Virus record (IMG/VR): IMGVR_UViG_2541047807_000005 | Source: a virus | Lineage: Duplodnaviria; Heunggongvirae; Uroviricota; Caudoviricetes | Length of the DNA stretch: 34,598 bases | Direction: 5' to 3' (one strand) | Part shown: positions 1-34,598 of the stretch, in pieces | How positions within the stretch are numbered: position 1 is the first letter of the stretch | How the letters are laid out: each line of letters begins with the position of its first letter | Translations under genes and position numbers: made by a program | Notes under the pieces: generated by a model | Told to the model about the DNA's origin: nothing | Database searches by the model: none | Seen by the model: only the letters and a program-made list of their open reading frames with translations

Positions 1-1038
1 TTACGGGGTAATGCCAACCGCTGCCGCCACTTTGTCGCCACTTGGCAGCGTTGCCAGAGGATTGAAACGGAGCGCCGTTTCCAGATGTGCGTAACGCATA
101 GTCATTTTTATATCGTGGTGTCCGAGAATTTTTTGTAAGGCCAGAATGTTTCCACCCGACATCATGAAGTGCGCCGCAAACGTATGGCGCAGAACGTGTG
201 TGAGTTGACCGCGAGGGAGCACGATAGACGTTTTTTCCATCACGGATAAAAATTGAAAATAGCAGTCTGTGAAGAAATTGAACCCATCAAGCGCCATGAT
301 CTCTTCGTAAAGCTCTTTACTGATAGGGATGCTTCTGTTTTTCTTCCCCTTCGTTCTTACAAAGGTAATTCGGTATTTGGTCACCTGTGAGCGGGTAAGA
401 TTTACGGCTTCACGCCAGCGTGCGCCTGTGCTTAAGCATATCTTAACTACCAGTGCCAGTATTGGGTCCTGACGTTTGCAATCAGCCAGCAATTCAACAA
501 TCTGCTCATGGGTAAGCCATGCCATCTCTTTTTCTGCGATGGTGAATTTTCGCATGTTCTCCAGTGGGTTCGGATACGACCATTCGCCCAGGCGGGATAG
601 TTCGCTAAAAACACTACTTAGATAGCTTTGCTCCAGGTTAACGGTGACCGGGCTTGCTCCTTTTTTCCATTTCTCGCTGAAGTAGATCTCACCTGTCAGG
701 CGTTTATCTCGATAGTGGGCAAACATTTTAGAGGTGAGATCGGTTGCAAGGGGATTGCCCAGAGCGTCAACCATCAGCAGTAATTTGTCATAGACATGCT
801 GCCCAGCAGTCAGAGATTTACCATGTAGTTTGAACCATAGTTCAACCAAGTCTTTCAGTGTTCGACGATCCACTGATTCACCCAGCCAGGGCTTTGCTTC
901 GGTTTCTTCCATCGTGTGACGCTCAAAAGCCAGAGCTTCGCCTTTGGTGGCGAATTGTTTACGCACACGACGCCCACTACGTCCGGCGGGGTAACATTCG
1001 CAAAGCCATTTTCCTGTGGTGAGTTTTCGTACTGCCAT
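1..1038 (-). CDS. int: Tyrosine integrase, P2/186 Int family
   Basis: ORF track (1..1194); N-terminus MAVRKLTTGKW aligns with P2 Int start, so start set at ATG 1038; C-terminal HxxR...Y recombinase region (LRHTFAAHFMMSGGNILALQKILGHHDIKMTMRYAH). Confidence 0.9.
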   Translation of the reverse strand: MAVRKLTTGKWLCECYPAGRSGRRVRKQFATKGEALAFERHTMEETEAKPWLGESVDRRTLKDLVELWFKLHGKSLTAGQHVYDKLLLMVDALGNPLATDLTSKMFAHYRDKRLTGEIYFSEKWKKGASPVTVNLEQSYLSSVFSELSRLGEWSYPNPLENMRKFTIAEKEMAWLTHEQIVELLADCKRQDPILALVVKICLSTGARWREAVNLTRSQVTKYRITFVRTKGKKNRSIPISKELYEEIMALDGFNFFTDCYFQFLSVMEKTSIVLPRGQLTHVLRHTFAAHFMMSGGNILALQKILGHHDIKMTMRYAHLETALRFNPLATLPSGDKVAAAVGITP

Positions 1039-1226
1039 AAAAAATGCCCTCCAGTGGAGAGCATTTTTACTGTATGTATAACCAGTGTCAATGTATGAAA
1101 TCCTGTGACGATACATCTCACTGAAGCCATAATGAAGTTGGCTATTCTTTTTGCTATGTGAGTATGTAAATTTTGCGGCTAACCTGCGGCTCATTTTTAT
1201 TTTAGGCGCAGATATAAAAGCAAAAG

Positions 1227-1418
1227 TTATCGTGAGTTTTTAGTACAGATTTTTTTGGATTTACTAATAGTTCCATCATTGCAAACGAATTTGCCATCTG
1301 AGGTACAGTGAGAAACACCTCCCTTTTTCCCTGAGCAGGGATAATTTCTAGCATAGGTAGTTAGTGGGTTTAATAACAAAGAACATGACAAAACCACAAA
1401 AAATACCTTACCAAGCAT
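1227..1418 (-). CDS. Small predicted secreted Cys-rich protein (63 aa), unknown function
   Basis: ORF with GGAGG RBS about 7 nt upstream; hydrophobic signal-peptide-like N-terminus then 4 Cys; AT-rich; sits between cI and int. Confidence 0.45.
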
Positions 1419-1433
1419 AGTTTCCTCCCGGTA

Positions 1434-2090
1434 CTATTTAACATACTTGACTGTTAAACTTATAATTTTACCAATTATTTCAATGTCTTCTATCTTGCAT
1501 TCGAAGGCTCTGTTTCCACCCTCGACGAAGATTCTTCCACCGGGTAAACGAGTAATGTCACGGATCGTTATTTCGCCATCAATACTTATTATCCATTTAC
1601 CATCACGTATATCATCAAATTCTTTATCACAAATAAATTCAGAATTGTTATCTGTGATGACAAAAGGTTTTTTAAACGTAGAGGGTAGAAATCCCTTATC
1701 AAAAATATAAAAACCGTCTTTCTGCAATGCTCCATCAGACAATAAATATTTTTCTACTTCTATAGTATTTGTATTTGCTGATGCTTGCTTTGAACCATGC
1801 CCTGTTGTTAGCCAATTAAGCGAGGTGCCCGTTTCAAGGGCGCACTGGATTACCCAATCTGCTGGAAAAATATCACGCATATAGCGCGTTGCCATGGTGC
1901 TCTTAGAAACACCTAAATGATCACAGAGAGCCTGACGGGTACCGAACCCATATGCTTCAACTAAACGTTCTATGGCTTTCTTACCGCCGCTATTGAAATC
2001 CACAAGTCCTCCAAAGAAATCCAAAATTCGTTGACAGATTCCAAAAGCGATCTTAAGGTTGAACCAGAAGTGTTCTTTTGGAGCCTTCAC
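1434..2090 (-). CDS. cI: CI-like immunity repressor (186 cI family); start codon uncertain
   Basis: Position divergent from apl/cox and upstream of int; N-terminal HTH-like region (ERLVEAYGFGTRQALCDHLGVSKSTMATRY...ALETG) recalled as similar to 186 CI. Confidence 0.7.
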   Translation of the reverse strand: MKAPKEHFWFNLKIAFGICQRILDFFGGLVDFNSGGKKAIERLVEAYGFGTRQALCDHLGVSKSTMATRYMRDIFPADWVIQCALETGTSLNWLTTGHGSKQASANTNTIEVEKYLLSDGALQKDGFYIFDKGFLPSTFKKPFVITDNNSEFICDKEFDDIRDGKWIISIDGEITIRDITRLPGGRIFVEGGNRAFECKIEDIEIIGKIISLTVKYVK

Positions 2091-2148
2091 TACTAATCAC
2101 GACAAACAACGGCTCGCCACAAGCCATATCTAGAAGGAATGTTGCCTT

Positions 2149-2352
2149 ATGACACCTAACATTTCAATTACTCTGAATACACCACATGTCACAATCGAAC
2201 GTTATAGCGAACTGACTGGCCTTTCTATTGATACGATTAACGACATGTTGGCTGATGGCCGACTACCTCGTCATCGTCTTCGTAAAGACAAAAAACGTGA
2301 AAAGGTAATGATTAACCTGGCTGCTCTGACTGTTGATGCTTTGTCTGCTTAA
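2149..2352 (+). CDS. Apl/Cox-like excisionase and switch regulator
   Basis: Small basic ORF, first gene of the rightward early operon, divergent from cI with ~58 bp between the two start codons. Confidence 0.6.
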
Positions 2353-2416
2353 TAGATGTCTATTTTCGCAATAAGACGCTGAGTTCGATTTTGCGATAAG
2401 TTCGGAGTTGAAAACC

Positions 2417-2926
2417 ATGTTTGATTACCAAGTTTCCAAACATCCACATTTTGATGAAGCCTGTCGTGCATTCGCACTGCGCCACAATCTGGTGCAACTG
2501 GCAGAACGTGCTGGCATGAATGTGCAGATTCTGCGGAACAAGCTGAACCCATCTCAACCTCATTTATTAACCGCACCAGAAATCTGGCTGCTTACCGATC
2601 TGACAGAAGATTCAACGCTGGTAGATGGTTTTCTGGCACAGATTCACTGCCTGCCATGTGTACCGATTAATGAGGTTGCAAAAGAGAAACTGCCGCATTA
2701 CGTCATGAGCGCAACTGCAGAGATCGGACGTGTTGCAGCAGGTGCGGTATCTGGTGATGTAAAAACTAGTGCCGGTCGTCGTGATACTATCAGCAGCATT
2801 AACTCTGTAACACGACTGATGGCGCTGGCTGCTGTTTCATTGCAGGCCCGTTTACAGGCTAATCCTGCGATGGCGAGTGCAGTTGATACCGTGACTGGCC
2901 TCGGTGCTTCATTCGGTTTGCTGTGA
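2417..2926 (+). CDS. cII: CII-like transcriptional activator (186 CII family)
   Basis: ATG 2417 with GGAG RBS; 169 aa; N-terminus [19 protein letters not shown] recalled as 186 CII-like. Confidence 0.7.
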
Positions 2927-2933
2927 GGTGCTT

Positions 2934-3134
2934 ATGCTGACGAAAGAACCATCATTTGCATCGCTGCTGGTAAATCAAAGCCCGGCAATGCACTACGGTC
3001 ACGGCTGGATCATGGGTGAGGATGGTAAACGCTGGCATCCGTGCCGTTCACAAGATGAATTGCTGGCAGAACTATCTACGAAAAAACGGGGGAACAAATG
3101 GCTATTGAAGGCGCTGCGGCTACTGTTCCATTAA
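2934..3134 (+). CDS. Hypothetical early-region protein (66 aa)
   Basis: ATG 2934 preceded by GAGGTG; position equivalent to 186 fil/dhr region. Confidence 0.45.
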   Translation: MLTKEPSFASLLVNQSPAMHYGHGWIMGEDGKRWHPCRSQDELLAELSTKKRGNKWLLKALRLLFH

Positions 3135-3439
3135 GCCCCGGTGAACGCCTGAATGGACTTAATCACATTGCGGAGTTAAGGGCGAAAGTTTTTGGCCTGA
3201 ATATTGAGTCAGAGCTTGAGCGGTTTATTAAAGATATGCGTGATCCACGGGATATCAATAGCGAACAAAATAAACGGGCACTGGCTGCCATATTCTTTAT
3301 GGCAAAAATTCCAGCTGAACGTCATAGCATCAGCATTAATGAGCTGACCACTGACGAAAAGCGGGAGTTGATTAAAGCAATGAATCATTTTCGTGCAGTG
3401 GTGAGCTTATTTCCCAGACGGCTAACCATGCCGAATTAA
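3098..3439 (+). CDS. Hypothetical early-region protein (113 aa)
   Basis: ORF with GGGGGA RBS; compact operon arrangement. Confidence 0.5.
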   Translation: MAIEGAAATVPLSPGERLNGLNHIAELRAKVFGLNIESELERFIKDMRDPRDINSEQNKRALAAIFFMAKIPAERHSISINELTTDEKRELIKAMNHFRAVVSLFPRRLTMPN

Positions 3440-3506
3440 CCAGCTAATGAAATTAATGGCGTAAACCCGCCGGGCATCCCTTTATCTAAATTCAGGAGAA
3501 TTGATT

Positions 3507-3740
3507 ATGCGTAATATTGAAACCCTCACGACTAAAACCGGACCGGATGACGCAGGGCTTAATATTTTACTGACAGAGGCTCGTCTGGAAGAACGCCGGG
3601 CAAGGGCTGAAGCAATGGCTGCCCGCCTTGATAGTCTTGCGTGTCATATCACATCCCGCCAGCTAAACCACGTCGAAGCGGCAGAACTGCTGCGTGTGAC
3701 CGCTGAAGCAATCCAGAACGAAGCGCAGGAGATCCACTAA
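3507..3740 (+). CDS. Hypothetical early protein (77 aa), possibly DUF2732-like
   Basis: ATG 3507 with AGGAG RBS at 3494-3498; stop overlaps next start. Confidence 0.5.
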   Translation: MRNIETLTTKTGPDDAGLNILLTEARLEERRARAEAMAARLDSLACHITSRQLNHVEAAELLRVTAEAIQNEAQEIH

Positions 3741-3967
3741 TGGCTGATGCAATGGATCTCGTACAGCAGCGCGTTGAAGAAGAACGCCAGCGCCATATCC
3801 GTGCTGCCCGTGCCAAAACACCGGGCGTGTCTCGCGTGCTTTGCATTGAATGTGAAGCGCCAATTCCGCCAGCACGCCGCCGCGCCATTCCAGGAGTGCA
3901 GCTTTGCATTACCTGTCAGGAAATCGCAGAGCTGAAAGGCAAACATTACAACGGAGGTGCTGTATGA
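3740..3967 (+). CDS. TraR/DksA-family C4 zinc-finger protein
   Basis: CxxC...CxxC motif ([25 protein letters not shown]); start overlaps upstream stop. Confidence 0.7.
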
Positions 3968-4266
3968 CAGGGGCTGTGCGTATCCATCAATTAAAAATTG
4001 CACCTAAGTATTTCAACGCTGTGGTTGCAGGTCAAAAGACGGCTGAACTTCGTAAAGACGATCGTGGCTATAAAGTTGGTGATGTTCTTTCTCTTTGCGA
4101 ATGGAAGCATGGCGTATTTACGGGTAGGGAATGGGCCGCGGTTATCTCTCATGTGCTTCCGGTTAATGACGTCATGGCAGTTACAGAACAATGGGTGATG
4201 CTATCAATTCGCTCATTAACCCCATTAGAAGCTTTAGGATATGTTATTGCAGGAGGTGCTGTATGA
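3964..4266 (+). CDS. ASCH/DUF3850-like domain protein
   Basis: ATG 3964 with GGAGG RBS; motif [30 protein letters not shown] typical of ASCH-like phage proteins. Confidence 0.55.
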
Positions 4267-5120
4267 GCACCATCCTGAAATGGGCGGGTAATAAAACCAC
4301 CATTATGTCCGAACTGAAAAAATACCTTCCTGCTGGCACGCGACTGGTTGAACCTTTCGCGGGTTCTTGTGCTGTGATGATGGAGACGGATTACCCCAGC
4401 TATCTGGTTGCGGATATTAATCCTGATTTAATCAACCTCTATAAAAAGGTTGCTGCTGATTGTGAGGCGTTTATATCTCGTGCCAGAGCTTTATTTGAGG
4501 AAGCAAACAGAGAGGTGGCTTATTACAACATAAGGCAGGAGTTTAATTACTCCACTGAAATTACTGATTTCATGAAAGCGGTATATTTTCTGTATCTCAA
4601 TCGTCATGGTTACCGTGGGCTATGTCGCTATAACAAGAGCGGGTATTTCAACATTCCCTACGGTAATTATAAAAATCCGTATTTCCCTGAAAAAGAAATT
4701 CGCGCATTTGCAGAGAAAGCCCAGCGGGCAACGTTTATCTGCGCCAGCTTTGATGAAACGCTGGCGATGTTGAAGGCGGGGGATGTGGTGTATTGCGATC
4801 CGCTTTATGACGGTACGTTTTCCGGCTATCACACTGATGGCTTCACTGAAGATGACCAGTATCACCTGGCATCCGTTCTTGAACATCGATCATCTGAAGG
4901 TCATCCGGTCATTGTTTCTAACAGTGACACATCCCTGATCCGTTCGCTGTATCGCAATTTTACTCACCACTACATCAAGGCAAAACGCAGCATCGGCGTG
5001 GCAGCTGGTGAGAGTAAATCTGCAACAGAAATCATCGCTGTTTCCGGGCCGCGCTGCTGGGTAGGATTTGATCCTTTGCGTGGCGTGGATTGTTCCGTCG
5101 TGTACGGAGTGCGTGCATGA
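4263..5120 (+). CDS. dam: Dam-family DNA N6-adenine methyltransferase
   Basis: N-terminus LKWAGNK...EPFAGSCAV (SAM-binding) and catalytic-motif region VVYCDPLY; ATG 4263 with GGAGG RBS. Confidence 0.85.
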
Positions 5121-7531
5121 GCCATGCTGATATGAACAACTGCAGCGGCTTTAACGAGGTCGCCGCAGCATTCTCATGGAACAGCCCGAAAAAGGCCATT
5201 AACCCTTATCTGGACCCGGCGGAAGTTGCGCCGGTTTCTGCGCTTTCAAACCTGATCACTCTGTACGCTGCCGATAACGAGCAGGAACAACTGCGCCGCG
5301 AGGCACTGAGTGATCAGGTCTGGGAGCGTTATTTCTTTAATGAATCCCGTGATCCTGTCCAACGCGAAATGGAGCAGGATAAGCTAATTAGCCGGGCAAA
5401 GCTGGCGCATGAGCAGCAGCGTTTTAATCCAGACATGGCCATTCTGGCGGACGTCAACGCCCAGCCTTCCCATATCAGCAAGCCGCTGATGCAACGTATT
5501 AAATACTTCAGCAGCCTGGGCAGGCCAAAGGCTTATTCCCGCTATTTGCGTGAGACGATTAAGCCATGCTTGGAACGACTGGAGCATGTACGCGACAGTC
5601 AGCTATCCACTTCTTTTCGCTTTATGGCAAGCCATGAAGGGCTGGACGGCCTGCTGATCCTGCCTGAAATGAGTCAGGATCAGGTGAAACGCCTGTCCAC
5701 CTTGGTAGCTGCGCATATGAGCATGTGCCTTGATACAGCTTGTGGCGATTTGTATGCCACCGATGATGTTACGCCAGAAGAAATCCGCAAGACATGGGAA
5801 AAGGTGGCAGCGGAAACCCTGCGTCTGGATGTTATCCCGCCTGCGTTTGAGCAACTTTGTCGGAAAAGAAACCGCCGTAAACCCGTGCCTTATGAACTCA
5901 TTCCGGGTTCGCTGGCGCGTATGTTATGCGCCGACTGGTGGTATCGGAAATTATGGAAGATGCGTTGCGAATGGAGGGAAGAGCAGTTGCGTGCTGTTTG
6001 CCTGGTCAGCAAAAAAGCATCTCCCTATGTCAGCTATGAAGCCGTGATGCATAAACGTGAGCAGCGCCGTAAGTCGCTGGAGTTTTTCCGTTCTCATGAA
6101 CTGGTGAACGAAGACGGCGACACGCTGGATATGGAAGACGTGGTAAACGCCAGCAGCAGCAACCCTGCGCATCGCCGCAATGAGATGATGGCCTGTGTTA
6201 AAGGTCTGGAGCTTATCGCGGAAATGCGTGGTGACTGCGCCGTTTTCTACACCATCACCTGTCCGTCACGTTTCCATTCCACGCTAAATAACGGCAGGCC
6301 CAACCCGACCTGGACAAATGCGACGGTAAGACAAAGCAGTGATTATCTGGTCGGTATGTTTGCTGCATTTCGTAAGGCGATGCACAAAGCCGGATTACGC
6401 TGGTATGGCGTGCGGGTGGCTGAGCCGCATCATGACGGTACAGTTCACTGGCACCTGTTGTGTTTTATGCGCAAAAAAGATCGCCGCGCCATTACTGCTT
6501 TGTTGCGTAAGTTTGCCATTCGTGAAGACCGCGAGGAGCTGGGTAATAACACGGAACCACGCTTTAAGTCTGAGCTGATAAACCCGCGCAAAGGTACGCC
6601 AACAAGCTACATCGCGAAATACATCAGTAAGAACATTGACGGGCGTGGTCTGGCTGGCGAGATCAGCAAGGAAACGGGTAAATCCCTGCGTGATAACGCC
6701 GAATACGTTAATGCCTGGGCGTCTTTGCATCGTGTTCAGCAATTCCGCTTCTTTGGCATTCCGGGGCGTCAGGCTTACCGTGAACTGCGATTGCTGGCTG
6801 GTCAGGCGGCAAGGCAACAGGGGGACAAAAAAGCAGGTGCGCCGGTACTGGATAACCCGCGCCTTGATGCCATCCTGGCTGCCGCTGATGCTGGCTGTTT
6901 TGCCACCTACATCATGAAGCAGGGCGGCGTACTGGTTCCCCGCAAATATCACCTCATCAGAACCGCTTATGAAATCAACGAAGAGCCGACCGCCTATGGC
7001 GATCACGGTATTCGTATTTATGGCATCTGGTCACCCATTGCAGAGGGCAAGATCTGCACTCATGCGGTGAAGTGGAAAATGGTTCGTAAGGCCGTTGACA
7101 TTCAGGAGGCGGCAGCCGACCAGGGCGCTTGCGCCCCTTGGACTCGTGGCAATAACTGTCCCCTTGCTGAAAATTTGAACCAGCAGGAGAAAGATAAATC
7201 AGCTGATGGGGACACCAGAACGGACATTATCTGCATGGATGACAAGGAGTTGCACGATTATCTGCACAGTATGAGCAAAAAAGATCGCCGGGAACTGGCA
7301 GCAAGGTTACGCCTGGTGAAACCGAAACGGCGTAAAGACTACAAACAGCGAATTACAGACCATCAGCGACAGCAGCTTGTCTATGAACTGAAGTCCAGAG
7401 GATTTGATGGCAGCGAGAAAGAGGTCGAGTTGCTCCTTCGCGGTGGCAGTATTCCGTCAGGAGCAGGCCTGCGTATCTTCTATCGGAACCAGCGTCTGCA
7501 GGAGGATGATAAATGGCGGAACATGTATTAA
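5117..7531 (+). CDS. A: Replication initiation endonuclease gpA (rolling-circle Rep)
   Basis: 804 aa; HUH-like motif VHWHLL and active-site Tyr motif YIAKYISKN; synteny after early operon. Confidence 0.9.
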
Positions 7532-7623
7532 TTACGCTGATTAACAATTCGTGCTCTTAATAATACCAGGCATATCAGGCTGATGAACGTAAAAAAACGT
7601 TTTACATCAGTAAGATTATTATA

Positions 7624-7643
7624 TACTGCAAATATAAACAGTG
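7624..7643 (+). promoter_or_regulatory. Candidate LexA (SOS) operator TACTGCAAATATAAACAGTG
   Basis: CTGC-N8-ACAG, one mismatch to CTGT-N8-ACAG consensus, ~45 bp upstream of the 7685 start; analogous to the LexA-controlled tum promoter of phage 186. Confidence 0.55.
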
Positions 7644-7684
7644 GTTATGTATACAGTATTGCTTGTGGTGTCATAGGAGGAAAA

Positions 7685-7873
7685 ATGCAGGACTATTTTT
7701 TGGAGTCTTTAAAGCTCCAGCGCATTGATTTTTTTCTTAAGCTTGTAGCGGCTAGTGAGTGTAGTGATGAAGAGAAGGGGCTGGCTTTGCAGTGGGTTTC
7801 TGAACTAACAGATGAACTCATGGCAAAAATCAGAACCCACGAATACAACCGCTCAATGGATGTCATCAGTTGA
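7685..7873 (+). CDS. Small protein (62 aa), possible Tum-like SOS-induced antirepressor
   Basis: ATG 7685 with strong AGGAGG RBS (7675-7680); downstream of LexA-box-like site; position after gene A as in 186 tum. Confidence 0.45.
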   Translation: MQDYFLESLKLQRIDFFLKLVAASECSDEEKGLALQWVSELTDELMAKIRTHEYNRSMDVIS

Positions 7874-7883
7874 GGTGACTTTT

Positions 7884-8117
7884 ATGCGCATTGAAATAAT
7901 GATCGATAAAGAGCAGAAGATTAGCCAGTCTATCCTGGACGCCCTTGAATCCGAGCTTTACCGCAATCTGCGCCCCCTGTATCCAAAAACGGTAATTCGT
8001 ATCCGCAAAGGTAGCTCTAACGGTGTGGAACTGACCGGACTGCAACTGGACGAAGAAAGAAAACAAGTGATGAAAATTATGCAGAAGGTGTGGGAAGACG
8101 ACAGCTGGCTGCATTAG
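7884..8117 (+). CDS. DinI-like protein
   Basis: 77 aa, MRIEIMIDKEQ...KVWEDDSWLH resembles DinI family; GAGGTGA RBS. Confidence 0.8.
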   Translation: MRIEIMIDKEQKISQSILDALESELYRNLRPLYPKTVIRIRKGSSNGVELTGLQLDEERKQVMKIMQKVWEDDSWLH

Positions 8118-8245
8118 AGAACGTTGCGGATGATAAAACTAGCTTTTACCATCTGCAAGGCTGAACAACGATTGTAGCGAGGTGTTAGGTGGTTCAAAAG
8201 TAAAGCGGTTATTTTGCCCGTAAAAGTGAACCACCTGTATCTTGA

Positions 8246-8986
8246 TCAGTTTTCTTTGAATTTTTCACTTAATCGTTTCGTCAATACTTCGACAGATTCT
8301 TTGCGACCGGAGAACAAGTCATTGACGACGTACTCCATAATCTCAAAAGCATCCTCAATGTCTTTGACTTTTACTTCATCGTAGGTATGGCTTCCGGCAT
8401 TTCCTAAAAATTTAATTGCCATAAGAGGTCTTGAAAACGATCCGTATAATTCAGGTAGCATCCCTAAACGGTGGTGTAGAGTTATGCGTTTGCCATTATC
8501 ATTACGTTCAGCTACATCCATAGCGGTTAGCATTCTTTCAACTGAAATTCGAATTAGGTTTGCTGCTGCGCCAGGCTGTATTAGGAAAATGGAAAATGAG
8601 GCTTCAAGCGGTTCGGTAATTTCTTCTGGGCATTTTTCAGGTATTTCGAAAGGATGCAGTGATGGGTAAAAGGTGAAAGGTCTGTGCCATTGATAGTACT
8701 CAATATCATTTCTTTCTTCATCCCAACCTTGTTCCCATCCACTCTTACCAGTACAGGCCACAACTTCACCACATTGCATTCTTGAACAGCGGGCCATGCA
8801 ACTGAAAATAGATGAATCCATTTCTAGTTCAAACCAATCTTCACTGCGGAATTTTCGGGTATCATGTGTGTCATACGAGACGAAACTTTCTTTAATGATC
8901 TGTAGGGTTTTCTGATTGCAGTTAGGGCAGGGCCACTCAACCTGCATATCGTGGAAAAACGCACCAGAGAGCTTGTGCACAGTCAT
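8246..8986 (-). CDS. Hypothetical Cys-rich protein (246 aa) at the tin/old accessory position; candidate defence gene
   Basis: ORF with GAGGAA RBS; N-terminal CPNC...C-x3-C-x4-C-x5-C cluster; AT-rich versus phage core; opposite strand to gene A. Confidence 0.6.
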   Translation of the reverse strand: MTVHKLSGAFFHDMQVEWPCPNCNQKTLQIIKESFVSYDTHDTRKFRSEDWFELEMDSSIFSCMARCSRMQCGEVVACTGKSGWEQGWDEERNDIEYYQWHRPFTFYPSLHPFEIPEKCPEEITEPLEASFSIFLIQPGAAANLIRISVERMLTAMDVAERNDNGKRITLHHRLGMLPELYGSFSRPLMAIKFLGNAGSHTYDEVKVKDIEDAFEIMEYVVNDLFSGRKESVEVLTKRLSEKFKEN

Positions 8987-9187
8987 TCTTTGTGTTCCTC
9001 ATTTTTATGATTGGTAGGGATTGTATCTTCATACACGATTACAGTTGCATTAAAGATAAGCCATAGCAAGCTACTGGAAAAGAGACGAAACAGCTGGGCA
9101 TATCAGATGTTTTTTCTTAAGGTAAGTTGTTGTGCATGCCTATACTGCATGAGATTGCATGATCGTTTGAGGATCGTTATTGCTAAG

Positions 9188-9212
9188 GCCCACCAGAACT
9201 GGCGGGCTTTTG
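9188..9212 (+). terminator. Terminator-like hairpin (GCCCACCAG-aa-CTGGCGGGC then TTTT)
   Basis: 9-bp GC-rich stem with one mismatch followed by T run, inside the cos-containing intergenic region. Confidence 0.35.
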
Positions 9213-9256
9213 CGTAGAGCATGCAGGTGCATGAAAACAACTACATAAAGCGGGCA

Positions 9257-9275
9257 GGCGTGGCGGGGATACGAT
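9257..9275. other. Candidate cos cohesive-end sequence GGCGTGGCGGGGATACGAT
   Basis: Matches the 19-nt P2/186 cohesive end as I recall it (GGCG[A/T]GGCGGGGAAAGCA[C/T]) at about 14 to 16 of 19 positions; located upstream of portal Q as expected. Confidence 0.5.
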
Positions 9276-9344
9276 TGCGCGCAGAAGATTATTATTGGTA
9301 CACTGTCGGTGACTCTCTACGCAGATCTTACACATTAATTTCTA

Positions 9345-10157
9345 ATGGGGCATGCTATGATCTTTCTAAGTCATAATCACCGTGACAAAAGGTTTGTAAG
9401 TGTTATAGCGGAAAAACTAGCAGATGTTTATGGGCGTGATAACGTATTCTACGATTCTTGGTCTATCCAACCCGGAGAGGGTATTATTGACAAGATGAAT
9501 TTAGGAATGGAGAATGTATCGTTCTTTTTCTTTTTTGTCACAGAAAATAGCTTGGCAAGTAACATGGTAAAAATGGAATGGCAAAATGCTTTAATTAAGG
9601 CATCGTCCGGGAAGTGTAAATTTATACCAATACGTTGCCAGAATATATCCTTGCCTGCTCTGCTTACTCAAACGCTATATATTGATCTTTATTCGTATGG
9701 GATCGATGTGGCAATAAGACAAATTATAGATGTCATTAATCAACAAAATACGTATATTCCTAATCCTGAGAAGTATTCAAACCTCTCCTATGATATTAAG
9801 GATGATGATGGGGGTAAGATAGTGAAATTATCAGCAATGGATTTTTTAGAACCAATTGCTGATTTTATGATGATTATGGATAATACAATTAAGCATGATG
9901 ATGTTGTTGTTATGGTCAATGGAGAAAGCTCATTCACTCAGGGGTTTATTGAAAATGCATCTTTAGAAAATGGTATGAAAGTAAGTGGTGCCACTGTTGG
10001 CCTAAATCGGGGGTTAACACCAACGATGCCAATGTATGTTTCTCTTAGGTTAAAGGATGGTTCACCTTTGAATATATTTGCGGTGCTACATCGAGTAAGT
10101 ACCGAGCGTTATGCTCCTATACCACATAAAGCCGATGATGCCTTTAGAGTAAAATAA
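9345..10157 (+). CDS. TIR-domain protein (270 aa) with uncharacterised C-terminal domain; candidate anti-phage effector
   Basis: N-terminal region IFLSHNHRDKRFV...DSWSIQPGEGIIDKM...FFFFFVTENSLASNMVKMEW matches bacterial TIR pattern; AT-rich; between cos-like site and portal gene. Confidence 0.7.
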   Translation: MGHAMIFLSHNHRDKRFVSVIAEKLADVYGRDNVFYDSWSIQPGEGIIDKMNLGMENVSFFFFFVTENSLASNMVKMEWQNALIKASSGKCKFIPIRCQNISLPALLTQTLYIDLYSYGIDVAIRQIIDVINQQNTYIPNPEKYSNLSYDIKDDDGGKIVKLSAMDFLEPIADFMMIMDNTIKHDDVVVMVNGESSFTQGFIENASLENGMKVSGATVGLNRGLTPTMPMYVSLRLKDGSPLNIFAVLHRVSTERYAPIPHKADDAFRVK

Positions 10158-10166
10158 AAAGCAATA

Positions 10167-10192
10167 TGGTGGCTATATAATTAAGGCCACCA
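10167..10192. terminator. Hairpin between convergent TIR gene and portal gene (TGGTGGC...GCCACCA)
   Basis: 7-bp inverted repeat with 12-nt loop flanked by AT-rich sequence; possible bidirectional terminator. Confidence 0.3.
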
Positions 10193-10201
10193 ATTTATAT
10201 C

Positions 10202-11230
10202 TCATAAACAATAGGATGAAAATGCAATAACTTTCTCACCCAGCCAATGGTTTAACTCCTCCATGCGTTTCTGTAATGGCAAAAGTTCATTGCGCACAAA
10301 CACATTTGCGGCCTTCTCCACATCCCCAAACCCTCCAACATTATTAGGCATAATCCCCATCATTTGCGGCGGCACGCGGTGCGCAGCCATCATGTCATCA
10401 CGGCTCACGTTCTTGATATTCAAAAACTCATCCTTCGCCGCCACCTCTGACAACGGGATAATCTGAAGCCCGTCCTTTTTGCCGTTAGGCGAGTACATAA
10501 ACAGGTTGCGGAAGTTACCCGGACCTTTGGCACTTTTCATTGCATTGCGGAGGTTGTTCACGTCCTCCTGGTTCTGCGCAGCATCGGTCATGTACATGAT
10601 GAAGCCTGCATGACTACCGTTAATGTAATACTTGCGGCGGAACAGCGTGGCGGACTCATTGAGCAGGGCGGACGGAATGGCAGAAAGATAGCCGGGCAGG
10701 CCGTAGATTTCCTGGTTAATGTCCGGTTCCATCAGATGAAAAATGCTGCCTTTCGTGAACTGATACGGCTGGGTTGTCATACCGTATTGCACAAACCAGT
10801 AGGTATCCAGGTCTAACCCGCGTCGGGTGTATTTTGCCAGAGCAGGCTCAAGGGCGATAACTTCACCGAAGCGGTTCGTGCGTTTCTCCAGGTAGGCGTT
10901 ACCAAATACCAGATAGTCCTGCACAAAACGTGAAAAAGCCTGCTGGCTGAGCAGCGGGTGAGGGATGTAGGTACTGGTCAGAATGTTGCATTTCACCGCA
11001 ATTGGTGAACTGTGATGCACGGCGGCGCGGAAGGTGCGCGCCAGTCCGTCAAAGCTTACTGGCGGCTCATACCAGCGATCTGTCTGTACGCATTCCACAT
11101 AGTCCAGTAGTTCGCGGCGATCCAGAACAGGAACGGGATCACCGAAGCTGAATGCTTCGGCTGTAGTTTGACTTTTATGCCGGATCTGGTTTGTCGACGC
11201 AGCGCGGTTCTTCTTACTCTTTCCCATCAA
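10202..11230 (-). CDS. Q: Portal protein gpQ
   Basis: 342 aa, P2 gpQ-like size and synteny; 4-nt overlap with terminase stop. Confidence 0.9.
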   Translation of the reverse strand: MMGKSKKNRAASTNQIRHKSQTTAEAFSFGDPVPVLDRRELLDYVECVQTDRWYEPPVSFDGLARTFRAAVHHSSPIAVKCNILTSTYIPHPLLSQQAFSRFVQDYLVFGNAYLEKRTNRFGEVIALEPALAKYTRRGLDLDTYWFVQYGMTTQPYQFTKGSIFHLMEPDINQEIYGLPGYLSAIPSALLNESATLFRRKYYINGSHAGFIMYMTDAAQNQEDVNNLRNAMKSAKGPGNFRNLFMYSPNGKKDGLQIIPLSEVAAKDEFLNIKNVSRDDMMAAHRVPPQMMGIMPNNVGGFGDVEKAANVFVRNELLPLQKRMEELNHWLGEKVIAFSSYCL

Positions 11231-12993
11231 AAAATCTCCACAATATTACTGGTATTGGCGGACTCGCCCTGCAGTGGTTCGTTAAACAGTGCGTGCATTG
11301 TTGCCCAGGCCAGATCGGCGTGGCTGGCTTCTTCGCTGCGGCTGGCTTCATAGGTCGGGCGGTTGCCGCTGGCAGTGGTGGCGCGACGGATTGCCATAAA
11401 GGACTGCGCTATGTCGGTGTGCCCGGCGTCAAACTCCAGGCGGCGGTGGCTAATAATGTCGTAGGCCTTGAGTACCAGGGCGTTTTTAACGTTGGGGTTG
11501 TAGACAAACTCCCGGACGGCAGGAAAAAACGCTTTCACGTTCTCGTAAACCCCGTGACCGACGCCGGTTGAGTCGATACCGATGTATGTCACGTTGTACT
11601 GTTCAGTCAGTTTTTTGATGGCGTCAGCCTGGGCGCGGAAGTCCATCCCGCGCCACTGGTGACGCTCAAGAATGCGGAACTTACCGCCCGGCACGGCTGG
11701 CGGTGCCACCACCACGCACCCGGCGCTGTCGCCGTTTTGCGTACCTTTTGCCGGGTCATAACCGATCCACACTTCGCGCCAGCCAAACGGGCGCAGGGCC
11801 AGTGCATGAAAGTCGGTCCAGACTTCCCAACTGTCCACCATGCACGCCTGCAGCTCGCTGAGCGGGAACACGGACGCGAAATCGTCCACAAACTCGCACA
11901 TCAGCAGGTTCTGGTATTCGTCCGGGCTGTACTCCATGCGCAACTGATCGAGGTCGAAAAGGTTACATCCGCCGCGCACTGCATCTTCCACGGTGACTAT
12001 CTGGCGGTATTGCCCGTCTGCGCACAGCAGGCCGGGGGCCAGATTGCTGTGGGACAGGTCGATGTCCACCTTATCGGCTTTATTGCGCCCACGGTTGAAC
12101 AGCGCACCGGACCAGAACGGATAAGCACTGTGTGTCAGGCTGGATGGCGTGGAAAAATAGGTTTGTCGCCATTTTTTGTGAATAGCCATACCGGAAGCCA
12201 CTTTGCGCAGCTCCTGGAATTTCGGTATCCAGAAATATTCATCCAGATACAGGTTGCCGTGGTAACTCTGGGCCGTGCGGGCATTGGTGCCGAGGAAGTA
12301 AAGCGTGGCTCCGTTAGGAAGCACCATCGGATCGCCTTTCAGCTCCACCTCGACTTCTTTGGCGAAGTCTATGATGTACTGCTTAAAGACGTGAGCCTGT
12401 GCCTTGCTGGCGGAAAGAAAAATCTGGTTACGTCCGGTAAGCAGAGCGTCAATCAGGGCTTCACGGGCAAAGTAAAAGGTCGCGCCGATCTGGCGTGACT
12501 TCAGCAGGTTGCGGATGCGGTTGGTTTTTCCGGCTTCCCACCAGTGGCGCTGGTAGTTGAACATGGAGGAATGGAAGATTTCTTCCAGCTTCTCAATCTG
12601 CTCATCGGTGAAAACATTCTTTTCCGGCTGACGGCGCGGGCCTTTGTTGCGGTTGGCGACGTTAGGGTTTAAGTCGGCTTCGTTGCCGCCATTGTTAAAC
12701 TTGCCGATCCGCGCGTGGCGTTCCGACTGGCGCGCCAGCAGGTCAATCTCTTTGAAATCTTTCCCTTCTTTGTGCTCCTTCATAATGAGCTGGCAGTAGC
12801 GTGCGGCGGTGGTGAGCTGCATCTGATCCAGCGGCCCATAGTCACCCCACTTGTCGCGTTTTTTCCAGCTGTGAACGGTTGCAACTTTCTCGCCCAGCAT
12901 TTCAGCAATGCGGGCTACGCGGTATCCCTGAAAGTACAGCAGCATGGCCTGCCGACGGGGATCGAGATCTGCGGGTGTCAGTGTGGTGTTCAT
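11227..12993 (-). CDS. P: Terminase large (ATPase) subunit gpP
   Basis: 588 aa, synteny divergent from O; P2 gpP-like. Confidence 0.9.
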   Translation of the reverse strand: MNTTLTPADLDPRRQAMLLYFQGYRVARIAEMLGEKVATVHSWKKRDKWGDYGPLDQMQLTTAARYCQLIMKEHKEGKDFKEIDLLARQSERHARIGKFNNGGNEADLNPNVANRNKGPRRQPEKNVFTDEQIEKLEEIFHSSMFNYQRHWWEAGKTNRIRNLLKSRQIGATFYFAREALIDALLTGRNQIFLSASKAQAHVFKQYIIDFAKEVEVELKGDPMVLPNGATLYFLGTNARTAQSYHGNLYLDEYFWIPKFQELRKVASGMAIHKKWRQTYFSTPSSLTHSAYPFWSGALFNRGRNKADKVDIDLSHSNLAPGLLCADGQYRQIVTVEDAVRGGCNLFDLDQLRMEYSPDEYQNLLMCEFVDDFASVFPLSELQACMVDSWEVWTDFHALALRPFGWREVWIGYDPAKGTQNGDSAGCVVVAPPAVPGGKFRILERHQWRGMDFRAQADAIKKLTEQYNVTYIGIDSTGVGHGVYENVKAFFPAVREFVYNPNVKNALVLKAYDIISHRRLEFDAGHTDIAQSFMAIRRATTASGNRPTYEASRSEEASHADLAWATMHALFNEPLQGESANTSNIVEIF

Positions 12994-13039
12994 GGCACAA
13001 ACCTACAGCCTTGAATGAAGGCTTTCCCCGCCTGCGGTT

Positions 13040-13057
13040 TGTGTGGTTGTCGGTACA
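13040..13057. promoter_or_regulatory. Late-promoter activator dyad TGT-N12-ACA (Ogr-type) in the P/O divergent region
   Basis: TGTGTGGTTGTCGGTACA, ~80 bp upstream of the O start codon. Confidence 0.5.
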
Positions 13058-13135
13058 AATACCGCGCATTGTTTCACTGCCCCCATCACCGCAACCATAA
13101 GGCTCCTGTAAGTTTTTTCTAACGGAGCACGGCTC

Positions 13136-13969
13136 ATGACAGTGAAAGCAAAGCGTTTTCGCATCGGGGTGGAAGGTGCCACCACCGACGGACGCGAAAT
13201 CCAGCGTGAATGGCTGGAACAGATGGCAGCCAGCTACAACCCGGCGGTGTATACCGCGCTGATTAACCTTGAGCACATCAAGTCTTATCTGCCGGACAGC
13301 ACCTTTAACCGCTACGGCAAGGTGACGGCGCTGTTTGCTGAAGAAATCACGGAAGGTCCGCTGGCAGGCAAGATGGCGCTGTATGCCGACGTTGAGCCAA
13401 CGGAATCTCTGGTGGAGCTGGTGAAAAAAGGCCAGAAATTATTCACCTCTATGGAAGTCAGCCCGAAGTTTGCTGATACGGGCAAAGCCTATCTGGTCGG
13501 CCTGGCTGCCACTGATGATCCCGCCAGTCTGGGTACGGAAATGCTGACATTCAGCGCCAGTGCAGCCCATAACCCGCTGGCAAACCGCAAGCAGAATCCC
13601 GCCAATCTTTTTACCGCTGCAGAGGAAACGGTGATCGAACTGGAAGAAATCCAGGATGACAAACCGTCCCTGTTTGCCCGTGTCACGGCGCTGTTCACCA
13701 AAAAAGAGCAGTCCGATGACGCCCGGTTCTCTGATGTGCATAAGGCCGTGGAGCTGGTCGCCACTGAGCAGCAGAACCTGAGCGCACGCACCGAAAAATC
13801 CCTGTCTGAGCAGGAAGAACGTCTGTCTGAGCTGGAGACTGCCCTGCAGGCACAGCAGACCGCCTTTAACGAACTGGTGAATAAGCTGAGTCATGAAGAC
13901 AGCCGCCAGGACTACCGCCAGCGTGCAACAGGCGGTAACGCCCCCGCTGACACTCTGACCAATTGCTGA
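13136..13969 (+). CDS. O: Capsid scaffolding protein gpO
   Basis: 277 aa, synteny, ACGGAG RBS. Confidence 0.85.
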   Translation: MTVKAKRFRIGVEGATTDGREIQREWLEQMAASYNPAVYTALINLEHIKSYLPDSTFNRYGKVTALFAEEITEGPLAGKMALYADVEPTESLVELVKKGQKLFTSMEVSPKFADTGKAYLVGLAATDDPASLGTEMLTFSASAAHNPLANRKQNPANLFTAAEETVIELEEIQDDKPSLFARVTALFTKKEQSDDARFSDVHKAVELVATEQQNLSARTEKSLSEQEERLSELETALQAQQTAFNELVNKLSHEDSRQDYRQRATGGNAPADTLTNC

Positions 13970-13985
13970 TGGAGCACAAAACCTG

Positions 13986-15044
13986 ATGAAGAAGAATACC
14001 CGCTTTGCTTTTAACGCTTACCTGCAGCAGCTGGCGTGTCTGAACGGTGTGGCAGTTGAAGAACTGTCCAGCAAGTTCACCGTGGAGCCGTCTGTGCAGC
14101 AGACGCTGGAAGACCAGATCCAGCAATCCGCCGCTTTCCTGACGCTGATTAACGTCACGCCAGTGACCGAGCAGTCTGGTCAGCTGCTGGGGCTGGGTGT
14201 TGGCAGCACCATTGCCGGAACCACTGACACCACCGCGAAAGAGCGTGAACCTGTCGATCCTACGCTGATGGTCGATGTGGAATACAAATGCGAGCAGACC
14301 AACTTTGACACGGTACTGACCTACGCGAAGCTGGACCTGTGGGCGAAGTTTCAGGATTTCCAGGTGCGTATCCGTGACGCCATCGTGAAACGTCAGGCAC
14401 TGGACCGCATCATGATCGGCTTTAACGGCGTGAAGCGTGCGAAAACCTCCAACCGTAGCGAAAACCCGCTGCTGCAGGATGTGAATAAAGGCTGGCTGCA
14501 GAAAATCCGTGAGGATGCACCGGATCACGTCATGGGCAGCACCACCACGGGTGGTGAAACCACACCGGGTGCGGTGAAAGTCGGGAAAGGTGGCGAATAT
14601 GCCAACCTGGACGCTGTGGTGATGGATGCGGTCAATGAGCTTATCGACGTGGTCTACCAGGACGATGACGATCTGGTGGTGATTTGCGGTCGTGAACTGC
14701 TGTCTGACAAGTATTTCCCGCTGGTCAACAAAGAGCAGGAAAACAGTGAAAAACTGGCAGCCGATATGATTATCAGTCAGAAACGCATGGGCGGTCTGCA
14801 GGCCGTGCGTGCGCCGTTCTTCCCGCCGAATGCGCTGCTGATCACCCGTCTGGATAACTTGTCCATCTACTGGCAGGAAGACACCCGCCGCCGTTCAGTT
14901 ATCGACAACCCGAAACGTGACCGGATTGAAAACTTTGAATCCGTTAATGAAGCCTATGTGGTTGAGGACTACCGCTGCGCCGCACTGGTGGAAAACATCC
15001 AGATTGGTGATTTCAGCGCCGCCGCAGCCGAAACCGGAGCGTAA
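13986..15044 (+). CDS. N: Major capsid protein gpN
   Basis: 352 aa, synteny and size match P2 gpN. Confidence 0.9.
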   Translation: MKKNTRFAFNAYLQQLACLNGVAVEELSSKFTVEPSVQQTLEDQIQQSAAFLTLINVTPVTEQSGQLLGLGVGSTIAGTTDTTAKEREPVDPTLMVDVEYKCEQTNFDTVLTYAKLDLWAKFQDFQVRIRDAIVKRQALDRIMIGFNGVKRAKTSNRSENPLLQDVNKGWLQKIREDAPDHVMGSTTTGGETTPGAVKVGKGGEYANLDAVVMDAVNELIDVVYQDDDDLVVICGRELLSDKYFPLVNKEQENSEKLAADMIISQKRMGGLQAVRAPFFPPNALLITRLDNLSIYWQEDTRRRSVIDNPKRDRIENFESVNEAYVVEDYRCAALVENIQIGDFSAAAAETGA

Positions 15045-15047
15045 TCC

Positions 15048-15698
15048 ATGAGCCTGAGTCCCGCACGGCAGCATCGCCTGCGCGTTCAGGCTGAACAGGC
15101 CGCCCGCGAGGGCGGCAGTGTTCGCCACGCATCGGGCTATGACCTGATGCTGCTGCAACTGGCGGAAGACCGCCGCCGTCTCAAGGGCGTTCAGTCCACG
15201 GTCAAAAAAGCGGAAATCAAGGTGGAGCTGCTGCCGAAGTACGCCGCCTGGGCAGAGGGTGTCCTGGCTGCCGGAGGCGCTCAACAGGATGACGTGCTGA
15301 TGTACGTGATGCTGTGGCGCATTGATGCCGGAGATTATGCCGGGGCGCTGGAGATCGGGCGTCACGCCCTGCGTCATGGCTGGGTGATGCCGTTGGGTAA
15401 CCGCAACGTGCAGACCGTGCTGGCAGAGGAAATGGCAGACGCGGCGCAGAGCGCAATGCTTGCCGCCACCGGCTTTGATGCTGATCTGTTGCTGCAGACG
15501 CTGGAGCTGACAGACGGTCTGGATATGCCGGACCAGTCACGGGCACGTCTGCATAAAGCGATTGGCGCTGTCCTGAGTGAAAGCAATCCGGCTTCCGCCC
15601 TTAATCATCTCAACCATGCGTTACAGCTCGATCCCCGCTGTGGCGTGAAAAAAGACAAACAGCAGCTGGAGCGCAGACTGCGCAATGACAGCCGCTGA
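15048..15698 (+). CDS. M: Terminase small/endonuclease subunit gpM
   Basis: 216 aa, synteny after N. Confidence 0.8.
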   Translation: MSLSPARQHRLRVQAEQAAREGGSVRHASGYDLMLLQLAEDRRRLKGVQSTVKKAEIKVELLPKYAAWAEGVLAAGGAQQDDVLMYVMLWRIDAGDYAGALEIGRHALRHGWVMPLGNRNVQTVLAEEMADAAQSAMLAATGFDADLLLQTLELTDGLDMPDQSRARLHKAIGAVLSESNPASALNHLNHALQLDPRCGVKKDKQQLERRLRNDSR

Positions 15699-15793
15699 CA
15701 GAACGTGCCCCCGCGCACGGGCGGCACGGGGTGGCGAAAGGCACTGCCACATCAAAACCCCGTCCACCGCCCTTTATTTCAGGAGAAAGCAGC

Positions 15794-16258
15794 ATGAAGT
15801 TTGTTGCGCCAGAACAGGCACCGGAACAGGCGGAAATCATCAGAAATACGCCGTTCTGGCCTGATGTGGACCTGTCGGAGTTTCGCAGCGTGATGCGCAC
15901 TGACGGCACGGTGACGCAGCCGCGTTTAAAGCAGGTTGCGCTGTCGGCAATTTCGGAGGTCAACGCAGAGCTGTATGAGTTTCGCAGACGCCAGCAGATG
16001 CTGGGGTATGCCTCGCTGGCAGAGGTTCCGGCGGAACAGCTGGACGGCAAAAGTGAGCGCATTCAGCACTATTTCAACGCGGTTTACTGCTGGGCACGCG
16101 CCATGCTCAACGAACGTTACCAGGACTATGACGCCACGGCATTGGGTGTGAAGCGGGGCGAGGAACTGGCGGAAGCAAGCGGTGATTTGTGGCGTGACGC
16201 CCGCTGGGCCATCAGCCGGGTGCAGGATGCGCCGCACTGCACAGTGGAGCTTATCTGA
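15794..16258 (+). CDS. L: Head completion protein gpL
   Basis: ATG 15794 with AGGAG RBS (ORF track extends to 15731); synteny. Confidence 0.8.
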   Translation: MKFVAPEQAPEQAEIIRNTPFWPDVDLSEFRSVMRTDGTVTQPRLKQVALSAISEVNAELYEFRRRQQMLGYASLAEVPAEQLDGKSERIQHYFNAVYCWARAMLNERYQDYDATALGVKRGEELAEASGDLWRDARWAISRVQDAPHCTVELI

Positions 16259-16458
16259 TGAAAGTGCGTGCGCATCAGTATGACACGGTGGACGCGCTTT
16301 GCTGGCGTCATTACGGGCGCACGCAGGGTGTCACGGAGCAGGTACTGAAGGCAAATCCGGGGCTTGCCGAATACGGCCCCTTTTTACCTCACGGGCTGCA
16401 GGTGGAGCTGCCGGACATTCCGACCACCACCGTGCAGACCGTCCAGCTATGGGACTGA
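16258..16458 (+). CDS. X: Tail protein gpX
   Basis: 66 aa, start overlaps L stop, P2 gpX-like size. Confidence 0.75.
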   Translation: MKVRAHQYDTVDALCWRHYGRTQGVTEQVLKANPGLAEYGPFLPHGLQVELPDIPTTTVQTVQLWD

Positions 16459-16461
16459 ATT

Positions 16462-16677
16462 ATGACGCTTGAGCGAATCAGCGCCTTTATCACGTATTGC
16501 ATCGCCGTCGTGCTGGCCTGGCTGGGCGATTTGTCCATCAAGGATGCCTCAACGCTGGGCGGCCTGATGATCGGTGTGCTGATGCTGGCTATCAACTGGT
16601 ACTACAAACACAAAGCCTACCAGCTTCTGCGCGACGGGCAGATCTCGCGGGAGGACTATGAATCCATCAATCGTTAA
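16462..16677 (+). CDS. Holin, two predicted transmembrane segments (pinholin-like)
   Basis: 71 aa with two hydrophobic stretches and charged C-terminus; immediately upstream of endolysin. Confidence 0.65.
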   Translation: MTLERISAFITYCIAVVLAWLGDLSIKDASTLGGLMIGVLMLAINWYYKHKAYQLLRDGQISREDYESINR

Positions 16678-17173
16678 ACGCTGCCTTGTCGGGGCCGTGC
16701 TGGCTATTGCTGCCACGCTGCCGGGTTTTCAGCAGCTTCACACCTCCGTGGAAGGGCTGAAACTGATTGCCGATTACGAAGGTTGTCGTCTGCAGCCGTA
16801 TCAGTGCAGCGCGGGTGTCTGGACCGACGGCATTGGTAATACGTCGGGCGTCATTCCCGGCAAAACCATTACGGAGCGACAGGCAGCAGAAGGGCTGATC
16901 TCCAACGTGCTGCGTGTGGAGCGGGCGCTGGAAAGGTGTGTGAAGCAACAGCCGCCGCAGAAGGTATATGACGCTACGGTGTCGTTTGCCTTCAACGTGG
17001 GAACGGGCAATGCCTGCAGTTCCACGTTGGTGAAATTGCTCAACCAGCGGCGCTGGGCGGATGCGTGCCGACAGTTGCCGCGCTGGGTTTATGTAAAAGG
17101 TGTGTTTAATCAGGGGCTGGATAACCGCCGTGCGCGGGAGATGGCCTGGTGCCTTAAAGGAGCTGGACTATGA
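16658..17173 (+). CDS. SAR endolysin, T4/P1 Lyz-type lysozyme
   Basis: Motif EGCRLQPYQCSAGVWTDGIGNT (P1 Lyz-like catalytic region) preceded by weakly hydrophobic Gly/Ala-rich N-terminus with Cys (signal-anchor-release domain). Confidence 0.85.
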   Translation: MNPSIVKRCLVGAVLAIAATLPGFQQLHTSVEGLKLIADYEGCRLQPYQCSAGVWTDGIGNTSGVIPGKTITERQAAEGLISNVLRVERALERCVKQQPPQKVYDATVSFAFNVGTGNACSSTLVKLLNQRRWADACRQLPRWVYVKGVFNQGLDNRRAREMAWCLKGAGL

Positions 17174-17598
17174 CGCGTGCGCTGGCGGTAGTGGCGGCGC
17201 TGGCACTCGTTGCGCTGGGCTGGCAGTCGTGGCGGCTTAACAGCGCCAGCCACACCATCGAAACGCAGCGCGCGGCGCTGAACAGTAAAGCGCACGAACT
17301 AACGAAGAAAAATAGCCAGCTGATCAGTCTGTCCATTCTGGCTGAAACCAATAACCGGGAGCAGGCGCGGCTCTATGCCGAAGCAGAACAGACCAGCGCG
17401 CTGCTGAGACAACGACAACACCGGATCGAGGAACTGAAACGTGAGAACGAGGATTTACACCGCTGGGCTGATACTCCTTTGCCTGCTGACATTATCCGGC
17501 TGCGGGAACGTCCGACACTCACCGGAGGTGCAGCTTACCGTCAGTGGTTGTCCGCGAGTGACGCCGTGTCGGCTGGATCAGGCAGCGCCGCGCACTAA
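17170..17598 (+). CDS. lysB: LysB, Rz-like i-spanin
   Basis: N-terminal TM segment, coiled-coil-like Q/E/R-rich body; position after endolysin. Confidence 0.7.
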   Translation: MTRALAVVAALALVALGWQSWRLNSASHTIETQRAALNSKAHELTKKNSQLISLSILAETNNREQARLYAEAEQTSALLRQRQHRIEELKRENEDLHRWADTPLPADIIRLRERPTLTGGAAYRQWLSASDAVSAGSGSAAH

Positions 17599-17731
17599 CG
17601 GTGATCTGAACGCGTTGCTGGATGAAACGGAGGCCGCCTGGGCAGTCTGTGCAGACAAAGTGGACATGATTATTGCGTGTCAGGAGCGAAACAGTGAACA
17701 AACCACAGTCCCTGCGCCACGCCCTCAATAA
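17441..17731 (+). CDS. lysC: LysC, Rz1-like o-spanin lipoprotein, overlapping lysB in another frame
   Basis: Lipobox LTLSGC after signal peptide; Pro-rich; embedded/overlapping arrangement typical of P2 lysB/lysC; GTG start assumed. Confidence 0.6.
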   Translation: MRTRIYTAGLILLCLLTLSGCGNVRHSPEVQLTVSGCPRVTPCRLDQAAPRTNGDLNALLDETEAAWAVCADKVDMIIACQERNSEQTTVPAPRPQ

Positions 17732-18125
17732 AGCGGTGCCTTATGTCCGCAATAACCCGGACAAACTGCATCTGTTTGTGGATAACGGTTCGCTGGTTGC
17801 CACGGGGGCCAGCTCCATGTCATGGGAGTACCGTTACACCCTGAACGTGGTGATTGAGGATTTCAGCGGCGACCAGAATCTGCTGATGGCCCCGGTTTTG
17901 CTGTGGCTGCGGGATAACCAGCCTGATGCCATCAATAATCCGGCGTTACGGGAAAAACTATTCACCTTTGAGGTGGACATTCTGCGCAACGATGTCTGTG
18001 ATATCAGCCTTAACCTGCAACTGACGGAGCGGGTGCTGGTCAGTACTGACGGCAGTGTGTCGAGCGTTGAAGCGGTAGCGGAACCCGATGAACCTGAAGA
18101 AATGTGGACGGTGAAACGTGGCTGA
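17694..18125 (+). CDS. R: Tail completion protein gpR
   Basis: GTG 17694 with AGGAG RBS; KPQSLRHAL...LFVDNGS resembles P2 gpR N-terminus. Confidence 0.8.
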   Translation: MNKPQSLRHALNKAVPYVRNNPDKLHLFVDNGSLVATGASSMSWEYRYTLNVVIEDFSGDQNLLMAPVLLWLRDNQPDAINNPALREKLFTFEVDILRNDVCDISLNLQLTERVLVSTDGSVSSVEAVAEPDEPEEMWTVKRG

Positions 18126-18561
18126 ACTGCAGAAAGTGGACGACTGGCTGAGTGCCTTGCTGGCGAATCTGGAGCCAGCTGCAAGAAGCCGTATGATGCG
18201 GCAGCTGGCGCAGGAACTGCGCCGGACACAGCAGCAGAATATCAGGATGCAGCGCAATCCTGACGGCAGCAGCTATGAACCGCGACGGTTAACAGCACGC
18301 AGTAAAAAAGGCCGTATCAAACGTCAGATGTTTGCAAAGCTGCGCACCACAAAATACCTGAAAACTGCCGCCAGCGCCGATTCTGCCAGCGTGCAGTTTG
18401 AAGGTAAGGTACAGCGCATTGCCCGTGTTCATCACTACGGCCTGCGTGATCGCGTCAGCCGTAAAGGCCCAGAGGTACGTTACGCTGAGCGAAATTTATT
18501 AGGAGTAAATAGTAACATCAAAACATCGATAAAGGATGTTTTGATGCAATGGCTTTTATAA
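18118..18561 (+). CDS. S: Tail completion protein gpS
   Basis: 147 aa, synteny; last ~25 codons are AT-rich (possible insertion junction). Confidence 0.8.
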   Translation: MAELQKVDDWLSALLANLEPAARSRMMRQLAQELRRTQQQNIRMQRNPDGSSYEPRRLTARSKKGRIKRQMFAKLRTTKYLKTAASADSASVQFEGKVQRIARVHHYGLRDRVSRKGPEVRYAERNLLGVNSNIKTSIKDVLMQWLL

Positions 18562-18578
18562 ATTAAGCTTCATTTGAC

Positions 18579-19316
18579 TCATTCATTGTCAAATAATTTT
18601 TGCTCTTTCAATATTTGTGTCGAAAAATTATTGCTTATTAATTTTACAAGCTTGCCGCACAAATTAAATGAATATCTAAAATAATCTAAGTCAGGGATGA
18701 GGTATTCTTTTTCTTCAGAGGATATTCCTGCCTCTAATAATTTTTTTTCATATCTTTGGTCCTTCACCCAATTATTATGGACTCCTGTGTCTCGTCTTGC
18801 TTTAATTTCAATGTATTGTTTTAAGAGATGTTCTATTTTCTTTTTGTCTAAGCATAAGAGTTTGCATAATTTATTGATGTATTCTTTGGGTGATCCAAAT
18901 GTGAGACTCGCGACTCCTTCGTTGACTAGATAGTCAAAAAGTTCATCTTCAGATAATGACTTAAACACCCCATAATCACACTTAATTTTATTTAGTTTTT
19001 CTGGATTGATCCTGAAGGTCAACTTCATGATTTCAATAATGTAATCTTCAAATGCTGAAACAAGCGAACTAAAGCACAATGATGGCATATGTTTTGTTAT
19101 TAAATCATGCCGTATTCCTTTATCTGAGATTTCAGGTGAATGTTTTTCCAGAAAGCATTCAAGATTTGTATAAGCCTCATAAAGCTGAGGGTTAGTTTCC
19201 TCATTGGCGTGAGAGATGGCAATGTTTTGAAATATAATTGTTCTGAATAAAATATCAGCTTTAATAAAATATGATGATGTGATTTTATCCAGGAAGAGAT
19301 AATTATCGGAGTGCAT
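18579..19316 (-). CDS. AT-rich moron protein (245 aa) with R-x4-H HEPN-like motif; candidate abortive-infection/toxin RNase
   Basis: ORF opposite to the late operon between S and V; GAGGAA RBS; motif ARRDTGVH at residues 174-180 (coords ~18777-18797); strongly AT-rich. Confidence 0.6.
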   Translation of the reverse strand: MHSDNYLFLDKITSSYFIKADILFRTIIFQNIAISHANEETNPQLYEAYTNLECFLEKHSPEISDKGIRHDLITKHMPSLCFSSLVSAFEDYIIEIMKLTFRINPEKLNKIKCDYGVFKSLSEDELFDYLVNEGVASLTFGSPKEYINKLCKLLCLDKKKIEHLLKQYIEIKARRDTGVHNNWVKDQRYEKKLLEAGISSEEKEYLIPDLDYFRYSFNLCGKLVKLISNNFSTQILKEQKLFDNE

Positions 19317-19343
19317 ATCATTTCCTCAAGGTAATGCGTCTAT

Positions 19344-19361
19344 TGTATCAGGCTTTATACA
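19344..19361. promoter_or_regulatory. Late-promoter activator dyad TGT-N12-ACA upstream of V
   Basis: TGTATCAGGCTTTATACA, perfect TGT-N12-ACA, ~50-60 bp upstream of candidate V starts. Confidence 0.55.
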
Positions 19362-19397
19362 TGAATGGATTGTGGATGAATATAATCATTTTCGTCA

Positions 19398-19988
19398 ATG
19401 ATACAGGCCATGAACGCACAATTAACCGAAATCATGCGCCTTATCACCAACCTGATCCGCACAGGTGTAGTCACCGAAGTGGACCGGGAAAACTGGCTTT
19501 GCCGGGTGAAAACGGGCGACCTTGAAACCAACTGGATTAGCTGGCTGACGCTGCGTGCCGGGAATGCCCGCACATGGTGGCGACCATCGGAAGGTGAGCA
19601 GGTGGTGCTGCTGAGTCTGGGAGGCAATCTGGAAACCGCCTTTGCGTTGCCCGCTGTCTATTCGAATCAGTTCGCTCCACCGTCGACGTCGGCGGACGCT
19701 TGCGTGACAGAGCATCCTGACGGCGGCTGGTTTGAATATGAACCCGCCACCGGGCGCTGGTATGTCAGGGGCATCAAATCAATGGTCATTGAGGCCGCTG
19801 ACAACATCACCATGAAAACCAGTGAGTTTGTACTGGAGGCTGACCGCACGAGCATTAACAGCGAAGTGGTGATCAATGGTGGCGTTACCCAGGGCGGCGG
19901 AGCGATGAGTTCTAACGGGATCGTGGTTGATGCGCATCAGCATACTGGCGTCCTGAAAGGCGGCGATACAACCGGAGGCCCGGTATGA
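19398..19988 (+). CDS. V: Baseplate spike/assembly protein gpV (alternative start ATG 19410)
   Basis: N-terminus aligns with P2 gpV (LIRTGVVTEVD...CRVKTG); synteny. Confidence 0.85.
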   Translation: MIQAMNAQLTEIMRLITNLIRTGVVTEVDRENWLCRVKTGDLETNWISWLTLRAGNARTWWRPSEGEQVVLLSLGGNLETAFALPAVYSNQFAPPSTSADACVTEHPDGGWFEYEPATGRWYVRGIKSMVIEAADNITMKTSEFVLEADRTSINSEVVINGGVTQGGGAMSSNGIVVDAHQHTGVLKGGDTTGGPV

Positions 19989-20266
19989 CGCTTTATAGCG
20001 GGATGAACAATACCAGCGGCAAAGTCATTACTGATATTGACCATCTGCGCCAGTCGGTGCGGGACATTCTGCTGACACCGCAGGGTAGCCGTATTGCCCG
20101 TCGTGAATATGGTTCCCTGCTGTCGGCACTGATAGACCAGCCACAAAATCCAGCATTACGCCTGCAGGTCATGTCGGCAGTGTATGTGGCGCTGAGCGGG
20201 CAGCGTAATAACGGTGTGCCTGTTTCCCTTTCCGTATCAACAGGAGCAGAGAATGGCAGTGATTGA
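19985..20266 (+). CDS. W: Baseplate protein gpW (lysozyme-like fold family)
   Basis: N-terminal region resembles P2 gpW (DIDHLRQSVRDILLTPQGSRIARREYGSLL); shorter than P2 gpW. Confidence 0.75.
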   Translation: MTLYSGMNNTSGKVITDIDHLRQSVRDILLTPQGSRIARREYGSLLSALIDQPQNPALRLQVMSAVYVALSGQRNNGVPVSLSVSTGAENGSD

Positions 20267-21161
20267 CCTTTCGCAGTTGCCTGCGCCGCAGATTGTGGAT
20301 GTGCCGGACTTTGAGACGCTGCTTGCCGAACGCAAGGCCGAATTTGTTGCGCTTCATCCGAAAGATGAGCAGGAAGCAGTGATCCGCACGCTGGAGCTGG
20401 AATCTGAACCCGTCACTAAATTGTTGCAGGAGAACGCTTACCGTGAGTTGCTTCTGCGCCAGCGCATTAACGAAGCCGCGCAGGCGGTGATGGTGGCTTA
20501 CGCGATGGGCGGCGATCTTGACCAGCTCGCTGCCAACTACAACGTGAAACGCCTGACGGTGACGACTGCTGATAATGATGCTGTGCCGCCCGTTGCAGCT
20601 GTGATGGAAAGCGATGAAGCGTTACGCCTGCGTGTGCCTGCAGCCTTTGAAGGGCTTTCTGTTGCGGGGCCAACTGCAGCTTATGAATTTCATGCCCGAA
20701 GCGCCGACGGCCGGGTGGCGGATGCCAGTGCAACCAGCCCGGCACCTGCAGAGGTGGTGCTGACTGTCCTTAGCCGCGAAGGCGATGGAACTGCAGAAAA
20801 AGACCTGCTGGACGTGGTGGAAAAAGCTCTGAACAGTGAGAACGTCCGCCCGGTGGCTGACCGTCTTACGGTTCGCAGCGCAGAAATCATCCCGTATCGC
20901 GTGGAAGCCACCATTTTTCTCTATCCGGGACCGGAAGCAGAGCCGGTAATGGCAGCGGCAAAAGCCAGCCTGCAGAAGTACATTGCCAGCCAGACGAGGC
21001 TTGGTCGGGATATTCGCCGTAGCGCCATCTTTGCTGCTCTGCATGTTGAGGGTGTTCAACGTGTGGAACTGGCTTCTCCGCTGGCGGATGTGGTCCTGAA
21101 CAAAATACAGGCGGCATCATGTACGCAGTGGAGCGTAACCAACGGAGGAACGGATGAATAG
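20253..21161 (+). CDS. J: Baseplate wedge protein gpJ
   Basis: ATG 20253 with AGGAG RBS; MAVIDLSQLPAPQIVD matches P2 gpJ start. Confidence 0.85.
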   Translation: MAVIDLSQLPAPQIVDVPDFETLLAERKAEFVALHPKDEQEAVIRTLELESEPVTKLLQENAYRELLLRQRINEAAQAVMVAYAMGGDLDQLAANYNVKRLTVTTADNDAVPPVAAVMESDEALRLRVPAAFEGLSVAGPTAAYEFHARSADGRVADASATSPAPAEVVLTVLSREGDGTAEKDLLDVVEKALNSENVRPVADRLTVRSAEIIPYRVEATIFLYPGPEAEPVMAAAKASLQKYIASQTRLGRDIRRSAIFAALHVEGVQRVELASPLADVVLNKIQAASCTQWSVTNGGTDE

Positions 21162-21759
21162 TCTGCTGCCACCGGGTTCAACTTCACTGGAGCGCCGACT
21201 GGCGCAAACCTGTAGCGGGATTTCTGATTTGCAGGTGCCGCTGCGTGACTTGTGGAATCCGGCTACCTGTCCGGTCAGCTTCCTGCCTTATCTCGCCTGG
21301 GCGTTCTCTGTGGATCGCTGGGACGAGGGCTGGACAGAAAGCGTCAAACGCCAGGTAGTGAAGGATGCTTTTTATATTCATCAGCATAAAGGAACCACCA
21401 GTGCCGTGCGGCGGGTGGTGGAACCGTTCGGATTCCTGATCTGCATTATTGAGTGGTGGCAGACCGGAGAAACACCGGGCACGTTTCGCCTGGATATCGG
21501 CGTGCAGGACCAGGGCATCACTGAAGATACCTATCTGGAACTTGAGCGACTGATAAGCGATGCCAAACCATGTAGCCGCCACATGATCGGCATGTCCATC
21601 AATCTGCAGACCAGCGGCCCGCATTGGGTGGGAGCCGCCAGCTATCTTGGCGAAGAAATCACGATCTATCCGTATATCAACGAAACGATTATTTCCGGTG
21701 GCACCGCGCATGAAGGCGGGGCGGTCCATGTTATTGACACAATGAGAGTGAATCCATGA
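21154..21759 (+). CDS. I: Baseplate protein gpI
   Basis: 201 aa, synteny, overlaps J end and H start. Confidence 0.85.
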   Translation: MNSLLPPGSTSLERRLAQTCSGISDLQVPLRDLWNPATCPVSFLPYLAWAFSVDRWDEGWTESVKRQVVKDAFYIHQHKGTTSAVRRVVEPFGFLICIIEWWQTGETPGTFRLDIGVQDQGITEDTYLELERLISDAKPCSRHMIGMSINLQTSGPHWVGAASYLGEEITIYPYINETIISGGTAHEGGAVHVIDTMRVNP

Positions 21760-23165
21760 GCACAAAATTTTATACCCTGCTGACGGATATTGGCGCGGCG
21801 AAACTTGCCAGCGCCGCCGCGCTCGGTGTGCCGCTAAAAATTACCCATATGGCGGTGGGCGATGGCGGCGGAGTATTGCCAACGCCGGACGCAAAGCAGA
21901 CGGCACTGGTAAATGAGAAACGCCGGGCTGCGCTGAATATGCTTTATATCGACCTGCAGAACAGCAGCCAGATTATTGCTGAACAGGTGATCCCTGAAAA
22001 CGAGGGCGGTTGGTGGATACGTGAAGTGGGCCTGTTTGATGAGTCAGGGGCATTGATTGCCGTGGGCAACTGCCCGGAAAGCTATAAGCCGCAACTGGCT
22101 GAAGGCAGCGGGCGCACCCAGACCGTGCGTATGGTGTTGATTACCAGCAGCACGGACAATATCACCCTGAAAATCGACCCTGCCGTAGTGCTGGCAACCC
22201 GCAAGTATGTGGATGACAAGGCACTGGAGCTGAAGGTGTACGTGGATGACCAGCTGGCAAAACACCTTGCCGCACCGGACCCGCATTCACAATATGCACA
22301 GAAAGAAAGTCCGACGTTTACCGGGACACCAAAAGCGCCAACGCCTGCGGCAGGCAATAACACCACGCAGGTTGCGACCACTGCGTTTGTTCAGGCGGCA
22401 CTGACGGCTCTTATTAATGGTGCGCCAGCCACGCTGGACACACTGAAAGAAATAGCCGCAGCCATTAACAATGACCCGAAATTCAGTACCACCATTAATG
22501 ATGCGCTGGCACTCAAAGCGCCGCTGTCGAGTCCTGCACTTACCGGGACGCCGACAGCCCCCACGGCGGCACAGTCGGTCAACAATACACAGATTGCCAC
22601 CACGGCTTTTGTGAAATCGGCGATTGCGGCAATGGTGGGTTCTGCACCTGCTGCACTGGATACACTGAACGAACTGGCGGCGGCGCTGGGAAATGCCCCG
22701 AACTTTGCCACGACAATGTTGAATGCTCTGTCAGGTAAACAACCGCTGGACAATACGCTGACTAATTTGAGTGGAAAGGATGTAGCAGGTCTTCTCACAT
22801 ACCTTGGTTTGGGAGAAGCGGCTAAAAGGAATGTAGGTATAGGGGCGAATCAGATACCTGATATGAGCCTGTTCGCGTCAATTAATACCGTAACGGCTGC
22901 TGCGCAAAAATTTCCGTCTGGATTAATTTTACAGTGCGGTCAGTTGAATGGTGCCCCGAATGTATCTTCAACATACGGGATGAGGTTTCCGATGACGTTC
23001 TCAAGAGTCATTGCTGTCGTAGTTACATTGAACGTTACTGGCGCGGCAGGGCAGCCGACTGTATCGGCGACAAGTGTCCAGAACACTGGATTTAATATTA
23101 CGGTGTCGCCCGGTTCAGGATATGGTTCATCTGCTGATGCGTATTACATTGCAATGGGATATTAA
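21756..23165 (+). CDS. H: Tail fibre protein gpH (conserved N-terminal part, AT-rich variable C-terminal part from ~22800)
   Basis: 469 aa; Ala/Thr-rich repeats; composition shift at the candidate crossover site. Confidence 0.85.
22792..22817. other. Candidate Gin/Hin/Cin-type inversion crossover site TTCTCACATACCTTGGTTTGGGAGAA inside gene H
   Basis: 26-bp imperfect palindrome with ACC..GGTTT core resembling hix/gix/cix sites, at the constant/variable junction of the tail fibre gene. Confidence 0.45.
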
Positions 23166-23169
23166 CGAA

Positions 23170-23589
23170 ATGTCATATTTTTATTCTGCATCGACAAACG
23201 GATTTTATTCGACTGAATTTCACGGCACCAATATTCCTGATGATGCAGTGGAAATCTCGGAATCAGAGTGGAAAACACTGATTAATTCACAGAGTGTAAC
23301 AAAAATGATTACCTGTGGTGAGAACGGTCACCCTGTCATTGTTGACCGTCCTTCTCCAACACCAGAACAATTAGCCTTAATAAATAATGAAAAGAAATCT
23401 GCACTGATAGCAGAGGCAACGAATGTAATAGCGCCGCTTCAGGATGCGGTTGATTTAGATATGGCAACAGATGATGAAACGAAACTGTTACTGGCATGGA
23501 AAAAATATCGCGTGCTATTGATGCGTGTTAATACTTCAACAGCACTCGATATTGAATGGCCTACGTCTCCGGCAGTTCAGGCCCGATGA
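23170..23589 (+). CDS. G: Tail fibre assembly protein gpG (Tfa)
   Basis: ATG 23170 just after H stop; N-terminus [17 protein letters not shown] typical of Tfa chaperones. Confidence 0.75.
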
Positions 23590-24154
23590 CATCCGGCGCG
23601 GTGCTGGTATCTGTTGCCGTCACCGCATCAATGTAATCCAGCACAGCGTTAAGCCGGGTGGTTTCTGTTTGCGACAGTTTTCGCCCGGTCTGCAATTTCA
23701 ACTGAATCAGACTGATGGAAGCCATAGCAGCATCAATCAGTGACTGGCGCTGTACTTCTGCCGTTTCTACTGCGGCACCGTGTTGTGCCTCAGTATCTGT
23801 CACCCATTTCTCACCATCCCATTTATCGTATGGCGTTAACGGTGAAAGCGTGACATAACCGTCTTTGATGGCACCGATATAATCCACAGTAATAGCTGCG
23901 CCATTTTCTGTTGAGTAAACAGTCTCATTGCGATGGTCTTCTTCATGGCTCCATCCCTTGCCCGTAAATACTGCCACTTTCCCCGGAATGTTTTCGCCCG
24001 GGGCAATACCAGTGGAACAGGCGGGCATACTTACACCAGTATTAATATATTCATCAGAGCAGCCCATATACTCAGATGTTTCAGCATCATAATAAAAACA
24101 ACGCATATCGCCCGGCACTGTAGCCAGCCCATTTTCATCAAAAACAGGTTTCAT
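23561..24154 (-). CDS. Alternative tail fibre assembly protein (inverted-orientation Tfa, U-prime-like), orphan
   Basis: Tfa-like N-terminus ([29 protein letters not shown]); convergent with G, 3-prime ends overlap; no cognate alternative fibre C-terminus present. Confidence 0.7.
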
Positions 24155-24179
24155 TATTTAGCCCTCACCAGAAAGTTAA

Positions 24180-24437
24180 ATGCAATATTTTTTTTATGTC
24201 ATGGGTGCTCTGGCTGAAATGGAACGCGAACTGATAGTTGAACGCACCAGGGCAGGGCTGGCTGCAGCTCGTGCCAAAGGCAGAGTAGGTGGACGCCGTA
24301 CTAAGTTGACCACCGAACAGTGGGCACAGATTGGACGTTTACTCGAGGCCGGAGAATCAAGACAACGTATTGCACTGATTTTTGATGTGGGCGTTTCTAC
24401 CATTTATAGAAAATTTCCGGCGAATAAGAGCAATTAA
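24180..24437 (+). pseudogene. Truncated serine DNA invertase (Gin/Hin/Pin family), C-terminal ~85 aa only
   Basis: FFYVMGALAEMERELIVERTRAGLAAARAKGRVGGR... matches the C-terminal half of Gin; N-terminal catalytic domain (~100 aa incl. active-site Ser) absent. Confidence 0.8.
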
Positions 24438-24494
24438 TCGCTCTGAATCAGCATTATTTTGATTATCCCTGCAAGTAGACAAATACCCTCATTT

Positions 24495-24512
24495 TGTATG
24501 AATAACTGTACA
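24495..24512. promoter_or_regulatory. Late-promoter activator dyad TGT-N12-ACA upstream of FI
   Basis: TGTATGAATAACTGTACA centred ~85 bp upstream of FI start codon. Confidence 0.55.
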
Positions 24513-24588
24513 ACTACACTTAGCTGTTTGTCAGGCACAATCACTTCAACATAGGGCGAAGCCTAATCCAATCAGGAGGTTCGCCACT

Positions 24589-25761
24589 ATGGCTCAGGAT
24601 TACCACCACGGGGTGCGCGTTGTTGAAGTCAACGAAGGCACCCGATCCATTACCACGGAGAGCACCGCCATCGTGGGCATGGTCTGCACGGGCGATGATG
24701 CCGATGCAAAAATGTTTCCTCTTAATAAACCCGTACTGATCACTGATGTGCTGACTGCCAGCGGTAAAGCGGGTGAGTCCGGCACGCTGGCCCGTTCGCT
24801 GGATGCCATCGCTGACCAGGCAAAACCAGTGACCGTTGTTGTGCGTGTGCCGCAGGGTGAAACGGAAGAAGAAACCACGACCAATATCATCGGCGCAGTG
24901 ACTGCTGAAGGTAAAAAAACAGGCATGAAAGCCCTGTTATCTGCCCAGACACAGCTCGGCGTTAAACCGCGCATTCTCGGCGTGCCAGGTCACGATAACA
25001 AAGCCGTTGCTACTGAGTTGCTGAGCGTGGCGCAAAGCCTGCGTGGGTTTGCCTACCTGTCAGCGTATGGCTGCAAGACGGTACAGGAGGCGATCACTTA
25101 CCGTGAAAACTTCAGCCAGCGCGAAGGAATGCTGATCTGGCCCGACTTTACTGGCTGGGACACGGTGCTGAATGCCGAAGCAACGGCATATGCCACCGCT
25201 CGTGCGCTTGGTCTGCGTGCCAAAATTGATGAGCAGACCGGGTGGCACAAAAGCCTGTCCAACGTGGGCGTGAACGGTGTCACCGGAATTTCTGCAGATG
25301 TGTTCTGGGATCTGCAGGACCCGGCAACCGATGCAGGTCTGCTTAACCAGAACGATATCACCACGCTTATCCGCAAAGACGGTTTCCGCTTCTGGGGTTC
25401 CCGCTGTCTGGGCGATGATCCGCTCTTTGCCTTCGAAAACTACACCCGCACGGCGCAGGTGCTGATGGACACGATGGCAGAAGCACACATGTGGGCGGTG
25501 GATAAACCGCTTAACCCGTCGCTGGCCCGCGACATTATTGAAGGTATCCGCGCCAAAATGCGCAGCCTGGTCAGTCAGGGCTATCTCATTGGTGGTGATT
25601 GCTGGCTGGATGAGTCGGTGAACGACAAAGACACGCTGAAAGCCGGAAAACTCACCATCGACTATGACTACACGCCAGTGCCGCCACTTGAAAATCTGAT
25701 GCTGCGCCAGCGCATCACCGATCAGTACCTGGTGAATTTCGCCAGCCAGGTCAGCGCGTAA
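24589..25761 (+). CDS. FI: Tail sheath protein gpFI
   Basis: 390 aa, AGGAGG RBS, synteny and size. Confidence 0.9.
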
Positions 25762-25770
25762 GGGGACAAC

Positions 25771-26286
25771 ATGGCTTTACCACGCAAATTAAAACACCTG
25801 AACCTGTTTAACGACGGGAACAACTGGCAGGGGATCGTTGAGTCGCTGACGCTGCCGAAATTCACCCGCAAATATGAGAAGTATCGCGGCGGCGGAATGC
25901 CGGGTGCAGTGGATGTGGATCTGGGGCTTGATGACAGTGCTCTGGACACAGAATTTTCCATTGGTGGTACTGAACTGCTGCTGTTTAAGCAGATGGGCAA
26001 AGCCACTGTGGATGGCATCCAGCTGCGCTTTACCGGCTCTATCCAGCGTGACGATACCGGGGAAGTGCAGGCTGTGGAGCTTGTGGTGCGTGGACGTCAC
26101 AAAGAAGTGGATTCCGGCGAGTGGAAGACGGGCGAAAGCAACACCACCAAAGTGACCAGTACCAACAGCTACGCGAAGCTGACCATCAATGGTGAGGTGC
26201 TCTATGAAGTGGACCTTATCAACATGGTGGAAATTGTGGATGGTGTGGACCTGATGGAAGCACACCGCAACGCACTCGGCCTCTGA
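25771..26286 (+). CDS. FII: Tail tube protein gpFII
   Basis: 171 aa, synteny and size. Confidence 0.9.
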   Translation: MALPRKLKHLNLFNDGNNWQGIVESLTLPKFTRKYEKYRGGGMPGAVDVDLGLDDSALDTEFSIGGTELLLFKQMGKATVDGIQLRFTGSIQRDDTGEVQAVELVVRGRHKEVDSGEWKTGESNTTKVTSTNSYAKLTINGEVLYEVDLINMVEIVDGVDLMEAHRNALGL

Positions 26287-26340
26287 TCTATCTGAACGGC
26301 GAGGAATACCGCGCCAGAAACCAATTTAAAGGACAGCAAA

Positions 26341-26643
26341 ATGAGCGATAAGCAGACTGAAAAGACCATTCAACTGGATACCCCCATCAAGCGCGGTAAA
26401 ACGGAAATCACCGAAATTGTGCTGCGTAAACCGCAGTCCGGTGCGCTGCGCGGTACACGCCTGCAGGCCATTATGGATATGGATGTGAACGCGATGATGA
26501 CCGTGATCCCCCGCATCTCCAGTCCGGCACTGACTGCACAGGAAATTGCAGAGATGGACCCGGCAGATCTCACTGCCATGTCGGTTGAGGTTGTCACTTT
26601 TTTGTTGAAGAAGTCGGTGCTTGCCGGTTTACCGACAGCCTGA
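26341..26643 (+). CDS. E: Tail assembly chaperone gpE
   Basis: 100 aa ORF before tape measure gene. Confidence 0.8.
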   Translation: MSDKQTEKTIQLDTPIKRGKTEITEIVLRKPQSGALRGTRLQAIMDMDVNAMMTVIPRISSPALTAQEIAEMDPADLTAMSVEVVTFLLKKSVLAGLPTA

Positions 26644-26777
26644 CGGTTGACGATCTGGTGGCTGATATCGCCACCATCTTTCACTGGCCGCCATCCGTTA
26701 CTGACGTTATGCCGCTGACCGAAGTGCTGGAATGGCGGTATAAAGCGATTCAGAGAAGCGGGGCCAACGATGAGTGA
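26341..26777 (+). CDS. gpE+E-prime, predicted -1 programmed frameshift product (slip at 26598-26604)
   Basis: Slippery heptamer T TTT TTG in the E frame; -1 frame stays open to TGA at 26775-26777, overlapping T start. Confidence 0.6.
26598..26604 (+). promoter_or_regulatory. Slippery heptamer TTTTTTG for -1 ribosomal frameshift
   Basis: X XXY YYZ-type sequence in frame near 3-prime end of E, as in P2 E/E+E-prime and lambda G/GT. Confidence 0.6.
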
Positions 26778-29700
26778 TAATAACCTGCGCCTGCAGGTCA
26801 TTCTTAATGCGGTTGACAAACTCACCCGCCCATTTCGATCTGCGCAGGCCAGTTCAAGAGAACTGGCTGCTGCTGTCAAAAAATCCCGCGATGCAATAAA
26901 GCAGCTTGATCAGGCCGGGAGCAGTCTGGACAGCTTCCGAAAGCTGCAGGCAGAAAATCAGAAATTAGGCGACAGGCTGAACTATGCCCGCCAGCGTGCC
27001 AATTTGCTCAGTCAGGAACTGGGAGCGATGGGGCCGCCTTCGCAACGTCAGGTTGTCGCTCTGGGCCGTCAACGGCTGGCTGTTCAGCGCCTGGAAGAAC
27101 GCCAGAAAAAGCTGCAGCAGCAGACGGCGCTTGTGCGTGCAGAACTTTATCGTGCTGGTATTTCAGCTAATGATGGCGCCAGTGCGACGGCCCGCATTAC
27201 CCGTGAAACGATGCGTTATAACAGGCAGCTTTCTGAGCAGGAAGCGAGGTTACGACGTGTCGGGGAGCAACAGCGAAAAATGCACGCCGCCCGGGGGGCT
27301 TACGTCAGGCGTCTTGAGGTAAGGGATCGTATTGCAGGTGCTGGAGCCACCACCACGGCGGCAGGGCTGGCAATGGGCGCGCCAGTGATGGCGGCAGTAA
27401 AAAGCTATACCAGCATGGAAGATGCCATGAAAGGTGTGGCAAAGCAGGTCAATGGTCTGCGTGACGATAATGGCAACCGCACTGCACGTTTTTATGAAAT
27501 GCAGGATGCCATCAAGGCTGCCAGCGAACAGTTGCCGATGGAAAACGGTGCTGTGGACTTCGCCGCACTGGTTGAAGGTGGTGCGCGCATGAACGTCTCA
27601 AACCCTGATGACAGCTGGGAAGACCAGAAACGTGACCTGCTGGCCTTCGCCAGTACGGCTGCGAAGGCGGCAACAGCCTTTGAGCTGCCAGCGGATGAAC
27701 TGTCAGAAAGTCTGGGGAAAATCGCCCAGCTCTACAAAATACCTACCCGCAATATTGAACAGCTCGGCGATGCGCTGAACTATCTGGATGATAACGCCAT
27801 GTCGAAAGGGGCGGACATCATTGATGTGATGCAACGTCTGGGCGGTGTGGCTGACCGTCTGGATTATCGTAAAGCGGCGGCACTGGGTTCCACCTTTCTG
27901 ACACTGAGCGCTGCGCCGGAGGTTGCAGCCAGTGCAGCAAACGCGATGGTGCGTGAATTGTCCATTGCCACCATGCAAAGCAAGAGTTTCTTTGAAGGGA
28001 TGAATCTGCTGAAACTCAATCCTGAAGTGATTGAAAAGCAGATGACGAAGGATGCGATGGGAACTATCCAGCGTGTGCTGGAGAAGGTGAACGCACTGCC
28101 GCAGGACAAGCGTCTGTCTGCCATGACCATGTTGTTTGGTAAAGAGTTTGGCGATGACGCAGCGAAACTGGCAAACAACCTGCCGGAACTGCAGCGCCAG
28201 TTAAAACTGACAGCGGGCAATGATGCGCTCGGCTCCATGCAGAAAGAATCCGACATTAACAAGGATTCACTTTCTGCGCAGTGGTTGCTGGTCAAAACCA
28301 CTGCGCAGAATACCTTCAGCAGCCTGGGCGAAACGCTGCGCCAGCCGCTGATGGATATTCTGTACACGGTGAAAAGCGTCACGGGGGCGTTGCGTCGCTG
28401 GGTGGAAGCTAACCCGGAACTGACGGGCACACTGATGAAAGTAGCAGCGGTTGTGGCTGCCGTTACCGTGGGCCTCGGCACCCTGGCTGTGGTGTTGGCT
28501 GCAGTGCTGGGGCCGCTGGCAGTGATCCGTCTGGGATTCTCTGTGCTGGGTATCAAAACGTTACCTTCCGTTACGGCAGCAGTAACACGAACCAGCAGCG
28601 CGTTGTCCTGGCTGGCTGGCGCTCCACTGGCAGTGCTGCGACGCGGGCTTGCTTCATCGGGTAACGCAGCGGGTTTACTTACTGCGCCGTTGTCGTCTTT
28701 GCGCCGTATGGCATCACTGACGGGAAATGTCCTGAAAACTGTAGCAGGTGCGCCGGTTGCACTATTGCGGTCCGGTTTATCCGCTTTACGTGCTGTTGCT
28801 GTGATGTTTATGAATCCTCTGGCGGTACTGCGCGGTGGACTGGCTGCCGCAGGCGCGGTGCTTCGTGTGCTGGCATCTGGTCCGCTGGCGATGCTGCGCG
28901 TTGCCCTGTATGCCGTATCTGGTCTGTTAGGTGCTCTGCTCAGTCCGATAGGTCTTGTGGTTACTGCACTGACGGGTGTGGCGCTGGTTGTCTGGAAATA
29001 CTGGCAACCCATCACCGCATTTCTCGGTGGCGTGGTGGAAGGATTCAAAGCGGCGGCAGGTCCCATCAGTGCAGCATTCGAACCACTTAAGCCTGTGTTT
29101 CAGTGGATTGGCGACAAAGTGCAGGCGCTGTGGGGCTGGTTTACTGATCTGCTGACGCCCGTTAAGTCGACCTCTGCTGAACTGCAGAGCGCAGCGGCAA
29201 TGGGGCAACGATTCGGGGAGGCACTGGCGGAAGGACTGAATATGGTCATGCATCCGCTGGACTCCCTGAAATCCGGCGTATCCTGGTTGCTGGAAAAACT
29301 CGGCATTGTCAGTAAAGAGGCCGCAAAGGCAAAACTGCCGGAAAGCGTGACGCGTCAGCAACCTGCGACGGTGAATGCAGACGGCAAAGTGATGATACCA
29401 TCGGGTGGTTTTCCGTCATGGGGATATGGCTTTGCGGGGATGTATGACAGCGGCGGCTATATCCCGCGCGGGCAGTTTGGCATCGTCGGTGAAAACGGGC
29501 CTGAAATTATCAACGGCCCGGCAAATGTGACCAGCCGGAAAAATACAGCTGCACTGGCTGCCGTTGTTGCCGGAATGATGGGCGTTGCTGCCGCGCCTGC
29601 AGAGCTTCCACCGTTACATCCTTTGGCACTTCCCGCGAAAGGCGGCGAAGCGATGGTGAGTCGTGCAGCCACTGTGCCGCCCGTTCAACGGATTGAGGCA

Positions 29701-29847
29701 CCGACGCAGATCATCATTCAGACGCAGCCAGGACAAAGTGCGCAGGATATTGCGCGGGAGGTGGCCCGCCAGCTTGATGAACGTGAACGCAGGCTGAAGG
29801 CAAAAGCCAGGAGTAACTACAGCGATCAGGGGGGATACGACGCATGA
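26770..29847 (+). CDS. T: Tail tape measure protein gpT
   Basis: 1025 aa, coiled-coil N-terminal region, hydrophobic Ala/Leu/Val-rich central region; synteny. Confidence 0.9.
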   Translation: MSDNNLRLQVILNAVDKLTRPFRSAQASSRELAAAVKKSRDAIKQLDQAGSSLDSFRKLQAENQKLGDRLNYARQRANLLSQELGAMGPPSQRQVVALGRQRLAVQRLEERQKKLQQQTALVRAELYRAGISANDGASATARITRETMRYNRQLSEQEARLRRVGEQQRKMHAARGAYVRRLEVRDRIAGAGATTTAAGLAMGAPVMAAVKSYTSMEDAMKGVAKQVNGLRDDNGNRTARFYEMQDAIKAASEQLPMENGAVDFAALVEGGARMNVSNPDDSWEDQKRDLLAFASTAAKAATAFELPADELSESLGKIAQLYKIPTRNIEQLGDALNYLDDNAMSKGADIIDVMQRLGGVADRLDYRKAAALGSTFLTLSAAPEVAASAANAMVRELSIATMQSKSFFEGMNLLKLNPEVIEKQMTKDAMGTIQRVLEKVNALPQDKRLSAMTMLFGKEFGDDAAKLANNLPELQRQLKLTAGNDALGSMQKESDINKDSLSAQWLLVKTTAQNTFSSLGETLRQPLMDILYTVKSVTGALRRWVEANPELTGTLMKVAAVVAAVTVGLGTLAVVLAAVLGPLAVIRLGFSVLGIKTLPSVTAAVTRTSSALSWLAGAPLAVLRRGLASSGNAAGLLTAPLSSLRRMASLTGNVLKTVAGAPVALLRSGLSALRAVAVMFMNPLAVLRGGLAAAGAVLRVLASGPLAMLRVALYAVSGLLGALLSPIGLVVTALTGVALVVWKYWQPITAFLGGVVEGFKAAAGPISAAFEPLKPVFQWIGDKVQALWGWFTDLLTPVKSTSAELQSAAAMGQRFGEALAEGLNMVMHPLDSLKSGVSWLLEKLGIVSKEAAKAKLPESVTRQQPATVNADGKVMIPSGGFPSWGYGFAGMYDSGGYIPRGQFGIVGENGPEIINGPANVTSRKNTAALAAVVAGMMGVAAAPAELPPLHPLALPAKGGEAMVSRAATVPPVQRIEAPTQIIIQTQPGQSAQDIAREVARQLDERERRLKAKARSNYSDQGGYDA

Positions 29848-30329
29848 TGATGGTGCTGGGATTGTACGTGTTTATGCTGCGCACCGTGCCGTATCAGGAA
29901 CTGCAGTATCAACGCAGCTGGCGACATGCGGCAAACAGCCGGGTAAACCGTCGTCCGTCCACGCAGTTTCTGGGACCGGAAAACGATATGCTGACGCTTT
30001 CCGGTGTTCTTATGCCGGAGATAACAGGCGGCAGGCTGTCGTTGCTGGCACTGGAGCAGATGGCAGAACAGGGGAAAGCATGGCCCCTGATTGAAGGCAG
30101 CGGCACGATTTACGGCATGTATGTGATTGAGGGACTGAATCAGACTAAAACGGAGTTTTTCCGCGACGGTATGCCGCGCCGGATTGAGTTCACCCTGTCG
30201 CTAAAACGGGTGGATGAATCCCTGTCCGATATGTTCGGTGATCTCAGTACTCAACTGAATAATCTGCAGGACACGGCAACGTCTGCTTTAAGCGATATCA
30301 GTAAAACGGTGGGAGGGCTGCTGTCGTGA
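29844..30329 (+). CDS. U: Tail protein gpU
   Basis: 161 aa, overlaps T stop, synteny. Confidence 0.8.
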   Translation: MMMVLGLYVFMLRTVPYQELQYQRSWRHAANSRVNRRPSTQFLGPENDMLTLSGVLMPEITGGRLSLLALEQMAEQGKAWPLIEGSGTIYGMYVIEGLNQTKTEFFRDGMPRRIEFTLSLKRVDESLSDMFGDLSTQLNNLQDTATSALSDISKTVGGLLS

Positions 30330-31434
30330 ATTTCAGCTCTGAACTGCTTAACAAAGGCAACAAAACTCCGGCATTCAGCATCAGTGTTGAGGGCAGGGAT
30401 ATCACCACTGTGCTGGACAACCGCCTGATGGGGCTTACGCTGACGGATAACCGGGGCTTTGAAGCGGACCAGCTTGATCTGGAGCTGGACGACGCTGATG
30501 GAAAAATCGTGCTGCCGCGCCGTGGTGCGGTCATTACGCTGGCGCTGGGCTGGAAGGGACAGCCGCTTTTCCCGAAAGGGGCATTCACGGTGGACGAGAT
30601 TGAACACACTGGCGCACCGGACCGCCTGACCATCCGGGCGCGAAGTGCTGATTTTCGGGAAACGCTGAATACCCGCCGTGAAAAATCGTGGCACAAGACC
30701 ACGGTCGGGGAAGTGGTGAAGGAAATAGCTGCGCGGCACAAACTGAAGATGGCACTGGGTAAAGACCTGTCGGATAAGCCCGTGGAACATATAGACCAGA
30801 CCAATGAGAGTGACGGCAGTTTTCTGATGCGGCTGGCGCGCCAGTACGGTGCTATTGCGTCGGTGAAAAATGGCAATCTGTTATTCATCCGGCAGGGACA
30901 GGGCAAAAGCGCCAGCGGTAAACCTCTGCCGGTGATCACTATCACACGCAAGGACGGCGACAGTCACCGCTTTACCCTGGCAGATCGCGGAGCCTATACG
31001 GGCGTAATTGCCAGTTGGTTGCATACCCGCGAACCCGCGAACCCGCGAAGAAAGAAAGCACCACGGTGAAGCGTAAGCGCAGGACCGCAAAGCAGAAGAA
31101 AGAGCCGGAAGCGAAGCAGGGCGATTACCTGGTGGGTACGGATGAAAACGTGCTGGTACTTAATCGCACTTATGCCAACCGGAGCAACGCCGAACGGGCA
31201 GCGAAAATGCAGTGGGAACGCCTGCAACGCGGCGTTGCATCATTCTCGCTACAACCGGCGGAAGGGCGGGCAGATCTCTACACAGAAATGCCTGTGAAGG
31301 TCAGTGGCTTTAAACAGCCGATAGATGATGCGGAATGGACCATTACGACTCTGACGCATACCGTCAGCCCGGATAACGGTTTTACGACCAGTCTGGAGCT
31401 TGAAGTGAGGATTGATGATTTCGAAATGGAATGA
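30326..31434 (+). pseudogene. D: Tail protein gpD, interrupted by frameshift at an 8-bp tandem repeat (two ORFs 30326..31069 and 31015..31434)
   Basis: The two ORFs together equal P2 gpD length (~386 aa) and both resemble gpD; removing one CCCGCGAA copy fuses the frames. Confidence 0.75.
31026..31049 (+). repeat. Tandem octamer CCCGCGAA x3 within gene D
   Basis: Three perfect direct copies at 31026-31033, 31034-31041, 31042-31049. Confidence 0.9.
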
Positions 31435-31524
31435 TTCTTCGCAATGGAGAACTTTTAAGTTTGCAAAATGGAATGATGCGGTATCATTATTGTGAATTTA
31501 GCAAAAATGGGGAGAACTCGAAAA

Positions 31525-31743
31525 ATGATGATTTGCCCACTGTGCGGAAGTGCCGCCCATACTCGCAGCAGTTTTCAGGTATCTTCATTGACCAAAGAGC
31601 GTTACAACCAGTGCCAGAACATTAACTGCAGCCATACTTTTGTTACCCATGAAACTTTTGTTCGTTCGATTGCAACGCCAAAAGAGTCAAATCCGGTTCA
31701 GCCGCATCCAATGAAATCAGGACAGGTGGCGCTCTCTCTTTGA
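31525..31743 (+). CDS. ogr: Ogr late-gene transcriptional activator (zinc finger)
   Basis: 72 aa from ATG 31525; CPLCGSAAH...ERYNQCQNINCSHTF matches P2 Ogr pattern. Confidence 0.85.
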   Translation: MMICPLCGSAAHTRSSFQVSSLTKERYNQCQNINCSHTFVTHETFVRSIATPKESNPVQPHPMKSGQVALSL

Positions 31744-31823
31744 CGCTGCCGCCATTTTGTCGCCATCGTTAAAAAACAGTGCTTCTAACGTCATGATTTT
31801 AAACGGCATAAATTTCAGGCAAC

Positions 31824-31866
31824 AAAAAACCCATCAACCTTGAACCGAAATGGCGGGGTTGATGGG
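31824..31866 (-). terminator. Intrinsic terminator on minus strand, likely for ybjL
   Basis: 10-bp inverted repeat CCCATCAACC / GGTTGATGGG with a U run on the minus strand, ~110 nt past ybjL stop. Confidence 0.5.
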
Positions 31867-31978
31867 CTCCACAAAATGGGGACATCAAAGAAAAGCAGTG
31901 GCACTAATTAAGACTGATGCCCTGCGGAAAAGTTCTGCGGTTGTGCAAAAAAATTTCATTTTCAGGGCAACTTCAGTT

Positions 31979-33664
31979 TTATCCTAATCCTGGCCATACC
32001 ATGACGATGATTGTCCCTGCCAGCGTCAGCAGGACGTTGGCGATTGCATAGGTGCCCGCATAGCCCAGCGCCGGGATGTTACTGCGAGCTGTATCACTGA
32101 TGATCTCCATTGCCGGCGCGCAGGTGCGTGCGCCCATCATTGCGCCGAACAACAGTGCGCGGTTCATTCGCAATACATAAGCACCGAACAAGAAACAGAT
32201 AACCACTGGCACAAGACTGACAATTAATCCGGCAATCAACATCTGACCGCCAATCGTGCCCAGGCCGTTATTAATACCGCTACCGGCGCTCAGACCAACG
32301 CCTGCCATAAACACCATTAAGCCGAACTCTTTCACCATGCTTAATGCACCCTGCGGAATGTAACCGAAGGTCGGGTGGTTAGCGCGCATAAATCCCAGCA
32401 TAATTCCGGCGAATAACAACCCGGCAGCGTTCCCCATGCCGAAACTGAATGTGCTGAACTGGAAGGTGATCATCCCGATCATCAGCCCAATAACAAAGAA
32501 GGCGCAGAATGCCAGCAAGTCAGTGACCTGGCTATGAATCGAGATAAAGCCGATGCGATCGGCGATGGTTTTTACGCGACGGGCATCGCCGCTGACTTGT
32601 AAAACGTCACCTTTGTTAAGCACGACGTTGTCATCTATCGGCATCTCAATCTGGCTACGAATGACGCGGTTAAGGAAGCAACCGTGATCGGTCAACTTCA
32701 GTTGTGCGAGACGTTTGCCAACGGCGTTATGGTTTTTAACGACCACTTCTTCAGTGACGATACGCATGTCGAGAAGGTCACGATCGAAAACTTCTTTGCC
32801 GTTACGGAAGCTGGGATCGAGTCGGGCGTGGGCGTCGGGATAGCCTACCAACGCTATTTCATCGCCCATTTGTAGCACAGCATCACCGTCTGGATTCGCC
32901 AGAATCCCGTTACGTCGAATACGTTCAATGTAGCAGCCAGTTTGTCGATAAATACCCAGTTCACGCAGATTTTTGCCGTCGGTCCAGGCCACCAGCTCCG
33001 GGCCGACGCGGTAGGCGCGGATCACCGGTAAATAAACCTTACGGTTGGCATCAGTGTCCAGGCCACGTTCGCGGGCGATTTGCTGGGCGCTGGTCTGTAA
33101 GTCCTGATGCTGCAATTTCGGCAAGTAACGCGCACCAACAATCAAACTCACCAGACCGATTAAATAGGTTAAGGCATACCCGAGGCTCAGATTATCCAGT
33201 GCCAGTGAGAGCTGCCTGCTTTCCATGCCGGAATGACGCAGTGTATCGCCAGCACCGACCAGAACCGGTGTTGACGTCATAGAGCCAGCTAACATACCGG
33301 CCGTCAGGCCAATATCCCAGCCAAACAGCTTACCTAACCCTAAGGCGATCACCAGCGCACTGCCAACCATCACCAGTGCTAACATTAGGTAATTTTTCCC
33401 ATCGCGAAAAAAAATGGAAAAAAAGTTCGGTCCGGCTTCGACCCCGACGCAGAAAATAAACAGCATAAAGCCAAGATTAAGCGCGTCGGTGTTAATGCTG
33501 AAATGTTGTTGGCCTAATAACAGCGATACGACTAAAACGCCAATGGAATTACCCAGTTGGATCGAACCAAGTCGTAATTTCCCGAGACATAGCCCAAGCG
33601 CGAGGACCACAAATAATAACAGAATGTAATTCCCATTTAACAATTCGGCGACGTTTATATTCAC
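31979..33664 (-). CDS. ybjL: Putative transport protein YbjL (YidE/YbjL family)
   Basis: 561 aa multi-pass membrane protein; sequence recalled as E. coli YbjL. Confidence 0.85.
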
Positions 33665-33933
33665 GGAGGCTAACTTCTTGTTTACTAGTAAGCTGTTGAA
33701 AGAAATGGTAATTTACGATAATGTTTTTTACCAGAATTCAGGGCGCAGATTCATTCAGCGCACCTAAACGATAGTAAAGTAACAATATATTTTACTAGTG
33801 TAATCACATTAGGTATCAACGGCTATATGAATTGCGTTGGCCTATATTAGCATGGAATGCGAAGCGGCTTTATCTTACTGAACGCCACACTGGCGAAAAA
33901 TGTGTTCGATAGACGCAGTGTCAGGAGGAACGA

Positions 33934-34311
33934 GTGAAACATAAACAACGTTGGGCGGGGGCAATCTGCTGTTTTGTCCTCTTCATTGTGGTGTGTCTTT
34001 TTCTGGCGACGCACATGAAAGGCGCTTTTCGGGCTGCCGGGCATCCTGAAATCGGTTTGCTATTTTTCATTCTTCCTGGTGCAGTTGCCAGCTTCTTTTC
34101 ACATCGTAGAGAAGTCCTGAAACCTCTGTTTGGCGCAATGCTGGCGGCACCCTGTTCGATGCTCATTATGCGGCTGTTTTTTTCACCGACGCGCTCATTC
34201 TGGCAAGAGCTGGCATGGTTATTAAGTGCGGTGTTCTGGTGTGCGCTGGGGGCATTGTGTTTCTTATTTATCAGTAGTTTGTTTAAACCACAGCACAGAA
34301 AAAATCAATAA
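33934..34311 (+). CDS. ybjM: Inner membrane protein YbjM
   Basis: 125 aa hydrophobic protein, GTG start; conserved neighbour of grxA in E. coli. Confidence 0.75.
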   Translation: MKHKQRWAGAICCFVLFIVVCLFLATHMKGAFRAAGHPEIGLLFFILPGAVASFFSHRREVLKPLFGAMLAAPCSMLIMRLFFSPTRSFWQELAWLLSAVFWCALGALCFLFISSLFKPQHRKNQ

Positions 34312-34330
34312 AGCCCTCAACGCGAGGGCT
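34312..34330 (-). terminator. Hairpin AGCCCTC-aacgc-GAGGGCT between ybjM and grxA, likely grxA terminator
   Basis: 7-bp GC-rich stem, T-rich tract on the minus strand after the stem. Confidence 0.4.
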
Positions 34331-34340
34331 TGTCAGACGA

Positions 34341-34598
34341 TCAGGCGTCCAGATTCTCTTTCACCCATGCAGCAAAATCGGTATAGCCGCCGATATGTTG
34401 CTGATCGACAAAAATCTGCGGCACGGTTTCTACGGGTTTACCTGCCTTTTGTTGTAGATCTTCTTTAGTGATCCCTTCCGCACGAATATCTACATACTGA
34501 TACTGGAAATCATCGCGTTCATTGCTCAATTTCTCAGCCAGATCTTTTGCACGCACACAGTAAGGGCAACCCGGACGACCAAAAATAACGGTTTGCAT
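34341..34598 (-). CDS. grxA: Glutaredoxin 1
   Basis: 85 aa, CPYC active site; start codon at last 3 bases of window. Confidence 0.9.
   Translation of the reverse strand: MQTVIFGRPGCPYCVRAKDLAEKLSNERDDFQYQYVDIRAEGITKEDLQQKAGKPVETVPQIFVDQQHIGGYTDFAAWVKENLDA

Follow-up and report, generated by a model that had tools for sequence, protein, structure and literature searches.

A YdcA-family gene between the repressor and integrase genes of a P2/186-like prophage: a candidate lysogen-expressed periplasmic cargo

In this study, we investigated a 34,598-nucleotide stretch of viral DNA (IMG/VR record IMGVR_UViG_2541047807_000005, class Caudoviricetes), which is referred to as the window. The whole window shares 99.97% identity with a region of E. 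coli Rb-23 that consists of a complete P2/186-like prophage between rcdA and ybjL, plus ybjL, ybjM and grxA. At the locus considered here, a P2-type tyrosine integrase gene (int), an untranslated AT-rich segment, a small open reading frame (ORF) and a 186-type cI repressor gene are all carried on the minus strand (Table 1). An earlier reading made from the sequence only had pointed to this small 63-aa ORF between the repressor and integrase genes, together with its GGAGG ribosome-binding site, and we observed that both are real, as the product passes a curated family cutoff and the site lies just before the start codon.

Table 1. Positions of the genes and sequence features at the cI-int junction of the window
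Feature	Position	Strand	Basis
P2-type tyrosine integrase gene (int)	1..1038	minus	Pfam Int_N 8e-33, Phage_integrase 1.9e-21; RefSeq CDS limits
13-bp hairpin and U-run directly before the int AUG	1040..1068	minus	-19.9 kcal/mol, z-score -5.3, 0/200 shuffles fold as well
Promoter-like site for int: TTGACA (1086-1091), 17-nt spacer, AAAAAT (1063-1068)	1063..1091	minus	promoter scan
LexA-box-like palindrome ACTGGTTATACATACAGT, in the int promoter-like spacer	1069..1086		sole match in window, 0.18 expected by chance
3' untranslated cargo part, AT-rich (37% GC), no annotated gene	1098..1226	minus	ydcA stop to conserved int leader
ydcA-like CDS, 63 aa including signal peptide	1227..1418	minus	ATG 1418-1416, stop 1227-1229; ORF list, NF007463, phrog_6000, WP_000900883.1, pN/pS
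Mature YdcA domain, 40 aa, 4 Cys	1230..1349	minus	35-homologue alignment; AlphaFold2; Dis2 lobe 1
Predicted Sec signal peptide, aa 1-23, signal-peptidase-I cleavage after Ala23	1350..1418	minus	K4, core, T-Y-A; family pattern
Shine-Dalgarno GGAGG	1424..1428	minus	5 nt 5' of ydcA ATG; sequence reading
186-type cI repressor gene	1434..2003	minus	Pfam Phage_CI_repr 3.3e-31, Phage_CI_C 3.8e-29; RefSeq CDS limits; stop 1434-1436

The ORF is a genuine gene under strong purifying selection, far beyond what could be attributed to chance. When three diverged E. coli alleles (about 90% DNA identity) were compared with the window, 10-12 synonymous and 1-2 non-synonymous changes were counted (pN/pS 0.02-0.06), indicating that the ydcA protein is under purifying selection. 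An overlapping 50-aa ORF in another frame (1202-1354, minus strand) was rejected, since the allele differences sit at third positions of the ydcA frame. The same ratio bears on the reading that the ORF serves phage regulation only, for instance with its translation setting the read-through into int. Such a reading would suit its position between cI and a structured int leader with a hairpin, a LexA-box-like palindrome and a promoter-like site, but so low a pN/pS, as well as a mature domain that is invariant across Proteobacteria in non-phage contexts, leaves it scarcely credible. With regard to composition, the ORF had been called AT-rich, which holds as a number (35.4% GC, compared with 51.2% for the window) but is not specific to the ORF, because the adjacent cI gene has 38.2% GC and its 3' part 33.7%; as the repressor gene is AT-rich like the ORF, composition is no clear mark of a separate acquisition of ydcA.

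The ydcA-like gene and its family

The product of the ORF is already named as a member of the YdcA family and is not new. NCBIfam NF007463 (PRK10040.1-2) is matched by the window protein over the entire model (positions 1-58 of 58) with 115.8 bits, above the curated whole-protein cutoff of 93 (E 5.3e-34), and with NF007462 the score is 68.5, below the cutoff of 118. RefSeq WP_000900883.1, labelled 'YdcA family protein', is identical in sequence; phrog_6000 is matched at E 1.9e-34, its PHROGs label being unknown function; and a precomputed PF27300 assignment exists for the cluster representative, which is 98% identical to the window protein. A word-indexed search gave 64 relatives, with PF27300 in all those that have a recorded domain, and 457 relatives at E<=1e-3 were obtained when 1.84 billion representatives were searched exhaustively with a profile. 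The sequence-only reading had proposed a homology and structure search and had itself missed the family; that search yields the YdcA family and, as the only solved relative, the first lobe of Dis2, to which the similarity is weak. A sub-threshold GULLO2-like match in Pfam was considered spurious, PF27300 being newer than the Pfam copy used, and a match to NCBIfam lpg1681 (E 0.11) was dismissed as noise. No family among the PADLOC-DB v2 models was matched by the ORF product at E<=0.01, in the same scan that did recognise PD-Lambda-1 in a sibling phage.

As a database object, the gene is ordinary, belonging to a named family and occurring in hundreds of E. coli genomes, and its novelty as an ORF is low because it has already been named. 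With megablast, window positions 1000-2150 found a match in 999 of 5,426 complete E. coli genomes, and in 591 of them (approximately 11%) at least 80% of int-ydcA-cI was covered. E. coli B/BL21 harbors the allele WP_001321204.1. A scan of viral contigs returned 493 relatives, the best 80 of which are all near-identical E. coli copies, and a DNA search of a phage collection matched the int start and leader only, not the ORF. The YdcA family as a whole is spread across the chromosomes, phages and plasmids of Proteobacteria, and none of its members has a known function, which makes the prophage ydcA locus a convenient test case for the function of the whole family.

Outside the P2-like loci, the family has the character of a small, freely moving gene. 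In phages of Moraxella and Acinetobacter, we found ydcA-like genes amid the late genes, and plasmids of Acinetobacter and Rhizobium also carry them; two MOBQ plasmids of about 4 kb display traD, a ydcA-like gene and orf243 in that order. The chromosomal sites vary as well (beside cybB, beside DUF2946, between prc and htpX), and most members lie in heterogeneous contexts without a mobile-element link. Among the 70 family members of at least 95 aa that made up our set of long representatives, five carry the YdcA domain N-terminal to a secreted nuclease, namely Endonuclease_NS in three, SNase in one and a PLD-like nuclease in one, and these three nuclease families belong to unrelated superfamilies. 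A nuclease gene adjacent to the ydcA-like gene was noticed in 2 of 80 loci.

The closest point of reference is the chromosomal YdcA of E. coli (57 aa), whose gene adjoins cybB and which is 57% identical to the window protein. Both belong to the same family (PRK10040 models; PF27300), both have the same architecture of a signal peptide followed by a four-Cys domain, and both are without an assigned molecular function. They differ in that the window copy fits NF007463 and not NF007462, and lies in a prophage repressor operon instead of the cybB locus. With reference to the literature, no paper was retrieved by full-text search with the RefSeq accessions, PF27300 or PRK10040, and matches to 'ydcA' were mostly to unrelated genes of the same name, such as a Bacillus rhomboid gene and a gene of a gonococcal island, with one exception (PMC7642389). 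In that paper, chromosomal ydcA is of unknown function, is said to be controlled by YdcI and is raised at pH 5, and its deletion renders E. coli W sensitive to 300 mM 3-hydroxypropionate (PMC7642389).

These observations allow the prophage copy to be read as a host-fitness factor, which would do the periplasmic job of the chromosomal protein in acid and organic-acid tolerance without acting on incoming DNA. The 57% identity, the YdcI control, pH 5 induction and 3-hydroxypropionate sensitivity of the chromosomal gene (PMC7642389), as well as the many members at core chromosomal positions without mobile-element genes, are all in line with this. A second copy, however, would be of little gain, yet the prophage allele shows strong purifying selection and the gene has spread on phages and small plasmids; the published phenotype concerns a single condition and is overridden by deletion of yieP (PMC7642389); and the nuclease fusions and the traD-adjacent plasmid copies are left unexplained. 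We therefore regard this explanation as unlikely, at perhaps one chance in a handful.

The precursor and its mature domain

The N-terminus of the window protein has a lysine at position 4, residues 5-16 form a hydrophobic core, and positions 21-23 read T-Y-A. When 35 homologues were aligned, roughly the first 23 residues proved to vary freely and the following 35 or so to be almost invariant. The variable presequences nevertheless always begin with a basic part, followed by a hydrophobic core and, just ahead of the mature domain, a small-x-small ([AST]-x-A) site, for example TYA|R, SFA|K and AQA|A. The presequences of 185 family members with an N-terminal domain were further surveyed: K or R occurs within the first eight residues in 169 of the 185, and the median distance from the N-terminus to the start of the domain is 26 residues. 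The precursor, with its 63 residues, falls inside the range of about 55-65 aa expected for the family. The signal-peptide-like N-terminus and the exported peptide suggested by the sequence-only reading gain support from this family-wide pattern. By these rules and comparisons, the precursor is predicted to be a Sec substrate that signal peptidase I cleaves after Ala23.

Four cysteines had been counted in the ORF product. That number is right for the conserved ones, all of which are in the mature part (C28, C38, C46 and C58), although the precursor has five, the additional C12 lying within the predicted signal peptide and missing in most homologues. The mature motif of the family, PCSGxKGG(V/I)SHC...GKFVCNDG(T/S)xSxSKKxC, is present in the window protein with all four cysteines and the invariant or near-invariant columns. 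It was further observed that the mature peptide, of 4.29 kDa, has a pI of 9.7 and a net charge of about +7, with seven Lys, two Arg and two Asp, and it harbors the glycine-lysine motifs GKKGG and SKSKK. When modelled by AlphaFold2 with the family alignment, the protein obtained a mean pLDDT of 77.6, rising to 87-90 over the mature domain, in which a small beta-hairpin core is displayed. The four conserved cysteines probably form two disulfides, which would turn the product into a 40-residue, 4.3-kDa, strongly basic knot.

Cys12 is also the residue on which a different fate of the protein depends. It had been suggested that the ORF might encode a lipoprotein or a toxin; the product would then either be lipidated at Cys12 and anchored in the membrane or act as a secreted toxin or bacteriocin. 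The stretch V-L-S-C at residues 9-12 loosely resembles a lipobox, and small Cys-rich secreted peptides are often antimicrobial, which counts for the toxin. Nevertheless, V-L-S-C has Leu at -2 where the pattern is [LVI][ASTVI][GAS]C, and the cysteine is preceded by 11 residues only, K4 among them. Under PROSITE PS51257, the lipobox cysteine must fall at positions 15-35, which puts Cys12 too near the N-terminus. Moreover, Cys12 is absent from most homologues, in which a site of the Ala-x-Ala type before the mature domain is conserved instead, and a lipobox-like motif was detected in only 4 of the 185 presequences. It is this lack of conservation of Cys12, and its closeness to the N-terminus, that favor the reading of a Sec signal peptide cut by signal peptidase I. 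As for the toxin, no immunity, processing or export gene is found beside the ORF, and the chromosomal paralogue stands alone at cybB. Both suggestions were dropped, as they seem very improbable.

The cI-int junction and the int leader

The start codon of ydcA lies 15 nt past the stop codon of cI on the same strand, and no promoter-like or terminator-like site was detected by scan between cI and ydcA on the minus strand. A promoter-like site at 1438-1466 and a terminator-like site at 1173-1189, both on the plus strand, were put down to chance; the number of promoter-like sites is that expected from shuffled sequence, and both sites point away from the genes. In Haemophilus phage HP2, we noticed an unannotated 60-aa ORF, 54% identical to the window protein, which overlaps the stop codon of cI as TAATG and is followed by a gene for an exported OB-fold protein of the nucleic-acid-binding type (tRNA_anti-like, 2.8e-13) and then by int. 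Across 80 species-representative loci, a 186-type cI directly upstream of a ydcA-like gene, with a P2-type int downstream, was found in Escherichia, Yersinia and Pasteurellaceae. The cI proteins of these loci are 33-37% identical and the Int proteins about 47%. The 15-nt gap without promoter or terminator, together with the TAATG overlap in HP2, would place ydcA on the lysogenic transcript, and the natural inference is that it would be co-transcribed with cI from the lysogenic promoter and made in lysogens. Since this tight coupling with cI is maintained in P2-like phages as distant as those of E. coli, Yersinia and Haemophilus, ydcA is probably made in every lysogen.

The junction between cI and int differs considerably among related phages. 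Salmonella phage RE-2010 has nothing at this place, its cI and int genes being separated by 2 nt, in agreement with the earlier remark that the ORF stands outside the canonical cI-int operon. E. coli phage 813R9, which is likewise located beside rcdA, harbors a 558-aa gene at this junction that PADLOC identifies as PD-Lambda-1 (3e-120), a validated anti-phage defence gene, and Klebsiella phage 4LV2017 harbors an unrelated 349-aa gene. The DNA similarity of the window to phages with other cargo resumes at about position 1097, about 60 nt upstream of int, which sets the cargo segment at roughly 1098-1433. As judged from these comparisons, the cI-int junction is a cargo site, and ydcA is an accessory cargo of the P2/186-like prophage between rcdA and ybjL. 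In P2-like phages, the interval between integrase and primase has been described as a minor hotspot for defence in a 2026 survey (PMC13586616).

The cargo of the P2-like hotspots, such as old, tin, fun/Z and the PD-Lambda-1 of 813R9, resembles ydcA in being variable between core genes, polymorphic for presence or absence, and low in GC. On the other hand, ydcA is without PADLOC homology, encodes a 63-aa peptide with predicted export and not a cytoplasmic enzyme, lacks its own promoter and is coupled to cI. The term lysogenic-conversion moron, which had been offered for the ORF, suits it in part. Among close phages, the same junction is either empty (RE-2010) or taken by other genes (813R9, 4LV2017), as is expected of a moron, but ydcA is not flanked by a promoter and terminator of its own, being embedded in the cI operon, and the sole terminator-like hairpin downstream of it is that of the int leader.

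This int leader has several features of its own. The LexA-box-like palindrome in the promoter-like spacer is kept in relatives from E. coli, Klebsiella and Yersinia, the Yersinia copy being a perfect CTGT-N8-ACAG. The hairpin next to it also appears when the whole spacer is folded, and it pairs the Shine-Dalgarno sequence of int, GGAGGG. It looks like a terminator for the cI-ydcA read-through, and we propose that the hairpin and U-run would either terminate this read-through or leave int untranslated. The int gene would instead use its own promoter with the LexA box, under SOS control; since transcripts from the SOS promoter would begin inside the 5' arm of the hairpin, int could plausibly be translated from them. 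If this logic is true, ydcA would be the last expressed gene of the lysogenic operon.

Dis2 and the proposed role of the mature peptide

The reading that we consider best is that the ORF encodes a YdcA-family protein which is expressed in the lysogen as a periplasmic cargo, and we give it a probability of roughly 60%. According to this reading, the prophage ydcA, transcribed with cI, would yield an exported periplasmic 40-mer.

For the structure of this 40-mer, a single significant match was obtained when PDB sequences were searched with phmmer, namely chain AN of 7MUC (E 3e-5, partly through the signal peptide), and the family profile matched the same chain at E 4.6e-5. The depositor label of the chain is 'neurogenic locus notch homolog', and it corresponds to Dis2 (Lpg0823), a component of the Dot/Icm type IVB secretion system in Legionella pneumophila (PMC8486379, PMC12716638). 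With Foldseek, 7MUC_AN was also the first match of our model in the PDB, with a probability of 0.99 and 38% identity over 39 columns, but with an E-value of 0.07 and a TM-score of 0.43. In the reverse direction, the mature first lobe of Dis2 retrieved only the two YdcA models from NCBIfam, at E about 0.02, and the four cysteines of the YdcA domain align with cysteines of that lobe. Dis2 is built of two similar lobes pinned by five disulfides (PMC8486379); it adjoins the outer membrane, where it touches the lipoproteins DotC, DotD and DotK, and it is dispensable and has been described as Legionella-specific (PMC8486379, PMC12716638).

The YdcA domain is a probable, rather than a proven, homologue of the Dis2 lobe, the match being weak but reciprocal. 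Dis2 (7MUC/7MUD) and the window protein are alike in being small, disulfide-rich and exported, the latter two by prediction for the window protein, and in showing a weak similarity of sequence and fold; Dis2, however, belongs to a secretion machine and comprises two tandem lobes with five disulfides, whereas only one lobe, with four mature cysteines, is present in the window protein. No secretion-system gene was found in the window, which holds the P2/186-like prophage together with ybjL, ybjM and grxA. With one lobe only, and in a prophage without a secretion system, the window protein is not a Dis2 orthologue. A relationship with YdcA would nonetheless qualify the published view of Dis2 as Legionella-specific, and the Dis2 link and the nuclease fusions together could guide the assignment of a role for both an orphan y-gene and a 'Legionella-specific' secretion component.

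The structure searches also raised the possibility of a periplasmic protease inhibitor in the style of ecotin or plant Pin-II, which would guard envelope proteins or block a protease needed by a competing phage or the host. The potato type II inhibitor 1ytp was matched with E-values of 0.24 (single sequence) and 0.074 (profile), over a span that includes ...DG.FVC... and cysteine positions, and a Providencia homologue is located between prc, the gene for the tail-specific protease, and an M48 peptidase gene. These E-values are not significant, Pin-II domains have eight cysteines and not four, and no Pin-II structure was seen in the best 50 of the 100 Foldseek matches (E<=10); the Providencia context, moreover, represents one lineage counted several times. 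An inhibitor of this kind is hence improbable.

Returning to the cargo reading, we can offer a proposal for what the periplasmic peptide may do. The disulfide knot would share the fold of one lobe of Dis2, which lies beneath the outer membrane in the Dot/Icm system. At the periplasmic face of the outer membrane, the mature peptide would bind a partner that is anionic or belongs to the envelope, either DNA on its way in or the machinery through which this DNA is conducted, and the peptide would thereby shield the lysogen from a superinfecting phage, from conjugative DNA, or from transforming DNA in competent hosts. The nuclease fusions, the charge of +7, the cap position of Dis2, the traD-adjacent plasmids, PD-Lambda-1 at the same junction and the OB-fold neighbour in HP2 all suggest a periplasmic module that binds DNA or an envelope conduit. 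Given the family identity, a blocking of foreign DNA entry by the mature peptide at the periplasmic face of the outer membrane is our best guess, but one of low confidence, with the odds clearly against it. Dis2 makes protein-protein contacts, the chromosomal contexts of the family are mostly without mobile elements, and the one link of ydcA in the literature is with tolerance of acid and 3-hydroxypropionate, not with phages (PMC7642389). The nuclease fusions could equally mean a domain for anchoring or for dimerisation or oligomerisation.

As a general statement on the family, the proposal would be that the domain shared by YdcA and the Dis2 lobe is a DNA- or conduit-binding periplasmic module, deployed by mobile elements as a minimal entry-exclusion factor. 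This is more speculative still, and we consider it doubtful. The candidate deployers are P2/186/HP1-type prophages, in which the gene is coupled to cI, the Moraxella and Acinetobacter phages, and the 4-kb MOBQ plasmids. If true, a new class of superinfection-exclusion or anti-transformation protein would be added, and a function would be obtained for both Dis2, an orphan component of Dot/Icm, and ydcA, a y-gene of E. coli. An effect of HP1 lysogeny on the transformation of Haemophilus was reportedly described in the 1970s; our literature search on this effect gave nothing usable. In any case, ydcA is a cheap and testable candidate for a lysogenic-conversion or exclusion factor.

Small envelope proteins by which mobile elements block entry include Llp of T5, Imm and Sp of T4 and TrbK of IncP plasmids, several of which are lipoproteins or membrane proteins. 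Their likeness to ydcA is one of analogy only, in that a small exported product of a resident mobile element acts, or in the case of ydcA would act, in the envelope. No sequence relationship with any of them was found, and YdcA differs from the lipoproteins and membrane proteins among them in being predicted to be soluble in the periplasm.

Putative regulatory signals upstream of int

With reference to the region preceding the integrase gene (int), it was observed that the LexA/SOS-box-like palindrome is the single match of its kind across the window, and that it is kept in the E. coli alleles, Klebsiella phage 4LV2017, phage 813R9 and Yersinia prophages, the Yersinia copy being a perfect CTGT-N8-ACAG. 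As this palindrome lies in the spacer of a promoter-like site and is conserved in relatives, the sequence suggests that int is expressed from its own SOS-regulated promoter. The adjoining hairpin and U-run stop 2 nt short of the int AUG and, as modelled, look like a terminator for cI-ydcA read-through, with the int Shine-Dalgarno sequence sequestered in the predicted fold. Since the 5' arm of this hairpin is formed by the -10 hexamer of the promoter-like site, transcripts derived from that promoter would be without the hairpin.

Features of the window and of related phages
Feature	Record	Position	Strand	Detail
Promoter-like site upstream of int	window	1063-1091	minus	TTGACA-17-AAAAAT
LexA/SOS-box-like palindrome	window	1069-1086	minus	ACTGGTTATACATACAGT; inside spacer of promoter-like site
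13-bp hairpin and U-run	window	1040-1068	minus	AAAAAUGCUCUCC-ACU-GGAGGGCAUUUUU; fold -19.9 kcal/mol, z -5.3
DinI-like gene	window	7884-8117		transferred from Rb-23
DUF4145-domain gene	window	8246-8986	minus	transferred from Rb-23
TIR-domain gene	window	9357-10157	plus	transferred from Rb-23
PD-Lambda-1 defence protein gene	E. coli phage vB_EcoM-813R9 (L007)	4076-5752		cI-int junction; PADLOC 3e-120
60-aa YdcA-family ORF, unannotated	Haemophilus phage HP2 (L002)	2920-3102		record positions about 2486-2668

The cI-int junction in related phages

The gene at the junction of phage 813R9 is annotated as a 'chromosome segregation ATPase', and its product carries Pfam T5orf172/MUG113 plus DUF4041; its identification as PD-Lambda-1 indicates that the junction is able to hold a defence system. 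In HP2, the start codon of the YdcA-family ORF overlaps the cI stop (TAATG). Next in order come orf1, whose exported product has a tRNA_anti-like OB fold, and int. The same match was also found in phage S2.

Second cargo site and state of the prophage

The region at about 7884-10157 is the canonical P2 cargo hotspot, located between the replication gene and the portal gene. Its gene content was transferred from the annotation of the 99.97%-identical E. coli Rb-23 record (L177), and the DUF4145-domain and TIR-domain genes may form a defence pair. By the same kind of transfer, window 26848-31511 was matched to L177 28858-33521. The Rb-23 annotation lists the prophage's tape-measure gene and late-control gene D as pseudogenes with frameshifts, and a recombinase fragment adjoins the tail-fibre genes there; judged from this annotation, the prophage may be defective.

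YdcA domains in other settings

Among the YdcA-family representatives, P0124, P0191, P0204 and P0216 join the YdcA domain through a low-complexity linker to a secreted nuclease, the partners spanning three superfamilies (SNase, Endonuclease_NS and PLD-like). Two or three YdcA domains in tandem are present in P0080 and P0081, an arrangement that resembles the two lobes of the Legionella Dot/Icm protein Dis2. YdcA-family genes are also carried by the Acinetobacter MOBQ mobilisable plasmids pApiMCR53a (3.9 kb) and pGFJ6 (4.1 kb), with a small traD on one side and a 243-aa unknown gene on the other. For a replicon of only 4 kb, this is a striking allocation of space.

Follow-up and report, generated by a model that had tools for sequence, protein, structure and literature searches.

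The window, a stretch of 34,598 nucleotides, holds a P2/186-like E. coli prophage and, to the right of it, roughly 3 kb of host sequence (ybjL, ybjM). It carries a dam-like gene whose catalytic motif IV reads DPLY instead of DPPY. The product belongs to the orphan Dam-type methyltransferases for N6-adenine in GATC. The DPLY allele is in circulation, yet confined to a narrow lineage; it is rare, recent and lineage-specific. Most likely the allele is a hypomorph or a null, and not a new kind of methylase or a new specificity. The gene itself is of a known kind, with a point mutation that is rare, recent and probably damaging.

The dam-like gene and its motif IV

The gene lies on the + strand at 4263-5120, with an ATG start at 4263 and a TGA stop at 5118-5120 in both the sequence and the ORF call, and encodes 285 amino acids. 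A Shine-Dalgarno-like AGGAGG (4251-4256, +) stands 6 nt before the ATG. Profiles place the product in the D12 class of Dam-family N6-adenine DNA methyltransferases: PF02086 is covered completely (positions 1-253 of 253, E=8.9e-74, 248.8 bits against a cutoff of 22), and, at 313.6 bits, the score for NCBIfam TIGR00571 'dam' is well above its cutoff of 114.85. With phmmer against PDB, residues 4-263 match E. coli Dam (EcoDam, 2G1P/4GOL) at E=9.4e-72, and with a match of this order (E=1e-71) to solved EcoDam structures the fold is given; a lone Pro to Leu change is too small for AlphaFold to resolve. The host-Dam equivalog NF008152 scores 283.1 bits, below its cutoff of 441, so the protein belongs to a phage-clade paralogue and is not an orthologue of the chromosomal Dam. 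Among PADLOC models, 'orphan methyltransferase' fits best (E=3.5e-109), and the gene has the setting of an orphan, inside a phage operon and without an adjacent restriction gene.

The first-pass annotation had described a phage Dam homologue that is well conserved apart from motif IV, naming LKWAGNK and FAGSCAV, and both blocks are present. The N-terminal conserved block ILKWAGNK (4272-4295, +; residues 4-11) matches EcoDam 7-14 in the alignment, K9 included, and its K6, W7, G9 and K11 are invariant within 200 clade proteins. The motif I region EPFAGSC (4350-4370, +) aligns as an AdoMet-binding loop of the FxGxG type, with Cys for the last Gly. It is part of EPFAGSCAV at residues 30-38, in which E30, P31, F32 and G34 are invariant among the clade proteins. 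EPFAGSC and the following ADIN block align with EPFVGAG and ADIN of EcoDam, so that AdoMet motif I and the acidic residue supplied by ADIN are both in place; F32, G34, D51 and N53 do not vary among the 200 clade proteins. The order of motif X/I, target-recognition region and motif IV is that of the alpha group, collinear with the EcoDam and DpnM structures.

Motif IV (4797-4808, +) is encoded by GAT (4797-4799), CCG (4800-4802), CTT (4803-4805) and TAT (4806-4808), that is, D179-P180-L181-Y182. In the HMMER alignment these residues fall column for column on EcoDam D181-P182-P183-Y184. The reading of DPLY in place of DPPY that started this work is correct in coordinates and in frame. The family motif, (D/N/S)-P-P-(Y/F/W), does not accommodate D-P-L-Y. 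As the gene is a single base away from a canonical member, its Dam ancestry is certain, and it is active membership of the family that is doubtful.

EcoDam (PDB 2G1P, 4GOL, 4RTJ), an alpha-group enzyme of the D12 class, is collinear with the window protein and has the same order of KWAG block, motif I, recognition region and motif IV. Unlike EcoDam, the window Dam is prophage-borne, has DPLY and not DPPY, and carries a C-terminal extension of about 20 aa. It also has a 5-residue deletion right after motif IV, DPLY-DGTF against DPPYAPLSATANF, which is common to the whole phage clade. The site of this deletion (4809-4823, residues 183-187, DGTFS) is thus a feature of the Dam clade of P2-like phages and is not specific to DPLY.

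As for the DNA itself, the Asp-Pro codons of motif IV (GAT CC) contain a GATC site at 4797-4800, 4 nt before the mutated base. A GATC within the sequence that encodes the enzyme's own catalytic motif is probably a trivial consequence of the codons.

Origin and rarity of the allele

The sister allele of the window gene is the dam of E. coli LR-50 and C51 (WP_032291301.1), which has DPPY and differs from the window at two bases only, 4804 and 5077. At 4804 (+) the window has T and the sister C, and this causal SNP changes CCT to CTT, giving P181L. At 5077 (+), comparison with relatives reveals a second private nonsynonymous C to T change (TCG to TTG, S272L), located in the C-terminal tail and outside the part aligned with EcoDam. 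The catalytic domain is otherwise identical to that of the DPPY sister, P181L being the sole difference there, and no compensating change was found in the catalytic domain against the LR-50/C51 allele. IMG/VR L054 shows 0 synonymous and 2 nonsynonymous differences from the window dam.

P181L occurs without S272L in E. coli SCU-115, Rb-23, TUM14697 and 1002W03, on one IMG/VR contig (L011) and on one metagenome contig (L166), and the corresponding protein is WP_000104188.1 in RefSeq. Since S272L is missing from these other DPLY carriers, P181L came first and S272L followed in the window's branch. A single C to T transition in a recent sub-lineage accounts for the derived DPLY state in this dam of the early (replication) operon.

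More distant relatives have the ancestral motif. The P2-like Dams of Felsduovirus type (Salmonella phage RE2010, SopEPhi, Klebsiella phage 4LV2017) are the same gene at the same position, and the window dam sits as theirs do, between a TraR/DksA-like gene (here together with DUF3850) and the gpA replication gene. Nucleotide identity of the window dam is 95-96% to RE2010 and Klebsiella prophages, the nearest deposited Felsduovirus-type sequences, and 99.8% to LR-50/C51. The Felsduovirus-type Dams and WP_032291301.1 all have DPPY, in contrast to the window allele with P181L and S272L.

The allele is rare. Of 5,426 complete E. coli genomes, 1,238 (~23%) have a homologous dam and four have the exact DPLY 61-mer, which makes four of the 1,157 that have this segment; none of 43 phage records has the 61-mer. 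Three of the four complete DPLY genomes are Japanese isolates, with 0-8 base differences over 40 kb. In SCU-115 the P181L allele adjoins a diverged structural module, which indicates that the allele has outlasted some time and recombination. The DPLY prophages with P181L and without S272L (Rb-23, TUM14697, 1002W03 and SCU-115) look complete. Both observations count against a hypomorph or null.

A difference of one base from the common allele is what a sequencing or assembly error in the window would also look like. This explanation has practically nothing left to it, as four complete E. coli genomes, sequenced independently by different laboratories in the USA and Japan, have the identical CTT codon, which is found again on one IMG/VR contig, one ENA metagenome contig and a contig of the JGI collection. 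In addition, the exact 285-aa window protein is found on 49 contigs (116 index blocks), including one contig of 4.5 Mb. The recurrence of the codon in independent genomes and contigs establishes that the base call is real.

It had also been suggested that DPLY could simply be a family variant, in which case an alignment should show it to be common among homologues. No DPLY was found in 120 close or 148 diverse representatives, no DPLY homologue exists in our searches outside one E. coli prophage lineage, and the nearest alleles have DPPY. The 120 closest representatives of 90% clusters comprise 116 with DPPY, one with DPQY, one with DPAY and two in which an intact motif is missing. The 148 diverse representatives, at 50% identity and drawn from a library of 1.8 billion proteins, include 135 with DPPY, four with DPPF and one with DSPY, and no intact motif among them has a residue other than Pro at the third position. 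Within the clade, 198 of 200 unique proteins have Pro at column 181. Together, the motif IV tallies over these close, diverse and pooled relatives rule out the family variant.

Searches with degenerate patterns give the same picture. In IMG/VR, YCDPPYDGT occurs on at least 120 contigs and YCDPLYDGT on one. Scans for non-Pro codons in the YCDPxYDG context covered both codon classes in IMG/VR, and CDN codons (Leu/His/Gln/Arg) in GTDB species representatives and JGI metagenomes; among Dams, they returned this E. coli lineage only. The scans also met ORFs of about 830 aa with VYCDPLYDG, which were considered as natural DPLY methylases and rejected; they have a hydrophobic, signal-like N-terminus and no similarity to Dam beyond the motif. 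By eye, they resemble secreted solute-binding lipoproteins and would be chance matches. A literature search on DPLY and methyltransferases found nothing relevant. The idea of a Dam subfamily with DPLY as its regular motif gained no support from any of this and is refuted by the DPPY found across clade and family, the other YCDPLYDG matches being unrelated proteins; we give it virtually no chance.

Two other alleles that change the second Pro were found, DPQY on one contig of Enterobacter roggenkampii and DPAY in Cronobacter sakazakii, where five contigs have it. They stand in different backgrounds, and each has DPPY sisters.

Probable effect of P181L and alternative explanations

In motif IV of m6A DNA methyltransferases, N6 of the flipped adenine is bound and activated by the Asp/Asn together with the first Pro, through its main-chain carbonyl, and the Tyr gives a hydrogen bond through its amide and stacks its ring on the adenine (PMC3814359). 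The second Pro makes no such contact with the adenine. The Pro-Pro pair holds the backbone of the motif IV loop in place, so a change of the second Pro to Leu is expected to loosen the loop and to lower the positioning of AdoMet and adenine, and with it kcat. On this basis we infer reduced or lost activity, and the proposal in the first-pass annotation that DPLY could alter activity is plausible.

Conservation points in the same direction. Monomethylating enzymes with (N/D)PP(Y/F/W) and dimethylating enzymes of the KsgA/Erm class alike keep the second Pro (PMC3814359). The latter, m6,2A rRNA dimethyltransferases with motif IV (A/S/N)(L/I/V)P(Y/F), are active with a hydrophobic residue for a proline (PMC3814359). 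It is the first Pro that KsgA/Erm replace, keeping the second, and DPLY is the reverse, so this precedent does not apply and DPLY is left without an active precedent among those found. Scored with an HMM of 113 diverse Dams, P181L loses 6.6 bits and D179A 4.9 bits; the equivalent of D179A in EcoDam, D181A, serves as a catalytically dead control (PMC9895073). The catalytic-Asp mutants EcoDam D181A, CcrM D39A and RlmJ D164A, likewise substitutions within the (D/N)PP(Y/F/W) loop of an intact enzyme, have no detectable activity (PMC9895073, PMC3814359). These engineered mutants lose the catalytic Asp, whereas the window allele keeps the Asp, the first Pro and the Tyr and loses the second, structural Pro.

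The literature searched, outside of which lie the classic EcoDam and T4 Dam mutagenesis papers, gave no activity measurement for a second-proline mutant of Dam. Mutants of the first proline in T4 Dam, P172A/T, reportedly retain much of their kcat while their Km for AdoMet rises, so activity may survive the loss of a proline from the motif IV loop. The natural pair of P181 and L181 proteins, otherwise identical, could be used to gauge what the second Pro contributes to DPPY, a contribution for which we found no report.

In terms of selection, the clade evolves under purifying selection: in 49 pairwise comparisons, the median dN/dS is 0.17. The DPLY lineage has accumulated 2 nonsynonymous and 0 synonymous changes since the DPPY sister, a pattern that arithmetic from site counts makes about 4x likelier under neutrality than under omega = 0.17. 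Relaxed selection cannot be proved from numbers as low as 2:0.

The first-pass annotation had further raised an altered specificity. No sign of it was found: the part that aligns with the DNA-recognition region of EcoDam is the same as in the DPPY sister, and a change of specificity appears unlikely with this region untouched. The residues reported to contact GATC in the EcoDam-DNA structure, K9, Y119, L122, R124 and P134, have conserved counterparts here in K6, Y117, L120, R122 and P132.

How such an allele may persist can be understood from its context. The dam gene lies in the early lytic operon and, by analogy with the regulation of phages 186 and P2, should be silent in the lysogen. Every E. 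coli host makes its own Dam. The allele may thus persist because its gene belongs to a lytic early operon and because host Dam makes it redundant, and the window's copy may keep it because this prophage is already decaying. Host Dam masks any phenotype of the phage Dam in the methylome of a lysogen, and since the host supplies the enzyme, the 122 GATC sites of the prophage are methylated regardless. This number compares with 115 +/- 9 expected, so that the sites are neither depleted nor enriched, and GATC avoidance or enrichment offers no clue to the role of this Dam.

A neutral polymorphism would leave the DPLY Dam methylating GATC at near wild-type level, with the second Pro serving stability or folding kinetics and not catalysis. 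The groups that contact the adenine are indeed intact (PMC3814359), the allele sits in otherwise intact-looking prophages of four complete genomes from two countries, and DPQY and DPAY provide two further natural changes of the same Pro. However, this Pro is retained in all but two of the clade members and in every diverse relative whose motif is intact, under the low omega given above, and the profile penalty of P181L exceeds that of a known dead mutant. The non-Pro alleles themselves are all rare tips with DPPY sisters, which is the pattern of mildly deleterious and not of tolerated variants. We regard neutrality as unlikely, although it is the main rival of a hypomorph or null. The opposite possibility, that loss of the second Pro is adaptive, would require attenuated Dam dosage (avoiding mutator effects or toxicity), a methylation-dead GATC binder, or an altered target or product. 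It was encouraged by the first 104 close representatives, where, over 31 family-invariant columns, rare deviants occurred at column 181 only (Q, A and the window's L). Once the sample was doubled to 200 proteins this signal of a recurrent, selected substitution was lost: deviants appear elsewhere too (F109L, R122H, N130S, G134D and N220S twice), against two at column 181, and 97 IMG/VR genes add N113T and G134E. With sporadic deviants at other invariant columns the second Pro is not special. These variants are rare tip alleles, the recognition-aligned region is that of the DPPY sister and the GATC sites are present in the expected number, all of which makes an adaptive loss very unlikely indeed.

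A related claim would be that the DPLY enzyme is not dead, being either fully active or changed in behaviour (GATC binding or flipping without transfer, processivity, product) in a way selected in P2-like prophages. We consider this highly improbable. A fully active DPLY enzyme would mean that the second Pro of (D/N/S)PP(Y/F/W), conserved at 99%, is dispensable for N6-adenine methylation; if changed behaviour were true, the DPQY and DPAY alleles would be parallel cases. In the wider sample, prophage Dam genes show a low background of missense alleles that are probably damaging, DPLY being one.

Other prophage Dams with probable loss-of-function changes came to light in the same set. In one (P0011), two frameshifts disrupt motif IV, and another (P0318) has R122H, at the equivalent of EcoDam R124. 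The proteins P0355, P0307 and P0321 have G134D, F109L and N130S. Sporadic damage to prophage dam is not rare.

Orphan Dams of P2-like prophages are common and routinely annotated, and the DPLY allele already has a RefSeq record. Pipelines label the gene 'DNA adenine methylase' in spite of the damaged loop, and so inferences about methylomes or defence evasion should not assume an active phage Dam.

Prophage context and neighbouring genes

In E. coli SCU-115, Rb-23, TUM14697 and 1002W03, prophages nearly identical to that of the window lie between rcdA and ybjL; those of SCU-115 and Rb-23 match the window at 99.5-99.97% identity. In the RefSeq annotation of these near-identical prophages, the early order is integrase, CI, CII, Fil, DUF5347, DUF2732, TraR/DksA, DUF3850, Dam, gpA and DinI-like, followed by P2-type portal, terminase, capsid, lysis, baseplate, tail and ogr genes. 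An integrase, an early region with CI/Apl-CII-Fil, gpA, structural genes in P2 order and ogr identify the element as a temperate phage of the P2/186 type.

Upstream of dam is a DUF3850/ASCH-like gene (3964-4266, +) encoding 100 aa with a PUA fold (PF12961 E=8.9e-24, ASCH E=1.4e-5, and the annotation of an identical locus). Downstream is a gpA-type replication endonuclease of 804 aa (5117-7531, +), from the ORF, PF05840 Phage_GPA in an identical locus, and RefSeq. The DUF3850 stop overlaps the dam start in an ATGA at 4263-4266, and the dam stop overlaps the gpA start in another at 5117-5120. With overlapping stop and start codons on both sides, the three genes form a tight unit that is probably translationally coupled.

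Relatives with a dam of about 97% identity have TraR/DksA as the only gene annotated beside it. That DUF3850 is unannotated there suggests an insertion/deletion polymorphism of this gene. With a DNA methylase as its neighbour, an ASCH-type domain might serve to read modified bases or to process them.

The baseplate gene W (gp25-like; ORF 19985-20266, +) has a 78-bp in-frame deletion of 26 codons when compared to Rb-23 and SCU-115, at about 20186-20197, which leaves 93 aa against 119. An 11-bp direct repeat flanks the deletion. From this lesion, the window's prophage copy is probably defective for tail assembly.

Between the DinI-like and portal genes, two cargo genes were found. The first (8246-8986, -) encodes a DUF4145 protein (Pfam E=4.9e-13) with a weak PADLOC match to PD-T7-4 (E=1.6e-5), and the second (9345-10157, +) a 270-aa TIR-domain protein (TIR_2 E=4.1e-23) with weak TIR-NLR/ThsB-like PADLOC matches. 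Both are candidate anti-phage defence cargo in a variable region of the prophage.

What looks like a second variable cargo site is found between the virion-morphogenesis gene and the baseplate gene V, where a 245-aa ORF (18579-19316, -) is without a Pfam or PADLOC match. The same site holds a hypothetical gene in Rb-23 and two different hypothetical genes in SCU-115.

Lastly, at about 23074-24550 there are two opposed tail-fibre-assembly genes and then a fragment of an invertase-type recombinase, whose N-terminus is missing per RefSeq in SCU-115 and Rb-23. What is left here looks like a former host-range switch by tail-fibre inversion, now locked.

What the first reader, a model, noticed from the sequence alone, without database searches (positions are those of the whole stretch)
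7620..8117. SOS-controlled module: LexA-box-like operator upstream of a small ORF and a DinI-like gene
TACTGCAAATATAAACAGTG (7624-7643) fits CTGT-N8-ACAG with one mismatch and sits upstream of a 62-aa ORF with a strong AGGAGG RBS, followed by a DinI-like gene. This mirrors the LexA-repressed tum operon of phage 186 (antirepressor plus DinI-like orf), implying SOS-inducible prophage induction rather than CI self-cleavage.
Basis: partly seen in the sequence, partly recalled or inferred. Interest (0 to 1): 0.5.

Follow-up and report, generated by a model that had tools for sequence, protein, structure and literature searches.

The report
LexA-controlled tumA–tumB prophage induction operon
This is the already-described SOS switch of a 186/Fels-2-type P2-like prophage: the host LexA repressor sits on the promoter of a small antirepressor gene (tumA) and a DinI-like gene (tumB), so DNA damage wakes the prophage.

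Summary
TACTGCAAATATAAACAGTG lies at 7624-7643. It is followed by AGGAGG, a 62-aa ORF (7685-7873) and a 77-aa DinI-family gene (7884-8117). A position weight matrix built from 18 published E. coli LexA boxes scores it 19.2 bits. Random sequence of this length gives 0.06 hits of 15 bits or more.

The window is a 186-like prophage of E. coli with int, a 186-type CI that has no self-cleavage domain, apl, cII and replicase A. The 62-aa protein is 98% identical to Fels-2 STM2728 and to E. coli HS ECHS_RS04495. That HS gene is the published "tum": deleting it, or making LexA non-cleavable, abolishes mitomycin C induction of prophage DuoHS. PSP3 annotates the same split pair as tumA and tumB, and the literature states that Fels-2 and PSP3 carry 186 tum split in two.

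Two details are new. This copy has a rare T-to-C change in box 1, which is also the likely -10 element. The strongest LexA box in the window (24.3 bits) sits in a promoter directly upstream of int.

The parts
7601..7606 (+). Probable -35 hexamer TTTACA of the tumA promoter, equivalent to 186 p95
   Evidence: Conserved as TTTACA (or TTCACA) 17-18 nt upstream of TACTGT in 31 species-level loci and in 186 and PSP3, while the spacer sequence varies freely. The 186 record annotates -35 TTCACA / -10 TACTGT for p95. This is inferred by homology; it was not mapped here.
7624..7629 (+). Probable -10 hexamer, TACTGC here and TACTGT in nearly all relatives; it is the first half of LexA box 1
   Evidence: Same layout as the annotated 186 p95 -10. 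The T-to-C change at 7629 is rare. The consensus promoter scan did not call this promoter because its criteria were not met.
7624..7643 (.). LexA box 1, TACTGCAAATATAAACAGTG
   Evidence: PWM score 19.2 bits; 25.1 bits with the common T allele. A homologous box is present upstream of tumA in 31 of 32 species-level loci.
7639..7658 (.). LexA box 2, CAGTGGTTATGTATACAGTA, overlapping box 1 with a 15-bp offset
   Evidence: PWM score 17.0 bits. It is present at exactly +15 in 22 of 32 species-level loci. In 123 IMG/VR loci the central bases vary while the CAG is almost invariant. The geometry and near-identical sequence are found in the double SOS box of a colicin-like bacteriocin promoter.
7675..7680 (+). 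Shine-Dalgarno AGGAGG for tumA
   Evidence: Read directly from the sequence. Relatives conserve it as AGGAGG(G).
7685..7873 (+). tumA: 62-aa antirepressor, a homologue of the N-terminal half of 186 Tum
   Evidence: phrog_698 E 3.6e-38. Linked to Tum by PHROG profiles. 98% identical to DuoHS tum (ECHS_RS04495) and Fels-2 STM2728. dN/dS 0.07. AlphaFold2 predicts a two-helix hairpin with pLDDT 90.
7884..8117 (+). tumB: 77-aa DinI-family protein
   Evidence: PF06183 E 1.3e-22. 41% identical to 186 Tum residues 71-145. Matches the solved DinI structure 1GHH at E 3.6e-6. Its own SD, GAGGTGA, lies at 7872-7878.
1434..2090 (-). cI: 186-type immunity repressor and presumed target of TumA; the start codon is uncertain
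   Evidence: PF07022 + PF16452 with no Peptidase_S24 domain. 33% identical to 186 CI and 86% to DuoHS CI.

Best explanation
This is the SOS-induction operon (tumA-tumB) of a 186/Fels-2-type P2-like prophage integrated in E. coli.

In the lysogen, two LexA dimers occupy two overlapping boxes (7624-7643 and 7639-7658). These cover the -10 element and the start of the transcript from a promoter just downstream of the replicase gene A. DNA damage activates RecA and LexA cleaves itself. The promoter then fires and produces a bicistronic mRNA.

TumA is a 62-aa two-helix protein that corresponds to the N-terminal half of 186 Tum. It binds the 186-type CI repressor and keeps it off its operators, which derepresses the lytic promoter. 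CI itself has no self-cleavage domain, so induction depends on this antirepressor. TumB is a DinI-like protein that corresponds to the C-terminal half of 186 Tum. It most likely binds RecA filaments and tunes the strength or duration of the SOS signal.

Shown here: the operator, the genes, their homologies and their conservation. Taken from published work on orthologues: LexA dependence, the requirement for tum, and the action of Tum on CI. Inferred: the promoter hexamers, a transcript start near 7636, cooperative LexA binding, and the role of TumB.
For: - LexA PWM scores and their rarity by chance.
- Phylogenetic footprint: -35 TTTACA, 17 nt, then TACTGT inside box 1, with a second box at +15, across about 15 enterobacterial genera while the spacer and leader vary.
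- 186 p95 is annotated with the same layout, a LexA site, and tum 'repressed by LexA; inhibits CI DNA binding'.
- PSP3 is annotated tumA ('similar to 5' end 186 tum; UV induction of prophage') and tumB.
- Lemire 2011 states that Fels-2 and PSP3 have tum split by a stop codon, with the upstream gene the antirepressor and the downstream gene the DinI homologue, and that Tum binds its repressor and prevents operator binding.
- DuoHS: deletion of ECHS_RS04495 (61/62 identical to the window ORF) or lexA(Ind-) abolishes mitomycin C induction.
- The Fels-2 operon STM2726-2727-2728 responded to the mutagen MX, and STM2727 of that operon rose 5.5- to 14.8-fold.
- Profile links between the ORF and the Tum N-terminus.
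- CI domain content.
- Strong purifying selection on the ORF.
Against: - Nothing was measured for this particular copy.
- The copy carries a rare T-to-C change at 7629. It costs about 6 bits of LexA-box score and replaces the last T of the probable -10 (TACTGT to TACTGC), so its inducibility may differ from that of DuoHS or Fels-2.
- The consensus promoter scan found no sigma-70 promoter in 7400-8400; the promoter assignment rests on homology with 186.
- BLASTP alone sees no similarity between the ORF and 186 Tum.
- No clear intrinsic terminator follows tumB.
Confidence: 0.88

Rival explanations
1. The module is the tumA-tumB operon, but this copy is attenuated. The T-to-C change at 7629 destroys the conserved final T of the -10 hexamer, so the promoter is weak even without LexA and the prophage is poorly inducible or not inducible by SOS.
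For: The -10 assignment TACTGT comes from the 186 p95 annotation and from family-wide conservation. The C allele is found in 1 of 123 IMG/VR loci and in at most 18 of 996 E. coli records. This fits a derived and possibly mildly deleterious or domesticating change.
Against: - The -10 was not mapped in this lineage. An alternative hexamer, TATACT (7622-7627, 15-nt spacer), is untouched by the change.
- The allele persists in several sequenced strains, including NC101, NGF1 and Rb-23, and arose independently in a Pantoea locus.
- The rest of the prophage looks intact.
Confidence: 0.25
2. The module is the tumA-tumB operon, but the T-to-C change mainly weakens LexA box 1. Repression is then leakier, and spontaneous induction is higher or its threshold lower.
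For: The PWM score falls from 25.1 to 19.2 bits. Published single-cell work links weaker predicted LexA affinity to a larger expressing subpopulation.
Against: Box 2 and the overlapping geometry remain intact. The same base change probably also lowers promoter strength, which would offset any leakiness. At 19.2 bits the box is still within the range of functional E. coli boxes.
Confidence: 0.2
3. The LexA-like sequence is a chance match and the 62-aa ORF is not a functional gene, or it is unrelated to induction, with the DinI-like gene being the only real SOS gene here.
For: No Pfam family covers the ORF, and databases call it a hypothetical protein. BLASTP against 186 Tum finds nothing.
Against: - PWM statistics.
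- Conservation of the boxes across genera.
- dN/dS of 0.07.
- PHROG profile links to Tum and TumA.
- The in-frame deletion of the 98%-identical DuoHS gene abolishes induction.
Confidence: 0.02

Closest known systems
Coliphage 186 p95-tum SOS operon (Lamont 1989; Brumby 1996; Shearwin 1998; as annotated in NC_001317)
   Same: Same position downstream of replicase A. A LexA box overlaps a TACTGT -10. The antirepressor acts on a 186-type CI that cannot cleave itself. A DinI-like moiety is present.
   Different: 186 makes one 146-aa fusion protein (plus internal-start products), has a single LexA box, and has orf97 downstream. Here the two halves are separate genes, there are two overlapping boxes, and the next gene is convergent.
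PSP3 tumA/tumB and Fels-2 STM2728 / STM2726.1 (split tum)
   Same: Same two-gene architecture of an antirepressor followed by a DinI homologue. Fels-2 STM2728 is 98% identical to the window ORF, and the Fels-2 operator has the same double box.
   Different: PSP3 TumA belongs to a different PHROG family (phrog_1993, about 22% identity) and has a single box. In Fels-2 the common T allele is present and a third gene, STM2726, is co-transcribed.
E. coli HS prophage DuoHS tum (ECHS_RS04495; Phollow study, Nat Microbiol 2025)
   Same: Orthologous prophage at the same chromosomal site next to ybjL. TumA is 61/62 identical, CI is 86% identical, and the operator is the same apart from the T at box 1 position 6 and two central bases of box 2. 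Dependence on tum and on cleavable LexA is shown experimentally.
   Different: The window has the C allele at 7629 and different cargo genes downstream of tumB.
Double overlapping SOS boxes of colicin and colicin-like bacteriocin promoters
   Same: Two 20-bp LexA boxes offset by 15 bp. The Fels-2 version differs at only 4 of 35 positions from the operator in front of a colicin-like bacteriocin gene on a 9.3-kb Klebsiella ColRNAI plasmid. The literature describes this arrangement as binding two LexA dimers and giving very tight repression.
   Different: It controls a prophage antirepressor rather than a toxin and lysis operon. In the colicin promoter the boxes lie downstream of the -10, whereas here box 1 contains the probable -10.
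Gifsy / Fels-1 antirepressor operons (GfoA, GftA) and N15 AntC
   Same: LexA-controlled small antirepressors act on non-cleavable repressors. In the Gifsy phages they are co-transcribed with a dinI homologue.
   Different: They are unrelated proteins acting on different repressors, and the gene order is reversed with dinI first.

Membership tests
186-type LexA-controlled tum antirepressor module | A LexA operator overlaps the promoter of the antirepressor gene | tested here: met
   Two boxes score 19.2 and 17.0 bits. Their position relative to the conserved -35/-10 matches 186 p95.
186-type LexA-controlled tum antirepressor module | The antirepressor is homologous to the N-terminal part of 186 Tum | tested here: met
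   Tum residues 1-70 hit phrog_698 at E 5.9e-6. The window ORF hits phrog_8554 at 2.4e-8 and phrog_1993 at 2.2e-3. Pairwise BLASTP is negative.
186-type LexA-controlled tum antirepressor module | The cognate repressor is a 186-type CI without a RecA-stimulated self-cleavage domain | tested here: met
   PF07022 + PF16452 only; 33% identical to 186 CI.
186-type LexA-controlled tum antirepressor module | Transcription is repressed by LexA and induced by DNA damage | not testable with these tools
   Published for orthologues only: DuoHS lexA(Ind-), induction of the Fels-2 operon gene STM2727 by MX, and 186 p95.
186-type LexA-controlled tum antirepressor module | The antirepressor binds CI and prevents operator binding | not testable with these tools
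   Published for 186 Tum. For this family only the genetic requirement in DuoHS is known.
Split tum (PSP3 tumA/tumB, Fels-2) | The antirepressor half and the DinI-like half are separate adjacent ORFs | tested here: met
   Stop codon at 7871-7873, a 10-nt gap containing an SD, and ATG at 7884. The same arrangement is annotated in PSP3 and Fels-2.
DinI family (PF06183) | Sequence membership above the Pfam gathering score | tested here: met
   80.4 bits against a cutoff of 24.2. Matches PDB entry 1GHH (DinI) at E 3.6e-6.
DinI family (PF06183) | Binds RecA filaments and modulates co-protease activity | not testable with these tools
   Inferred from established knowledge of the family. The 186 record notes that truncated Tum 'modulates SOS induction'.
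Colicin-type double SOS operator | Two LexA boxes overlap with a 15-bp offset | tested here: met
   Boxes at 7624-7643 and 7639-7658. Geometry and near-identical sequence are found in L161 at 1503-1537.
Colicin-type double SOS operator | Two LexA dimers bind together, giving tight repression and delayed induction | not testable with these tools
   The literature statement concerns colicins only.

The most novel reading that the evidence does not exclude
In this prophage lineage LexA may gate induction at two points, not one. Besides tumA-tumB, the integrase gene carries its own LexA-operated promoter on the minus strand: -35 TTGACA at 1091-1086, a LexA box at 1087-1068 (24.3 bits, the best in the window), and -10 AAAAAT at 1068-1063.

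This promoter is nested in a strong terminator hairpin (1068-1040, -19.2 kcal/mol) that also buries the int ribosome-binding site. Read-through from the cI operon would stop at the hairpin. A transcript started by the SOS promoter, predicted near 1056, would lack the 5' arm of the hairpin and so express int.

The arrangement is conserved in all 43 related loci that share this int type. It is absent from 186 and Fels-2. I found no description of it in the searchable literature. The rare T-to-C operator/promoter allele at 7629 would be a natural variant that retunes the induction threshold.
Probability: 0.45. Interest if true: 0.4.

Novelty: already known. Interest (0 to 1): 0.15.

Why it matters
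The module explains how this widespread family of E. coli, Salmonella and Klebsiella P2-like prophages is induced by DNA-damaging antibiotics. About one complete E. coli genome in five carries it, including BL21, NC101 and HS.

The practical value is mostly in annotation. The 62-aa antirepressor is labelled 'hypothetical protein' in every database record I saw and has no Pfam family, although the literature calls it tum or tumA. No new biology follows from the finding itself.

The side observations could refine the picture of how excision and derepression are coordinated. These are a LexA-operated int promoter nested in a terminator, and a rare allele that alters both the operator and the probable -10.

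Tried and rejected
- BLASTP of the 62-aa ORF against 186 Tum found nothing. The homology was instead established through PHROG profiles.
- The sigma-70 consensus scan found no promoter in 7400-8400. The promoter was assigned by homology with 186 p95 and by phylogenetic footprinting.
The single protein was used instead.
- Bunny et al. 2002, the primary Fels-2 tum paper, is not held, so its content is cited only through Lemire 2011.
- A PDB sequence search for TumA returned nothing. Foldseek with the AlphaFold2 model returned only generic helical hairpins with E above 0.9, so the fold says nothing about mechanism.
- I first guessed that the nearly invariant TumA targets the conserved C-terminal oligomerisation domain of CI. 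argues against this. Prophages with identical TumA have CI C-terminal domains as low as 20-40% identical, but N-terminal DNA-binding domains 60-100% identical, so the N-terminal domain is the likelier target.
- The longer 96-aa reading of the ORF (ATG at 7583, used in some database records) was rejected because it starts upstream of the -35.
- Rfam and tRNA scans found no RNA gene in the module.
- The two hairpins after tumB (8124-8158 and 8187-8236) lack a T-run, so the end of the transcript is undefined.

Full report
**What is in the sequence**

AGGAGG lies at 7675-7680 and an ATG at 7685 opens a 62-codon ORF that ends at 7873. After a 10-nt gap containing GAGGTGA, an ATG at 7884 opens a 77-codon ORF that ends at 8117. 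The second ORF is a DinI-family protein: Pfam PF06183 at 80.4 bits, E 1.3e-22, with a match to the solved DinI structure 1GHH at E 3.6e-6. The first ORF has no Pfam family but belongs to PHROG phrog_698 (E 3.6e-38, function unknown).

**Is the LexA box more than chance?**

I built a symmetric position weight matrix from 18 E. coli LexA boxes printed in Table 4 of PMC3009722 and scanned the whole window.

| Site | Sequence | Score (bits) |
|---|---|---|
| 1068-1087 | TACTGTATGTATAACCAGTG | 24.3 |
| 7639-7658 (unreported) | CAGTGGTTATGTATACAGTA | 17.0 |
| Next best hit in the window | – | 10.6 |

Leave-one-out scores of the 18 genuine sites run from 6.7 to 28.2 bits, with a median near 20. In 1000 first-order Markov simulations of 34.6 kb, hits of 15 bits or more occurred 0.056 times per sequence. 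The two boxes at the finding are offset by 15 bp and share one core base.

**Context**

The window is a 186-like member of the P2-like phages (Peduoviridae), integrated in E. coli.
- It carries int (1038-1, minus strand), a CI with the 186-type domains PF07022 and PF16452 and no S24 peptidase domain (1434-2090, minus), an apl-like gene, a CII (PF06892), a Dam methylase and the replicase A (5090-7531). The finding follows, then a short cargo region, then the portal and terminase genes.
- CI is 33% identical to 186 CI and 86% identical to the CI of E. coli HS prophage DuoHS.
- The 714 bp around the finding are 100% identical to E. coli strain Rb-23 and occur at 80% identity or more in 1124 of 5426 complete E. 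coli genomes, BL21 among them.

**Identity of the module**

The 186 record annotates, in the same position after gene A, the promoter p95 (-35 TTCACA, -10 TACTGT), a LexA site TACTGTATGTTTATACAGTA, and tum. The tum entry notes 'expression repressed by LexA; inhibits CI DNA binding', and an internal start gives a 77-aa DinI-like product that 'modulates SOS induction'.

The window's DinI-like protein is 41% identical to Tum residues 71-145. BLASTP finds no similarity between the 62-aa ORF and Tum, but profiles do.
- Tum residues 1-70 hit phrog_698 at E 5.9e-6 over the same columns.
- Both proteins hit phrog_8554 (2.4e-8 and 3.4e-12) and phrog_1993.
- PSP3 TumA is itself phrog_1993 (2.7e-32).

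PSP3 annotates tumA ('similar to 5' end 186 tum; UV induction of prophage') followed by tumB (DinI-like). Fels-2 has STM2728, 98% identical to the window ORF, followed by a DinI-family gene noted as similar to PSP3 TumB. Lemire et al. [quoted passage not shown] **Direct experimental support from an orthologue**

The Phollow study (PMC12055606) deleted 'tum (locus tag ECHS_RS04495)' in the E. coli HS prophage DuoHS. [quoted passage not shown] ECHS_RS04495 is a 62-codon gene between the replicase and a DinI-like gene. It is 61/62 identical to the window ORF and has the same upstream operator. In a Fels-2 lysogen, the operon STM2726-STM2727-STM2728 responded to the DNA-damaging mutagen MX, and STM2727 of that operon rose 5.5- to 14.8-fold.

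**Conservation**

A scan of one genome per species found 33 loci in about 15 enterobacterial genera whose TumA homologues are 71-100% identical.
- 31 of 32 assessable loci have a LexA box of 19-29.5 bits upstream of the start codon.
- 22 have the second box exactly 15 nt downstream.
- All conserve TTTACA (or TTCACA), a 17-nt spacer of free sequence, and TACTGT, which is the first half of box 1. This is the same layout as 186 p95.
- A DinI-like gene follows in 20 of 33 loci, so tumA also exists alone.
- The ORF is under strong purifying selection: median dN/dS is 0.07 with dS about 1.
- All database names retrieved for the family are 'hypothetical protein' or a spurious 'levan regulatory protein', and no Pfam domain is recorded.

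**Operator architecture**

[quoted passage not shown] A search of plasmids with the Fels-2 operator hit over 1200 records. In one, a 9.3-kb Klebsiella ColRNAI plasmid, TACTGTATATAAAACCAGTGGTTATATGTACAGTA lies 43 nt upstream of a colicin-like bacteriocin gene. It differs from the Fels-2 operator at 4 of 35 positions. 186 and PSP3 have a single box.

**Mechanism proposed**

Two LexA dimers cover the -10 element and the first 20 or so transcribed bases. The inferred start is near 7636, by analogy with the 186 promoter annotation. RecA-stimulated LexA cleavage frees the promoter.

TumA is predicted by AlphaFold2 to be a two-helix hairpin (helices 2-23 and 28-61, pLDDT 90). It sequesters CI. Prophages with identical TumA have CI N-terminal domains 60-100% identical but C-terminal domains only 20-100% identical. 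That pattern points to the DNA-binding domain as the contact, and this is an inference. TumB, as a DinI homologue, would modulate RecA co-protease activity; this rests on family knowledge and on the 186 annotation.

**A peculiarity of this copy**

The C at 7629 is rare.
- 122 of 123 IMG/VR loci have T.
- Only 18 of 996 E. coli records match the window's 43-mer exactly; the rest differ by one base.
- One Pantoea locus has the same change independently.

The change lowers the box 1 score from 25.1 to 19.2 bits and converts the probable -10 from TACTGT to TACTGC. Whether the net effect is leakier repression, a weaker promoter or neither cannot be decided here.

**Verdict**

The module is the known split tum (tumA-tumB) SOS operon of Fels-2/DuoHS-type prophages. 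Its novelty is nil apart from the annotation gap.

**Outside the finding**

The strongest LexA box in the window lies in a near-consensus promoter directly upstream of int and is nested in a terminator hairpin. It is conserved in all 43 loci with this int type and absent from 186 and Fels-2. Two literature searches found no description of it.

Noticed in passing
window 1038-1091 (minus strand): The best LexA box in the window (1068-1087, 24.3 bits) fills the spacer of a near-consensus promoter, TTGACA-17-AAAAAT, which ends 24 nt upstream of the int ATG at 1038. The same stretch folds into a 13-bp terminator-like hairpin, AAAAAUGCUCUCC-ACU-GGAGGGCAUUUUU (-19.2 kcal/mol, z -5.95), that buries the int Shine-Dalgarno. 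The predicted transcript start near 1056 lies inside the 5' arm, so only SOS-initiated transcripts would escape the hairpin. All 43 related loci with this int type conserve the arrangement, including a variant hairpin with a compensatory change. 186- and Fels-2-type int genes abut cI and lack it. No paper was found.
   Followed up: partly
window 7629: There is a rare T-to-C allele in LexA box 1, which is also the probable -10. It occurs in 1 of 123 IMG/VR loci and in at most 18 of 996 E. coli records (NC101, NGF1 and Rb-23 among them), and arose independently in a Pantoea conspicua locus (L155). Its functional consequence is unknown.
   Followed up: partly
window 8246-10157: A variable cargo region lies between tumB and the portal gene. 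It holds a convergent DUF4145 protein (8246-8986, minus; weak PADLOC hit to PD-T7-4) and a TIR-domain protein (9345-10157, plus; PF13676 E 4e-23; weak PADLOC hits to TIR-NLR and ThsB). Similarity to related prophages ends right after the tumB stop codon, as expected for a defence-gene hotspot.
   Followed up: partly
window 1227-1418 (minus strand): A 63-aa ORF with a signal-peptide-like N-terminus and several cysteines lies between cI and int. 186 and Fels-2 have no gene at this position. DuoHS conserves it. It has no Pfam or PADLOC match.
   Followed up: no
window 18579-19316 (minus strand): A 245-aa ORF on the opposite strand is inserted between the tail-completion and baseplate genes. It has no Pfam or PADLOC match and may be another cargo gene.
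   Followed up: no
window 31821-31899 (minus strand) and 31979-33664: The host sRNA gene RybB (Rfam RF00110, 105 bits) and ybjL lie just beyond the right end of the prophage. DuoHS in E. coli HS occupies the same chromosomal site. The window therefore includes about 3 kb of host flank.
   Followed up: no
loci L128-L160, and L007-L126 versus the window CI (1434-2090): TumA is nearly invariant across prophages whose CI C-terminal domains are only 20-40% identical, while the N-terminal domains stay 60-100% identical. In addition, 13 of 33 species-level loci have tumA without a DinI-like gene, mostly those with a single LexA box.
   Followed up: partly
L161 1503-1537 (Klebsiella aerogenes 9.3-kb ColRNAI plasmid): The double SOS box of a colicin-like bacteriocin promoter is 31/35 identical to the Fels-2 tumA operator. 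More than 1200 plasmid records carry a close match. This suggests either a shared origin or strong convergence of the 35-bp double operator.
   Followed up: partly

What the first reader, a model, noticed from the sequence alone, without database searches (positions are those of the whole stretch)
9257..9275. cos-like cohesive-end sequence lies inside the cargo intergenic region
GGCGTGGCGGGGATACGAT resembles the 19-nt P2/186 cohesive end as I remember it. Its location means the TIR gene is at the left genome end (between cos and Q) and the 246-aa gene at the right end. The adjacent hairpin at 9188-9212 could belong to the packaging recognition region or terminate transcription entering cos.
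Basis: partly seen in the sequence, partly recalled or inferred. Interest (0 to 1): 0.45.

Follow-up and report, generated by a model that had tools for sequence, protein, structure and literature searches.

The report
Packaging (cos) site of P2-like prophage
The 19-base sequence is the DNA-packaging cut site (cos) of a P2/186/Fels-2-type prophage of E. coli, in its usual place between two accessory gene slots, so the finding is correct but ordinary.

Summary
Confirmed and ordinary. GGCGTGGCGGGGATACGAT is at 9257-9275 and occurs once in the window (0.01 expected by chance). It matches the annotated cohesive ends of phage 186 at 16/19, P2 at 14/19 and Salmonella phage SEN8 at 18/19.

It lies in a block (9128-9284) conserved in Fels-2-type phages. 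The core of that block (9224-9282) aligns base for base with the cos junctions of P2, 186, PSP3 and the satellite P4.

The setting is canonical for the P2 family: gpA, DinI, right-end cargo (DUF4145, 246 aa), cos, left-end cargo (TIR), portal Q, terminase P; the small terminase M lies further right. That cos lies inside this P2 defence hotspot is already published (Rousset 2022).

The hairpin at 9186-9212 has terminator shape only in the Fels-2 lineage. Its inner CCAG..CTGG dyad is older. Its role, terminator or terminase recognition, stays open.

Extras:
- Five conserved (T)GCATG boxes lie on the right-end side of cos.
- The window's cos block is a recombinant whose crossover maps to 9252-9274, essentially the cohesive end itself.
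- Tail gene D carries an 8-nt repeat frameshift.

The parts
9257..9275 (+). 19-nt cohesive-end sequence (cos nick-to-nick segment). The inferred top-strand nick is 9256|9257 and the bottom-strand nick 9275|9276, giving 5' overhangs.
   Evidence: 16/19 to annotated 186 cos, 14/19 to P2 cosL, 18/19 to the SEN8 putative cos. Unique in the window, chance 0.01. Cut geometry is taken from the 186 record note 'top strand cut at 5' end and bottom strand cut at 3' end'.
9224..9282 (.). Core cos region conserved across the whole P2 family, P4 included: AGGTGCATgAAAAC..AAAGCGGGCA | 19-mer | TGCGCGC.
   Evidence: 10-phage alignment of cos junctions. Column conservation 0.83-0.96 over 117 sequences. [quoted passage not shown]
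9128..9284 (.). Extended cos block conserved in Fels-2-type phages and prophages, about 129 bp on the right-genome-end side and 28 bp on the left-end side. Both flanks are variable cargo.
   Evidence: BLAST matches in 58-84 phage records start at about 9128-9134 and stop at about 9282-9285, whatever the flanking genes. The block begins 75 nt after the DinI stop in phages with no right-end cargo.
9133..9162 (+). Three TGCATG boxes (9133, 9146, 9156). Candidate terminase (small subunit) recognition repeats; this role is inferred.
   Evidence: 4 of the window's 9 TGCATG hexamers fall in the 129-bp block, Poisson P about 5e-9. The boxes are conserved in P2, P4, 186 and PSP3 and in 61-77% of 117 sequences.
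9218..9234 (+). Second pair of boxes, AGCATGCAGGTGCATGA. It repeats the GCATG-N5-GCATG doublet of 9147-9162 with the same 10-nt spacing.
   Evidence: the repeat finder family D2. The 9228 box is TGCAT in 98% of 117 sequences.
9186..9212 (+). GC-rich inverted repeat followed by TTTT, i.e. terminator shape on the + strand. The inner dyad CCAG-N2-CTGG is shared with 186, PSP3 and P4.
   Evidence: Folding. Family comparison. Pair counts: 90% of cells paired, against 24-58% when the partner is slid, but only 2 double-sided changes. The simple terminator scan did not call it, probably because of the A.C mismatch.
9161..9178 (+). Direct repeat GATCGTT x2, 11 nt apart: two Dam (GATC) sites inside the cos block.
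   Evidence: the repeat finder family D5. GATC is kept at both places in 40-41 of 43 Fels-2-type blocks but not in the 186 or P2 types. The prophage encodes a D12-class adenine methylase at 4191-5120.
8246..8986 (-). Right-end cargo gene (246 aa, DUF4145), transcribed away from cos like P2 old.
   Evidence: Pfam PF13643, 4.9e-13. Weak PADLOC PD-T7-4 match. Same gene in SEN8 (SEN8_49) and in E. coli prophages.
9357..10157 (+). Left-end cargo gene (TIR-domain protein, 266 aa from the RefSeq start; the longest ORF starts at 9345), between cos and Q.
   Evidence: Pfam TIR_2, 4.1e-23. RefSeq product name in E. coli genomes.
10202..12993 (-). Portal Q (10202-11230) and large terminase P (11227-12993), the enzyme that should cut this cos.
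   Evidence: Pfam Phage_portal, and Terminase_5 + Terminase_6N + Terminase_6C.
15048..15698 (+). Small terminase M, the presumed cos-recognition subunit.
   Evidence: Pfam Phage_term_smal, 2.2e-40.

Best explanation
This is the cos (cohesive end) site of a Fels-2/186-like member of the P2 family (Peduoviridae), integrated in E. coli next to ybjL/ybjM.

Proposed mechanism:
- After induction, the phage terminase (small subunit M at 15048-15698, large subunit P at 11227-12993) recognises the conserved block 9128-9284.
- It nicks the top strand between 9256 and 9257 and the bottom strand between 9275 and 9276.
- Packaged DNA then carries 19-nt 5' overhangs.
- The left end starts at 9257 (TIR gene, then Q, P and so on). 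The right end stops at 9275, preceded by the DUF4145 gene.
- After injection the ends anneal and are ligated.

What is shown: the homology of the 19-mer and both flanks to experimentally defined cos sites, the gene context and the conservation pattern.

What is inferred: the exact nick positions (by alignment to P2, 186 and PSP3 records); the idea that the TGCATG boxes and the dyad on the right-end side are the terminase binding part, analogous to lambda cosB; and the idea that the hairpin plus T-run also stops rightward transcription (A/DinI operon) before it crosses cos.
For: - The 19-mer matches 186, P2 and SEN8 cos at 16, 14 and 18 of 19, and is unique in the window with chance 0.01.
- The cos junctions of the window, SEN8, Fels-2, RE-2010, 813R9, MLG42, 186, PSP3, P2 and P4 align from about -125 to +26 around the nick. 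Shared elements are TGCAT boxes, a dyad, AAAAC..AAAGCGGGC(A/G)|GGCG(T/A)GGCGGGGA and (T/C)GCGCGC.
- Conservation over 117 sequences peaks at 0.95-0.96 over the nick and 19-mer and falls to about 0.5 beyond 9284.
- The gene order gpA-DinI-cargo-cos-cargo-Q-P-O-N-M is the P2-family order.
- The block stays constant while the cargo on either side varies among phage records and E. coli genomes.
- Published: P2 and P4 share a core cos signal, and the P2 hotspot between gpA and gpQ is adjacent to cos (PMC9122126).
Against: - There are no virion-end data for this prophage or for any Fels-2-type cos in the material I could reach. The SEN8 site was assigned by annotation only (PMC5427200).
- The exact variant, T at position 19 followed by T, is in no deposited phage genome; the best match has 2 mismatches in 38. 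It does occur in other E. coli prophages and in 2 of 116 viral contigs.
- Gene D is frameshifted in this copy, so the prophage may be decaying.
- The hairpin stem has an A.C mismatch here.
Confidence: 0.9

Rival explanations
1. The site is a homologous but no longer functional relic: the prophage is defective and this cos variant is not cut by its terminase.
For: Gene D carries an 8-nt tandem-repeat expansion that truncates it at 247 aa. The T19/T20 variant is absent from deposited phage genomes. The hairpin has a mismatch.
Against: Every family-wide conserved position of the core is intact. T at positions 19 and 20 is the state in the functional 186 and PSP3 cos. The same variant occurs in independent E. 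coli prophages that carry different right-end cargo. Portal, both terminase subunits, scaffold and capsid ORFs are full length. A D defect affects tails, not cos cutting.
Confidence: 0.07
2. The conserved block is kept for expression of the flanking cargo genes (shared promoters, a small RNA or a terminator) rather than for packaging, and the 19-mer resemblance is a side effect.
For: The block lies between divergent cargo genes and holds a terminator-shaped hairpin.
Against: The block is the same next to unrelated cargo genes in either orientation, and also where there is no right-end cargo at all. No Rfam family matches. The promoter scan finds nothing above background. The most conserved part is the 19-mer and nick flanks shared with P2, 186 and P4, where the ends are known.
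Confidence: 0.02
3. Concerning the hairpin 9186-9212 only: it is mainly a terminase or host-factor recognition dyad of cos, not a transcription terminator.
For: An inverted repeat sits at the same distance from the nick in 186, PSP3 and P4 without a T-run. P4 keeps the helix in the same register with two compensatory pairs. In 186 the annotated terminator t95b lies further upstream, 161-188 nt before the end. The inner pairs are kept in 61-89% of 186- and P2-type sequences.
Against: P2 itself has no such dyad. In the Fels-2 type the stem is extended, GC-rich and followed by at least 5 T of 8 in 36 of 43 sequences. In phages without right-end cargo it is the only terminator-like element after DinI. 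The covariation test is inconclusive.
Confidence: 0.35

Closest known systems
cos of coliphage 186 / PSP3 (Eganvirus): GGCGTGGCGGGGAAAGCAT
   Same: The first 13 bases are identical, and so are T at position 19 and the following TGCGCGC. The left flank AAAGYGGGCA is shared. Both have TGCAT boxes and a CGCCAG..CTGGCG dyad at the same distances, the same position relative to portal and terminase genes, and the same CI/CII/Tum(DinI)-type control region in the prophage.
   Different: Positions 14, 16 and 17 differ (ATACG against AAAGC). 186 has no gene between cos and the portal gene. Its terminator t95b lies upstream of the block rather than inside it.
Fels-2-type cos (Felsduovirus: Fels-2, RE-2010, SEN8; also Klebsiella and Yersinia relatives): GGCGTGGCGGGGATACGAG
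   Same: 18/19 in the 19-mer and 88-93% identity over the whole 9128-9284 block, including the hairpin with T-run and two GATC sites. There are cargo genes on both sides. The right-end cargo and the 9000-9256 stretch are 91% identical to SEN8.
   Different: Position 19 and the next base are T,T here against G,C. No deposited phage has this combination. The left-end cargo (TIR) differs.
cos of P2 and satellite P4: GGCGAGGCGGGGAAAGCAC (ends determined chemically; functional dissection by Ziermann & Calendar 1990, cited in PMC9122126 and PMC3931495)
   Same: Same 19-nt length, the same GGCG-GGCGGGGA core, the same flanks and the same map position. P2 old/tin occupy the same right-end slot as the DUF4145 gene.
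   Different: 14/19 identity. P2 lacks the dyad/hairpin and has no left-end cargo.
Defence hotspot next to cos in P2-like phages (Rousset et al. 2022, PMC9122126)
   Same: Variable anti-phage-type cargo between gpA and gpQ, directly next to cos.
   Different: That paper treats gpA-gpQ as a single locus. Here cos splits it into two slots that reassort independently.

Membership tests
P2-family cos site | A 19-nt GC-rich sequence homologous to the experimentally determined cohesive ends of P2, 186 and P4 | tested here: met
   16/19 to 186, 14/19 to P2, 13/13 at the 5' part to 186. Chance expectation 0.01.
P2-family cos site | Conserved flanks of the roughly 55-bp core: TGCAT-AAAAC...AAGCGGGC(A/G) before the top-strand nick and (T/C)GCGCGC after the bottom-strand nick | tested here: met
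   Alignment with 9 reference junctions and with 116 viral contigs.
P2-family cos site | Map position between the right-end accessory region (after gpA and tum/DinI) and the leftward-transcribed portal (Q) and terminase (P) genes | tested here: met
   Pfam assignments compared with the P2 and 186 records.
P2-family cos site | P2-type terminase in the same element: gpP with the Terminase_5 N-terminal domain, and gpM as small subunit | tested here: met
   PF06056 + PF03237 + PF17289 in 11227-12993; PF05944 in 15048-15698.
P2-family cos site | Staggered cleavage in vivo that gives 19-nt 5' overhangs on packaged DNA | not testable with these tools
   Needs virion or capsid DNA. The closest phage with the site at its record start (SEN8) was set by annotation only.
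Rho-independent terminator (hairpin 9186-9212) | A GC-rich stem-loop directly followed by a U-run on the transcribed strand | tested here: inconclusive
   A 10-pair stem with one A.C mismatch, then TTTTGCGT; -20.2 kcal/mol, z = -2.4. The consensus scan did not call it. Relatives have a perfect stem and at least 5 T of 8 in 36 of 43 sequences.
Rho-independent terminator (hairpin 9186-9212) | Pairing maintained by compensatory change | tested here: inconclusive
   90% of cells paired, but only 2 double-sided changes; shuffle control 43-52 of 500.
Rho-independent terminator (hairpin 9186-9212) | A same-strand transcription unit ending just upstream | tested here: inconclusive
   This holds in 813R9 and MLG42, where DinI stops 75 nt before the block. 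In the window the gene immediately upstream (8246-8986) is on the opposite strand.
Terminase-binding repeat array (lambda cosB-like) | Repeated short motif beside the nick site, conserved among phages with related terminases | tested here: met
   Five (T)GCATG boxes, P about 5e-9 to 1e-7, conserved family-wide.
Terminase-binding repeat array (lambda cosB-like) | Binding by the small terminase subunit | not testable with these tools
   Needs footprinting or EMSA with gpM.

The most novel reading that the evidence does not exclude
The cohesive end may itself be the exchange point at which P2-like phages re-assort their two cargo slots. The window's cos block is a recombinant. It is identical to DUF4145-carrying prophages up to 9274 and to TIR-carrying prophages from 9252 (or 9244) rightward. 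Five further recombinants among viral contigs have crossover intervals that all contain the 19-mer, and none maps to the -130..-40 part of the block. The novel reading is that this arises when a right end of one genome anneals and is ligated to a left end of another (cos-end joining, speculated in Rousset 2022). The ordinary alternative is homologous recombination in the longest identical stretch. My data show the location of the exchange but cannot separate the two mechanisms.
Probability: 0.25. Interest if true: 0.5.

Novelty: already known. Interest (0 to 1): 0.15.

Why it matters
Fixing the cos position gives the mature genome ends of this prophage. It also shows that the gpA-gpQ 'hotspot' is really two slots, one at each end of the virion DNA: DUF4145 at the right end and TIR at the left. 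That is useful for annotation and for designing cos-plasmid or transduction experiments, but it adds no new biology. The only part with some wider interest is that cargo exchange between P2-like phages maps to the cohesive-end core, which makes an earlier speculation about cos-mediated recombination directly testable.

Tried and rejected
- I could not obtain the functional dissection of P2/P4 cos (Ziermann & Calendar 1990) or the Christie & Calendar P2 review. Three reviews that cite the former gave no detail on P2 cos. Statements about which flank terminase binds are therefore my inference from conservation.
- I looked for deposited phage genomes whose record ends coincide with this site, as a proxy for physical ends. 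Only SEN8 does, and its cos was assigned by annotation.
- An Rfam scan of 7500-10400 gave only a chance-level snoRNA hit.
- The promoter and terminator consensus scan found nothing above shuffle background and did not call the hairpin.
- The covariation test of the hairpin within the Fels-2-type group was not significant.
- Folding the whole block as DNA gave z = -1.6, so there is no evidence for an overall structure.
- Chance match is rejected.
- A P4-type satellite cos is rejected on context: gpA and Q/P flank the site.
- I considered Dam control of packaging through the two GATC sites. Their conservation is no higher than that of the surrounding block, so it stays a note only.

Full report
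**1. The observation**

The 19-mer GGCGTGGCGGGGATACGAT is at 9257-9275. It occurs once in the window, even with three mismatches allowed. The annotated 186 cos 19-mer, searched with up to three mismatches, finds only this place. Dinucleotide-preserving shuffles give 0.01 hits on average.

Against annotated cohesive ends it scores as follows:
- 16/19 with phage 186 (NC_001317 1-19, 'cos; cohesive end; top strand cut at 5' end and bottom strand cut at 3' end');
- 14/19 with P2 cosL (NC_001895 1-19);
- 18/19 with the 'putative cos site' of Salmonella phage SEN8 (KT630647.2 1-19).

The SEN8 record ends exactly at the base that corresponds to window 9256. Its last 257 bases are 91% identical to window 9000-9256.

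**2. Context**

Pfam scans give the standard P2-family prophage map:

| Coordinates | Strand | Gene |
|---|---|---|
| 1-1194 | - | integrase |
| 1434-2090 | - | CI-type repressor |
| 2408-2926 | + | CII |
| 4191-5120 | + | Dam-type methylase |
| 5090-7531 | + | gpA |
| ends 8117 | + | DinI/Tum-like |
| 8246-8986 | - | DUF4145 gene, 246 aa |
| 9257-9275 | + | cos |
| 9357-10157 | + | TIR_2 gene |
| 10202-11230 | - | portal Q |
| 11227-12993 | - | large terminase P |
| 13136-13969 | + | scaffold O |
| 13986-15044 | + | ORF in the gene N (capsid) position; not scanned |
| 15048-15698 | + | small terminase M |
| (between) | | tail genes |
| 31492-31743 | + | ogr |

To the right of ogr lie the host genes ybjL and ybjM.

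The + strand of the window runs in the same direction as the P2 and 186 maps. Hence the TIR gene is at the mature left end, between cos and Q. The 246-aa gene is at the right end and is transcribed away from cos, like P2 old.

The segment 8200-10250 is 100% identical in four complete E. coli genomes. The element is therefore an E. coli prophage.

**3. Anatomy of the cos region**

I rebuilt the circular junctions of SEN8, 186, PSP3, P2 and P4 from their record ends and took the internal sites of Fels-2, RE-2010, vB_EcoM-813R9 and vB_YpM_MLG42. All of them align with the window from about -125 to +26 relative to the top-strand nick. In window coordinates the shared elements are:
- three TGCATG boxes at 9133, 9146 and 9156;
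- an inverted repeat around CCAG-N2-CTGG at 9186-9209;
- a second pair of boxes at 9218-9234;
- AAAAC..AAAGCGGGCA (9236-9256) directly before the nick;
- the 19-mer;
- TGCGCGC (9276-9282).

The two nick flanks are partly symmetric: GCGGGCA| on the top strand, and |TGCGCGC whose reverse complement is GCGCGCA. I read this directly from the sequence.

A scan of viral contigs with the core pattern gave 116 further unique sites. Column conservation is 0.95-0.96 across the nick and 19-mer. It is 0.83-0.86 over 9222-9251 and about 0.7-0.8 over the boxes and the dyad. It drops to about 0.5 beyond 9284.

Four of the window's nine TGCATG hexamers lie in the 129 bp left of the nick (Poisson P about 5e-9).

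BLAST against phage genomes shows that the block 9128-9284 is the only part of 9000-10300 shared with Fels-2, RE-2010, SopEPhi and many Klebsiella, Yersinia and E. coli relatives. The sequence on both sides is variable.

The block is strongly asymmetric, with about 129 bp on the side that becomes the right genome end and 28 bp on the left-end side. I infer that the right-end side carries the recognition part for terminase, with the boxes as the best candidates for small-subunit sites. This is inference. I could not retrieve the original functional dissection.

**4. The hairpin**

The stem is 9186-9195 paired with 9200-9209. It has one A.C mismatch in this copy and is followed by TTTT (-20.2 kcal/mol, z = -2.4).

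In the 43 Fels-2-type sequences:
- the stem is usually perfect (-18 to -24 kcal/mol);
- pairs are kept in 84-100% of sequences;
- 36 of 43 have at least 5 T among the next 8 bases.

In the 186- and P2-type groups only the inner four to six pairs are moderately kept and there is no T-run. P2 itself has no dyad. P4 keeps a 7-pair helix in the same register, with two compensatory pairs but no T-run.

In 186 the annotated terminator t95b lies upstream of the block. In 813R9 and MLG42 the block begins 75 nt after DinI and the hairpin is the only terminator-like element there.

The formal pair count within the Fels-2-type group is not decisive. It shows 90% of cells paired, against 24-58% when the partner is slid, but only two double-sided changes.

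My reading has three parts:
- an old dyad of the cos flank was extended into an intrinsic terminator in the Fels-2 lineage;
- there it stops rightward transcription of the A/DinI operon before cos;
- a role in terminase recognition is not excluded, at about 35%.

**5. What is known**

P2, P4 and their relatives share a core cos signal with 19-nt 5' overhangs (PMC3931495; PMC9122126). Rousset et al. 2022 already describe the region between gpA and gpQ of P2-like phages as a defence hotspot directly adjacent to cos, and a 2026 study repeats this.

The finding is therefore a correct identification of a known element in a known place. The only sequence peculiarity is T,T at position 19 and the next base (the 186 state) in an otherwise Fels-2-type 19-mer. 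No deposited phage genome has this combination. It occurs in other E. coli prophages and in 2 of 116 viral contigs.

**6. Extra: cos as the exchange point**

In E. coli genomes the two cargo genes occur separately. TIR is found with other right-end cargo, and DUF4145 with other left-end cargo. Aligning them gives these results:
- The window is identical to the DUF4145 prophages from before 9108 up to 9274, apart from one base at 9239 in one of the two, and it first differs from both at 9275.
- The window is identical to the TIR prophages from 9252 (or 9244) rightward, and differs densely to the left of that.

The crossover that made this prophage therefore lies in 9252-9274, which is essentially the cohesive end.

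Among 115 unique sites, 22 pairs share only the left flank and 49 share only the right flank. Six recombinants for which both parents are present have crossover intervals that all contain the 19-mer. None maps to the -130..-40 part of the block.

This fits two mechanisms equally well. One is homologous recombination in the longest identical stretch. The other is joining of cohesive ends from two genomes, as speculated in PMC9122126. I cannot separate them, and the pairs are not independent events.

**7. Other observations**

Gene D is split. A third copy of the 8-nt unit ACCCGCGA (31025-31032) shifts the frame relative to the intact 367-aa gene of strain SCU-115. This copy may therefore be tail-defective, or the assembly may carry an error. 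That matters for the proposed induction experiment but not for cos cutting.

Two GATC sites (9161, 9172) lie in the cos block of a phage that encodes its own Dam-type methylase.

**8. Verdict**

The element is an already known kind in its expected place, so interest is low (0.15). The most novel reading still open is cos-end joining as the mechanism of cargo re-assortment (probability about 0.25, interest 0.5 if true).

Noticed in passing
window 9108-9380, compared with L135-L138 and L015-L134: The window's cos block is a recombinant. It matches DUF4145-carrying prophages up to 9274 and TIR-carrying prophages from 9252/9244 onward. Five more recombinants in viral contigs also have crossover intervals that contain the 19-mer. 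So the two cargo slots reassort at the cohesive-end core.
   Followed up: partly
window 30326-31434 (repeat at 31025-31048): Tail/late-control gene D is frameshifted by a third tandem copy of the 8-nt unit ACCCGCGA. The ORF stops at 31069 (247 aa), against an intact 367-aa gene in E. coli SCU-115. The prophage may be tail-defective, or this may be an assembly error.
   Followed up: partly
window 9161-9178 and 4191-5120: Two GATC sites 11 nt apart (GATCGTT x2) lie in the cos block and are kept in 40-41 of 43 Fels-2-type blocks. The prophage encodes a D12-class adenine methylase. A link to packaging, as at P1 pac, is pure speculation.
   Followed up: partly
window 8246-8986 (-) and 9357-10157 (+): The cargo genes look like single-gene defence candidates. 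The DUF4145 protein has a weak PADLOC PD-T7-4 match (1.6e-5). The TIR_2 protein has an uncharacterised C-terminal half of about 150 aa and only weak matches to TIR-NLR, PDC-S66 and ThsB models.
   Followed up: no
window 31750-34598: The window runs about 2.8 kb past the prophage into host DNA: ybjL (31979-33664, -) and ybjM (33934-34311, +). The right attachment site should lie between ogr (ends 31743) and ybjL.
   Followed up: no
window 18579-19316 (-): A 245-aa ORF on the minus strand lies among the plus-strand late genes and has no Pfam match. It may be another cargo insertion.
   Followed up: no
viral contigs L015-L134, positions 19 and 20 of cos: Position 19 of the 19-mer and the base after it are in complete linkage across 116 sites (G-C, T-T or C-T). 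No G-T or T-C combination was seen.
   Followed up: no

Follow-up and report, generated by a model that had tools for sequence, protein, structure and literature searches.

We identified a 266-residue protein that joins an N-terminal TIR domain to a C-terminal β-sandwich and that is encoded in the slot between cos and the portal gene of a P2-family prophage. Our preferred reading, to which we assign a probability of about 50%, is a one-gene, SpbK-like abortive-infection NADase in which, by analogy, the β-sandwich would sense the trigger. We arrive at this one-gene reading because no partner was found, carriage is mobile and patchy, the gene lies in a defence hotspot and the relatives of its TIR domain are NADase effectors.

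The window, i.e. the whole stretch of 34,598 nucleotides that we analysed (IMG/VR virus record IMGVR_UViG_2541047807_000005), represents an E. coli prophage of the P2 family, 186/Felsduovirus type, and encodes an integrase, the regulators CI and CII, the replication protein of gene A, portal, terminase and tail proteins and an ogr/Delta product. In E. coli Rb-23, a prophage integrated between rcdA and ybjL has an identical cargo region. The gpD gene of the host prophage is split, and this prophage may be defective. Around cos, the following features are present:

5090-7531: gpA (replication gene A), from the open reading frame list and RefSeq
8246..8986, minus strand: DUF4145 gene (Pfam DUF4145, E=4.9e-13; phrog_1305, E=8e-50), on the other side of cos
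9257..9275, plus strand: cos cohesive-end sequence GGCGTGGCGGGGATACGAT, agreeing at 18/19 positions with the cos annotated in Salmonella phage SEN8 and at 15/19 with P2 cosL
9283..10201, no strand: foreign cargo segment of 919 bp and 36.2% GC, starting 8 nt after the end of cos and ending on the right at the portal stop codon
9357..10157, plus strand: TIR + β-sandwich coding sequence, 266 aa plus stop, with the start of RefSeq WP_000576798.1 and of the homologues' methionine
10167..10192, no strand: GC-rich hairpin in the interval where the TIR and portal genes converge, with a T-run on the minus strand
10202..11230, minus strand: portal gene (gpQ homologue), from the open reading frame list and RefSeq ('phage portal protein'), forming the right boundary of the slot

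The preliminary description had called the gene as a 270-residue open reading frame at 9345..10157 on the plus strand. The reading frame itself stands, being present in the open reading frame list, whereas its start was placed too far upstream: 9357 is the likelier position, because the homologues all begin at the equivalent methionine (31/31 aligned homologues; MIF.SH) and GGGG lies 8 nt upstream of ATG 9357. This is also the start of the RefSeq entry, which names the 266-aa product 'toll/interleukin-1 receptor domain-containing protein'. Residue numbers given here refer to the 266-aa form, and adding four converts them to the 270-aa numbering that begins at the upstream in-frame ATG 9345.

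The cargo position between cos and the portal gene, proposed at the outset by comparison with P2, was borne out by the location of cos. Searching the window for the cos of P2, with 3 mismatches allowed, gave no match. The local cos differs from that of P2 at 4/19 positions, and the site was located instead via the annotated cos of SEN8 and via the last base of the SEN8 record (position 35203), which aligns to window position 9256. Between cos and the portal stop (10202) there are 926 nt here compared to 167 nt in P2, in which cosL occupies positions 1-19, the Q stop lies at 187 and the gap holds just the tQ terminator. Three aligned prophage alleles are identical up to 9282 and unrelated beyond, with homology resuming at the portal gene, which shows 9283-10201 to be a discrete cargo cassette. 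Apart from the TIR gene it contains one complete open reading frame of at least 40 aa, a 49-aa frame lying antisense inside the TIR gene, and two more small open reading frames overlap its left edge from the cos region. The AT-richness reported earlier was confirmed, the coding sequence having 36.2% GC versus 51.2% in the portal gene, 56.4% in the terminase gene, 52.7% in gpA and 51.2% in the whole window; by base composition, the TIR gene is of foreign origin. The hairpin at 10167-10192 has a minimum free energy of -13.8 kcal/mol on the plus strand (z = -3.55) and of -14.1 kcal/mol on the minus strand (z = -2.95). P2 has tQ annotated at the same place, and the hairpin is likely the tQ counterpart terminating the portal/terminase operon, probably stopping transcription of the TIR gene as well. 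A simple terminator scan missed it, making no call above shuffles, and a scan upstream of the TIR gene for sigma-70 promoters yielded none that is convincing and performed no better than on shuffles.

In P2-like phages, experiments have established the gpA-Q region as a defence hotspot (PMC9122126, PMC9519451). The TIR gene lies within it, between gene A and the portal gene Q and beside cos, in a slot whose cargo varies among related prophages: sister prophages encode in their cos-Q slot a 422-aa AAA-like protein matching the PADLOC candidate PDC-S59 (E=4.8e-72), an alternative allele holds IS1 and a DUF6953 gene, and SEN8 has a hypothetical gene together with an HNH endonuclease gene. Among 5426 complete E. 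coli genomes the cassette is present in four, while 1281 match some part of the query 7532-10201. The window gene is thus a horizontally mobile moron in the cos-to-portal slot. It shares the hotspot, the AT-richness and the swappability with other gpA-Q cargo, i.e. tin, old, the 2TM+1TM+TIR genes of phage AC1 and TIR_2/SEFIR proteins (PMC9122126, PMC9519451), and differs from these in its location on the portal side of cos. Moreover, the TIR protein of phage AC1 works with two membrane proteins, whereas none is encoded in the window slot.

The protein itself is divided as follows:

9357..9740, plus strand: TIR domain, residues 1-128, from Pfam TIR_2 and the AlphaFold2 model
9447..9482, plus strand: BB-loop region as judged by position, residues 31-42, FYDSWSIQPGEG, the most conserved stretch of the family
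9576..9578, plus strand: codon GAA for Glu74 (Glu78 when counted from ATG 9345), putatively the catalytic residue, within the motif MVKMEWQNA, from HMMER alignments
9777..10124, plus strand: C-terminal β-sandwich, residues 141-256, family-specific, proposed as a sensor or assembly module

The presence of a TIR domain at the N-terminus, as first noticed from the sequence, is supported by the Pfam family TIR_2 (PF13676), whose match to residues 6-117 scores 82.6 bits (E=4.1e-23; curated cutoff 28), and by an AlphaFold2 model built with 32 homologues (pLDDT 86.9), in which a flavodoxin-like TIR fold at residues 1-128 is followed by a short linker and an all-β domain at residues ~141-256. The pTM of this two-domain model is 0.54, and the relative orientation of the two domains is therefore not defined. 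Conservation peaks at residues 31-40 (FYDSWSIQPG; column entropy 0.07 bits), with F31, Y32, D33, W35, S36, Q38, P39, G40 and G42 being invariant in the family alignment. From its place in the fold we infer that the stretch 31-42 corresponds to the BB loop, and the low pLDDT of residues 36-39 in the model points to flexibility of this loop.

The conserved Glu singled out earlier within KMEW is Glu74, and its proposed catalytic role gained support: it is invariant in 32 sequences and is aligned by HMMER with the Glu of 'NYELDG' in AbTIR, which we take to be the catalytic E208, with that of 'WDELEQ' in Cat1 and with that of the TPR protein 9m0n. In enzymatic NAD+-cleaving TIR domains the catalytic Glu lies in the helix after the third strand, and Glu74 corresponds to it by alignment. 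A point against our preferred reading is that four positions before Glu74 the protein has Met, not the Trp found there in AbTIR, Cat1 and the 9m0n TPR protein; an invariant Trp directly follows Glu74. The TIR domain has its best PDB sequence match in Cat1 (E=2.4e-9), and the 824-aa TPR protein 9m0n matches with E=3.1e-9. The NCBIfam retron-TIR model matches with E=5.8e-10, and among the PADLOC models TIR-NLR matches with E=4.8e-8, while the matches to ThsB models are weak (E=6.7e-4, 0.011 and 0.036). Judged by sequence similarity, the nearest relatives of the TIR domain are self-sufficient NAD+-depleting effectors and not ThsB signal generators, and we predict it to be of the NAD+-cleaving effector type.

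For the C-terminal half, in which no family had been recognised initially, the profile searches remained empty: the last ~125 aa have no Pfam, NCBIfam, PADLOC or PHROG family match, and the domain is classifiable no further than as a β-sandwich. Modelled alone with 46 sequences, residues 131-266 form a nine-stranded β-sandwich (pLDDT 91.5, pTM 0.83). Foldseek against the viral structure library returned no match at E<=0.001, and the structural neighbours of the domain are generic ones only and uninformative. In a phmmer search of 1.84 billion representative proteins, the β-sandwich was confined to the TIR family or to N-terminally truncated fragments of it. Only one match fell outside these, a repeat-type one of 44 residues in a protein of 3687 aa. 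A match to a characterised non-defence protein, the outcome that the preliminary description had named as counter-evidence, was not found in any of these searches. Within the family, the mean pairwise identity is 61% for the TIR domain versus 33% for the β-sandwich, and the combination of a conserved enzyme and a variable second domain is as expected for a catalytic module joined to an arms-race sensor. By analogy, the β-sandwich may sense the trigger; a role in oligomerisation or localisation is just as conceivable.

ThsB is a small bacterial TIR protein implicated in phage sensing, and Thoeris requires an adjacent ThsA effector. The window protein might accordingly be an orphan ThsB-like signal generator, producing a cyclic-ADPR-type or other NAD-derived messenger for a ThsA-like effector located elsewhere in the host. 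We consider this unlikely. The adjacent ThsA is absent in the window and in every family context examined, and the earlier statement that no ThsA-like or cyclase partner lies nearby extends to the whole prophage, whose annotation contains no ThsA, SIR2, SLOG (nor SIR2-SLOG), Macro, caspase-like, cyclase or CRISPR gene. A conserved neighbour was not found in 80 species either: after clustering of the open reading frames within 5 kb of the gene in the best 80 of 139 carrier species, no family occurred in more than 5 loci; the immediate neighbours displayed essentially no mutual similarity, even at phmmer E<1; and Pfam and PADLOC searches of 149 flanking proteins returned no family in more than 4 of them. 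A few of the flanking proteins belong to restriction-modification, IetS or helicase-type defence genes. The nearest TIR relatives being self-sufficient NADase effectors also speaks against a signal generator, and we disfavour it further because a gene hopping alone between phyla, phages and plasmids cannot count on a matching effector.

Two candidates for a hidden partner were considered and rejected. Co-oriented upstream open reading frames of 150-330 aa are frequent in the family, 53 of 73 upstream genes lying on the same strand, and these share no similarity at blastp E<0.01 or phmmer --max E<1, all scores being below 7 bits. The DUF4145 gene sits across cos, its identical protein WP_000215882.1 is encoded beside a different cos-Q cargo and the gene is present in SEN8 as well; it is independent cargo. 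A Burkholderia homologue has an adjacent weak DUF4145 match (E=0.004, under the Pfam cutoff), which is not repeated elsewhere. Of the two arrangements left open in the preliminary description, a stand-alone gene is thus favoured and a two-gene system is not, because the DUF4145 gene occurs unchanged with other cargo and because the 80 species have no conserved neighbour.

The family is widespread. At E<=0.001, a word-indexed search gave 945 protein clusters; the 120 best-scoring ones all comprise 253-298 aa at a query coverage of 94-100%, and 119 of them, our own cluster being excluded, have 41-52% identity to the query. One-genome-per-species scanning yielded 139 carriers, the best 80 of which belong to Bacteroidota, Alpha-, Beta-, Gamma- and Deltaproteobacteria, Firmicutes, Chloroflexi, Spirochaetes, Ignavibacteria, Gracilibacteria and Marinamargulisbacteria, with Dehalococcoidales, Flavobacterium, marine Proteobacteria and CPR as environmental carriers among them. 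Mobile carriage takes several forms. The gene is found alone in the nin region of lambdoid prophages of Enterobacter, between the replication genes and NinB/NinG, in an integrase-bearing element of Burkholderia multivorans, adjoined by IS elements in a further carrier (P0023) and on an 8.3-kb plasmid of Bacillus thuringiensis; in a DNA search of plasmids, two small Bacillus plasmids were the sole matches. IMG/VR contains the homologue in 35 viral contigs, and in 7 of 23 dereplicated IMG/VR contigs a terminase subunit is encoded at most three genes away, and in some viral contigs the homologue directly precedes the genes of the small and large terminase subunits, in the same orientation. No homologue was found by tblastn in 50,697 deposited phage genomes. 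The majority of the family lies outside recognisable phages, beside unrelated chromosomal genes.

The co-orientation with lytic genes in unrelated phage contigs, both in the nin region and upstream of the terminase genes, is what would be expected if the protein served the phage during lytic growth, by destroying NAD-derived immune signals or their precursor, by NAD-RNA decapping or by excluding competitors during replication. TIR proteins can decap NAD-RNA (PMC10937652), which is in line with such a function. We nevertheless hold a phage-serving role to be improbable, as most members reside outside recognisable phages and none was found in the deposited phage genomes, and as the window gene is convergent with the late operon with a hairpin in between, an arrangement typical of a lysogen-expressed moron.

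A selfish toxin, an addiction-type cargo or a decaying, functionless passenger would also be in keeping with a lone, mobile gene whose enzymology is potentially lethal and with the split gpD gene of a host prophage that may be defective. To such explanations we give little credence: an antitoxin-like conserved neighbour is missing from the loci compared, and both domains are full-length across ~945 clusters, a conservation that indicates selection on the intact protein.

Humans were the source of three of the four E. coli strains with the TIR gene, and at the level of the TIR domain there is similarity to Brucella TcpB (4lqc) and to PdTIR (3h16), which raises the question of a Tcp-like virulence factor acting against animal TLR/MyD88 signalling, like TcpC, BtpA or TirS. 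This is highly improbable. Virulence TIRs of the Tcp type (TcpC, BtpA/TcpB, TirS) are restricted to host-associated pathogens and have an N-terminal targeting region, and Tcp proteins carry the TIR domain at the C-terminus; in contrast, the present family occurs in free-living and environmental bacteria, and the window protein has no secretion signal or membrane-binding N-terminal region, its TIR domain being at the extreme N-terminus and starting at residue 2.

The known systems to which the protein comes closest include SpbK of the B. subtilis element ICEBs1 (PDB 9phb), a one-gene abortive-infection TIR NADase that becomes active when it directly binds the portal protein of SPbeta (PMC11984713). 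The likeness consists in a one-gene, element-borne TIR protein, while the domain order is reversed, the TIR match lying at residues 140-210 of 290 in SpbK; the sequence similarity is marginal and restricted to the TIR domain (E=0.0075 with the family profile), and the sensor domains are unrelated. The window protein has neither the N-terminal trigger domain followed by a C-terminal TIR domain nor the full-length homology that membership in SpbK implies. TIR-NLR (Rst_TIR-NLR) is a validated single-gene TIR defence of the P4 satellite hotspot, located beside a cos (PMC9122126), and is the closest PADLOC match of the window TIR domain. The PADLOC model comprises 824 positions, and from the equal length we infer that the 824-aa TPR protein 9m0n is TIR-NLR. 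With ~824 aa, a central STAND NTPase and a C-terminal TPR sensor, TIR-NLR differs from the window protein, which has 266 aa and a β-sandwich and gave no NTPase or TPR match. Cat1 (PDB 9mud), which is described as degrading NAD+ through filament networks (PMC12162218), is of similar size (263 aa), with its matched TIR domain being N-terminal as in the window protein. Its ligand domain is a CARF domain responding to the cyclic oligoadenylate of type III CRISPR, whereas the second domain of the window protein is an all-β sandwich. The nucleotide-sensor domain (SAVED, STING, cNMP-binding or CARF) that characterises the signal-activated effectors TIR-SAVED, TIR-STING, PycTIR and Cat1 is absent from the window protein, and neither the prophage annotation nor the analysis of neighbours revealed a cognate cyclase or type III CRISPR locus nearby. 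Finally, residues 6-96 match positions 151-240 of the 282 of the PDC-S66 profile (E=1.2e-7), the architecture being different.

None of the named TIR systems considered has its defining features reproduced in the window protein. We found no mention of WP_000576798 in the literature, nor, in the literature on single-gene or orphan TIR systems, a description of the TIR + β-sandwich architecture; the searched portions of the Rousset supplementary tables contain the DUF4145 neighbour and other TIR_2 proteins and do not contain WP_000576798. Single-gene TIR defences (SpbK, TIR-NLR) and TIR_2 proteins in P2 hotspots being already known, the protein does not amount to a new category of system; we regard it as a candidate single-gene TIR defence of compact, widespread new architecture.

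Our data are consistent with a model according to which NADase activity, sensing by the β-sandwich and oligomerisation, all of them predicted, would together produce an equally predicted defence phenotype. In the uninfected lysogen the TIR protein would be present and inactive. Upon infection by a foreign phage the fast-evolving β-sandwich would bind a phage cue, most likely a structural or packaging protein, and this binding would allow the TIR domains to assemble head-to-tail via the invariant BB-loop region, creating composite active sites around Glu74. Hydrolysis of NAD+ would then leave the infected cell unable to support phage growth, and the resulting abortive infection would protect the clonal lysogen population together with its prophage. 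Several observations count against defence: a defence gene would rarely show as much identity between phyla as the 61% of the TIR domain, many homologues reside among housekeeping genes and not in clear defence islands, no homologue was found in the deposited phage genomes, and no convincing promoter was found upstream of the gene. A broader version of the model can be put forward only tentatively, as possible though doubtful: the TIR-β-sandwich protein might be a minimal one-protein receptor-effector in more than 10 phyla that senses a conserved packaging or virion component, being carried by temperate phages beside their own packaging genes (cos, terminase, portal) against competing phages, with the proteins of the carrier phage escaping recognition.

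Should the prediction fail, the family would still be an unexplained, widely mobile TIR protein. If it is true, few complete TIR immune proteins would be as small as this one, which would fit both sensor and effector into 266 residues, and to our knowledge no characterised TIR system uses a β-sandwich as the sensor fold. The portal side of cos in 186/Felsduovirus-type prophages constitutes a separate cargo slot with its own turnover, which is useful for mining defence genes. With a BB-loop region and a catalytic helix that are extremely conserved and a second domain that evolves fast, the family would provide a clean model for the triggering of TIR assembly and for how prophages arm their hosts against rival phages.

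An independent swap slot occupies the portal side of cos, and the break point of every allele lies about 8 nt past the end of cos. The alleles found in this slot are the following:

window 9283-10201, the segment with the TIR gene
L003 (sister prophage) 5360-6628, an AAA-like protein of 422 aa that matches PADLOC PDC-S59 (E=4.8e-72)
L002 (sister prophage) 5991-7051, IS1 and a DUF6953 gene
L137 (Salmonella phage SEN8) 128-2142, a 332-aa hypothetical protein and an HNH endonuclease

Phage SEN8 and many P2-like prophages keep a further gene at the same site immediately left of cos, independent of the cargo right of cos:

window 8246-8986, minus strand, a 246-aa DUF4145 protein (WP_000215882.1)

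Its product matches phrog_1305, annotated as 'DNA binding protein' (E=8e-50), whereas its similarity to the PADLOC PD-T7-4 model is only weak (E=1.6e-5). The gene may itself serve in defence. In Burkholderia multivorans, a gene convergent with the TIR homologue (L008 7114-7692, minus strand) gives a DUF4145 match below threshold (E=0.004), echoing the DUF4145 neighbour of the E. coli TIR gene. No such match was seen at other loci, so this recurrence is probably a coincidence.

In other elements, homologues of the TIR gene are placed, as lone genes, as follows:

L005/L006 8001-8813, a homologue in the nin region of lambdoid prophages in Enterobacter
L107, L112, L113, L120 and L124, around 6001-6780, homologues directly upstream of the genes for both terminase subunits, small and large, in several contigs of unrelated viruses
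L134 3326-4129, a homologue on a Bacillus thuringiensis plasmid of 8.3 kb

The recurring position beside packaging genes may have a meaning or may have none.

The window carries a second AT-rich moron, which lies on the opposite strand between baseplate gene V and the gpS-like virion-morphogenesis gene:

window 18579-19316, minus strand, 245 aa, 31.6% GC

Searching its product against Pfam gave nothing significant, the best hit (E=0.013) falling short of the cutoff, and no match in PADLOC. The late-control/tail gene D is broken up into two ORFs that overlap:

window 30326-31069 and 31015-31434, plus strand (whole 30326-31434)

It follows that the prophage may be defective or that there may be an error in the assembly; the same gene D of strain Rb-23 is labelled frameshifted in RefSeq.

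Within the TIR domain, the motifs FYDSWSIQPG (window 9447-9482) and MV.(L/M)EWQNA (9564-9590) are near-invariant over a range that includes E. coli, Bacteroidota and CPR bacteria. AbTIR, Cat1 and the TPR protein 9m0n have a Trp four residues before the catalytic Glu, whereas the protein described here has a Met at this position and an invariant Trp directly following the putative catalytic Glu. The Met-for-Trp change together with the Trp after the Glu could indicate a specificity for another substrate or product.

Follow-up and report, generated by a model that had tools for sequence, protein, structure and literature searches.

Organization of the prophage and its late activator gene

The DNA analyzed here is a 34,598-nucleotide viral stretch (IMGVR_UViG_2541047807_000005), hereafter referred to as the window. 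tblastn with P2 proteins as queries against the window recovered the P2 gene order in full, and the names of O, V, FI and P were assigned from this search; megablast revealed Peduoviridae that were 97% identical to the window. Its sequence marks the window as a complete prophage of the P2-like type (Peduoviridae). Its immunity region is 186-like, with Pfam matches to the CI repressor. Gene D is split by an 8-bp repeat expansion, so that the prophage may not finish the lytic cycle; the split has no effect on the late promoters.

The ogr gene was found by tblastn and Pfam at 31525-31743 on the plus strand, exactly where an earlier reading made without database searches (the sequence-only reading) had placed it. 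It encodes a 72-residue zinc-finger late activator of the Ogr/Delta family, which showed 51% identity to P2 Ogr over 72 residues in tblastn, 54% identity to the 186 B protein and a match to Pfam PF04606 (Ogr_Delta) with an E-value of 5e-22. The CX2CX22CX4C motif was intact, and C4, C7, C30 and C35 were invariant when compared with P2 Ogr and 186 B.

Three conserved dyads precede the late operons

As evident from the sequence, exact TGT-N12-ACA elements are present at 13040-13057 (TGTGTGGTTGTCGGTACA), 19344-19361 (TGTATCAGGCTTTATACA, plus strand) and 24495-24512 (TGTATGAATAACTGTACA, plus strand), as the sequence-only reading had reported. They directly precede the first genes of the late operons (for head, tail or lysis functions), namely O, V and FI, as well as P on the opposite strand. 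The gap between the dyad and the ATG was 78 nt for O (ATG at 13136), 48 nt for V (19410) and 76 nt for FI (24589), and the ATG was located at +87.5 (O), +57.5 (V), +85.5 (FI) and +55.5 (P) from the dyad centre.

A motif with six specified bases carries little information, and the three dyads might be chance occurrences with no regulatory role. The bare motif was indeed not enriched in the window, which contained eight exact matches versus 9.58 ± 3.08 in shuffled sequences, and the five remaining matches (12982, 25805, 27800, 33625 and 34280) fell in coding or host DNA. It is therefore placement and conservation, not motif frequency, that set the three dyads beyond chance. When slots for the distance from dyad end to ATG were defined from the P2 and 186 annotation only (O, 76-88 nt; V, 45-50 nt; F, 68-78 nt), all three held an exact match, for which the joint chance is approximately 1.8e-8. 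Among relatives, the exact dyad was present in all distinct upstream sequences (71/71 for FI, 40/40 for V and 20/20 for O), with a fixed gap to the start codon (69-76, 45-48 and 78 nt, respectively) and with a strict 12-bp spacer in 131/131 sites, even though the flanking DNA around the V and FI dyads was often unrelated. The V dyad alone was kept in 14 mutually unrelated contexts among the 40 distinct upstream sequences. Further positions were conserved around the dyads of the relatives, with T at -1 of TGT in approximately 98%, A after ACA in 66% and inner bases reading RYCA; the extended consensus T-TGT-RYSA...RY-ACA-A was common to these sites and the window dyads.

A matrix built from such sites scored the FI dyad at 23.7 bits (the top match in the window), the O dyad at 21.8 on the plus strand and 21.2 on the minus strand, and the V dyad at 17.2, compared with shuffled-sequence maxima of 10.8 on average and 18.6 at most; the O and F scores are partly circular because homologous sites from close relatives served to train the matrix. 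This circularity is mitigated by matrices trained on one class, which ranked the sites of the other classes 1-5 among approximately 69,000 window positions; the V dyad ranked fifth with a matrix trained only on F sites, and the FI dyad ranked second when only V sites were used for training. No comparable site was found elsewhere in the prophage when the window was scanned with these matrices. The top 25 positions of the first matrix included the matches at 12982 (15.6) and 34280 (6.8), and those at 25805, 27800 and 33625 were not among them. Given these results, we consider the probability of a chance origin to be negligible.

Predicted core promoters downstream of the dyads

Hexamers of the type nAnnnT were found 34-35 nt past each dyad, as in P2 (AACCAT, TAGGTT, AATGAT and CAACAT for PO, PP, PV and PF, respectively). 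The dyad-to-ATG and dyad-to-hexamer distances equalled those of P2 promoters whose annotated starts lie at +55.5 to +57.5. At PO, AACCAT at 13093-13098 (plus strand) lies 35 nt past the dyad, and P2 PO has the hexamer GAAACT at positions 35-40 after its dyad; the PO start is predicted at approximately 13104-13106, which would give a leader of approximately 30-32 nt before the O ATG. At PF, the geometry of P2 points to CAACAT at 24547-24552 (plus strand) as the -10-like hexamer. It lies within the core ACATAGG, which several PF versions of relatives have in common although they otherwise differ, and the predicted start is at approximately 24559-24562, with a leader of approximately 28-30 nt.

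At PV, the same geometry points to AATGAT at 19397-19402 (plus strand), and transcription is predicted to begin at 19408-19410, on the V ATG or no more than 2 nt away from it. The A of this ATG (19410) is located at +57.5 from the dyad centre, the same distance as at P2 PV, and by analogy with P2 the V mRNA would be leaderless. Across 16 independent V contexts (14 from relatives, P2 and 186), A at -11 and T at -7 relative to the ATG were each present in 11/16.

Scanning for a sigma-70 consensus revealed poor core promoters at PV and PF: a consensus promoter was not found on the plus strand at PF, nor on the plus strand at or after the dyad at PV. Such a core, with no match to a -35 element and a weak -10 element, is a trait of Ogr/B/Delta-dependent late promoters and would go with a need for the activator.

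The dyads as probable sites of an Ogr-family activator

The half-sites TGTG..../....CACA resemble those of the host CRP protein, and we considered whether the dyads are sites of CRP, or of another phage protein, rather than of Ogr. In the CRP consensus, TGTGA-N6-TCACA, TGT and ACA are separated by 10 bp (TGT-N10-ACA). The spacer was 12 bp, not 10, at all three dyads and in 131/131 sites of the relatives; the dyads coincide with the annotated Ogr/B activator sites of P2 and 186; and the sites were present only before late operons of a prophage that carries a conserved Ogr gene. A protein other than Ogr is thus highly improbable as their ligand.

The central claim of the sequence-only reading, namely that the dyads are Ogr/B/Delta-type sites of PO, PV and PF, was borne out, as sequence, position and conservation agree and ogr is present. 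With high confidence, the sequence evidence identifies the three dyads as putative binding sites of the prophage's own Ogr-family activator, located approximately 55-58 bp upstream of the starts of sigma-70 late promoters with a weak -10 element (nAnnnT) and no recognisable -35 element. They are an ordinary, known kind of element, and the mechanism is well known. After replication starts, Ogr would bind each TGT-N12-ACA dyad and recruit RNA polymerase, presumably by contacting the C-terminal domain of the alpha subunit, as is assumed from P2. This contact is established for P2 Ogr, and sensitivity to rpoA109 is a trait of the class. From 13040-13057, PO would turn on O-N-M-L-X-lysis-R-S rightward and PP would turn on the terminase/portal genes P-Q leftward, while PV would turn on V-W-J-I-H-G from 19344-19361 and PF would turn on FI-FII-E-T-U-D from 24495-24512.

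The predicted V promoter lies within an exchangeable block

The S-V slot, occupied by orf30 in P2, is known as a hot spot of gene acquisition (PMC3091744). The block was delimited by blastn comparison with seven relatives lacking it, and the left edge was readable in the five that retain S. In these five relatives, homology ended at 18470-18504, inside the 3' end of S; it resumed at the V start codon, at 19410 in 6/7 relatives and at 19409 in the seventh. The resulting mosaic block (18492-19409) comprises the last approximately 70 nt of S, a moron ORF on the minus strand (18579-19316) and the whole of PV. Its GC content was 0.32-0.35, compared with 0.52 for S and 0.57 for V, and only one retrieved relative (L083) shared it.

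Because homology resumes at the V ATG, the AT-rich block includes the dyad together with the entire core promoter. The insertion had previously been read as leaving PV intact beside it; PV is in fact inside the swapped block. The alternative cassettes of the relatives each had their own unrelated PV sequence, keeping just the dyad and its spacing. PV would travel within an exchangeable S-V accessory cassette. As the right boundary of this cassette is the V start codon, every moron cassette would supply a putative Ogr-responsive promoter of its own.

A probable shared dyad for two divergent promoters in the P-O region

The sequence-only reading had found no clean dyad for P/Q. We found that the annotations of P2 and 186 resolve this point, as each assigns the two divergent promoters to a single P-O dyad. 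None of the 14 P-O intergenic regions examined had more than one candidate site, and the dyad at 13040-13057 had nearly equal scores in the two orientations. On these grounds, it is probably the PP site as well as the PO site.

The -10-like hexamer of PP, TAGGTT (13000-13005, minus strand), lies 34 nt past the dyad and occupies exactly -12 to -7 from the A of the P ATG (12993, minus strand). It is collinear with the P2 PP core, in which the dyad end is followed by 34 nt, TAGCCT and 6 nt up to the annotated start; this core maps nucleotide for nucleotide on the window, with +1 falling on the A of the P ATG. As this ATG is at +55.5 from the dyad centre, the P/Q mRNA is predicted to be leaderless, with its start at 12993 on the minus strand. 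To our knowledge, no P2-like phage has been described as having a leaderless terminase (P) mRNA.

A dyad-to-P ATG gap of 46-47 nt was shared by the window, Klebsiella ST15-OXA48phi14.1, Yersinia YenM_06.16-2, Pseudomonas BR319a and Burkholderia phiE12-2, where the first ATG was taken as the start in the latter two. When the window and five other phages, including Ralstonia RSA1, were compared, a TAnnnT hexamer was located 6-7 nt before the P ATG in 5/6, the exception being Pseudomonas BR319a with CAGCAT as the best fit. The sequence at -12 to -7 was TAGCCT in Yersinia, TATGTT in Klebsiella ST15 and TAGCGT in Ralstonia. The dyad of Ralstonia RSA1 had a 13-nt spacer and was approximately 5 bp nearer to the P ATG (a gap of 40 nt), so the P-side geometry is not uniform.

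Alternatively, PP may not use the O dyad at -55 and its mRNA may not be leaderless; the start would then lie at least 15 nt upstream of the P ATG, with the dyad at approximately -35 to -40 or with an unrecognised degenerate site, and translation would use an SD-like AGG. An SD-like AGGT is present 8 nt before the P ATG, where it overlaps the proposed -10 element, and the P mRNAs of P2 and 186 carry a 23-nt leader. However, exact, one-mismatch and matrix searches of 13058-13135 revealed no second candidate site, and the alignment of the P2 PP core, the recurrence of the 46-47 nt gap in five phages and the TAnnnT-type hexamer in most all favor a start on the ATG. Identical geometry is found at PV, whose P2 counterpart gives a leaderless mRNA. 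We therefore regard a leader on P as the less likely arrangement, albeit one with an appreciable probability, and a leaderless P mRNA as the preferred prediction.

A fourth exact TGT-N12-ACA (TGTGCCATGAACACCACA) overlaps the P start codon at 12982-12999 on the minus strand, 58 bp from the main dyad. It has a good left half-site (TTGTGCCAT) and a matrix score of 15.6, the sixth in the window, and was found in 19/20 distinct sequences of close relatives. It might thus be a functional second Ogr site, for example an autoregulatory or negative one that occludes PP; the P4 sid promoter reportedly has a second Delta site. However, shuffled sequences reached maxima of up to 18.6, a range that includes its score, and its rank fell to 13-14 with F-trained matrices. 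The dyad is made of the P start codon plus N-T-T codons, and coding constraint accounts for its retention among close relatives; no equivalent was seen at the P start of Klebsiella ST15-OXA48phi14.1, Yersinia YenM_06.16-2 or P2. A functional second site is accordingly improbable, and the 12982-12999 dyad is probably fortuitous.

Comparison with late promoters of other P2-like phages

To place the window dyads among known systems, we compared them with P2 (RefSeq NC_001895, in which activator sites and starts are annotated) and 186 (NC_001317). The P2 late promoters (Christie & Calendar 1985) control the same four operons in the same order as in the window, and one P-O site is annotated for both divergent promoters, like the site proposed here. 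The annotated P2 starts, measured from the dyad centre in an 18-bp frame, are at +55.5 for PO and PP and +57.5 for PV and PF. In P2 and the window alike, the V ATG lies 48 nt past the dyad, this ATG being the annotated start in P2, and ogr follows D next to att. The PF gap is 73 nt in P2 and 76 nt in the window. Despite this shared layout, the intergenic sequences are not alignable, and the S-V moron of the window is unrelated to P2 orf30. Whereas the window dyads are all perfect TGT-N12-ACA, in the same frame P2 PO/PP and PF read TGT-N12-CCA and P2 PV reads TTG-N12-ACA, the nearest exact form of which is TGT-N11-ACA. The P side of the window is 23 nt shorter than that of P2 and lacks the P leader and Shine-Dalgarno sequence, which agrees with the predicted leaderless P mRNA.

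The annotation of 186, whose B protein is an Ogr homologue, assigns p12 and pV to one B site (3798-3817) and pJ to another. The gaps to the ATG are 78 nt for the O homologue and 72 nt for the FI homologue, nearly the same as the 78 and 76 nt in the window. Unlike those of the window, the 186 sites read TGT-N12-CCA; only a left half-site is present upstream of orf32, the V homologue; and the P homologue has a 23-nt leader with a Shine-Dalgarno sequence, whereas window P is predicted to be leaderless. The structural genes of the window show no greater similarity to those of 186 than to those of P2.

For Stenotrophomonas phage Smp131, sites resembling TGT-N12-ACA have been predicted ahead of the late operons, with a single 18-bp dyad (nt 4381-4398), read both ways, given to both PP' and PO'; its Ogr protein carries CX2CX22CX4C (PMC3931495). 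Smp131 belongs to another host clade and has another operon arrangement, and the predictions for both phages are computational only.

P2 gene V provides a precedent for a leaderless late mRNA (PMC4633059, citing Christie & Calendar 1985). Leaderless phage mRNAs, such as those of lambda cI and P2 gene V, start on the A of the ATG, as predicted here for V and P; the start of P2 gene V was mapped, whereas the prediction for window P draws only on spacing and the position of the -10 element. A broader generalization, to which we assign about even chances, is that in this lineage, and apparently in P2-like phages of Yersinia, Pseudomonas (phiCTX-like), Burkholderia and Ralstonia, one dyad fires two divergent promoters, with a P-Q mRNA that is leaderless like that of V, and mosaic junctions lie at the V start codon and, in at least some FI-upstream variants, at the FI start codon. 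If true, late promoters would be exchanged together with upstream moron cassettes in these phages, and P2 and 186 would be the exceptions, having gained a 23-nt Shine-Dalgarno leader before P.

Gene order and activator of the prophage

A tblastn search with the P2 proteins recovered the complete P2 gene order in the window. The gene int (55-1038, minus strand) is followed by the early genes, and Q (10202-11230) and P (11227-12993) lie on the minus strand. O (13136-13969, plus strand) is followed by N, M, L, X, the lysis genes, R and S, which ends at 18561; V (19410-19988) is followed by W, J, I, H and G; and FI (24589-25761) is followed by FII, E, T, U and D. The activator gene ogr (31525-31743) precedes the attR core at 31816, beyond which lies a host permease gene. 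The nearest megablast matches were 97% identical Peduoviridae of Klebsiella and E. coli, such as Escherichia phage Cartapus. The placement of ogr in the sequence-only reading was borne out by a Pfam Ogr_Delta match (E=5e-22), and alignment of the 72-residue product with P2 Ogr and 186 B revealed that C4, C7, C30 and C35 are kept, giving a zinc site of the form CX2CX22CX4C.

Several other features were observed in this layout. For immunity the prophage has a repressor (1434-2090, minus strand) that belongs to the 186 CI type (Pfam Phage_CI_repr and Phage_CI_C) rather than the P2 C type; a 186-like switch is thus joined to late genes of the P2 kind. A cargo slot (8246-10157) between the replication gene A and the portal gene Q, corresponding to the P2 old/tin position, encodes a DUF4145 protein (8246-8986, minus strand) and a TIR-domain protein (9345-10157, plus strand), which are candidate anti-phage defence genes. 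The tail gene D (30326-31434) is split into two frames (30326-31069 and 31015-31434); the octamer ACCCGCGA is present in three tandem copies at 31013-31040, and this repeat region is 8 bp longer than in Klebsiella phage 4LV2017, where D is intact. The split may indicate a tail-defective prophage or an assembly error.

Position and geometry of the predicted late-promoter dyads

The three TGT-N12-ACA dyads proposed as Ogr sites were found exactly at 13040-13057, 19344-19361 and 24495-24512. The motif alone is uninformative, as the window contains 8 exact matches against 9.58 +/- 3.08 expected from dinucleotide-preserving shuffles; the argument thus depends on where the dyads lie and how well they are conserved. 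When the three slots were defined from P2 and 186 only, the joint chance of finding the exact motif in all of them was approximately 1.8e-8.

The three intergenic regions had diverged too far from P2 for a MAFFT alignment to be informative; the dyad, the ATG and the annotated start served as anchors instead. The P2 RefSeq record places activator sites at 3057-3087 (entered as 'pO, pP promoters'; starts at 3016 on the minus strand and 3127 on the plus strand), 10239-10266 (pV, whose start, 10308, coincides with base 1 of the V coding sequence) and 17555-17583 (pF, with starts at 17626-17628). Measured from the dyad centre in an 18-bp frame, these starts lie at +55.5 for both PO and PP, the promoters of the O and P-Q operons, and at +57.5 for both PV and PF, those of the V and FI operons. 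In the window, the A of the V ATG (19410) lies at +57.5 from the centre of 19344-19361, the same distance as in P2, where start and ATG coincide. The A of the FI ATG (24589) lies at +85.5 from the centre of 24495-24512 (+82.5 in P2), and that of the O ATG (13136) at +87.5 from the centre of 13040-13057, compared with +95.5 in P2 and +87.5 in 186 (a 78-nt gap). Read in reverse, the same dyad places the A of the P ATG (12993) at +55.5 (+78.5 in P2).

Hexamers of the form nAnnnT were read 34-35 nt past each dyad from the dyad-anchored sequences (AACCAT, TAGGTT, AATGAT and CAACAT); their P2 counterparts (GAAACT, TAGCCT, CAATCT and GAAAAT) lie 6-8 nt before the annotated starts. A consensus sigma-70 scan found no plus-strand promoter at PV or PF, which fits activator-dependent promoters. 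PO (13093-13103) and PF (24547-24556) also have in common a longer core, A(A/C)CATA(A/G)GG, over the -10 and discriminator. This core is kept in otherwise different PF versions of the relatives, and it may be a late-promoter element specific to the lineage.

Upstream of PF, we observed opposed tail-fibre-assembly genes (23074-23589, plus strand; 23561-24154, minus strand, Pfam Caudo_TAP) followed by an apparently split or truncated DNA invertase (ORFs 23933-24217 and 24180-24437). Of the Resolvase domain, the second ORF retains just the end, together with HTH_7. The region 23074-24437 looks like what is left of an invertible tail-fibre switch of the Gin/Cin type and stops about 60 bp before the PF dyad.

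Conservation among relatives

A phylogenetic footprint was built from 80 IMG/VR loci each around the FI, V and O homologues. An exact TGT-N12-ACA was present 69-76 nt before the FI ATG in 71/71 distinct sequences, 45-48 nt before the V ATG in 40/40 and 78 nt before the O ATG in 20/20. We regard the V set as the most telling part of this footprint: its sequences fall into 14 upstream contexts unrelated to one another, which have different morons (accessory ORFs in the S-V slot) or none. Beyond the dyad with its spacing and a weak -10, these contexts have essentially nothing in common. For PF, FI genes with 98% identity to one another have at least three different sequence families in front of them, one of which differs all the way to the FI ATG.

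A weight matrix trained on the relatives' sites, with the window's own cores excluded, gave its top scores at F (23.7 bits), O (21.8 on the plus and 21.2 on the minus strand) and V (17.2), and the third-best score in shuffles never exceeded 11.6. Matrices trained on a single promoter class were used against circularity; among approximately 69,000 positions, the V-only matrix ranked F second and O third or fifth, while the F-only matrix ranked O second or third and V fifth. The extended dyad consensus was T-TGT-(G/A)(T/C)(C/G)A ... (A/G)(T/C)-ACA-A.

The remaining exact matches were set aside. Those at 25805, 27800, 33625 and 34280 are located in coding or host DNA, and only 34280 (6.8 bits) was within the top 25 matrix hits. 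On the minus strand the match at 12982-12999 reads TGTGCC-ATG-AAC-ACC-ACA, which takes in the P start codon, and we rejected it as PP or an auxiliary site; it is codon-derived, not conserved outside close relatives and probably fortuitous. Its score of 15.6 is inside the range of shuffle maxima, it fell as low as rank 13-14 with F-trained matrices, and no counterpart was read in ST15-OXA48phi14.1, YenM or P2. A candidate upstream of ogr (31236-31253, 11.3 bits) was at noise level.

A probable common dyad for the O and P-Q promoters

The sequence-only reading had found no clean dyad for the P-Q promoter; our analysis instead points to the reverse reading of 13040-13057 as the PP site. One-mismatch and matrix scans of 12994-13135 revealed no separate PP dyad, and a TGT at 13070 was without an ACA partner. 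The P-O intergenic regions of 14 phages each contained at most one candidate dyad, the 186 record lists two B-protein sites, one 'for pV and p12' and one for pJ, and the score of the window's O dyad is nearly symmetric between orientations. We conclude that 13040-13057 is predicted to serve PP as well.

P homologues occur in 489 phage records. Among the phages compared, the distance from the dyad to the P ATG is 69 nt in P2, 186, SEN1, EtG and ST147-VIM1phi7.1, 66 nt in Klebsiella phage 3LV2017, and 46-47 nt in the window, Klebsiella ST15-OXA48phi14.1 and Yersinia YenM_06.16-2. It is also 47 nt in Pseudomonas BR319a and Burkholderia phiE12-2, with 13-nt spacers, if P begins at the first ATG. 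The P2 PP core matches the window base for base (dyad end, 34 nt, hexamer, 6 nt), with TAGCCT in P2 and TAGGTT in the window, and ends at the annotated start in P2 and at the A of the P ATG in the window. The corresponding positions, -12 to -7 from the P ATG, read TAGCCT in Yersinia, TATGTT in Klebsiella ST15 and TAGCGT in Ralstonia. This geometry suggests that the P-Q mRNA of the window would be leaderless. P2 and 186 differ in having an extra 23-nt P leader with a GAGG Shine-Dalgarno sequence. In the window an AGG is found 8 nt before the P ATG, and we judge a leadered P transcript that relies on it to be possible but rather unlikely. The predicted leaderless P message has a precedent in P2 V, whose annotated start falls on the ATG.

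A single P-O dyad with a 13-nt spacer (TGT-N13-ACA) was also observed in Ralstonia RSA1, BR319a and phiE12-2. The annotated GTG starts of P lie 21 nt (BR319a) and 36 nt (phiE12-2) upstream of an ATG from which the spacing is again 47 nt, which suggests that these starts are mis-annotated.

The V promoter within the moron cassette

The view that the moron insertion had left the V promoter intact did not hold, since blastn boundaries place PV within the exchanged cassette. When 17900-20100 was compared with seven relatives without the window's block, the five that retain S sequence lost homology at 18470-18504, inside S at its 3' end. All seven were homologous again from the V start codon onwards, six of them from 19410 and one from 19409. 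Enclosed in the block (18492-19409) are the moron ORF (18579-19316, minus strand, 245 aa), which had no Pfam match, and the entire PV promoter. The GC content of the block is 0.32 (0.35 from dyad to ATG), compared with 0.52 for S and 0.57 for V. Only one of the 80 retrieved relatives has this block, and alternative S-V cassettes carry unrelated PV sequences that keep only the dyad and its spacing. Most relatives could not be anchored by the terminal 60 nt of S from the window, because the 3' end of S is itself in the variable block. The S-V slot, that of orf30 in P2, is well known as a hot spot of gene acquisition (PMC3091744), and we infer that the late promoter is exchanged along with the moron cassette.

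The variable block also contains, in the 3' end of S, a hairpin with a 13-bp stem (18515-18547). As read on the minus strand this hairpin is terminator-like, and it may terminate the moron transcript and perhaps attenuate the O operon.

Comparison with known late promoters

The main use of these results is in annotation, as four predicted late transcription units are fixed for a widespread Klebsiella/E. coli P2-like prophage family. A second leaderless late mRNA, that of the terminase, is probable and would add to the few leaderless messages of enterobacterial phages. P2 is counted among the classic leaderless messages in the part of PMC4633059 that cites Christie & Calendar 1985; a phrase search for 'P2 gene V' together with 'leaderless' gave no literature match, and the RefSeq annotation and PMC4633059 give the leaderless P2 transcript indirect support. 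Because the S-V cassette brings its own predicted Ogr-responsive promoter up to +1, morons would be swappable with baseplate gene expression undisturbed.

Every defining feature of the P2-type late promoter that can be read at the sequence level is present. The elements have the P2/186/P4 architecture with its known mechanism unchanged, and the start sites, Ogr binding and Ogr dependence are predicted. Modestly new compared with these systems would be a leaderless terminase mRNA from a dyad used in both directions and a late promoter that moves together with a moron cassette.

What the first reader, a model, noticed from the sequence alone, without database searches (positions are those of the whole stretch)
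16462..17173. Lysis cassette looks like a pinholin plus SAR endolysin rather than the canonical P2 holin/endolysin
The endolysin has a P1 Lyz-like catalytic region (EGCRLQPYQCSAGVWTDGIGNT) behind a weakly hydrophobic Gly/Ala-rich N-terminal segment containing Cys, the hallmark of signal-anchor-release endolysins regulated by disulfide isomerisation. The preceding 71-aa holin has two predicted TM segments like the phage 21 pinholin. Overlapping lysB/lysC spanin genes follow.
Basis: partly seen in the sequence, partly recalled or inferred. Interest (0 to 1): 0.4.

Follow-up and report, generated by a model that had tools for sequence, protein, structure and literature searches.

The report
Known SAR-endolysin lysis cassette, P2-like prophage
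This P2-like E. coli prophage lyses its host with a small two-helix holin and a membrane-tethered, P1-Lyz-type lysozyme instead of the classic P2 holin and endolysin, but the cassette is common, routinely annotated and already described in relatives, so it is ordinary.

Summary
Window 16462-16677 encodes a 71-aa protein with two hydrophobic helices, in the Pfam HP1 holin family. Window 16658-17173 encodes a 171-aa GH24 lysozyme. P2-type overlapped spanins LysB and LysC follow.

The SAR endolysin reading is strongly supported:
- The best sequence and fold match is the active form of P1 Lyz (1XJT).
- A short Gly/Ala-rich segment (C9-F24) follows K7-R8.
- All seven Cys of P1 Lyz have counterparts, including C9, C43 and C50.
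- The N-terminal Cys is kept in 17 of 19 diverse relatives that have both the membrane segment and the Cys pair.

The pinholin reading is only plausible:
- The family founder, HP1 Hol, is an experimentally shown pinholin.
- This holin type preceded a SAR endolysin in all five other P2-like phages checked.
- However, the protein scores below the cut-off for the phage 21 family and has no dual start.
- Its first helix is strongly hydrophobic, unlike the releasable first helix of S21.

The cassette is not new. It occurs in 1037 of 5426 complete E. coli genomes, in Fels-2 and in Klebsiella prophages. The KP12 homologue was already called a Lyz-like SAR endolysin, and phage Midge is annotated the same way. 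Interest is low.

The parts
16258..16458 (+). gpX tail protein gene (context; upstream neighbour, as in P2)
   Evidence: PF05489 Phage_tail_X, 3e-34
16462..16677 (+). 71-aa class II (two-TMD) holin of the HP1 holin family; probable pinholin. TMD1 is residues 6-22, TMD2 is residues 29-45, followed by a charged C-terminal tail.
   Evidence: PF16080 scores 36.7 bits against a gathering cut-off of 28.8; PF04971 scores 23.2 against 26; phrog_20 holin 1.9e-26. Hydropathy. PGAP names the 100% identical E. coli loci 'HP1 family phage holin'.
16658..17173 (+). 171-aa GH24 lysozyme with an N-terminal signal-anchor-release domain (P1 Lyz type)
   Evidence: PF00959 4.5e-40. P1 Lyz 1XJT at 2.1e-26. AF2 model pLDDT 94. 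Foldseek top hit 1XJT, TM 0.85.
16682..16729 (+). Codons 9-24: the hydrophobic core of the SAR domain, CLVGAVLAIAATLPGF, including Cys9. K7-R8 lie immediately upstream.
   Evidence: Hydropathy and composition. Cys at positions 6-12 is kept in 17 of 19 diverse relatives that have both the TM segment and the cage Cys pair. Cys9 is invariant in the 80 closest loci.
16778..16843 (+). Codons 41-62: catalytic Glu41, the candidate caging pair Cys43/Cys50, and Thr56
   Evidence: Alignments to P1 Lyz E42/C44/C51/T57
17170..17598 (+). lysB, i-spanin (Rz-like), with an N-terminal TMD. Its start overlaps the endolysin stop (ATGA).
   Evidence: TIGR03495 scores 171.5 bits against a cut-off of 92.75. phrog_89 5.3e-45.
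17441..17731 (+). lysC, o-spanin (Rz1-like) lipoprotein. It has a GTG start with GAGGA 8 nt upstream and lipobox L-S-G-C21. It is overlapped with lysB in another reading frame.
   Evidence: NF038368 scores 122.8 bits against a cut-off of 27. PF23793 1.3e-15. Sequence read.
17673..18125 (+). gpR tail completion gene (context; downstream neighbour)
   Evidence: PF06891, 4.2e-47

Best explanation
This is the lysis module of a P2-like (Peduoviridae, Elveevirus-type) E. coli prophage. The P2 holin Y, endolysin K and LysA are replaced by an HP1-family two-helix holin and a P1-Lyz-type SAR endolysin. The P2-type LysB/LysC spanins are retained.

Proposed mechanism (shown = sequence or structure evidence here; inferred = by analogy):
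1. All genes lie in the late capsid/tail operon with overlapping or abutting reading frames (shown).
2. The endolysin is exported by Sec through its N-terminal K7-R8 plus C9-F24 segment. It accumulates tethered to the inner membrane with its catalytic domain in the periplasm (inferred from P1 Lyz, R21 and HP1 Lys).
3. While tethered it is held inactive by a Cys43-Cys50 disulfide next to catalytic Glu41. Cys50 occupies the position of the catalytic Asp of T4 lysozyme and R21 (inferred from P1 Lyz).
4. The holin accumulates as an N-in/C-in hairpin. At a set time it forms lesions, probably small ones, that collapse the membrane potential (inferred; the family founder HP1 Hol behaves this way).
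5. Depolarisation lets the SAR segment leave the bilayer. Cys9 attacks the cage to give Cys9-Cys43, and the SAR segment refolds onto the catalytic domain. The AF2 model matches the active Lyz conformer.
6. The murein is degraded, and the LysB-LysC spanin complex disrupts the outer membrane.

The overall confidence of 0.8 is for 'SAR endolysin plus HP1-family class II holin plus P2-type spanins'. Within that, I put the SAR endolysin at about 0.9, the disulfide-isomerisation step at about 0.7, and small-hole (pinholin) behaviour of the holin at about 0.55-0.6.
For: -
- The best PDB sequence hits are P1 Lyz 1XJT (2.1e-26), then R21 and RrrD.
- The AF2 model has pLDDT 94, with residues 11-26 confidently packed.
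- Foldseek ranks 1XJT (active Lyz) first at TM 0.85. The next two are the other solved full-length SAR endolysins, RrrD (4ZPU) and R21 (3HDE). Inactive Lyz without its SAR domain (1XJU) scores only 0.57.
- There are seven Cys, at 9, 43, 50, 94, 120, 137 and 165. They match P1 Lyz 13, 44, 51, 91, 118, 150 and 178.
- Among cluster representatives at 50% identity, 19 diverse relatives have both an N-terminal hydrophobic segment and the EGC...C pair. Of these, 17 have one Cys at residues 6-12. The two exceptions look N-terminally truncated.
- The same holin type is followed by an 'xxSIVKRC...' SAR-type endolysin in Fels-2, Yersinia vB_YenM_06.16-2, vB_YpM_MDG94-186, Klebsiella RCIP0057 (record annotation 'SAR-endolysin') and Erwinia EtG.
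- In HP1, a P2-like phage, Lys lyses E. coli on its own and phage release from H. influenzae is suppressed by Sec inhibition. Hol kills without beta-galactosidase leakage (PMC7312051).
- The KP12 homologue was already modelled as a Lyz-like SAR endolysin (PMC9902359).
- Midge is annotated as class II holin plus SAR endolysin (PMC12697156).
Against: - Nothing was tested experimentally for this exact cassette.
- No dedicated TM or signal-peptide predictor was available. An A16-I17-A18|A19 signal peptidase site cannot be formally excluded, although it would leave an h-region of only about 7 residues.
- The EGC...C pair also occurs in 25 soluble GH24 representatives that lack any membrane segment. 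The pair alone is therefore not diagnostic of caging.
- Holin TMD1 is strongly hydrophobic (KD 2.12, Hessa sum -0.56). S21-type TMD1 scores 0.56 and +7.0; HP1 Hol TMD1 scores 1.44 and +3.9. An S21-style exit of TMD1 is not supported.
- Similarity of the holin to HP1 Hol and S21 is weak in pairwise and small-profile comparisons.
Confidence: 0.8

Rival explanations
1. The 71-aa protein is a canonical, large-hole class II holin rather than a pinholin. The SAR endolysin would still be activated, because any holin depolarises the membrane. P1 Lyz works with the holin LydA as well as with the pinholin LydD.
For: - TMD1 is as hydrophobic as a stable transmembrane helix (KD 2.12, Hessa sum -0.56).
- The protein scores below the gathering cut-off for the S21 family (23.2 against 26).
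- It has no dual start.
- In P1, both holins and pinholins cooperate with the SAR endolysin (PMC9025707).
- The Midge annotators use 'class II holin'.
Against: - Pfam membership in the HP1 holin family is above the cut-off. The HP1 founder caused death without beta-galactosidase leakage (PMC7312051).
- In all five other P2-like phages checked, this holin type sits in front of a SAR endolysin and never in front of a soluble one.
Confidence: 0.3
2. The N-terminal segment of the endolysin is a cleavable Sec signal peptide. The enzyme would then be secreted as a soluble periplasmic protein and controlled in some other way.
For: - n-, h- and c-like regions are present, with a possible A-I-A|A site at residues 16-19 (read directly from the sequence).
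- SignalP also calls the HP1 Lys N-terminus a signal peptide.
Against: - Cleavage would remove Cys9, which is conserved in 17 of 19 diverse relatives although the rest of the segment varies.
- Residues 11-26 are modelled with pLDDT of about 95 as part of the folded enzyme, as in active P1 Lyz 1XJT.
- No small-x-small site follows the Pro22-Gly23 helix breaker.
- The homologues P1 Lyz and R21 crystallised with their N-terminal segment present (1XJT, 3HDE).
Confidence: 0.06
3. The N-terminal segment is a permanent membrane anchor, and the enzyme acts while tethered, with no release step.
For: The segment reaches the hydropathy of a TM helix (KD 2.11).
Against: - The hydrophobic core is only 16 residues long, half of it Gly/Ala/Thr, with a Pro-Gly near its end. 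Its summed Hessa dG is +1.35.
- The closest solved homologues are all release-activated.
- The model places the segment inside the globular fold.
Confidence: 0.03

Closest known systems
Haemophilus phage HP1 Hol / Lys (PMC7312051)
   Same: - It is a P2-like myophage.
- Its holin belongs to the same Pfam family (PF16080), with no dual start and no antiholin.
- The holin gene overlaps the downstream gene for a GH24 SAR endolysin.
- That endolysin has a Cys in its SAR segment and an EGC...C motif, and is 34% identical to the window endolysin at 2e-27.
   Different: - The holins are only about 21% identical.
- HP1 TMD1 is weakly hydrophobic, while the window TMD1 is strongly hydrophobic.
- The HP1 cassette lies after the tail tube gene, not after gpX.
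- No lysC is annotated in HP1.
Phage P1 Lyz (PDB 1XJT/1XJU), with holins LydA and LydC and pinholin LydD
   Same: - It is the best sequence and fold match.
- All seven Cys have counterparts, including the SAR Cys and the pair beside the catalytic Glu.
- The model matches the active conformer.
   Different: - Identity is only 35%.
- The SAR Cys sits at the cytoplasmic edge of the segment (C9, directly after K7-R8) rather than several residues in (C13).
- The window protein lacks the 12-residue insertion of Lyz.
- The P1 pinholin LydD is unrelated to the window holin.
Phage 21 / DLP12 S21 (EssD) pinholin and R21 (RrrD) SAR endolysin
   Same: - The holin is also 71 aa with two TMDs.
- The two holins show co-linear weak similarity, including the N-terminal M-[DE]-K-[IL]-[ST] motif and the N-x-Y-[YF]-K-x-K motif after TMD2.
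- The endolysin is also a GH24 SAR endolysin.
   Different: - The window holin scores below the PF04971 cut-off.
- S21 TMD1 is Gly/Ala/Ser-rich and releasable, while the window TMD1 is not.
- S21 has a dual start.
- R21 has no caging Cys pair and is regulated by refolding rather than by disulfide isomerisation.
Phage P2 Y / K / LysA / LysB / LysC
   Same: - The position in the late operon is the same, between gpX and gpR.
- LysB and LysC are homologous (28% and 40% identity; NCBIfam equivalog models are met).
- The spanin genes have the same overlapped architecture.
   Different: - P2 Y is a 93-aa, three-TMD holin of PF04550.
- P2 K is a cytoplasmic endolysin without an N-terminal TMD, 16% identical to the window endolysin.
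- LysA is absent from the window.
Near-identical cassettes: Escherichia phage Cartapus, Klebsiella phages KP12 and 4LV2017, Fels-2, and E. coli prophages
   Same: - Nucleotide identity is 98% to Cartapus and 95-97% to the Klebsiella prophages.
- Three complete E. coli genomes are 100% identical.
- Holin amino-acid identity to Fels-2 is 80%.
- The KP12 endolysin was already called Lyz-like SAR (PMC9902359).
   Different: - KP12, 4LV2017 and 813R9 carry a 378-nt lysA between the endolysin gene and lysB. The window and Cartapus do not.

Membership tests
SAR endolysin, P1 Lyz (disulfide-isomerisation) type | GH24 / T4-lysozyme-like muramidase domain with a catalytic Glu and Thr | tested here: met
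   PF00959 scores 137 bits. E41 and T56 align with Lyz E42 and T57. The model fits 1XJT at TM 0.85.
SAR endolysin, P1 Lyz (disulfide-isomerisation) type | N-terminal, weakly hydrophobic, Gly/Ala-rich TMD preceded by basic residues (type II signal anchor) | tested here: met
   K7-R8 is followed by C9-F24. The segment has KD 2.11 and Hessa sum +1.35, and 8 of its 16 residues are G/A/T. This is comparable to Lyz, R21-type RrrD and HP1 Lys. The test used hydropathy only; no TMHMM or SignalP was available.
SAR endolysin, P1 Lyz (disulfide-isomerisation) type | One Cys in the SAR segment plus a Cys pair flanking the catalytic Glu region (C13, C44 and C51 in Lyz) | tested here: met
   C9, C43 and C50 are present. 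They co-occur in 17 of 19 diverse relatives and are invariant in the 80 closest loci.
SAR endolysin, P1 Lyz (disulfide-isomerisation) type | The N-terminus is not cleaved. The protein is released from the membrane on depolarisation and lyses cells without a holin. | not testable with these tools
   Needs fractionation with immunoblots and lysis assays with energy poisons.
Pinholin of the phage 21 S21 type | Sequence membership in PF04971 (P21 holin S) | tested here: not met
   Scores 23.2 bits against a gathering cut-off of 26. BLASTP similarity is limited to TMD2.
Pinholin of the phage 21 S21 type | Two TMDs with an N-in/C-in starting topology | tested here: met
   Two hydrophobic stretches at 6-22 and 29-45. 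The loop has net charge -1 and the C-terminal tail is highly charged. The topology itself is inferred.
Pinholin of the phage 21 S21 type | TMD1 is itself a weakly hydrophobic SAR domain that leaves the membrane | tested here: not met
   Window TMD1 has KD 2.12 and Hessa sum -0.56. EssD (S21-type) TMD1 has 0.56 and +7.0. The test used hydropathy only, so actual release is untested.
Pinholin of the phage 21 S21 type | Dual-start motif giving an antiholin and a holin | tested here: not met
   There is a single ATG. The in-frame TGA of gpX ends 3 nt upstream, and codon 3 is CTT. The Yersinia and EtG relatives do start MGL(K/S/T)MEK.
Pinholin of the phage 21 S21 type | Small (about 2 nm) holes that depolarise the membrane but do not pass folded proteins | not testable with these tools
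   Needs lambda R complementation or beta-galactosidase leakage assays.
HP1 holin family (Pfam PF16080; TCDB 1.E.7) | Profile score above the curated cut-off | tested here: met
   Scores 36.7 bits against a gathering cut-off of 28.8. HP1 Hol itself scores 84.6. PGAP names the identical E. coli loci 'HP1 family phage holin'.
HP1 holin family (Pfam PF16080; TCDB 1.E.7) | Gene lies immediately upstream of, and overlaps, a SAR endolysin gene in a P2-like phage | tested here: met
   The overlap is 20 nt in the window. The same arrangement is seen in HP1, Fels-2, the Yersinia phages, EtG and RCIP0057.
P2 LysB/LysC two-component spanin | i-spanin with an N-terminal TMD, o-spanin with a lipobox, overlapped genes, and equivalog models met | tested here: met
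   TIGR03495 scores 171.5 against 92.75. NF038368 scores 122.8 against 27. The lipobox is LSGC21 and the overlap is 158 nt.
Canonical P2 holin Y / endolysin K | Homology to P2 Y (PF04550, three TMDs) and to P2 K (no TMD) | tested here: not met
   The window holin has no PF04550 hit, while P2 Y scores 143.6 bits. K is 16% identical to the window endolysin in the multiple alignment.

The most novel reading that the evidence does not exclude
The enterobacterial branch of the HP1 holin family (window, Fels-2, Klebsiella prophages) may trigger by a route different from S21. Its hydrophobicity pattern is reversed: TMD1 is strongly hydrophobic, while TMD2 is the weak, Gly/small-residue-rich helix. 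It has no dual start. In this lineage lysA is present or absent between otherwise near-identical cassettes (24 of the 80 closest loci lack it). If so, these would be pinholins, or small holins, without a releasable TMD1. LysA would then be a dispensable modulator acting on a SAR-endolysin system rather than on a canonical holin.
Probability: 0.2. Interest if true: 0.35.

Novelty: already known. Interest (0 to 1): 0.13.

Why it matters
It matters little beyond correct annotation. The cassette shows the familiar mosaicism of P2-like late operons, in which a holin-endolysin pair is swapped as a unit while the spanins stay. It also supports annotating the 'lysozyme' of Fels-2/Elveevirus-type prophages as a SAR endolysin of the P1 Lyz class. 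Two practical points follow. Recombinant use of this endolysin should take account of the N-terminal membrane segment and the regulatory cysteines. The natural variants with and without lysA offer a cheap way to ask what LysA does alongside a SAR endolysin.

Tried and rejected
- A single-sequence AlphaFold run gave an unusable model (pLDDT 44.7). It was repeated with a 53-sequence alignment.
- The search for related loci in IMG/VR returned only relatives at 96-100% identity. These were useless for conservation analysis but were used to count lysA presence and absence.
- The search for homologous proteins listed only relatives at 80% identity or more. Diversity came instead from the search of 50%-identity representatives.
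- My first regular-expression and window classification missed Cys9, because it lies at the edge of the best hydropathy window. It was redone on the whole N-terminus.
- The idea that the EGC...C pair alone marks SAR regulation was rejected. 25 soluble GH24 representatives carry it without any membrane segment.
- The holin search against PDB sequences gave only chance hits to photosystem helices.
- Pairwise and small-profile comparisons of the holin with HP1 Hol, EssD and P1 LydD were weak or null. Holin family membership therefore rests on the Pfam profile.
- The 296-aa 'endolysin-LysA fusion' proteins in the database were examined and judged to be frameshifted calls, not a real architecture.
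- The promoter and terminator scan showed nothing informative inside the cassette.
- NCBIfam has no model that the holin reaches.

Full report
**1. What is there**

The window between 16258 and 18125 holds these genes in one direction:
- gpX: 16258-16458
- a 71-aa ORF: 16462-16677
- a 171-aa ORF: 16658-17173, overlapping the previous one by 20 nt
- lysB: 17170-17598, whose start overlaps the previous stop
- lysC: 17441-17731, in another frame, GTG start with GAGGA 8 nt upstream
- gpR: 17673-18125

Family assignments are as follows.
- Pfam: Phage_tail_X; Phage_holin_2_3 (HP1 holin family) at 36.7 bits, above its cut-off of 28.8; Phage_holin_2_1 (P21 holin S) at 23.2 bits, below its cut-off of 26; Phage_lysozyme at 4.5e-40; LysC; and P2_Phage_GpR.
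- PHROGs agrees: holin, endolysin and Rz-like spanins.
- NCBIfam equivalog models for P2 LysB and LysC are met by wide margins.

**2. Where it comes from and how common it is**

- The 1.6-kb region is 98% identical to Escherichia phage Cartapus (Peduoviridae, Elveevirus) and 95-97% identical to many Klebsiella prophages such as KP12 and 4LV2017.
- The holin is 80% identical to that of Fels-2.
- The cassette is found in 1037 of 5426 complete E. coli genomes, three of them at 100% identity. NCBI's pipeline names the genes 'HP1 family phage holin', 'lysozyme', 'LysB' and 'LysC'.
- IMG/VR holds at least 595 close relatives.

This is an ordinary, very widespread prophage module.

**3. It is not the P2 Y/K pair**

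- P2 Y is a 93-aa protein with three hydrophobic helices, in Pfam PF04550.
- P2 K has no N-terminal hydrophobic segment and is 16% identical to the window endolysin.
- P2 also has lysA between K and lysB.
- LysB and LysC are homologous to the P2 proteins (28% and 40% identity), with the same overlapped layout.

The module is therefore a mosaic. The holin-endolysin pair has been replaced, and the spanins and flanking tail genes are P2-type.

**4. The endolysin**

- Sequence. The best solved relatives by sequence are P1 Lyz (1XJT, 2.1e-26), followed by R21 and DLP12 RrrD.
- Fold. With a 53-sequence alignment AlphaFold gives pLDDT 94 and pTM 0.89. Residues 11-26 are confidently packed into the fold. 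Foldseek ranks the active form of P1 Lyz first (TM 0.85 over 173 columns, N-terminus included). The other two full-length SAR endolysin structures come next. The inactive Lyz form without its SAR domain scores only 0.57.
- N-terminus. It reads MNPSIVKR-CLVGAVLAIAATLPGF-Q: two basic residues, then 16 uncharged residues, half of them Gly/Ala/Thr, ending in Pro-Gly-Phe. Its hydropathy is like that of the SAR segments of Lyz, RrrD and HP1 Lys.
- Cysteines. The protein has seven Cys, at 9, 43, 50, 94, 120, 137 and 165. They correspond one-to-one to the seven Cys of P1 Lyz at 13, 44, 51, 91, 118, 150 and 178. Cys50 occupies the position of the catalytic Asp of R21 and T4 lysozyme.

Conservation was tested on representatives of clusters at 50% identity.
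- 19 diverse relatives have both an N-terminal hydrophobic segment and the EGC...C pair. Of these, 17 have exactly one Cys at residues 6-12, although the rest of that segment varies freely.
- The two exceptions start inside the hydrophobic segment and look like truncated gene calls.
- A cleaved signal peptide would discard this Cys, so its conservation argues for a retained, functional N-terminus.
- One caution applies. The EGC...C pair alone also occurs in 25 soluble GH24 enzymes. It is the three-Cys combination with the membrane segment that is informative.

The disulfide-isomerisation step itself is inferred from the published P1 Lyz mechanism. It was not shown here.

**5. The holin**

Hydropathy shows two helices, at 6-22 and 29-45. 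The loop between them is slightly acidic and the C-terminal tail is highly charged. This is the class II pattern.

Evidence that favours the pinholin reading:
- Family membership rests on the Pfam HP1-holin profile. Pairwise similarity to HP1 Hol (21%), to the S21-type EssD (TMD2 only) and to P1 LydD (none) is weak.
- The founder, HP1 Hol, was shown to kill E. coli without beta-galactosidase leakage and to be needed for phage release. HP1 Lys is a Sec-dependent SAR endolysin (PMC7312051).
- In five further P2-like phages from four genera, this holin type is always followed by an 'xxSIVKRC' SAR-type endolysin.

Evidence against a strict S21-type pinholin:
- Window TMD1 is strongly hydrophobic (KD 2.12, Hessa sum -0.56). 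S21-type TMD1 scores 0.56 and +7.0.
- TMD2, not TMD1, is the weaker helix.
- There is no dual start.

The defining S21 features of a releasable TMD1 and an antiholin isoform are therefore not met. I rate 'small-hole holin' at about 0.55-0.6 and 'canonical class II holin' at about 0.3. Either would trigger a SAR endolysin.

**6. Prior knowledge**

- The Fels-2 record already notes 'two transmembrane domains; putative holin' and 'similarity to Lyz [P1]'.
- The KP12 paper modelled the homologous endolysin (KP12.peg.319; the KP12 cassette is 95.4% identical at the DNA level). It aligned it to 1XJT (TM-align 0.83) and stated that the SAR domain is conserved. It did not settle on the adjacent 71-aa protein as the pinholin (PMC9902359).
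- The RCIP0057 record annotates its homologue as 'SAR-endolysin'.
- The announcement of phage Midge lists a class II holin, a signal-arrest-release endolysin and spanins (PMC12697156).

The finding is therefore a correct reading of a known arrangement.

**7. lysA**

- The window and Cartapus lack the 378-nt lysA that KP12, 4LV2017 and 813R9 carry between the endolysin gene and lysB.
- In the alignment the sequences diverge from about endolysin codon 165 and still differ in the first ~25 codons of lysB. This looks like replacement by recombination rather than a clean deletion.
- Of the 80 closest IMG/VR loci, 24 lack lysA and 54 have it.

This is a minor but real polymorphism in a putative lysis-timing gene.

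**8. Verdict**

The SAR endolysin of the P1 Lyz type is strongly supported. The pinholin reading is plausible by family and pairing but is not demonstrated, and it differs from S21 in defining features. The cassette is already known and very common, so interest is low.

Noticed in passing
window 17173/17170 junction; L002 (KP12) 1976-2353: lysA, a 378-nt gene for a putative antiholin-like membrane protein, is absent here and in phage Cartapus. It is present in KP12, 4LV2017 and 813R9, and is annotated as two separate ORFs at that position in Fels-2. 24 of the 80 closest IMG/VR loci lack it. The flanks (the end of the endolysin gene and the first ~25 codons of lysB) also differ, which suggests recombinational replacement rather than simple deletion.
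   Followed up: partly
window 9345-10157 (+) and 8246-8986 (-): A 270-aa ORF has N-terminal TIR-like matches in PADLOC (TIR-NLR 4.8e-8, PDC-S66 1.2e-7, ThsB 6.7e-4). A neighbouring 246-aa ORF has a weak PD-T7-4 match (1.6e-5). They lie next to the ORF that by position is probably the portal gene (not verified) and are candidate anti-phage cargo in a P2-type variable region.
   Followed up: no
window 18579-19316 (-): A 245-aa ORF on the opposite strand has no Pfam or PADLOC match. It sits between gpS and the ORF that by synteny is probably gpV, at the position of P2 orf30. Cartapus carries a different 176-aa ORF there, so this looks like a moron or cargo slot.
   Followed up: partly
proteins P0015, P0017 and about 30 others: Many database entries of 276-300 aa join the endolysin (to about residue 160) to LysA through a short out-of-frame stretch. 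These look like frameshifted gene calls or assembly errors rather than a real fusion protein.
   Followed up: partly
L088, L089, L091 at 2195-2416: The homologous holins of the Yersinia and Erwinia EtG-type phages begin MGL(K/S/T)MEK, which gives two Met codons four codons apart (M1 and M5). This resembles the S21 dual start MKSMDK. The window and Fels-2 holins have a single start.
   Followed up: partly
L092 (Fels-2) 2397-2906: The RefSeq start of the Fels-2 endolysin (a GTG giving 158 aa) cuts off the first part of the SAR segment. The upstream ATG gives MNPSIVKRCLV..., matching the window protein.
   Followed up: yes
OM835953.1 (Klebsiella phage KP12 'clone KP12_3'): The KP12 record that carries this cassette is classified under Vequintavirinae. 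Yet the stretch examined (the late capsid-completion, lysis and tail-completion genes) is P2-like in order and about 95% identical to the window. The published 'KP12 genome' therefore probably mixes contigs from more than one phage or prophage.
   Followed up: no

What the first reader, a model, noticed from the sequence alone, without database searches (positions are those of the whole stretch)
18579..19316. AT-rich moron with an R-x4-H (HEPN-like) motif inserted between tail genes S and V
A 245-aa ORF on the opposite strand interrupts the otherwise co-directional late operon between S and the V late promoter. It is very AT-rich against a GC-rich background and has its own RBS. The motif RRDTGVH (residues 174-180) fits the HEPN RNase signature R-x4-6-H found in many abortive-infection and toxin proteins. 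The last ~25 codons of S are also AT-rich, suggesting the insertion replaced the native 3-prime end of S.
Basis: partly seen in the sequence, partly recalled or inferred. Interest (0 to 1): 0.7.

Follow-up and report, generated by a model that had tools for sequence, protein, structure and literature searches.

The report
Solo HEPN-like gene in P2 prophage slot
An AT-rich, backwards-facing gene wedged between two tail genes of a P2-like E. coli prophage encodes an unannotated protein that has the hallmarks of a HEPN RNase, so it is most likely a single-gene anti-phage "suicide" nuclease sitting in a swappable cargo slot.

The parts
18579..19316 (-). 245-aa ORF encoding a solitary HEPN-like protein. 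Residues 1 to ~70 form a subfamily-specific helical N-terminal region. Residues ~72-235 form the HEPN-like core: helix 72-103 carries E90, 105-153 is a helical insert, helix 158-181 ends in R175...H180, and 210-235 is the last helix.
18777..18797 (-). Codons for R174-R175-D176-T177-G178-V179-H180, the predicted catalytic Rx4H motif. E90 is encoded at 19047-19049.
   Evidence: Read directly from the sequence. R175 and H180 are invariant in 70 relatives, and D176 is at least 90% conserved.
19323..19327 (-). GAGGA Shine-Dalgarno sequence, 6 nt upstream of the ATG at 19316.
19369..19398 (-). Candidate sigma-70 promoter for the ORF (TTGACG-18 nt-CACAAT, 9 of 12 matches), divergent from PV and overlapping it. 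This is a consensus match only.
19344..19361 (+). TGT-N12-ACA dyad of the Ogr-dependent late promoter PV, 48 nt before the V ATG.
   Evidence: It is invariant in four divergent cassettes of this family and in the empty junction, at the same alignment position upstream of the V ATG. The consensus comes from PMC3931495.
18492..18561 (+). AT-rich (GC 0.257), recoded last ~23 codons of gpS. They belong to the cassette rather than to the phage backbone.
   Evidence: gpS still matches PF05069 over its full length.
18515..18547 (-). Perfect 13-bp hairpin immediately downstream of the ORF stop and inside the S 3' end. It is a candidate terminator and is not conserved in all cassettes.
   Evidence: (z = -4.95).
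18492..19409 (.). The whole exchangeable cassette: S 3' end, ORF, and the divergent promoter region including the PV dyad.
   Evidence: Homology breakpoints against the empty, TIR and FRG junctions. In strain SCU-115 the cassette is identical except for one inserted base and sits next to a V gene that differs at 39 positions.
18118..18561 (+). gpS (tail completion / virion morphogenesis), the last gene of the PO late operon and the left flank.
19410..19988 (+). gpV (baseplate spike), the first gene of the PV late operon and the right flank.

Best explanation
The ORF encodes a solitary member of a previously uncurated family within the HEPN superfamily. I predict it is a metal-independent RNase whose active site uses R175, D176 and H180 at the end of core helix 3, together with E90 on an earlier core helix. 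It is carried as a lysogeny-expressed moron in the S-V (orf30) cargo slot of P2-like prophages. The most likely function is abortive infection or superinfection exclusion: the protein rests inactive in the lysogen and cleaves RNA when a competing phage infects. The variable ~70-residue N-terminal helices and the insert are the likely sensing or regulatory part. The cassette sits in the gap between the PO and PV late operons and brings its own S C-terminus and PV dyad, so tail-gene expression is kept. It spreads by homologous recombination through S and V. Because the gene faces the PO operon, late transcription may dampen it during the prophage's own lytic growth. Shown here: the gene, selection on it, motif conservation, the predicted fold, the slot and cassette boundaries, and the absence of a partner gene. 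Inferred: RNase activity, the defence role, the trigger, and regulation by convergent transcription.
Confidence: 0.6

Rival explanations
1. The protein is a HEPN RNase, but it serves the prophage rather than defence. It could be an addiction or stabilisation toxin held in check by an unrecognised antitoxin (a small overlapping peptide, an antisense RNA or a host factor), or a nuclease used in the phage's own lytic programme.
For: The HEPN evidence is the same as for the best explanation. Many HEPN proteins are toxins of toxin-antitoxin modules (PMC3710099). Some distant relatives have a small co-directional upstream ORF, and four Planctomycete loci share a related one. An antisense frame stays open for 60-82 codons in four divergent cassettes. 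A frameshifted copy exists, which would fit a fitness cost.
Against: There is no MNT or other recurrent partner gene. The cassette holds no second gene, tandem repeat or Rfam element. The open antisense frame is a generic property of that reading frame. The gene is antisense to the late operons, which argues against a late lytic function.
Confidence: 0.17
2. The protein is not a nuclease. It is a helical-bundle moron protein with some other role, for example a regulator, an anti-defence factor or an exclusion factor that acts by binding. On this view the conserved R/H/E residues serve binding or structure.
For: No curated HEPN model matches. The fold matches are modest and designed bundles score similarly. 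Foldseek against the PDB is empty. Catalytically inactive HEPN domains exist (PMC3710099).
Against: Only four residues are invariant across 70 very divergent sequences. Three of them are the acidic, arginine and histidine residues that the HEPN definition names as catalytic, and they have the defining spacing, a polar residue after the R, and the defining position on the helix. According to Anantharaman et al., inactive HEPN domains typically lose this motif.
Confidence: 0.18
3. The ORF is a chance reading frame or a decaying pseudogene in an AT-rich non-coding insert.
For: One of the four E. coli copies is split by a frameshift. The gene has no annotation beyond 'hypothetical protein'.
Against: The sequence at GC 0.32 is rich in potential stop codons, yet it keeps a 245-codon frame. 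dN/dS is 0.09-0.15. The family has 1,050 representatives with full-length matches. The structure model is confident. The gene has a good Shine-Dalgarno sequence.
Confidence: 0.01

Closest known systems
HepS (STM14_3211) of Salmonella prophage Gifsy-1, a solitary HEPN abortive-infection anticodon nuclease (PMC13043305)
   Different: The HepS motif is at R100-H105, whereas here it is at R175-H180, preceded by ~70 extra N-terminal residues and a ~50-residue insert. My profile searches of PDB sequences found no sequence relationship, although I could not confirm that HepS is in that PDB copy. [quoted passage not shown] The trigger, target and oligomeric state of this protein are unknown.
Tha (tail-activated HEPN) of S. 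aureus prophages, with its antisense inhibitor Ith (PMC11087260)
   Same: Both are prophage-encoded HEPN proteins expressed in the lysogen, and both face the problem of autoimmunity when the prophage is induced. In both, the gene lies opposite another transcription unit.
   Different: Tha has a dedicated overlapping antisense inhibitor gene. No such gene is demonstrable here; there is only the convergent PO late operon. The two have no sequence relationship and different hosts.
RiboL-PSP-HEPN (PF18735) and the distantly related AbiD/AbiF (Abi_2) HEPN families (PMC3710099)
   Same: PF18735 is the best-scoring curated family in the weak Pfam hits (2 of 70 relatives, best E = 0.0011). Both have an Rx4H motif in the C-terminal half of a protein of about 200-350 aa. 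AbiD and AbiF are single-gene Abi systems.
   Different: The hits are below any curated threshold. There is no fusion to L-PSP and no ParB operon. Abi_2 gave no hit.
P2 orf30 and the other horizontally acquired P2 regions (TO region with old/tin, Z region with Z/fun)
   Same: The position between S and V is the same. The region is AT-rich and foreign, and it is variable among P2-like phages (PMC3091744, PMC6823313).
   Different: P2 orf30 is a 261-bp ORF of unknown function, whereas this gene is 738 bp and belongs to an unrelated family. The defence-hotspot studies resolve the gpA-gpQ and Z/fun loci but do not treat S-V as a distinct slot (PMC9122126, PMC9519451, 10.1101/2024.10.15.618418). 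PMC13586616 lumps it into 'downstream of GpL'.
HEPN-MNT (HepT/MntA) type II/VII toxin-antitoxin modules
   Different: There is no adjacent nucleotidyltransferase antitoxin. This protein is about twice the size, and only 1 of 70 relatives gives a weak HepT-like hit (E = 0.064).

Membership tests
HEPN superfamily (definition of Anantharaman et al. 2013, PMC3710099) | A conserved Rx4-6H motif | tested here: met
   R175-x4-H180 is invariant in 19 close homologues and in 70 diverse relatives at 16-55% identity.
HEPN superfamily | [quoted passage not shown] | tested here: met
   D176 is invariant in the close set and at least 90% conserved in the diverse set.
HEPN superfamily | The motif lies at the end of core helix 3 and the start of the loop to helix 4 | tested here: met
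   The AlphaFold model has a helix at 158-181 that ends at the motif, followed by a loop with a short helix and then the last helix at 210-235. This is a predicted structure, not an experimental one.
HEPN superfamily | A second conserved acidic residue upstream, in helix 2, typically as E-x3-[K/R] | tested here: inconclusive
   E90 is invariant and lies in helix 72-103.
HEPN superfamily | A four-helix up-down bundle, often with an insert between helices 2 and 3 | tested here: met
HEPN superfamily | Metal-independent RNase activity that depends on the R and H residues | not testable with these tools
   This needs biochemistry.
Any curated HEPN sequence family (Pfam clan CL0291 and other HEPN models; NCBIfam; PADLOC) | A score above the curated threshold of a family model | tested here: not met
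   The window protein has no HEPN hit at E <= 1. Of 70 relatives, 2 hit PF18735 weakly (best E = 0.0011) and 1 hits HepT-like at E = 0.064. The only PADLOC hit among the 70 relatives is a single chance-level PtuB match at E = 0.0057.
RiboL-PSP-HEPN (PF18735) | [quoted passage not shown] | tested here: not met
   The protein is a single domain. No L-PSP or ParB family appears among the recurrent families in the 150 neighbours of 41 loci.
HEPN-MNT toxin-antitoxin module | An adjacent minimal nucleotidyltransferase antitoxin gene | tested here: not met
   The cassette 18492-19409 contains only this ORF. No nucleotidyltransferase family recurs among the neighbours.
HepS-type solitary prophage HEPN Abi (PMC13043305) | Sequence homology to HepS, whose motif is at R100-H105 | tested here: inconclusive
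   Profile searches of PDB sequences returned no HEPN protein. I could not confirm that HepS is in that PDB copy, and I had no HepS sequence to compare directly.
HepS-type solitary prophage HEPN Abi | A standalone gene without a partner, encoded in a prophage accessory slot | tested here: met
HepS-type solitary prophage HEPN Abi | Abortive-infection phenotype triggered by a phage structural protein | not testable with these tools
   This needs phage challenge and escaper mapping.
Cargo of the P2 S-V (orf30) slot | Located between gpS and gpV of a P2-like phage, with foreign base composition and variable presence among relatives | tested here: met
   The slot is defined in PMC3091744 and PMC6823313.

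The most novel reading that the evidence does not exclude
The S-V (orf30) junction may be a distinct, self-contained plug-in defence slot of P2-like phages. Each cargo would travel as a cassette with its own recoded S C-terminus and its own copy of the PV Ogr dyad, so that swapping never breaks tail assembly. This HEPN family would be a new single-protein abortive-infection nuclease. Its variable N-terminal helices would sense a structural protein of an incoming phage. Its antisense placement opposite the PO operon would switch it off by convergent late transcription during the prophage's own induction, which would be a protein-free solution to the autoimmunity problem that Tha solves with Ith and HepS solves with a non-triggering tail variant.
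Probability: 0.15. Interest if true: 0.65.

Novelty: new member of a known kind. Interest (0 to 1): 0.45.

Why it matters
If this is right, it adds an uncurated and fairly large HEPN family (about 1,050 clusters at 50% identity, spread across many bacterial phyla) to the set of candidate single-gene anti-phage nucleases. Current annotation tools (Pfam, NCBIfam, PADLOC, PHROGs) do not see this family. It also points to the S-V junction of P2-like prophages as a cargo slot holding TIR, FRG, DUF6216, DUF5677 and this HEPN family. The main hotspot studies did not resolve this slot. The cassettes have an unusual design, because each carries a recoded end of an essential tail gene plus the next operon's activator site. 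That makes the slot a convenient place to mine and test new defence genes, and a simple model for how phages swap cargo without damaging their late operons.

Tried and rejected
Family libraries. Pfam, NCBIfam, PHROGs and PADLOC give no hit for the window protein. Among 70 relatives there are only chance-level hits apart from HEPN_RiboL-PSP.

PDB sequence searches with two family profiles found nothing relevant.

Foldseek against the PDB gave no significant match. afdb50 was not available. BFVD returned only another uncharacterised metagenomic phage protein.

hhalign of the family profile against the window's DUF4145 (HEPN) protein gave no relationship. This is uninformative, because HEPN families are very divergent from one another and the template was a single sequence.

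A second word-indexed homologue search with the family profile added nothing.

tblastn against sequenced phages and plasmids found no homologue. The 741-bp ORF reported at this position in phage R18C is therefore probably a different protein, if that phage is in the collection.

Partner-gene search. BLAST clustering and Pfam and PADLOC scans of 150 neighbours found no recurrent partner.

RNA antitoxin and transposition footprints. I found no tandem repeats, no Rfam family and no flanking repeats.

Conserved terminator hairpin. It is present in the window and arguably in L069, but absent in L005 and L012, so I rejected it as a family feature.

Conserved antisense gene. The antisense frame is open for 60-82 codons in four cassettes. 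I judged this a generic frame effect and did not pursue it.

The RefSeq accession WP_000555306 appears in no paper in the searched library.

Full report
OBSERVATION

The window is a complete P2/186-like prophage. It is 100% identical over the 2-kb query to a prophage of E. coli strain Rb-23 that lies between rcdA and ybjL. The reported ORF exists at 18579-19316 on the minus strand and is 245 aa long. It is flanked by gpR (17673-18125, PF06891), gpS (18118-18561, PF05069 over its full length) and gpV (PF04717 + Apex).

GC content drops from about 0.57 to 0.30-0.34 across the region. In detail, the ORF is at 0.316, the last 70 nt of S at 0.257, the ORF-V spacer at 0.355, the 5' part of S at 0.567, and V at 0.570.

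A GAGGA Shine-Dalgarno sequence lies 6 nt before the ATG, and residues 174-180 read RRDTGVH. Every factual element of the finding is therefore confirmed.

Two refinements apply. First, the conserved V start is the ATG at 19410, where homology to all other prophages resumes, not the upstream ATG at 19398. Second, P2 late genes are organised as four Ogr-dependent operons: PP-PQ, PO-ONMLKRS, PV-VWJIHG and PF-FI...D, each with a TGT-N12-ACA element (PMC3931495). The ORF therefore sits in the gap between the end of the PO operon and the PV promoter, not inside an operon.

The window has TGT-N12-ACA matches at 12982 and 13040 (the divergent P/O region), at 19344 (upstream of V) and at 24495 (about 155 nt upstream of the sheath gene). 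These are the positions expected for the four late promoters, even though the pattern is not enriched overall (8 matches against 9.6 expected by chance).

THE GENE IS REAL AND CONSTRAINED

A word-indexed search found 19 homologues in Klebsiella, Enterobacter and Pantoea, all either unnamed or labelled 'hypothetical protein'. An exhaustive profile search of 1.84 billion cluster representatives found 1,050 relatives at E <= 1e-3 and 219 at E <= 1e-10, mostly 220-260 aa long. A scan of species-representative genomes found 41 loci across Proteobacteria, Planctomycetota, Chloroflexota, Bacteroidota, Cyanobacteria, Acidobacteriota and other phyla.

Nei-Gojobori dN/dS is 0.09-0.15 in the pairs that are not saturated. 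Synonymous sites are saturated between the window gene and its 75%-identical relatives, while the flanking gpR proteins are 77-93% identical. The cargo is therefore much more diverged than the backbone it sits in.

WHAT THE PROTEIN IS

No curated library recognises it. Pfam, NCBIfam, PHROGs and PADLOC give no relevant hit at E <= 1.

In the 19 close homologues the block E170-I-K-A-R-R-D-x-G-V-H-N-N-W183 is invariant. In 70 diverse relatives at 16-55% identity, only E90, R175, H180 and Y189 are invariant. P105, E170, K172, A173, D176, N186, K192 and Y212 are at least 90% conserved.

AlphaFold2 with the 19-sequence alignment gives a confident all-alpha model (mean pLDDT 87.3, pTM 0.83). Its helices are 4-35, 43-59, 72-103, several short helices in 105-153, 158-181, 187-196 and 210-235.

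Anantharaman et al. 2013 (PMC3710099) define the HEPN domain by four features:
- a four-helix bundle that frequently has an insert between helices 2 and 3;
- a polar residue (N, D or H) immediately after the R;
- a conserved acidic residue upstream, in helix 2.

The model maps onto these features well. E90 lies in helix 72-103. A helical insert spans 105-153. R175-D176-x3-H180 lies at the C-terminal end of helix 158-181. The final helix is 210-235. The one imperfect point is that E90 is not in an E-x3-[K/R] context.

The best-scoring weak Pfam signal among the 70 relatives is HEPN_RiboL-PSP (2 members, best E = 0.0011), plus one HepT-like hit at E = 0.064. Anantharaman et al. describe the RiboL-PSP family as distantly related to AbiD and AbiF.

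Most distant relatives match only profile positions from about 70 to 235. The first ~70 residues are therefore a variable, subfamily-specific module placed in front of the conserved core.

I conclude that the protein founds an uncurated family of the HEPN superfamily and is predicted to be catalytically active. I put the probability at roughly 0.8.

SOLITARY STATUS

The cassette contains no second gene. It has no tandem repeats that would suggest a ToxI-like RNA antitoxin, no credible Rfam match and no flanking repeats.

I called ORFs around the 41 distant loci and clustered the neighbours. No shared neighbour family emerged, apart from a small upstream ORF shared by four Planctomycete loci. 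Pfam scanning of 150 neighbours at positions +/-1 and +/-2 shows no family present more than twice, and most neighbours are housekeeping genes.

A PADLOC scan of the same neighbours finds about 11 defence proteins: type I and type IIG restriction enzymes, Shedu SduA, a DRT reverse transcriptase, mad2 three times, and several PDC candidates. This is a modest enrichment and I did not test it rigorously.

THE SLOT

All 20 contexts examined for relatives at 36-100% identity are the same place, antisense between gpV and gpS of a P2-like phage. These comprise four Klebsiella loci, three Enterobacter contigs, two of them only 1-2 kb long, one Pantoea locus, one further Klebsiella locus and 11 IMG/VR viral contigs, one of which is identical to the window. 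Three distant viral relatives at 24-28% identity are not in this slot.

In E. coli, 1,041 of 5,426 complete genomes carry the S and V flanks, but only 4 carry this cargo. I examined an evenly spaced sample of 50 junctions that had both flanks:
- 31 are empty (1,224-bp span; see L002);
- 5 carry a DUF6216 protein, including strain BL21;
- 3 carry a TIR-domain protein;
- 2 carry an FRG-domain protein;
- 1 carries a DUF5677 protein;
- 6 carry assorted hypothetical proteins, falling into five different size classes;
- 1 carries this ORF;
- 1 is rearranged.

This position is that of P2 orf30, one of the three classic horizontally acquired regions of P2-like phages along with the TO and Z regions (PMC3091744; PMC6823313).

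The defence-hotspot literature resolves the gpA-gpQ locus and the Z/fun locus (PMC9122126; PMC9519451; 10.1101/2024.10.15.618418). The 2026 survey uses only seven core markers, so it bins everything 'downstream of GpL / within the tail genes' together, at 16% of systems (PMC13586616). The S-V slot has therefore not been treated as a distinct defence locus in these studies. Neither the protein's RefSeq accession nor any library model points to prior characterisation.

CASSETTE ANATOMY

I aligned the window with an empty junction, a TIR junction and an FRG junction. Homology ends at about 18492, roughly 23 codons before the S stop, and resumes exactly at the V ATG at 19410.

In each occupied junction examined, the last 70 nt of S are AT-rich: GC is 0.26-0.30 in four cassettes of this family and 0.33 in the TIR and FRG cassettes. 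In the empty junction the figure is 0.53. Despite this, the S C-terminus keeps its length and the pattern LLG.N...WL. Each cassette therefore brings its own recoded end of an essential tail gene.

On the other side, the TTGTAT...ACA dyad is invariant in four divergent cassettes of this family and in the empty junction, at the same alignment position upstream of the V ATG, while the surrounding sequence differs.

In strain SCU-115 the 2-kb region differs from the window at 40 positions. Of these, 39 lie in V from 19463 onward, and the cassette is otherwise identical. This is a signature of recent exchange by homologous recombination through the flanks.

A candidate sigma-70 promoter for the ORF (TTGACG-18 nt-CACAAT at 19398-19369, minus strand) overlaps the PV region. 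A perfect 13-bp hairpin (18515-18547; z = -4.95) follows the ORF stop, inside the S 3' end. This hairpin is not conserved across cassettes.

MECHANISM

The most likely mechanism, at confidence 0.6, is a solitary HEPN RNase expressed from the prophage during lysogeny. It would be inactive at rest, would be activated by infection, and would cleave RNA to abort the infection.

Two experimentally characterised analogues support this reading. HepS of Gifsy-1 is a solitary HEPN with no partner gene; it is non-toxic by default, tetrameric, activated by tail-tip protein, and is a tRNA anticodon nuclease (PMC13043305). Tha of S. aureus prophages is activated by tail proteins and is inhibited by an antisense-encoded protein during induction (PMC11087260).

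The gene converges on the PO operon. Late transcription could therefore dampen it during the prophage's own lytic cycle. This step is inference only.

The rival explanations are a HEPN toxin with a non-defence role (0.17), a non-catalytic helical protein (0.18) and a spurious ORF (0.01).

NOVELTY AND SCORE

The kind of element, a prophage-encoded solitary HEPN defence gene in a known P2 moron region, is established. The family itself is uncurated and untested. The cassette design of the S-V slot is a useful secondary observation. I rate the finding as a new member of a known kind, with interest 0.45.

Noticed in passing
window 8246-10157: The prophage's other cargo locus lies between the DinI-like gene and portal gpQ, which is the Rousset 2022 gpA-gpQ hotspot. 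It holds a DUF4145 protein (8246-8986, minus strand; PF13643, E = 4.9e-13) and a divergent TIR_2 protein (9357-10157, plus strand; E = 3.9e-23). DUF4145 is itself a HEPN family (PMC3710099), so this prophage carries two HEPN-type genes plus a TIR gene. The pair could be a two-gene defence system.
   Followed up: partly
window 18492-18561; L003, L004, L005, L009, L012 (S 3' ends): In each occupied S-V junction examined (this family, TIR, FRG) the last ~70 nt of gpS are AT-rich (GC 0.26-0.33), against 0.53 in the empty junction. The S C-terminal length and the LLG.N...WL pattern are preserved. The cargo cassettes therefore carry a recoded end of an essential tail gene.
   Followed up: yes
window 18741-18748 (ORF codons E190-K192); L068 880-1618: The ORF contains an A8 homopolymer just after the catalytic motif. 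In E. coli SCU-115 the only difference across the whole ORF is one extra A in this tract, which splits the gene into annotated fragments of 603 bp and 174 bp. This could be a real inactivating slip, possibly reversible, or an assembly error.
   Followed up: partly
window 19410-19988 versus L068: This is a mosaic. The S gene and the cassette are identical between the window and SCU-115 apart from the single inserted A, but V differs at 39 positions from 19463 onward. This indicates a recent recombination breakpoint near the start of V.
   Followed up: partly
window 12982-12999, 13040-13057, 19344-19361, 24495-24512: Four of the eight TGT-N12-ACA matches in the window fall where the P2 late promoters PP, PO, PV and PF are expected, although the pattern is not enriched overall (8 found against 9.6 expected).
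   Followed up: partly
window 18515-18547: A perfect 13-bp hairpin (RNA fold z = -4.95) lies inside the coding 3' end of S, immediately downstream of the ORF stop on the minus strand. It might terminate the moron transcript, the PO operon transcript, or both. It is absent from the Klebsiella (L005) and Pantoea (L012) cassettes.
   Followed up: yes
L001 28849-33512 (window ~26848-31511): In the RefSeq annotation of the Rb-23 prophage (100% identical to the window over the 2-kb query), the tape-measure gene and the gpD late-control gene are both flagged as frameshifted pseudogenes. The prophage may therefore be defective for particle production. I did not re-check this in the window sequence.
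   Followed up: no
L001 25216-26516 (window ~23215-24515): Two oppositely oriented tail-fibre assembly genes sit next to a truncated recombinase (invertase) pseudogene. This looks like the remnant of an invertible host-range segment in the Z/fun region.
   Followed up: no
L064 1960-2785: In one IMG/VR contig the homologue (38% identity) is separated from gpS by about 800 bp of extra sequence. This suggests the S-V slot can hold a second cargo gene.
   Followed up: no
H70-H72 (E. coli BL21, Rosetta2, K207-3): The laboratory strain BL21 carries a DUF6216-family protein in the same S-V slot of its P2-like prophage. This gives an easily available strain for testing cargo function at this locus.
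   Followed up: no
L036, L039, L040, L042 (ORF immediately upstream of the HEPN-like gene): In four Planctomycete loci a related ORF (80-152 aa) lies directly upstream of the distant family member and in the same direction. This may be a lineage-specific partner or antitoxin.
   Followed up: partly
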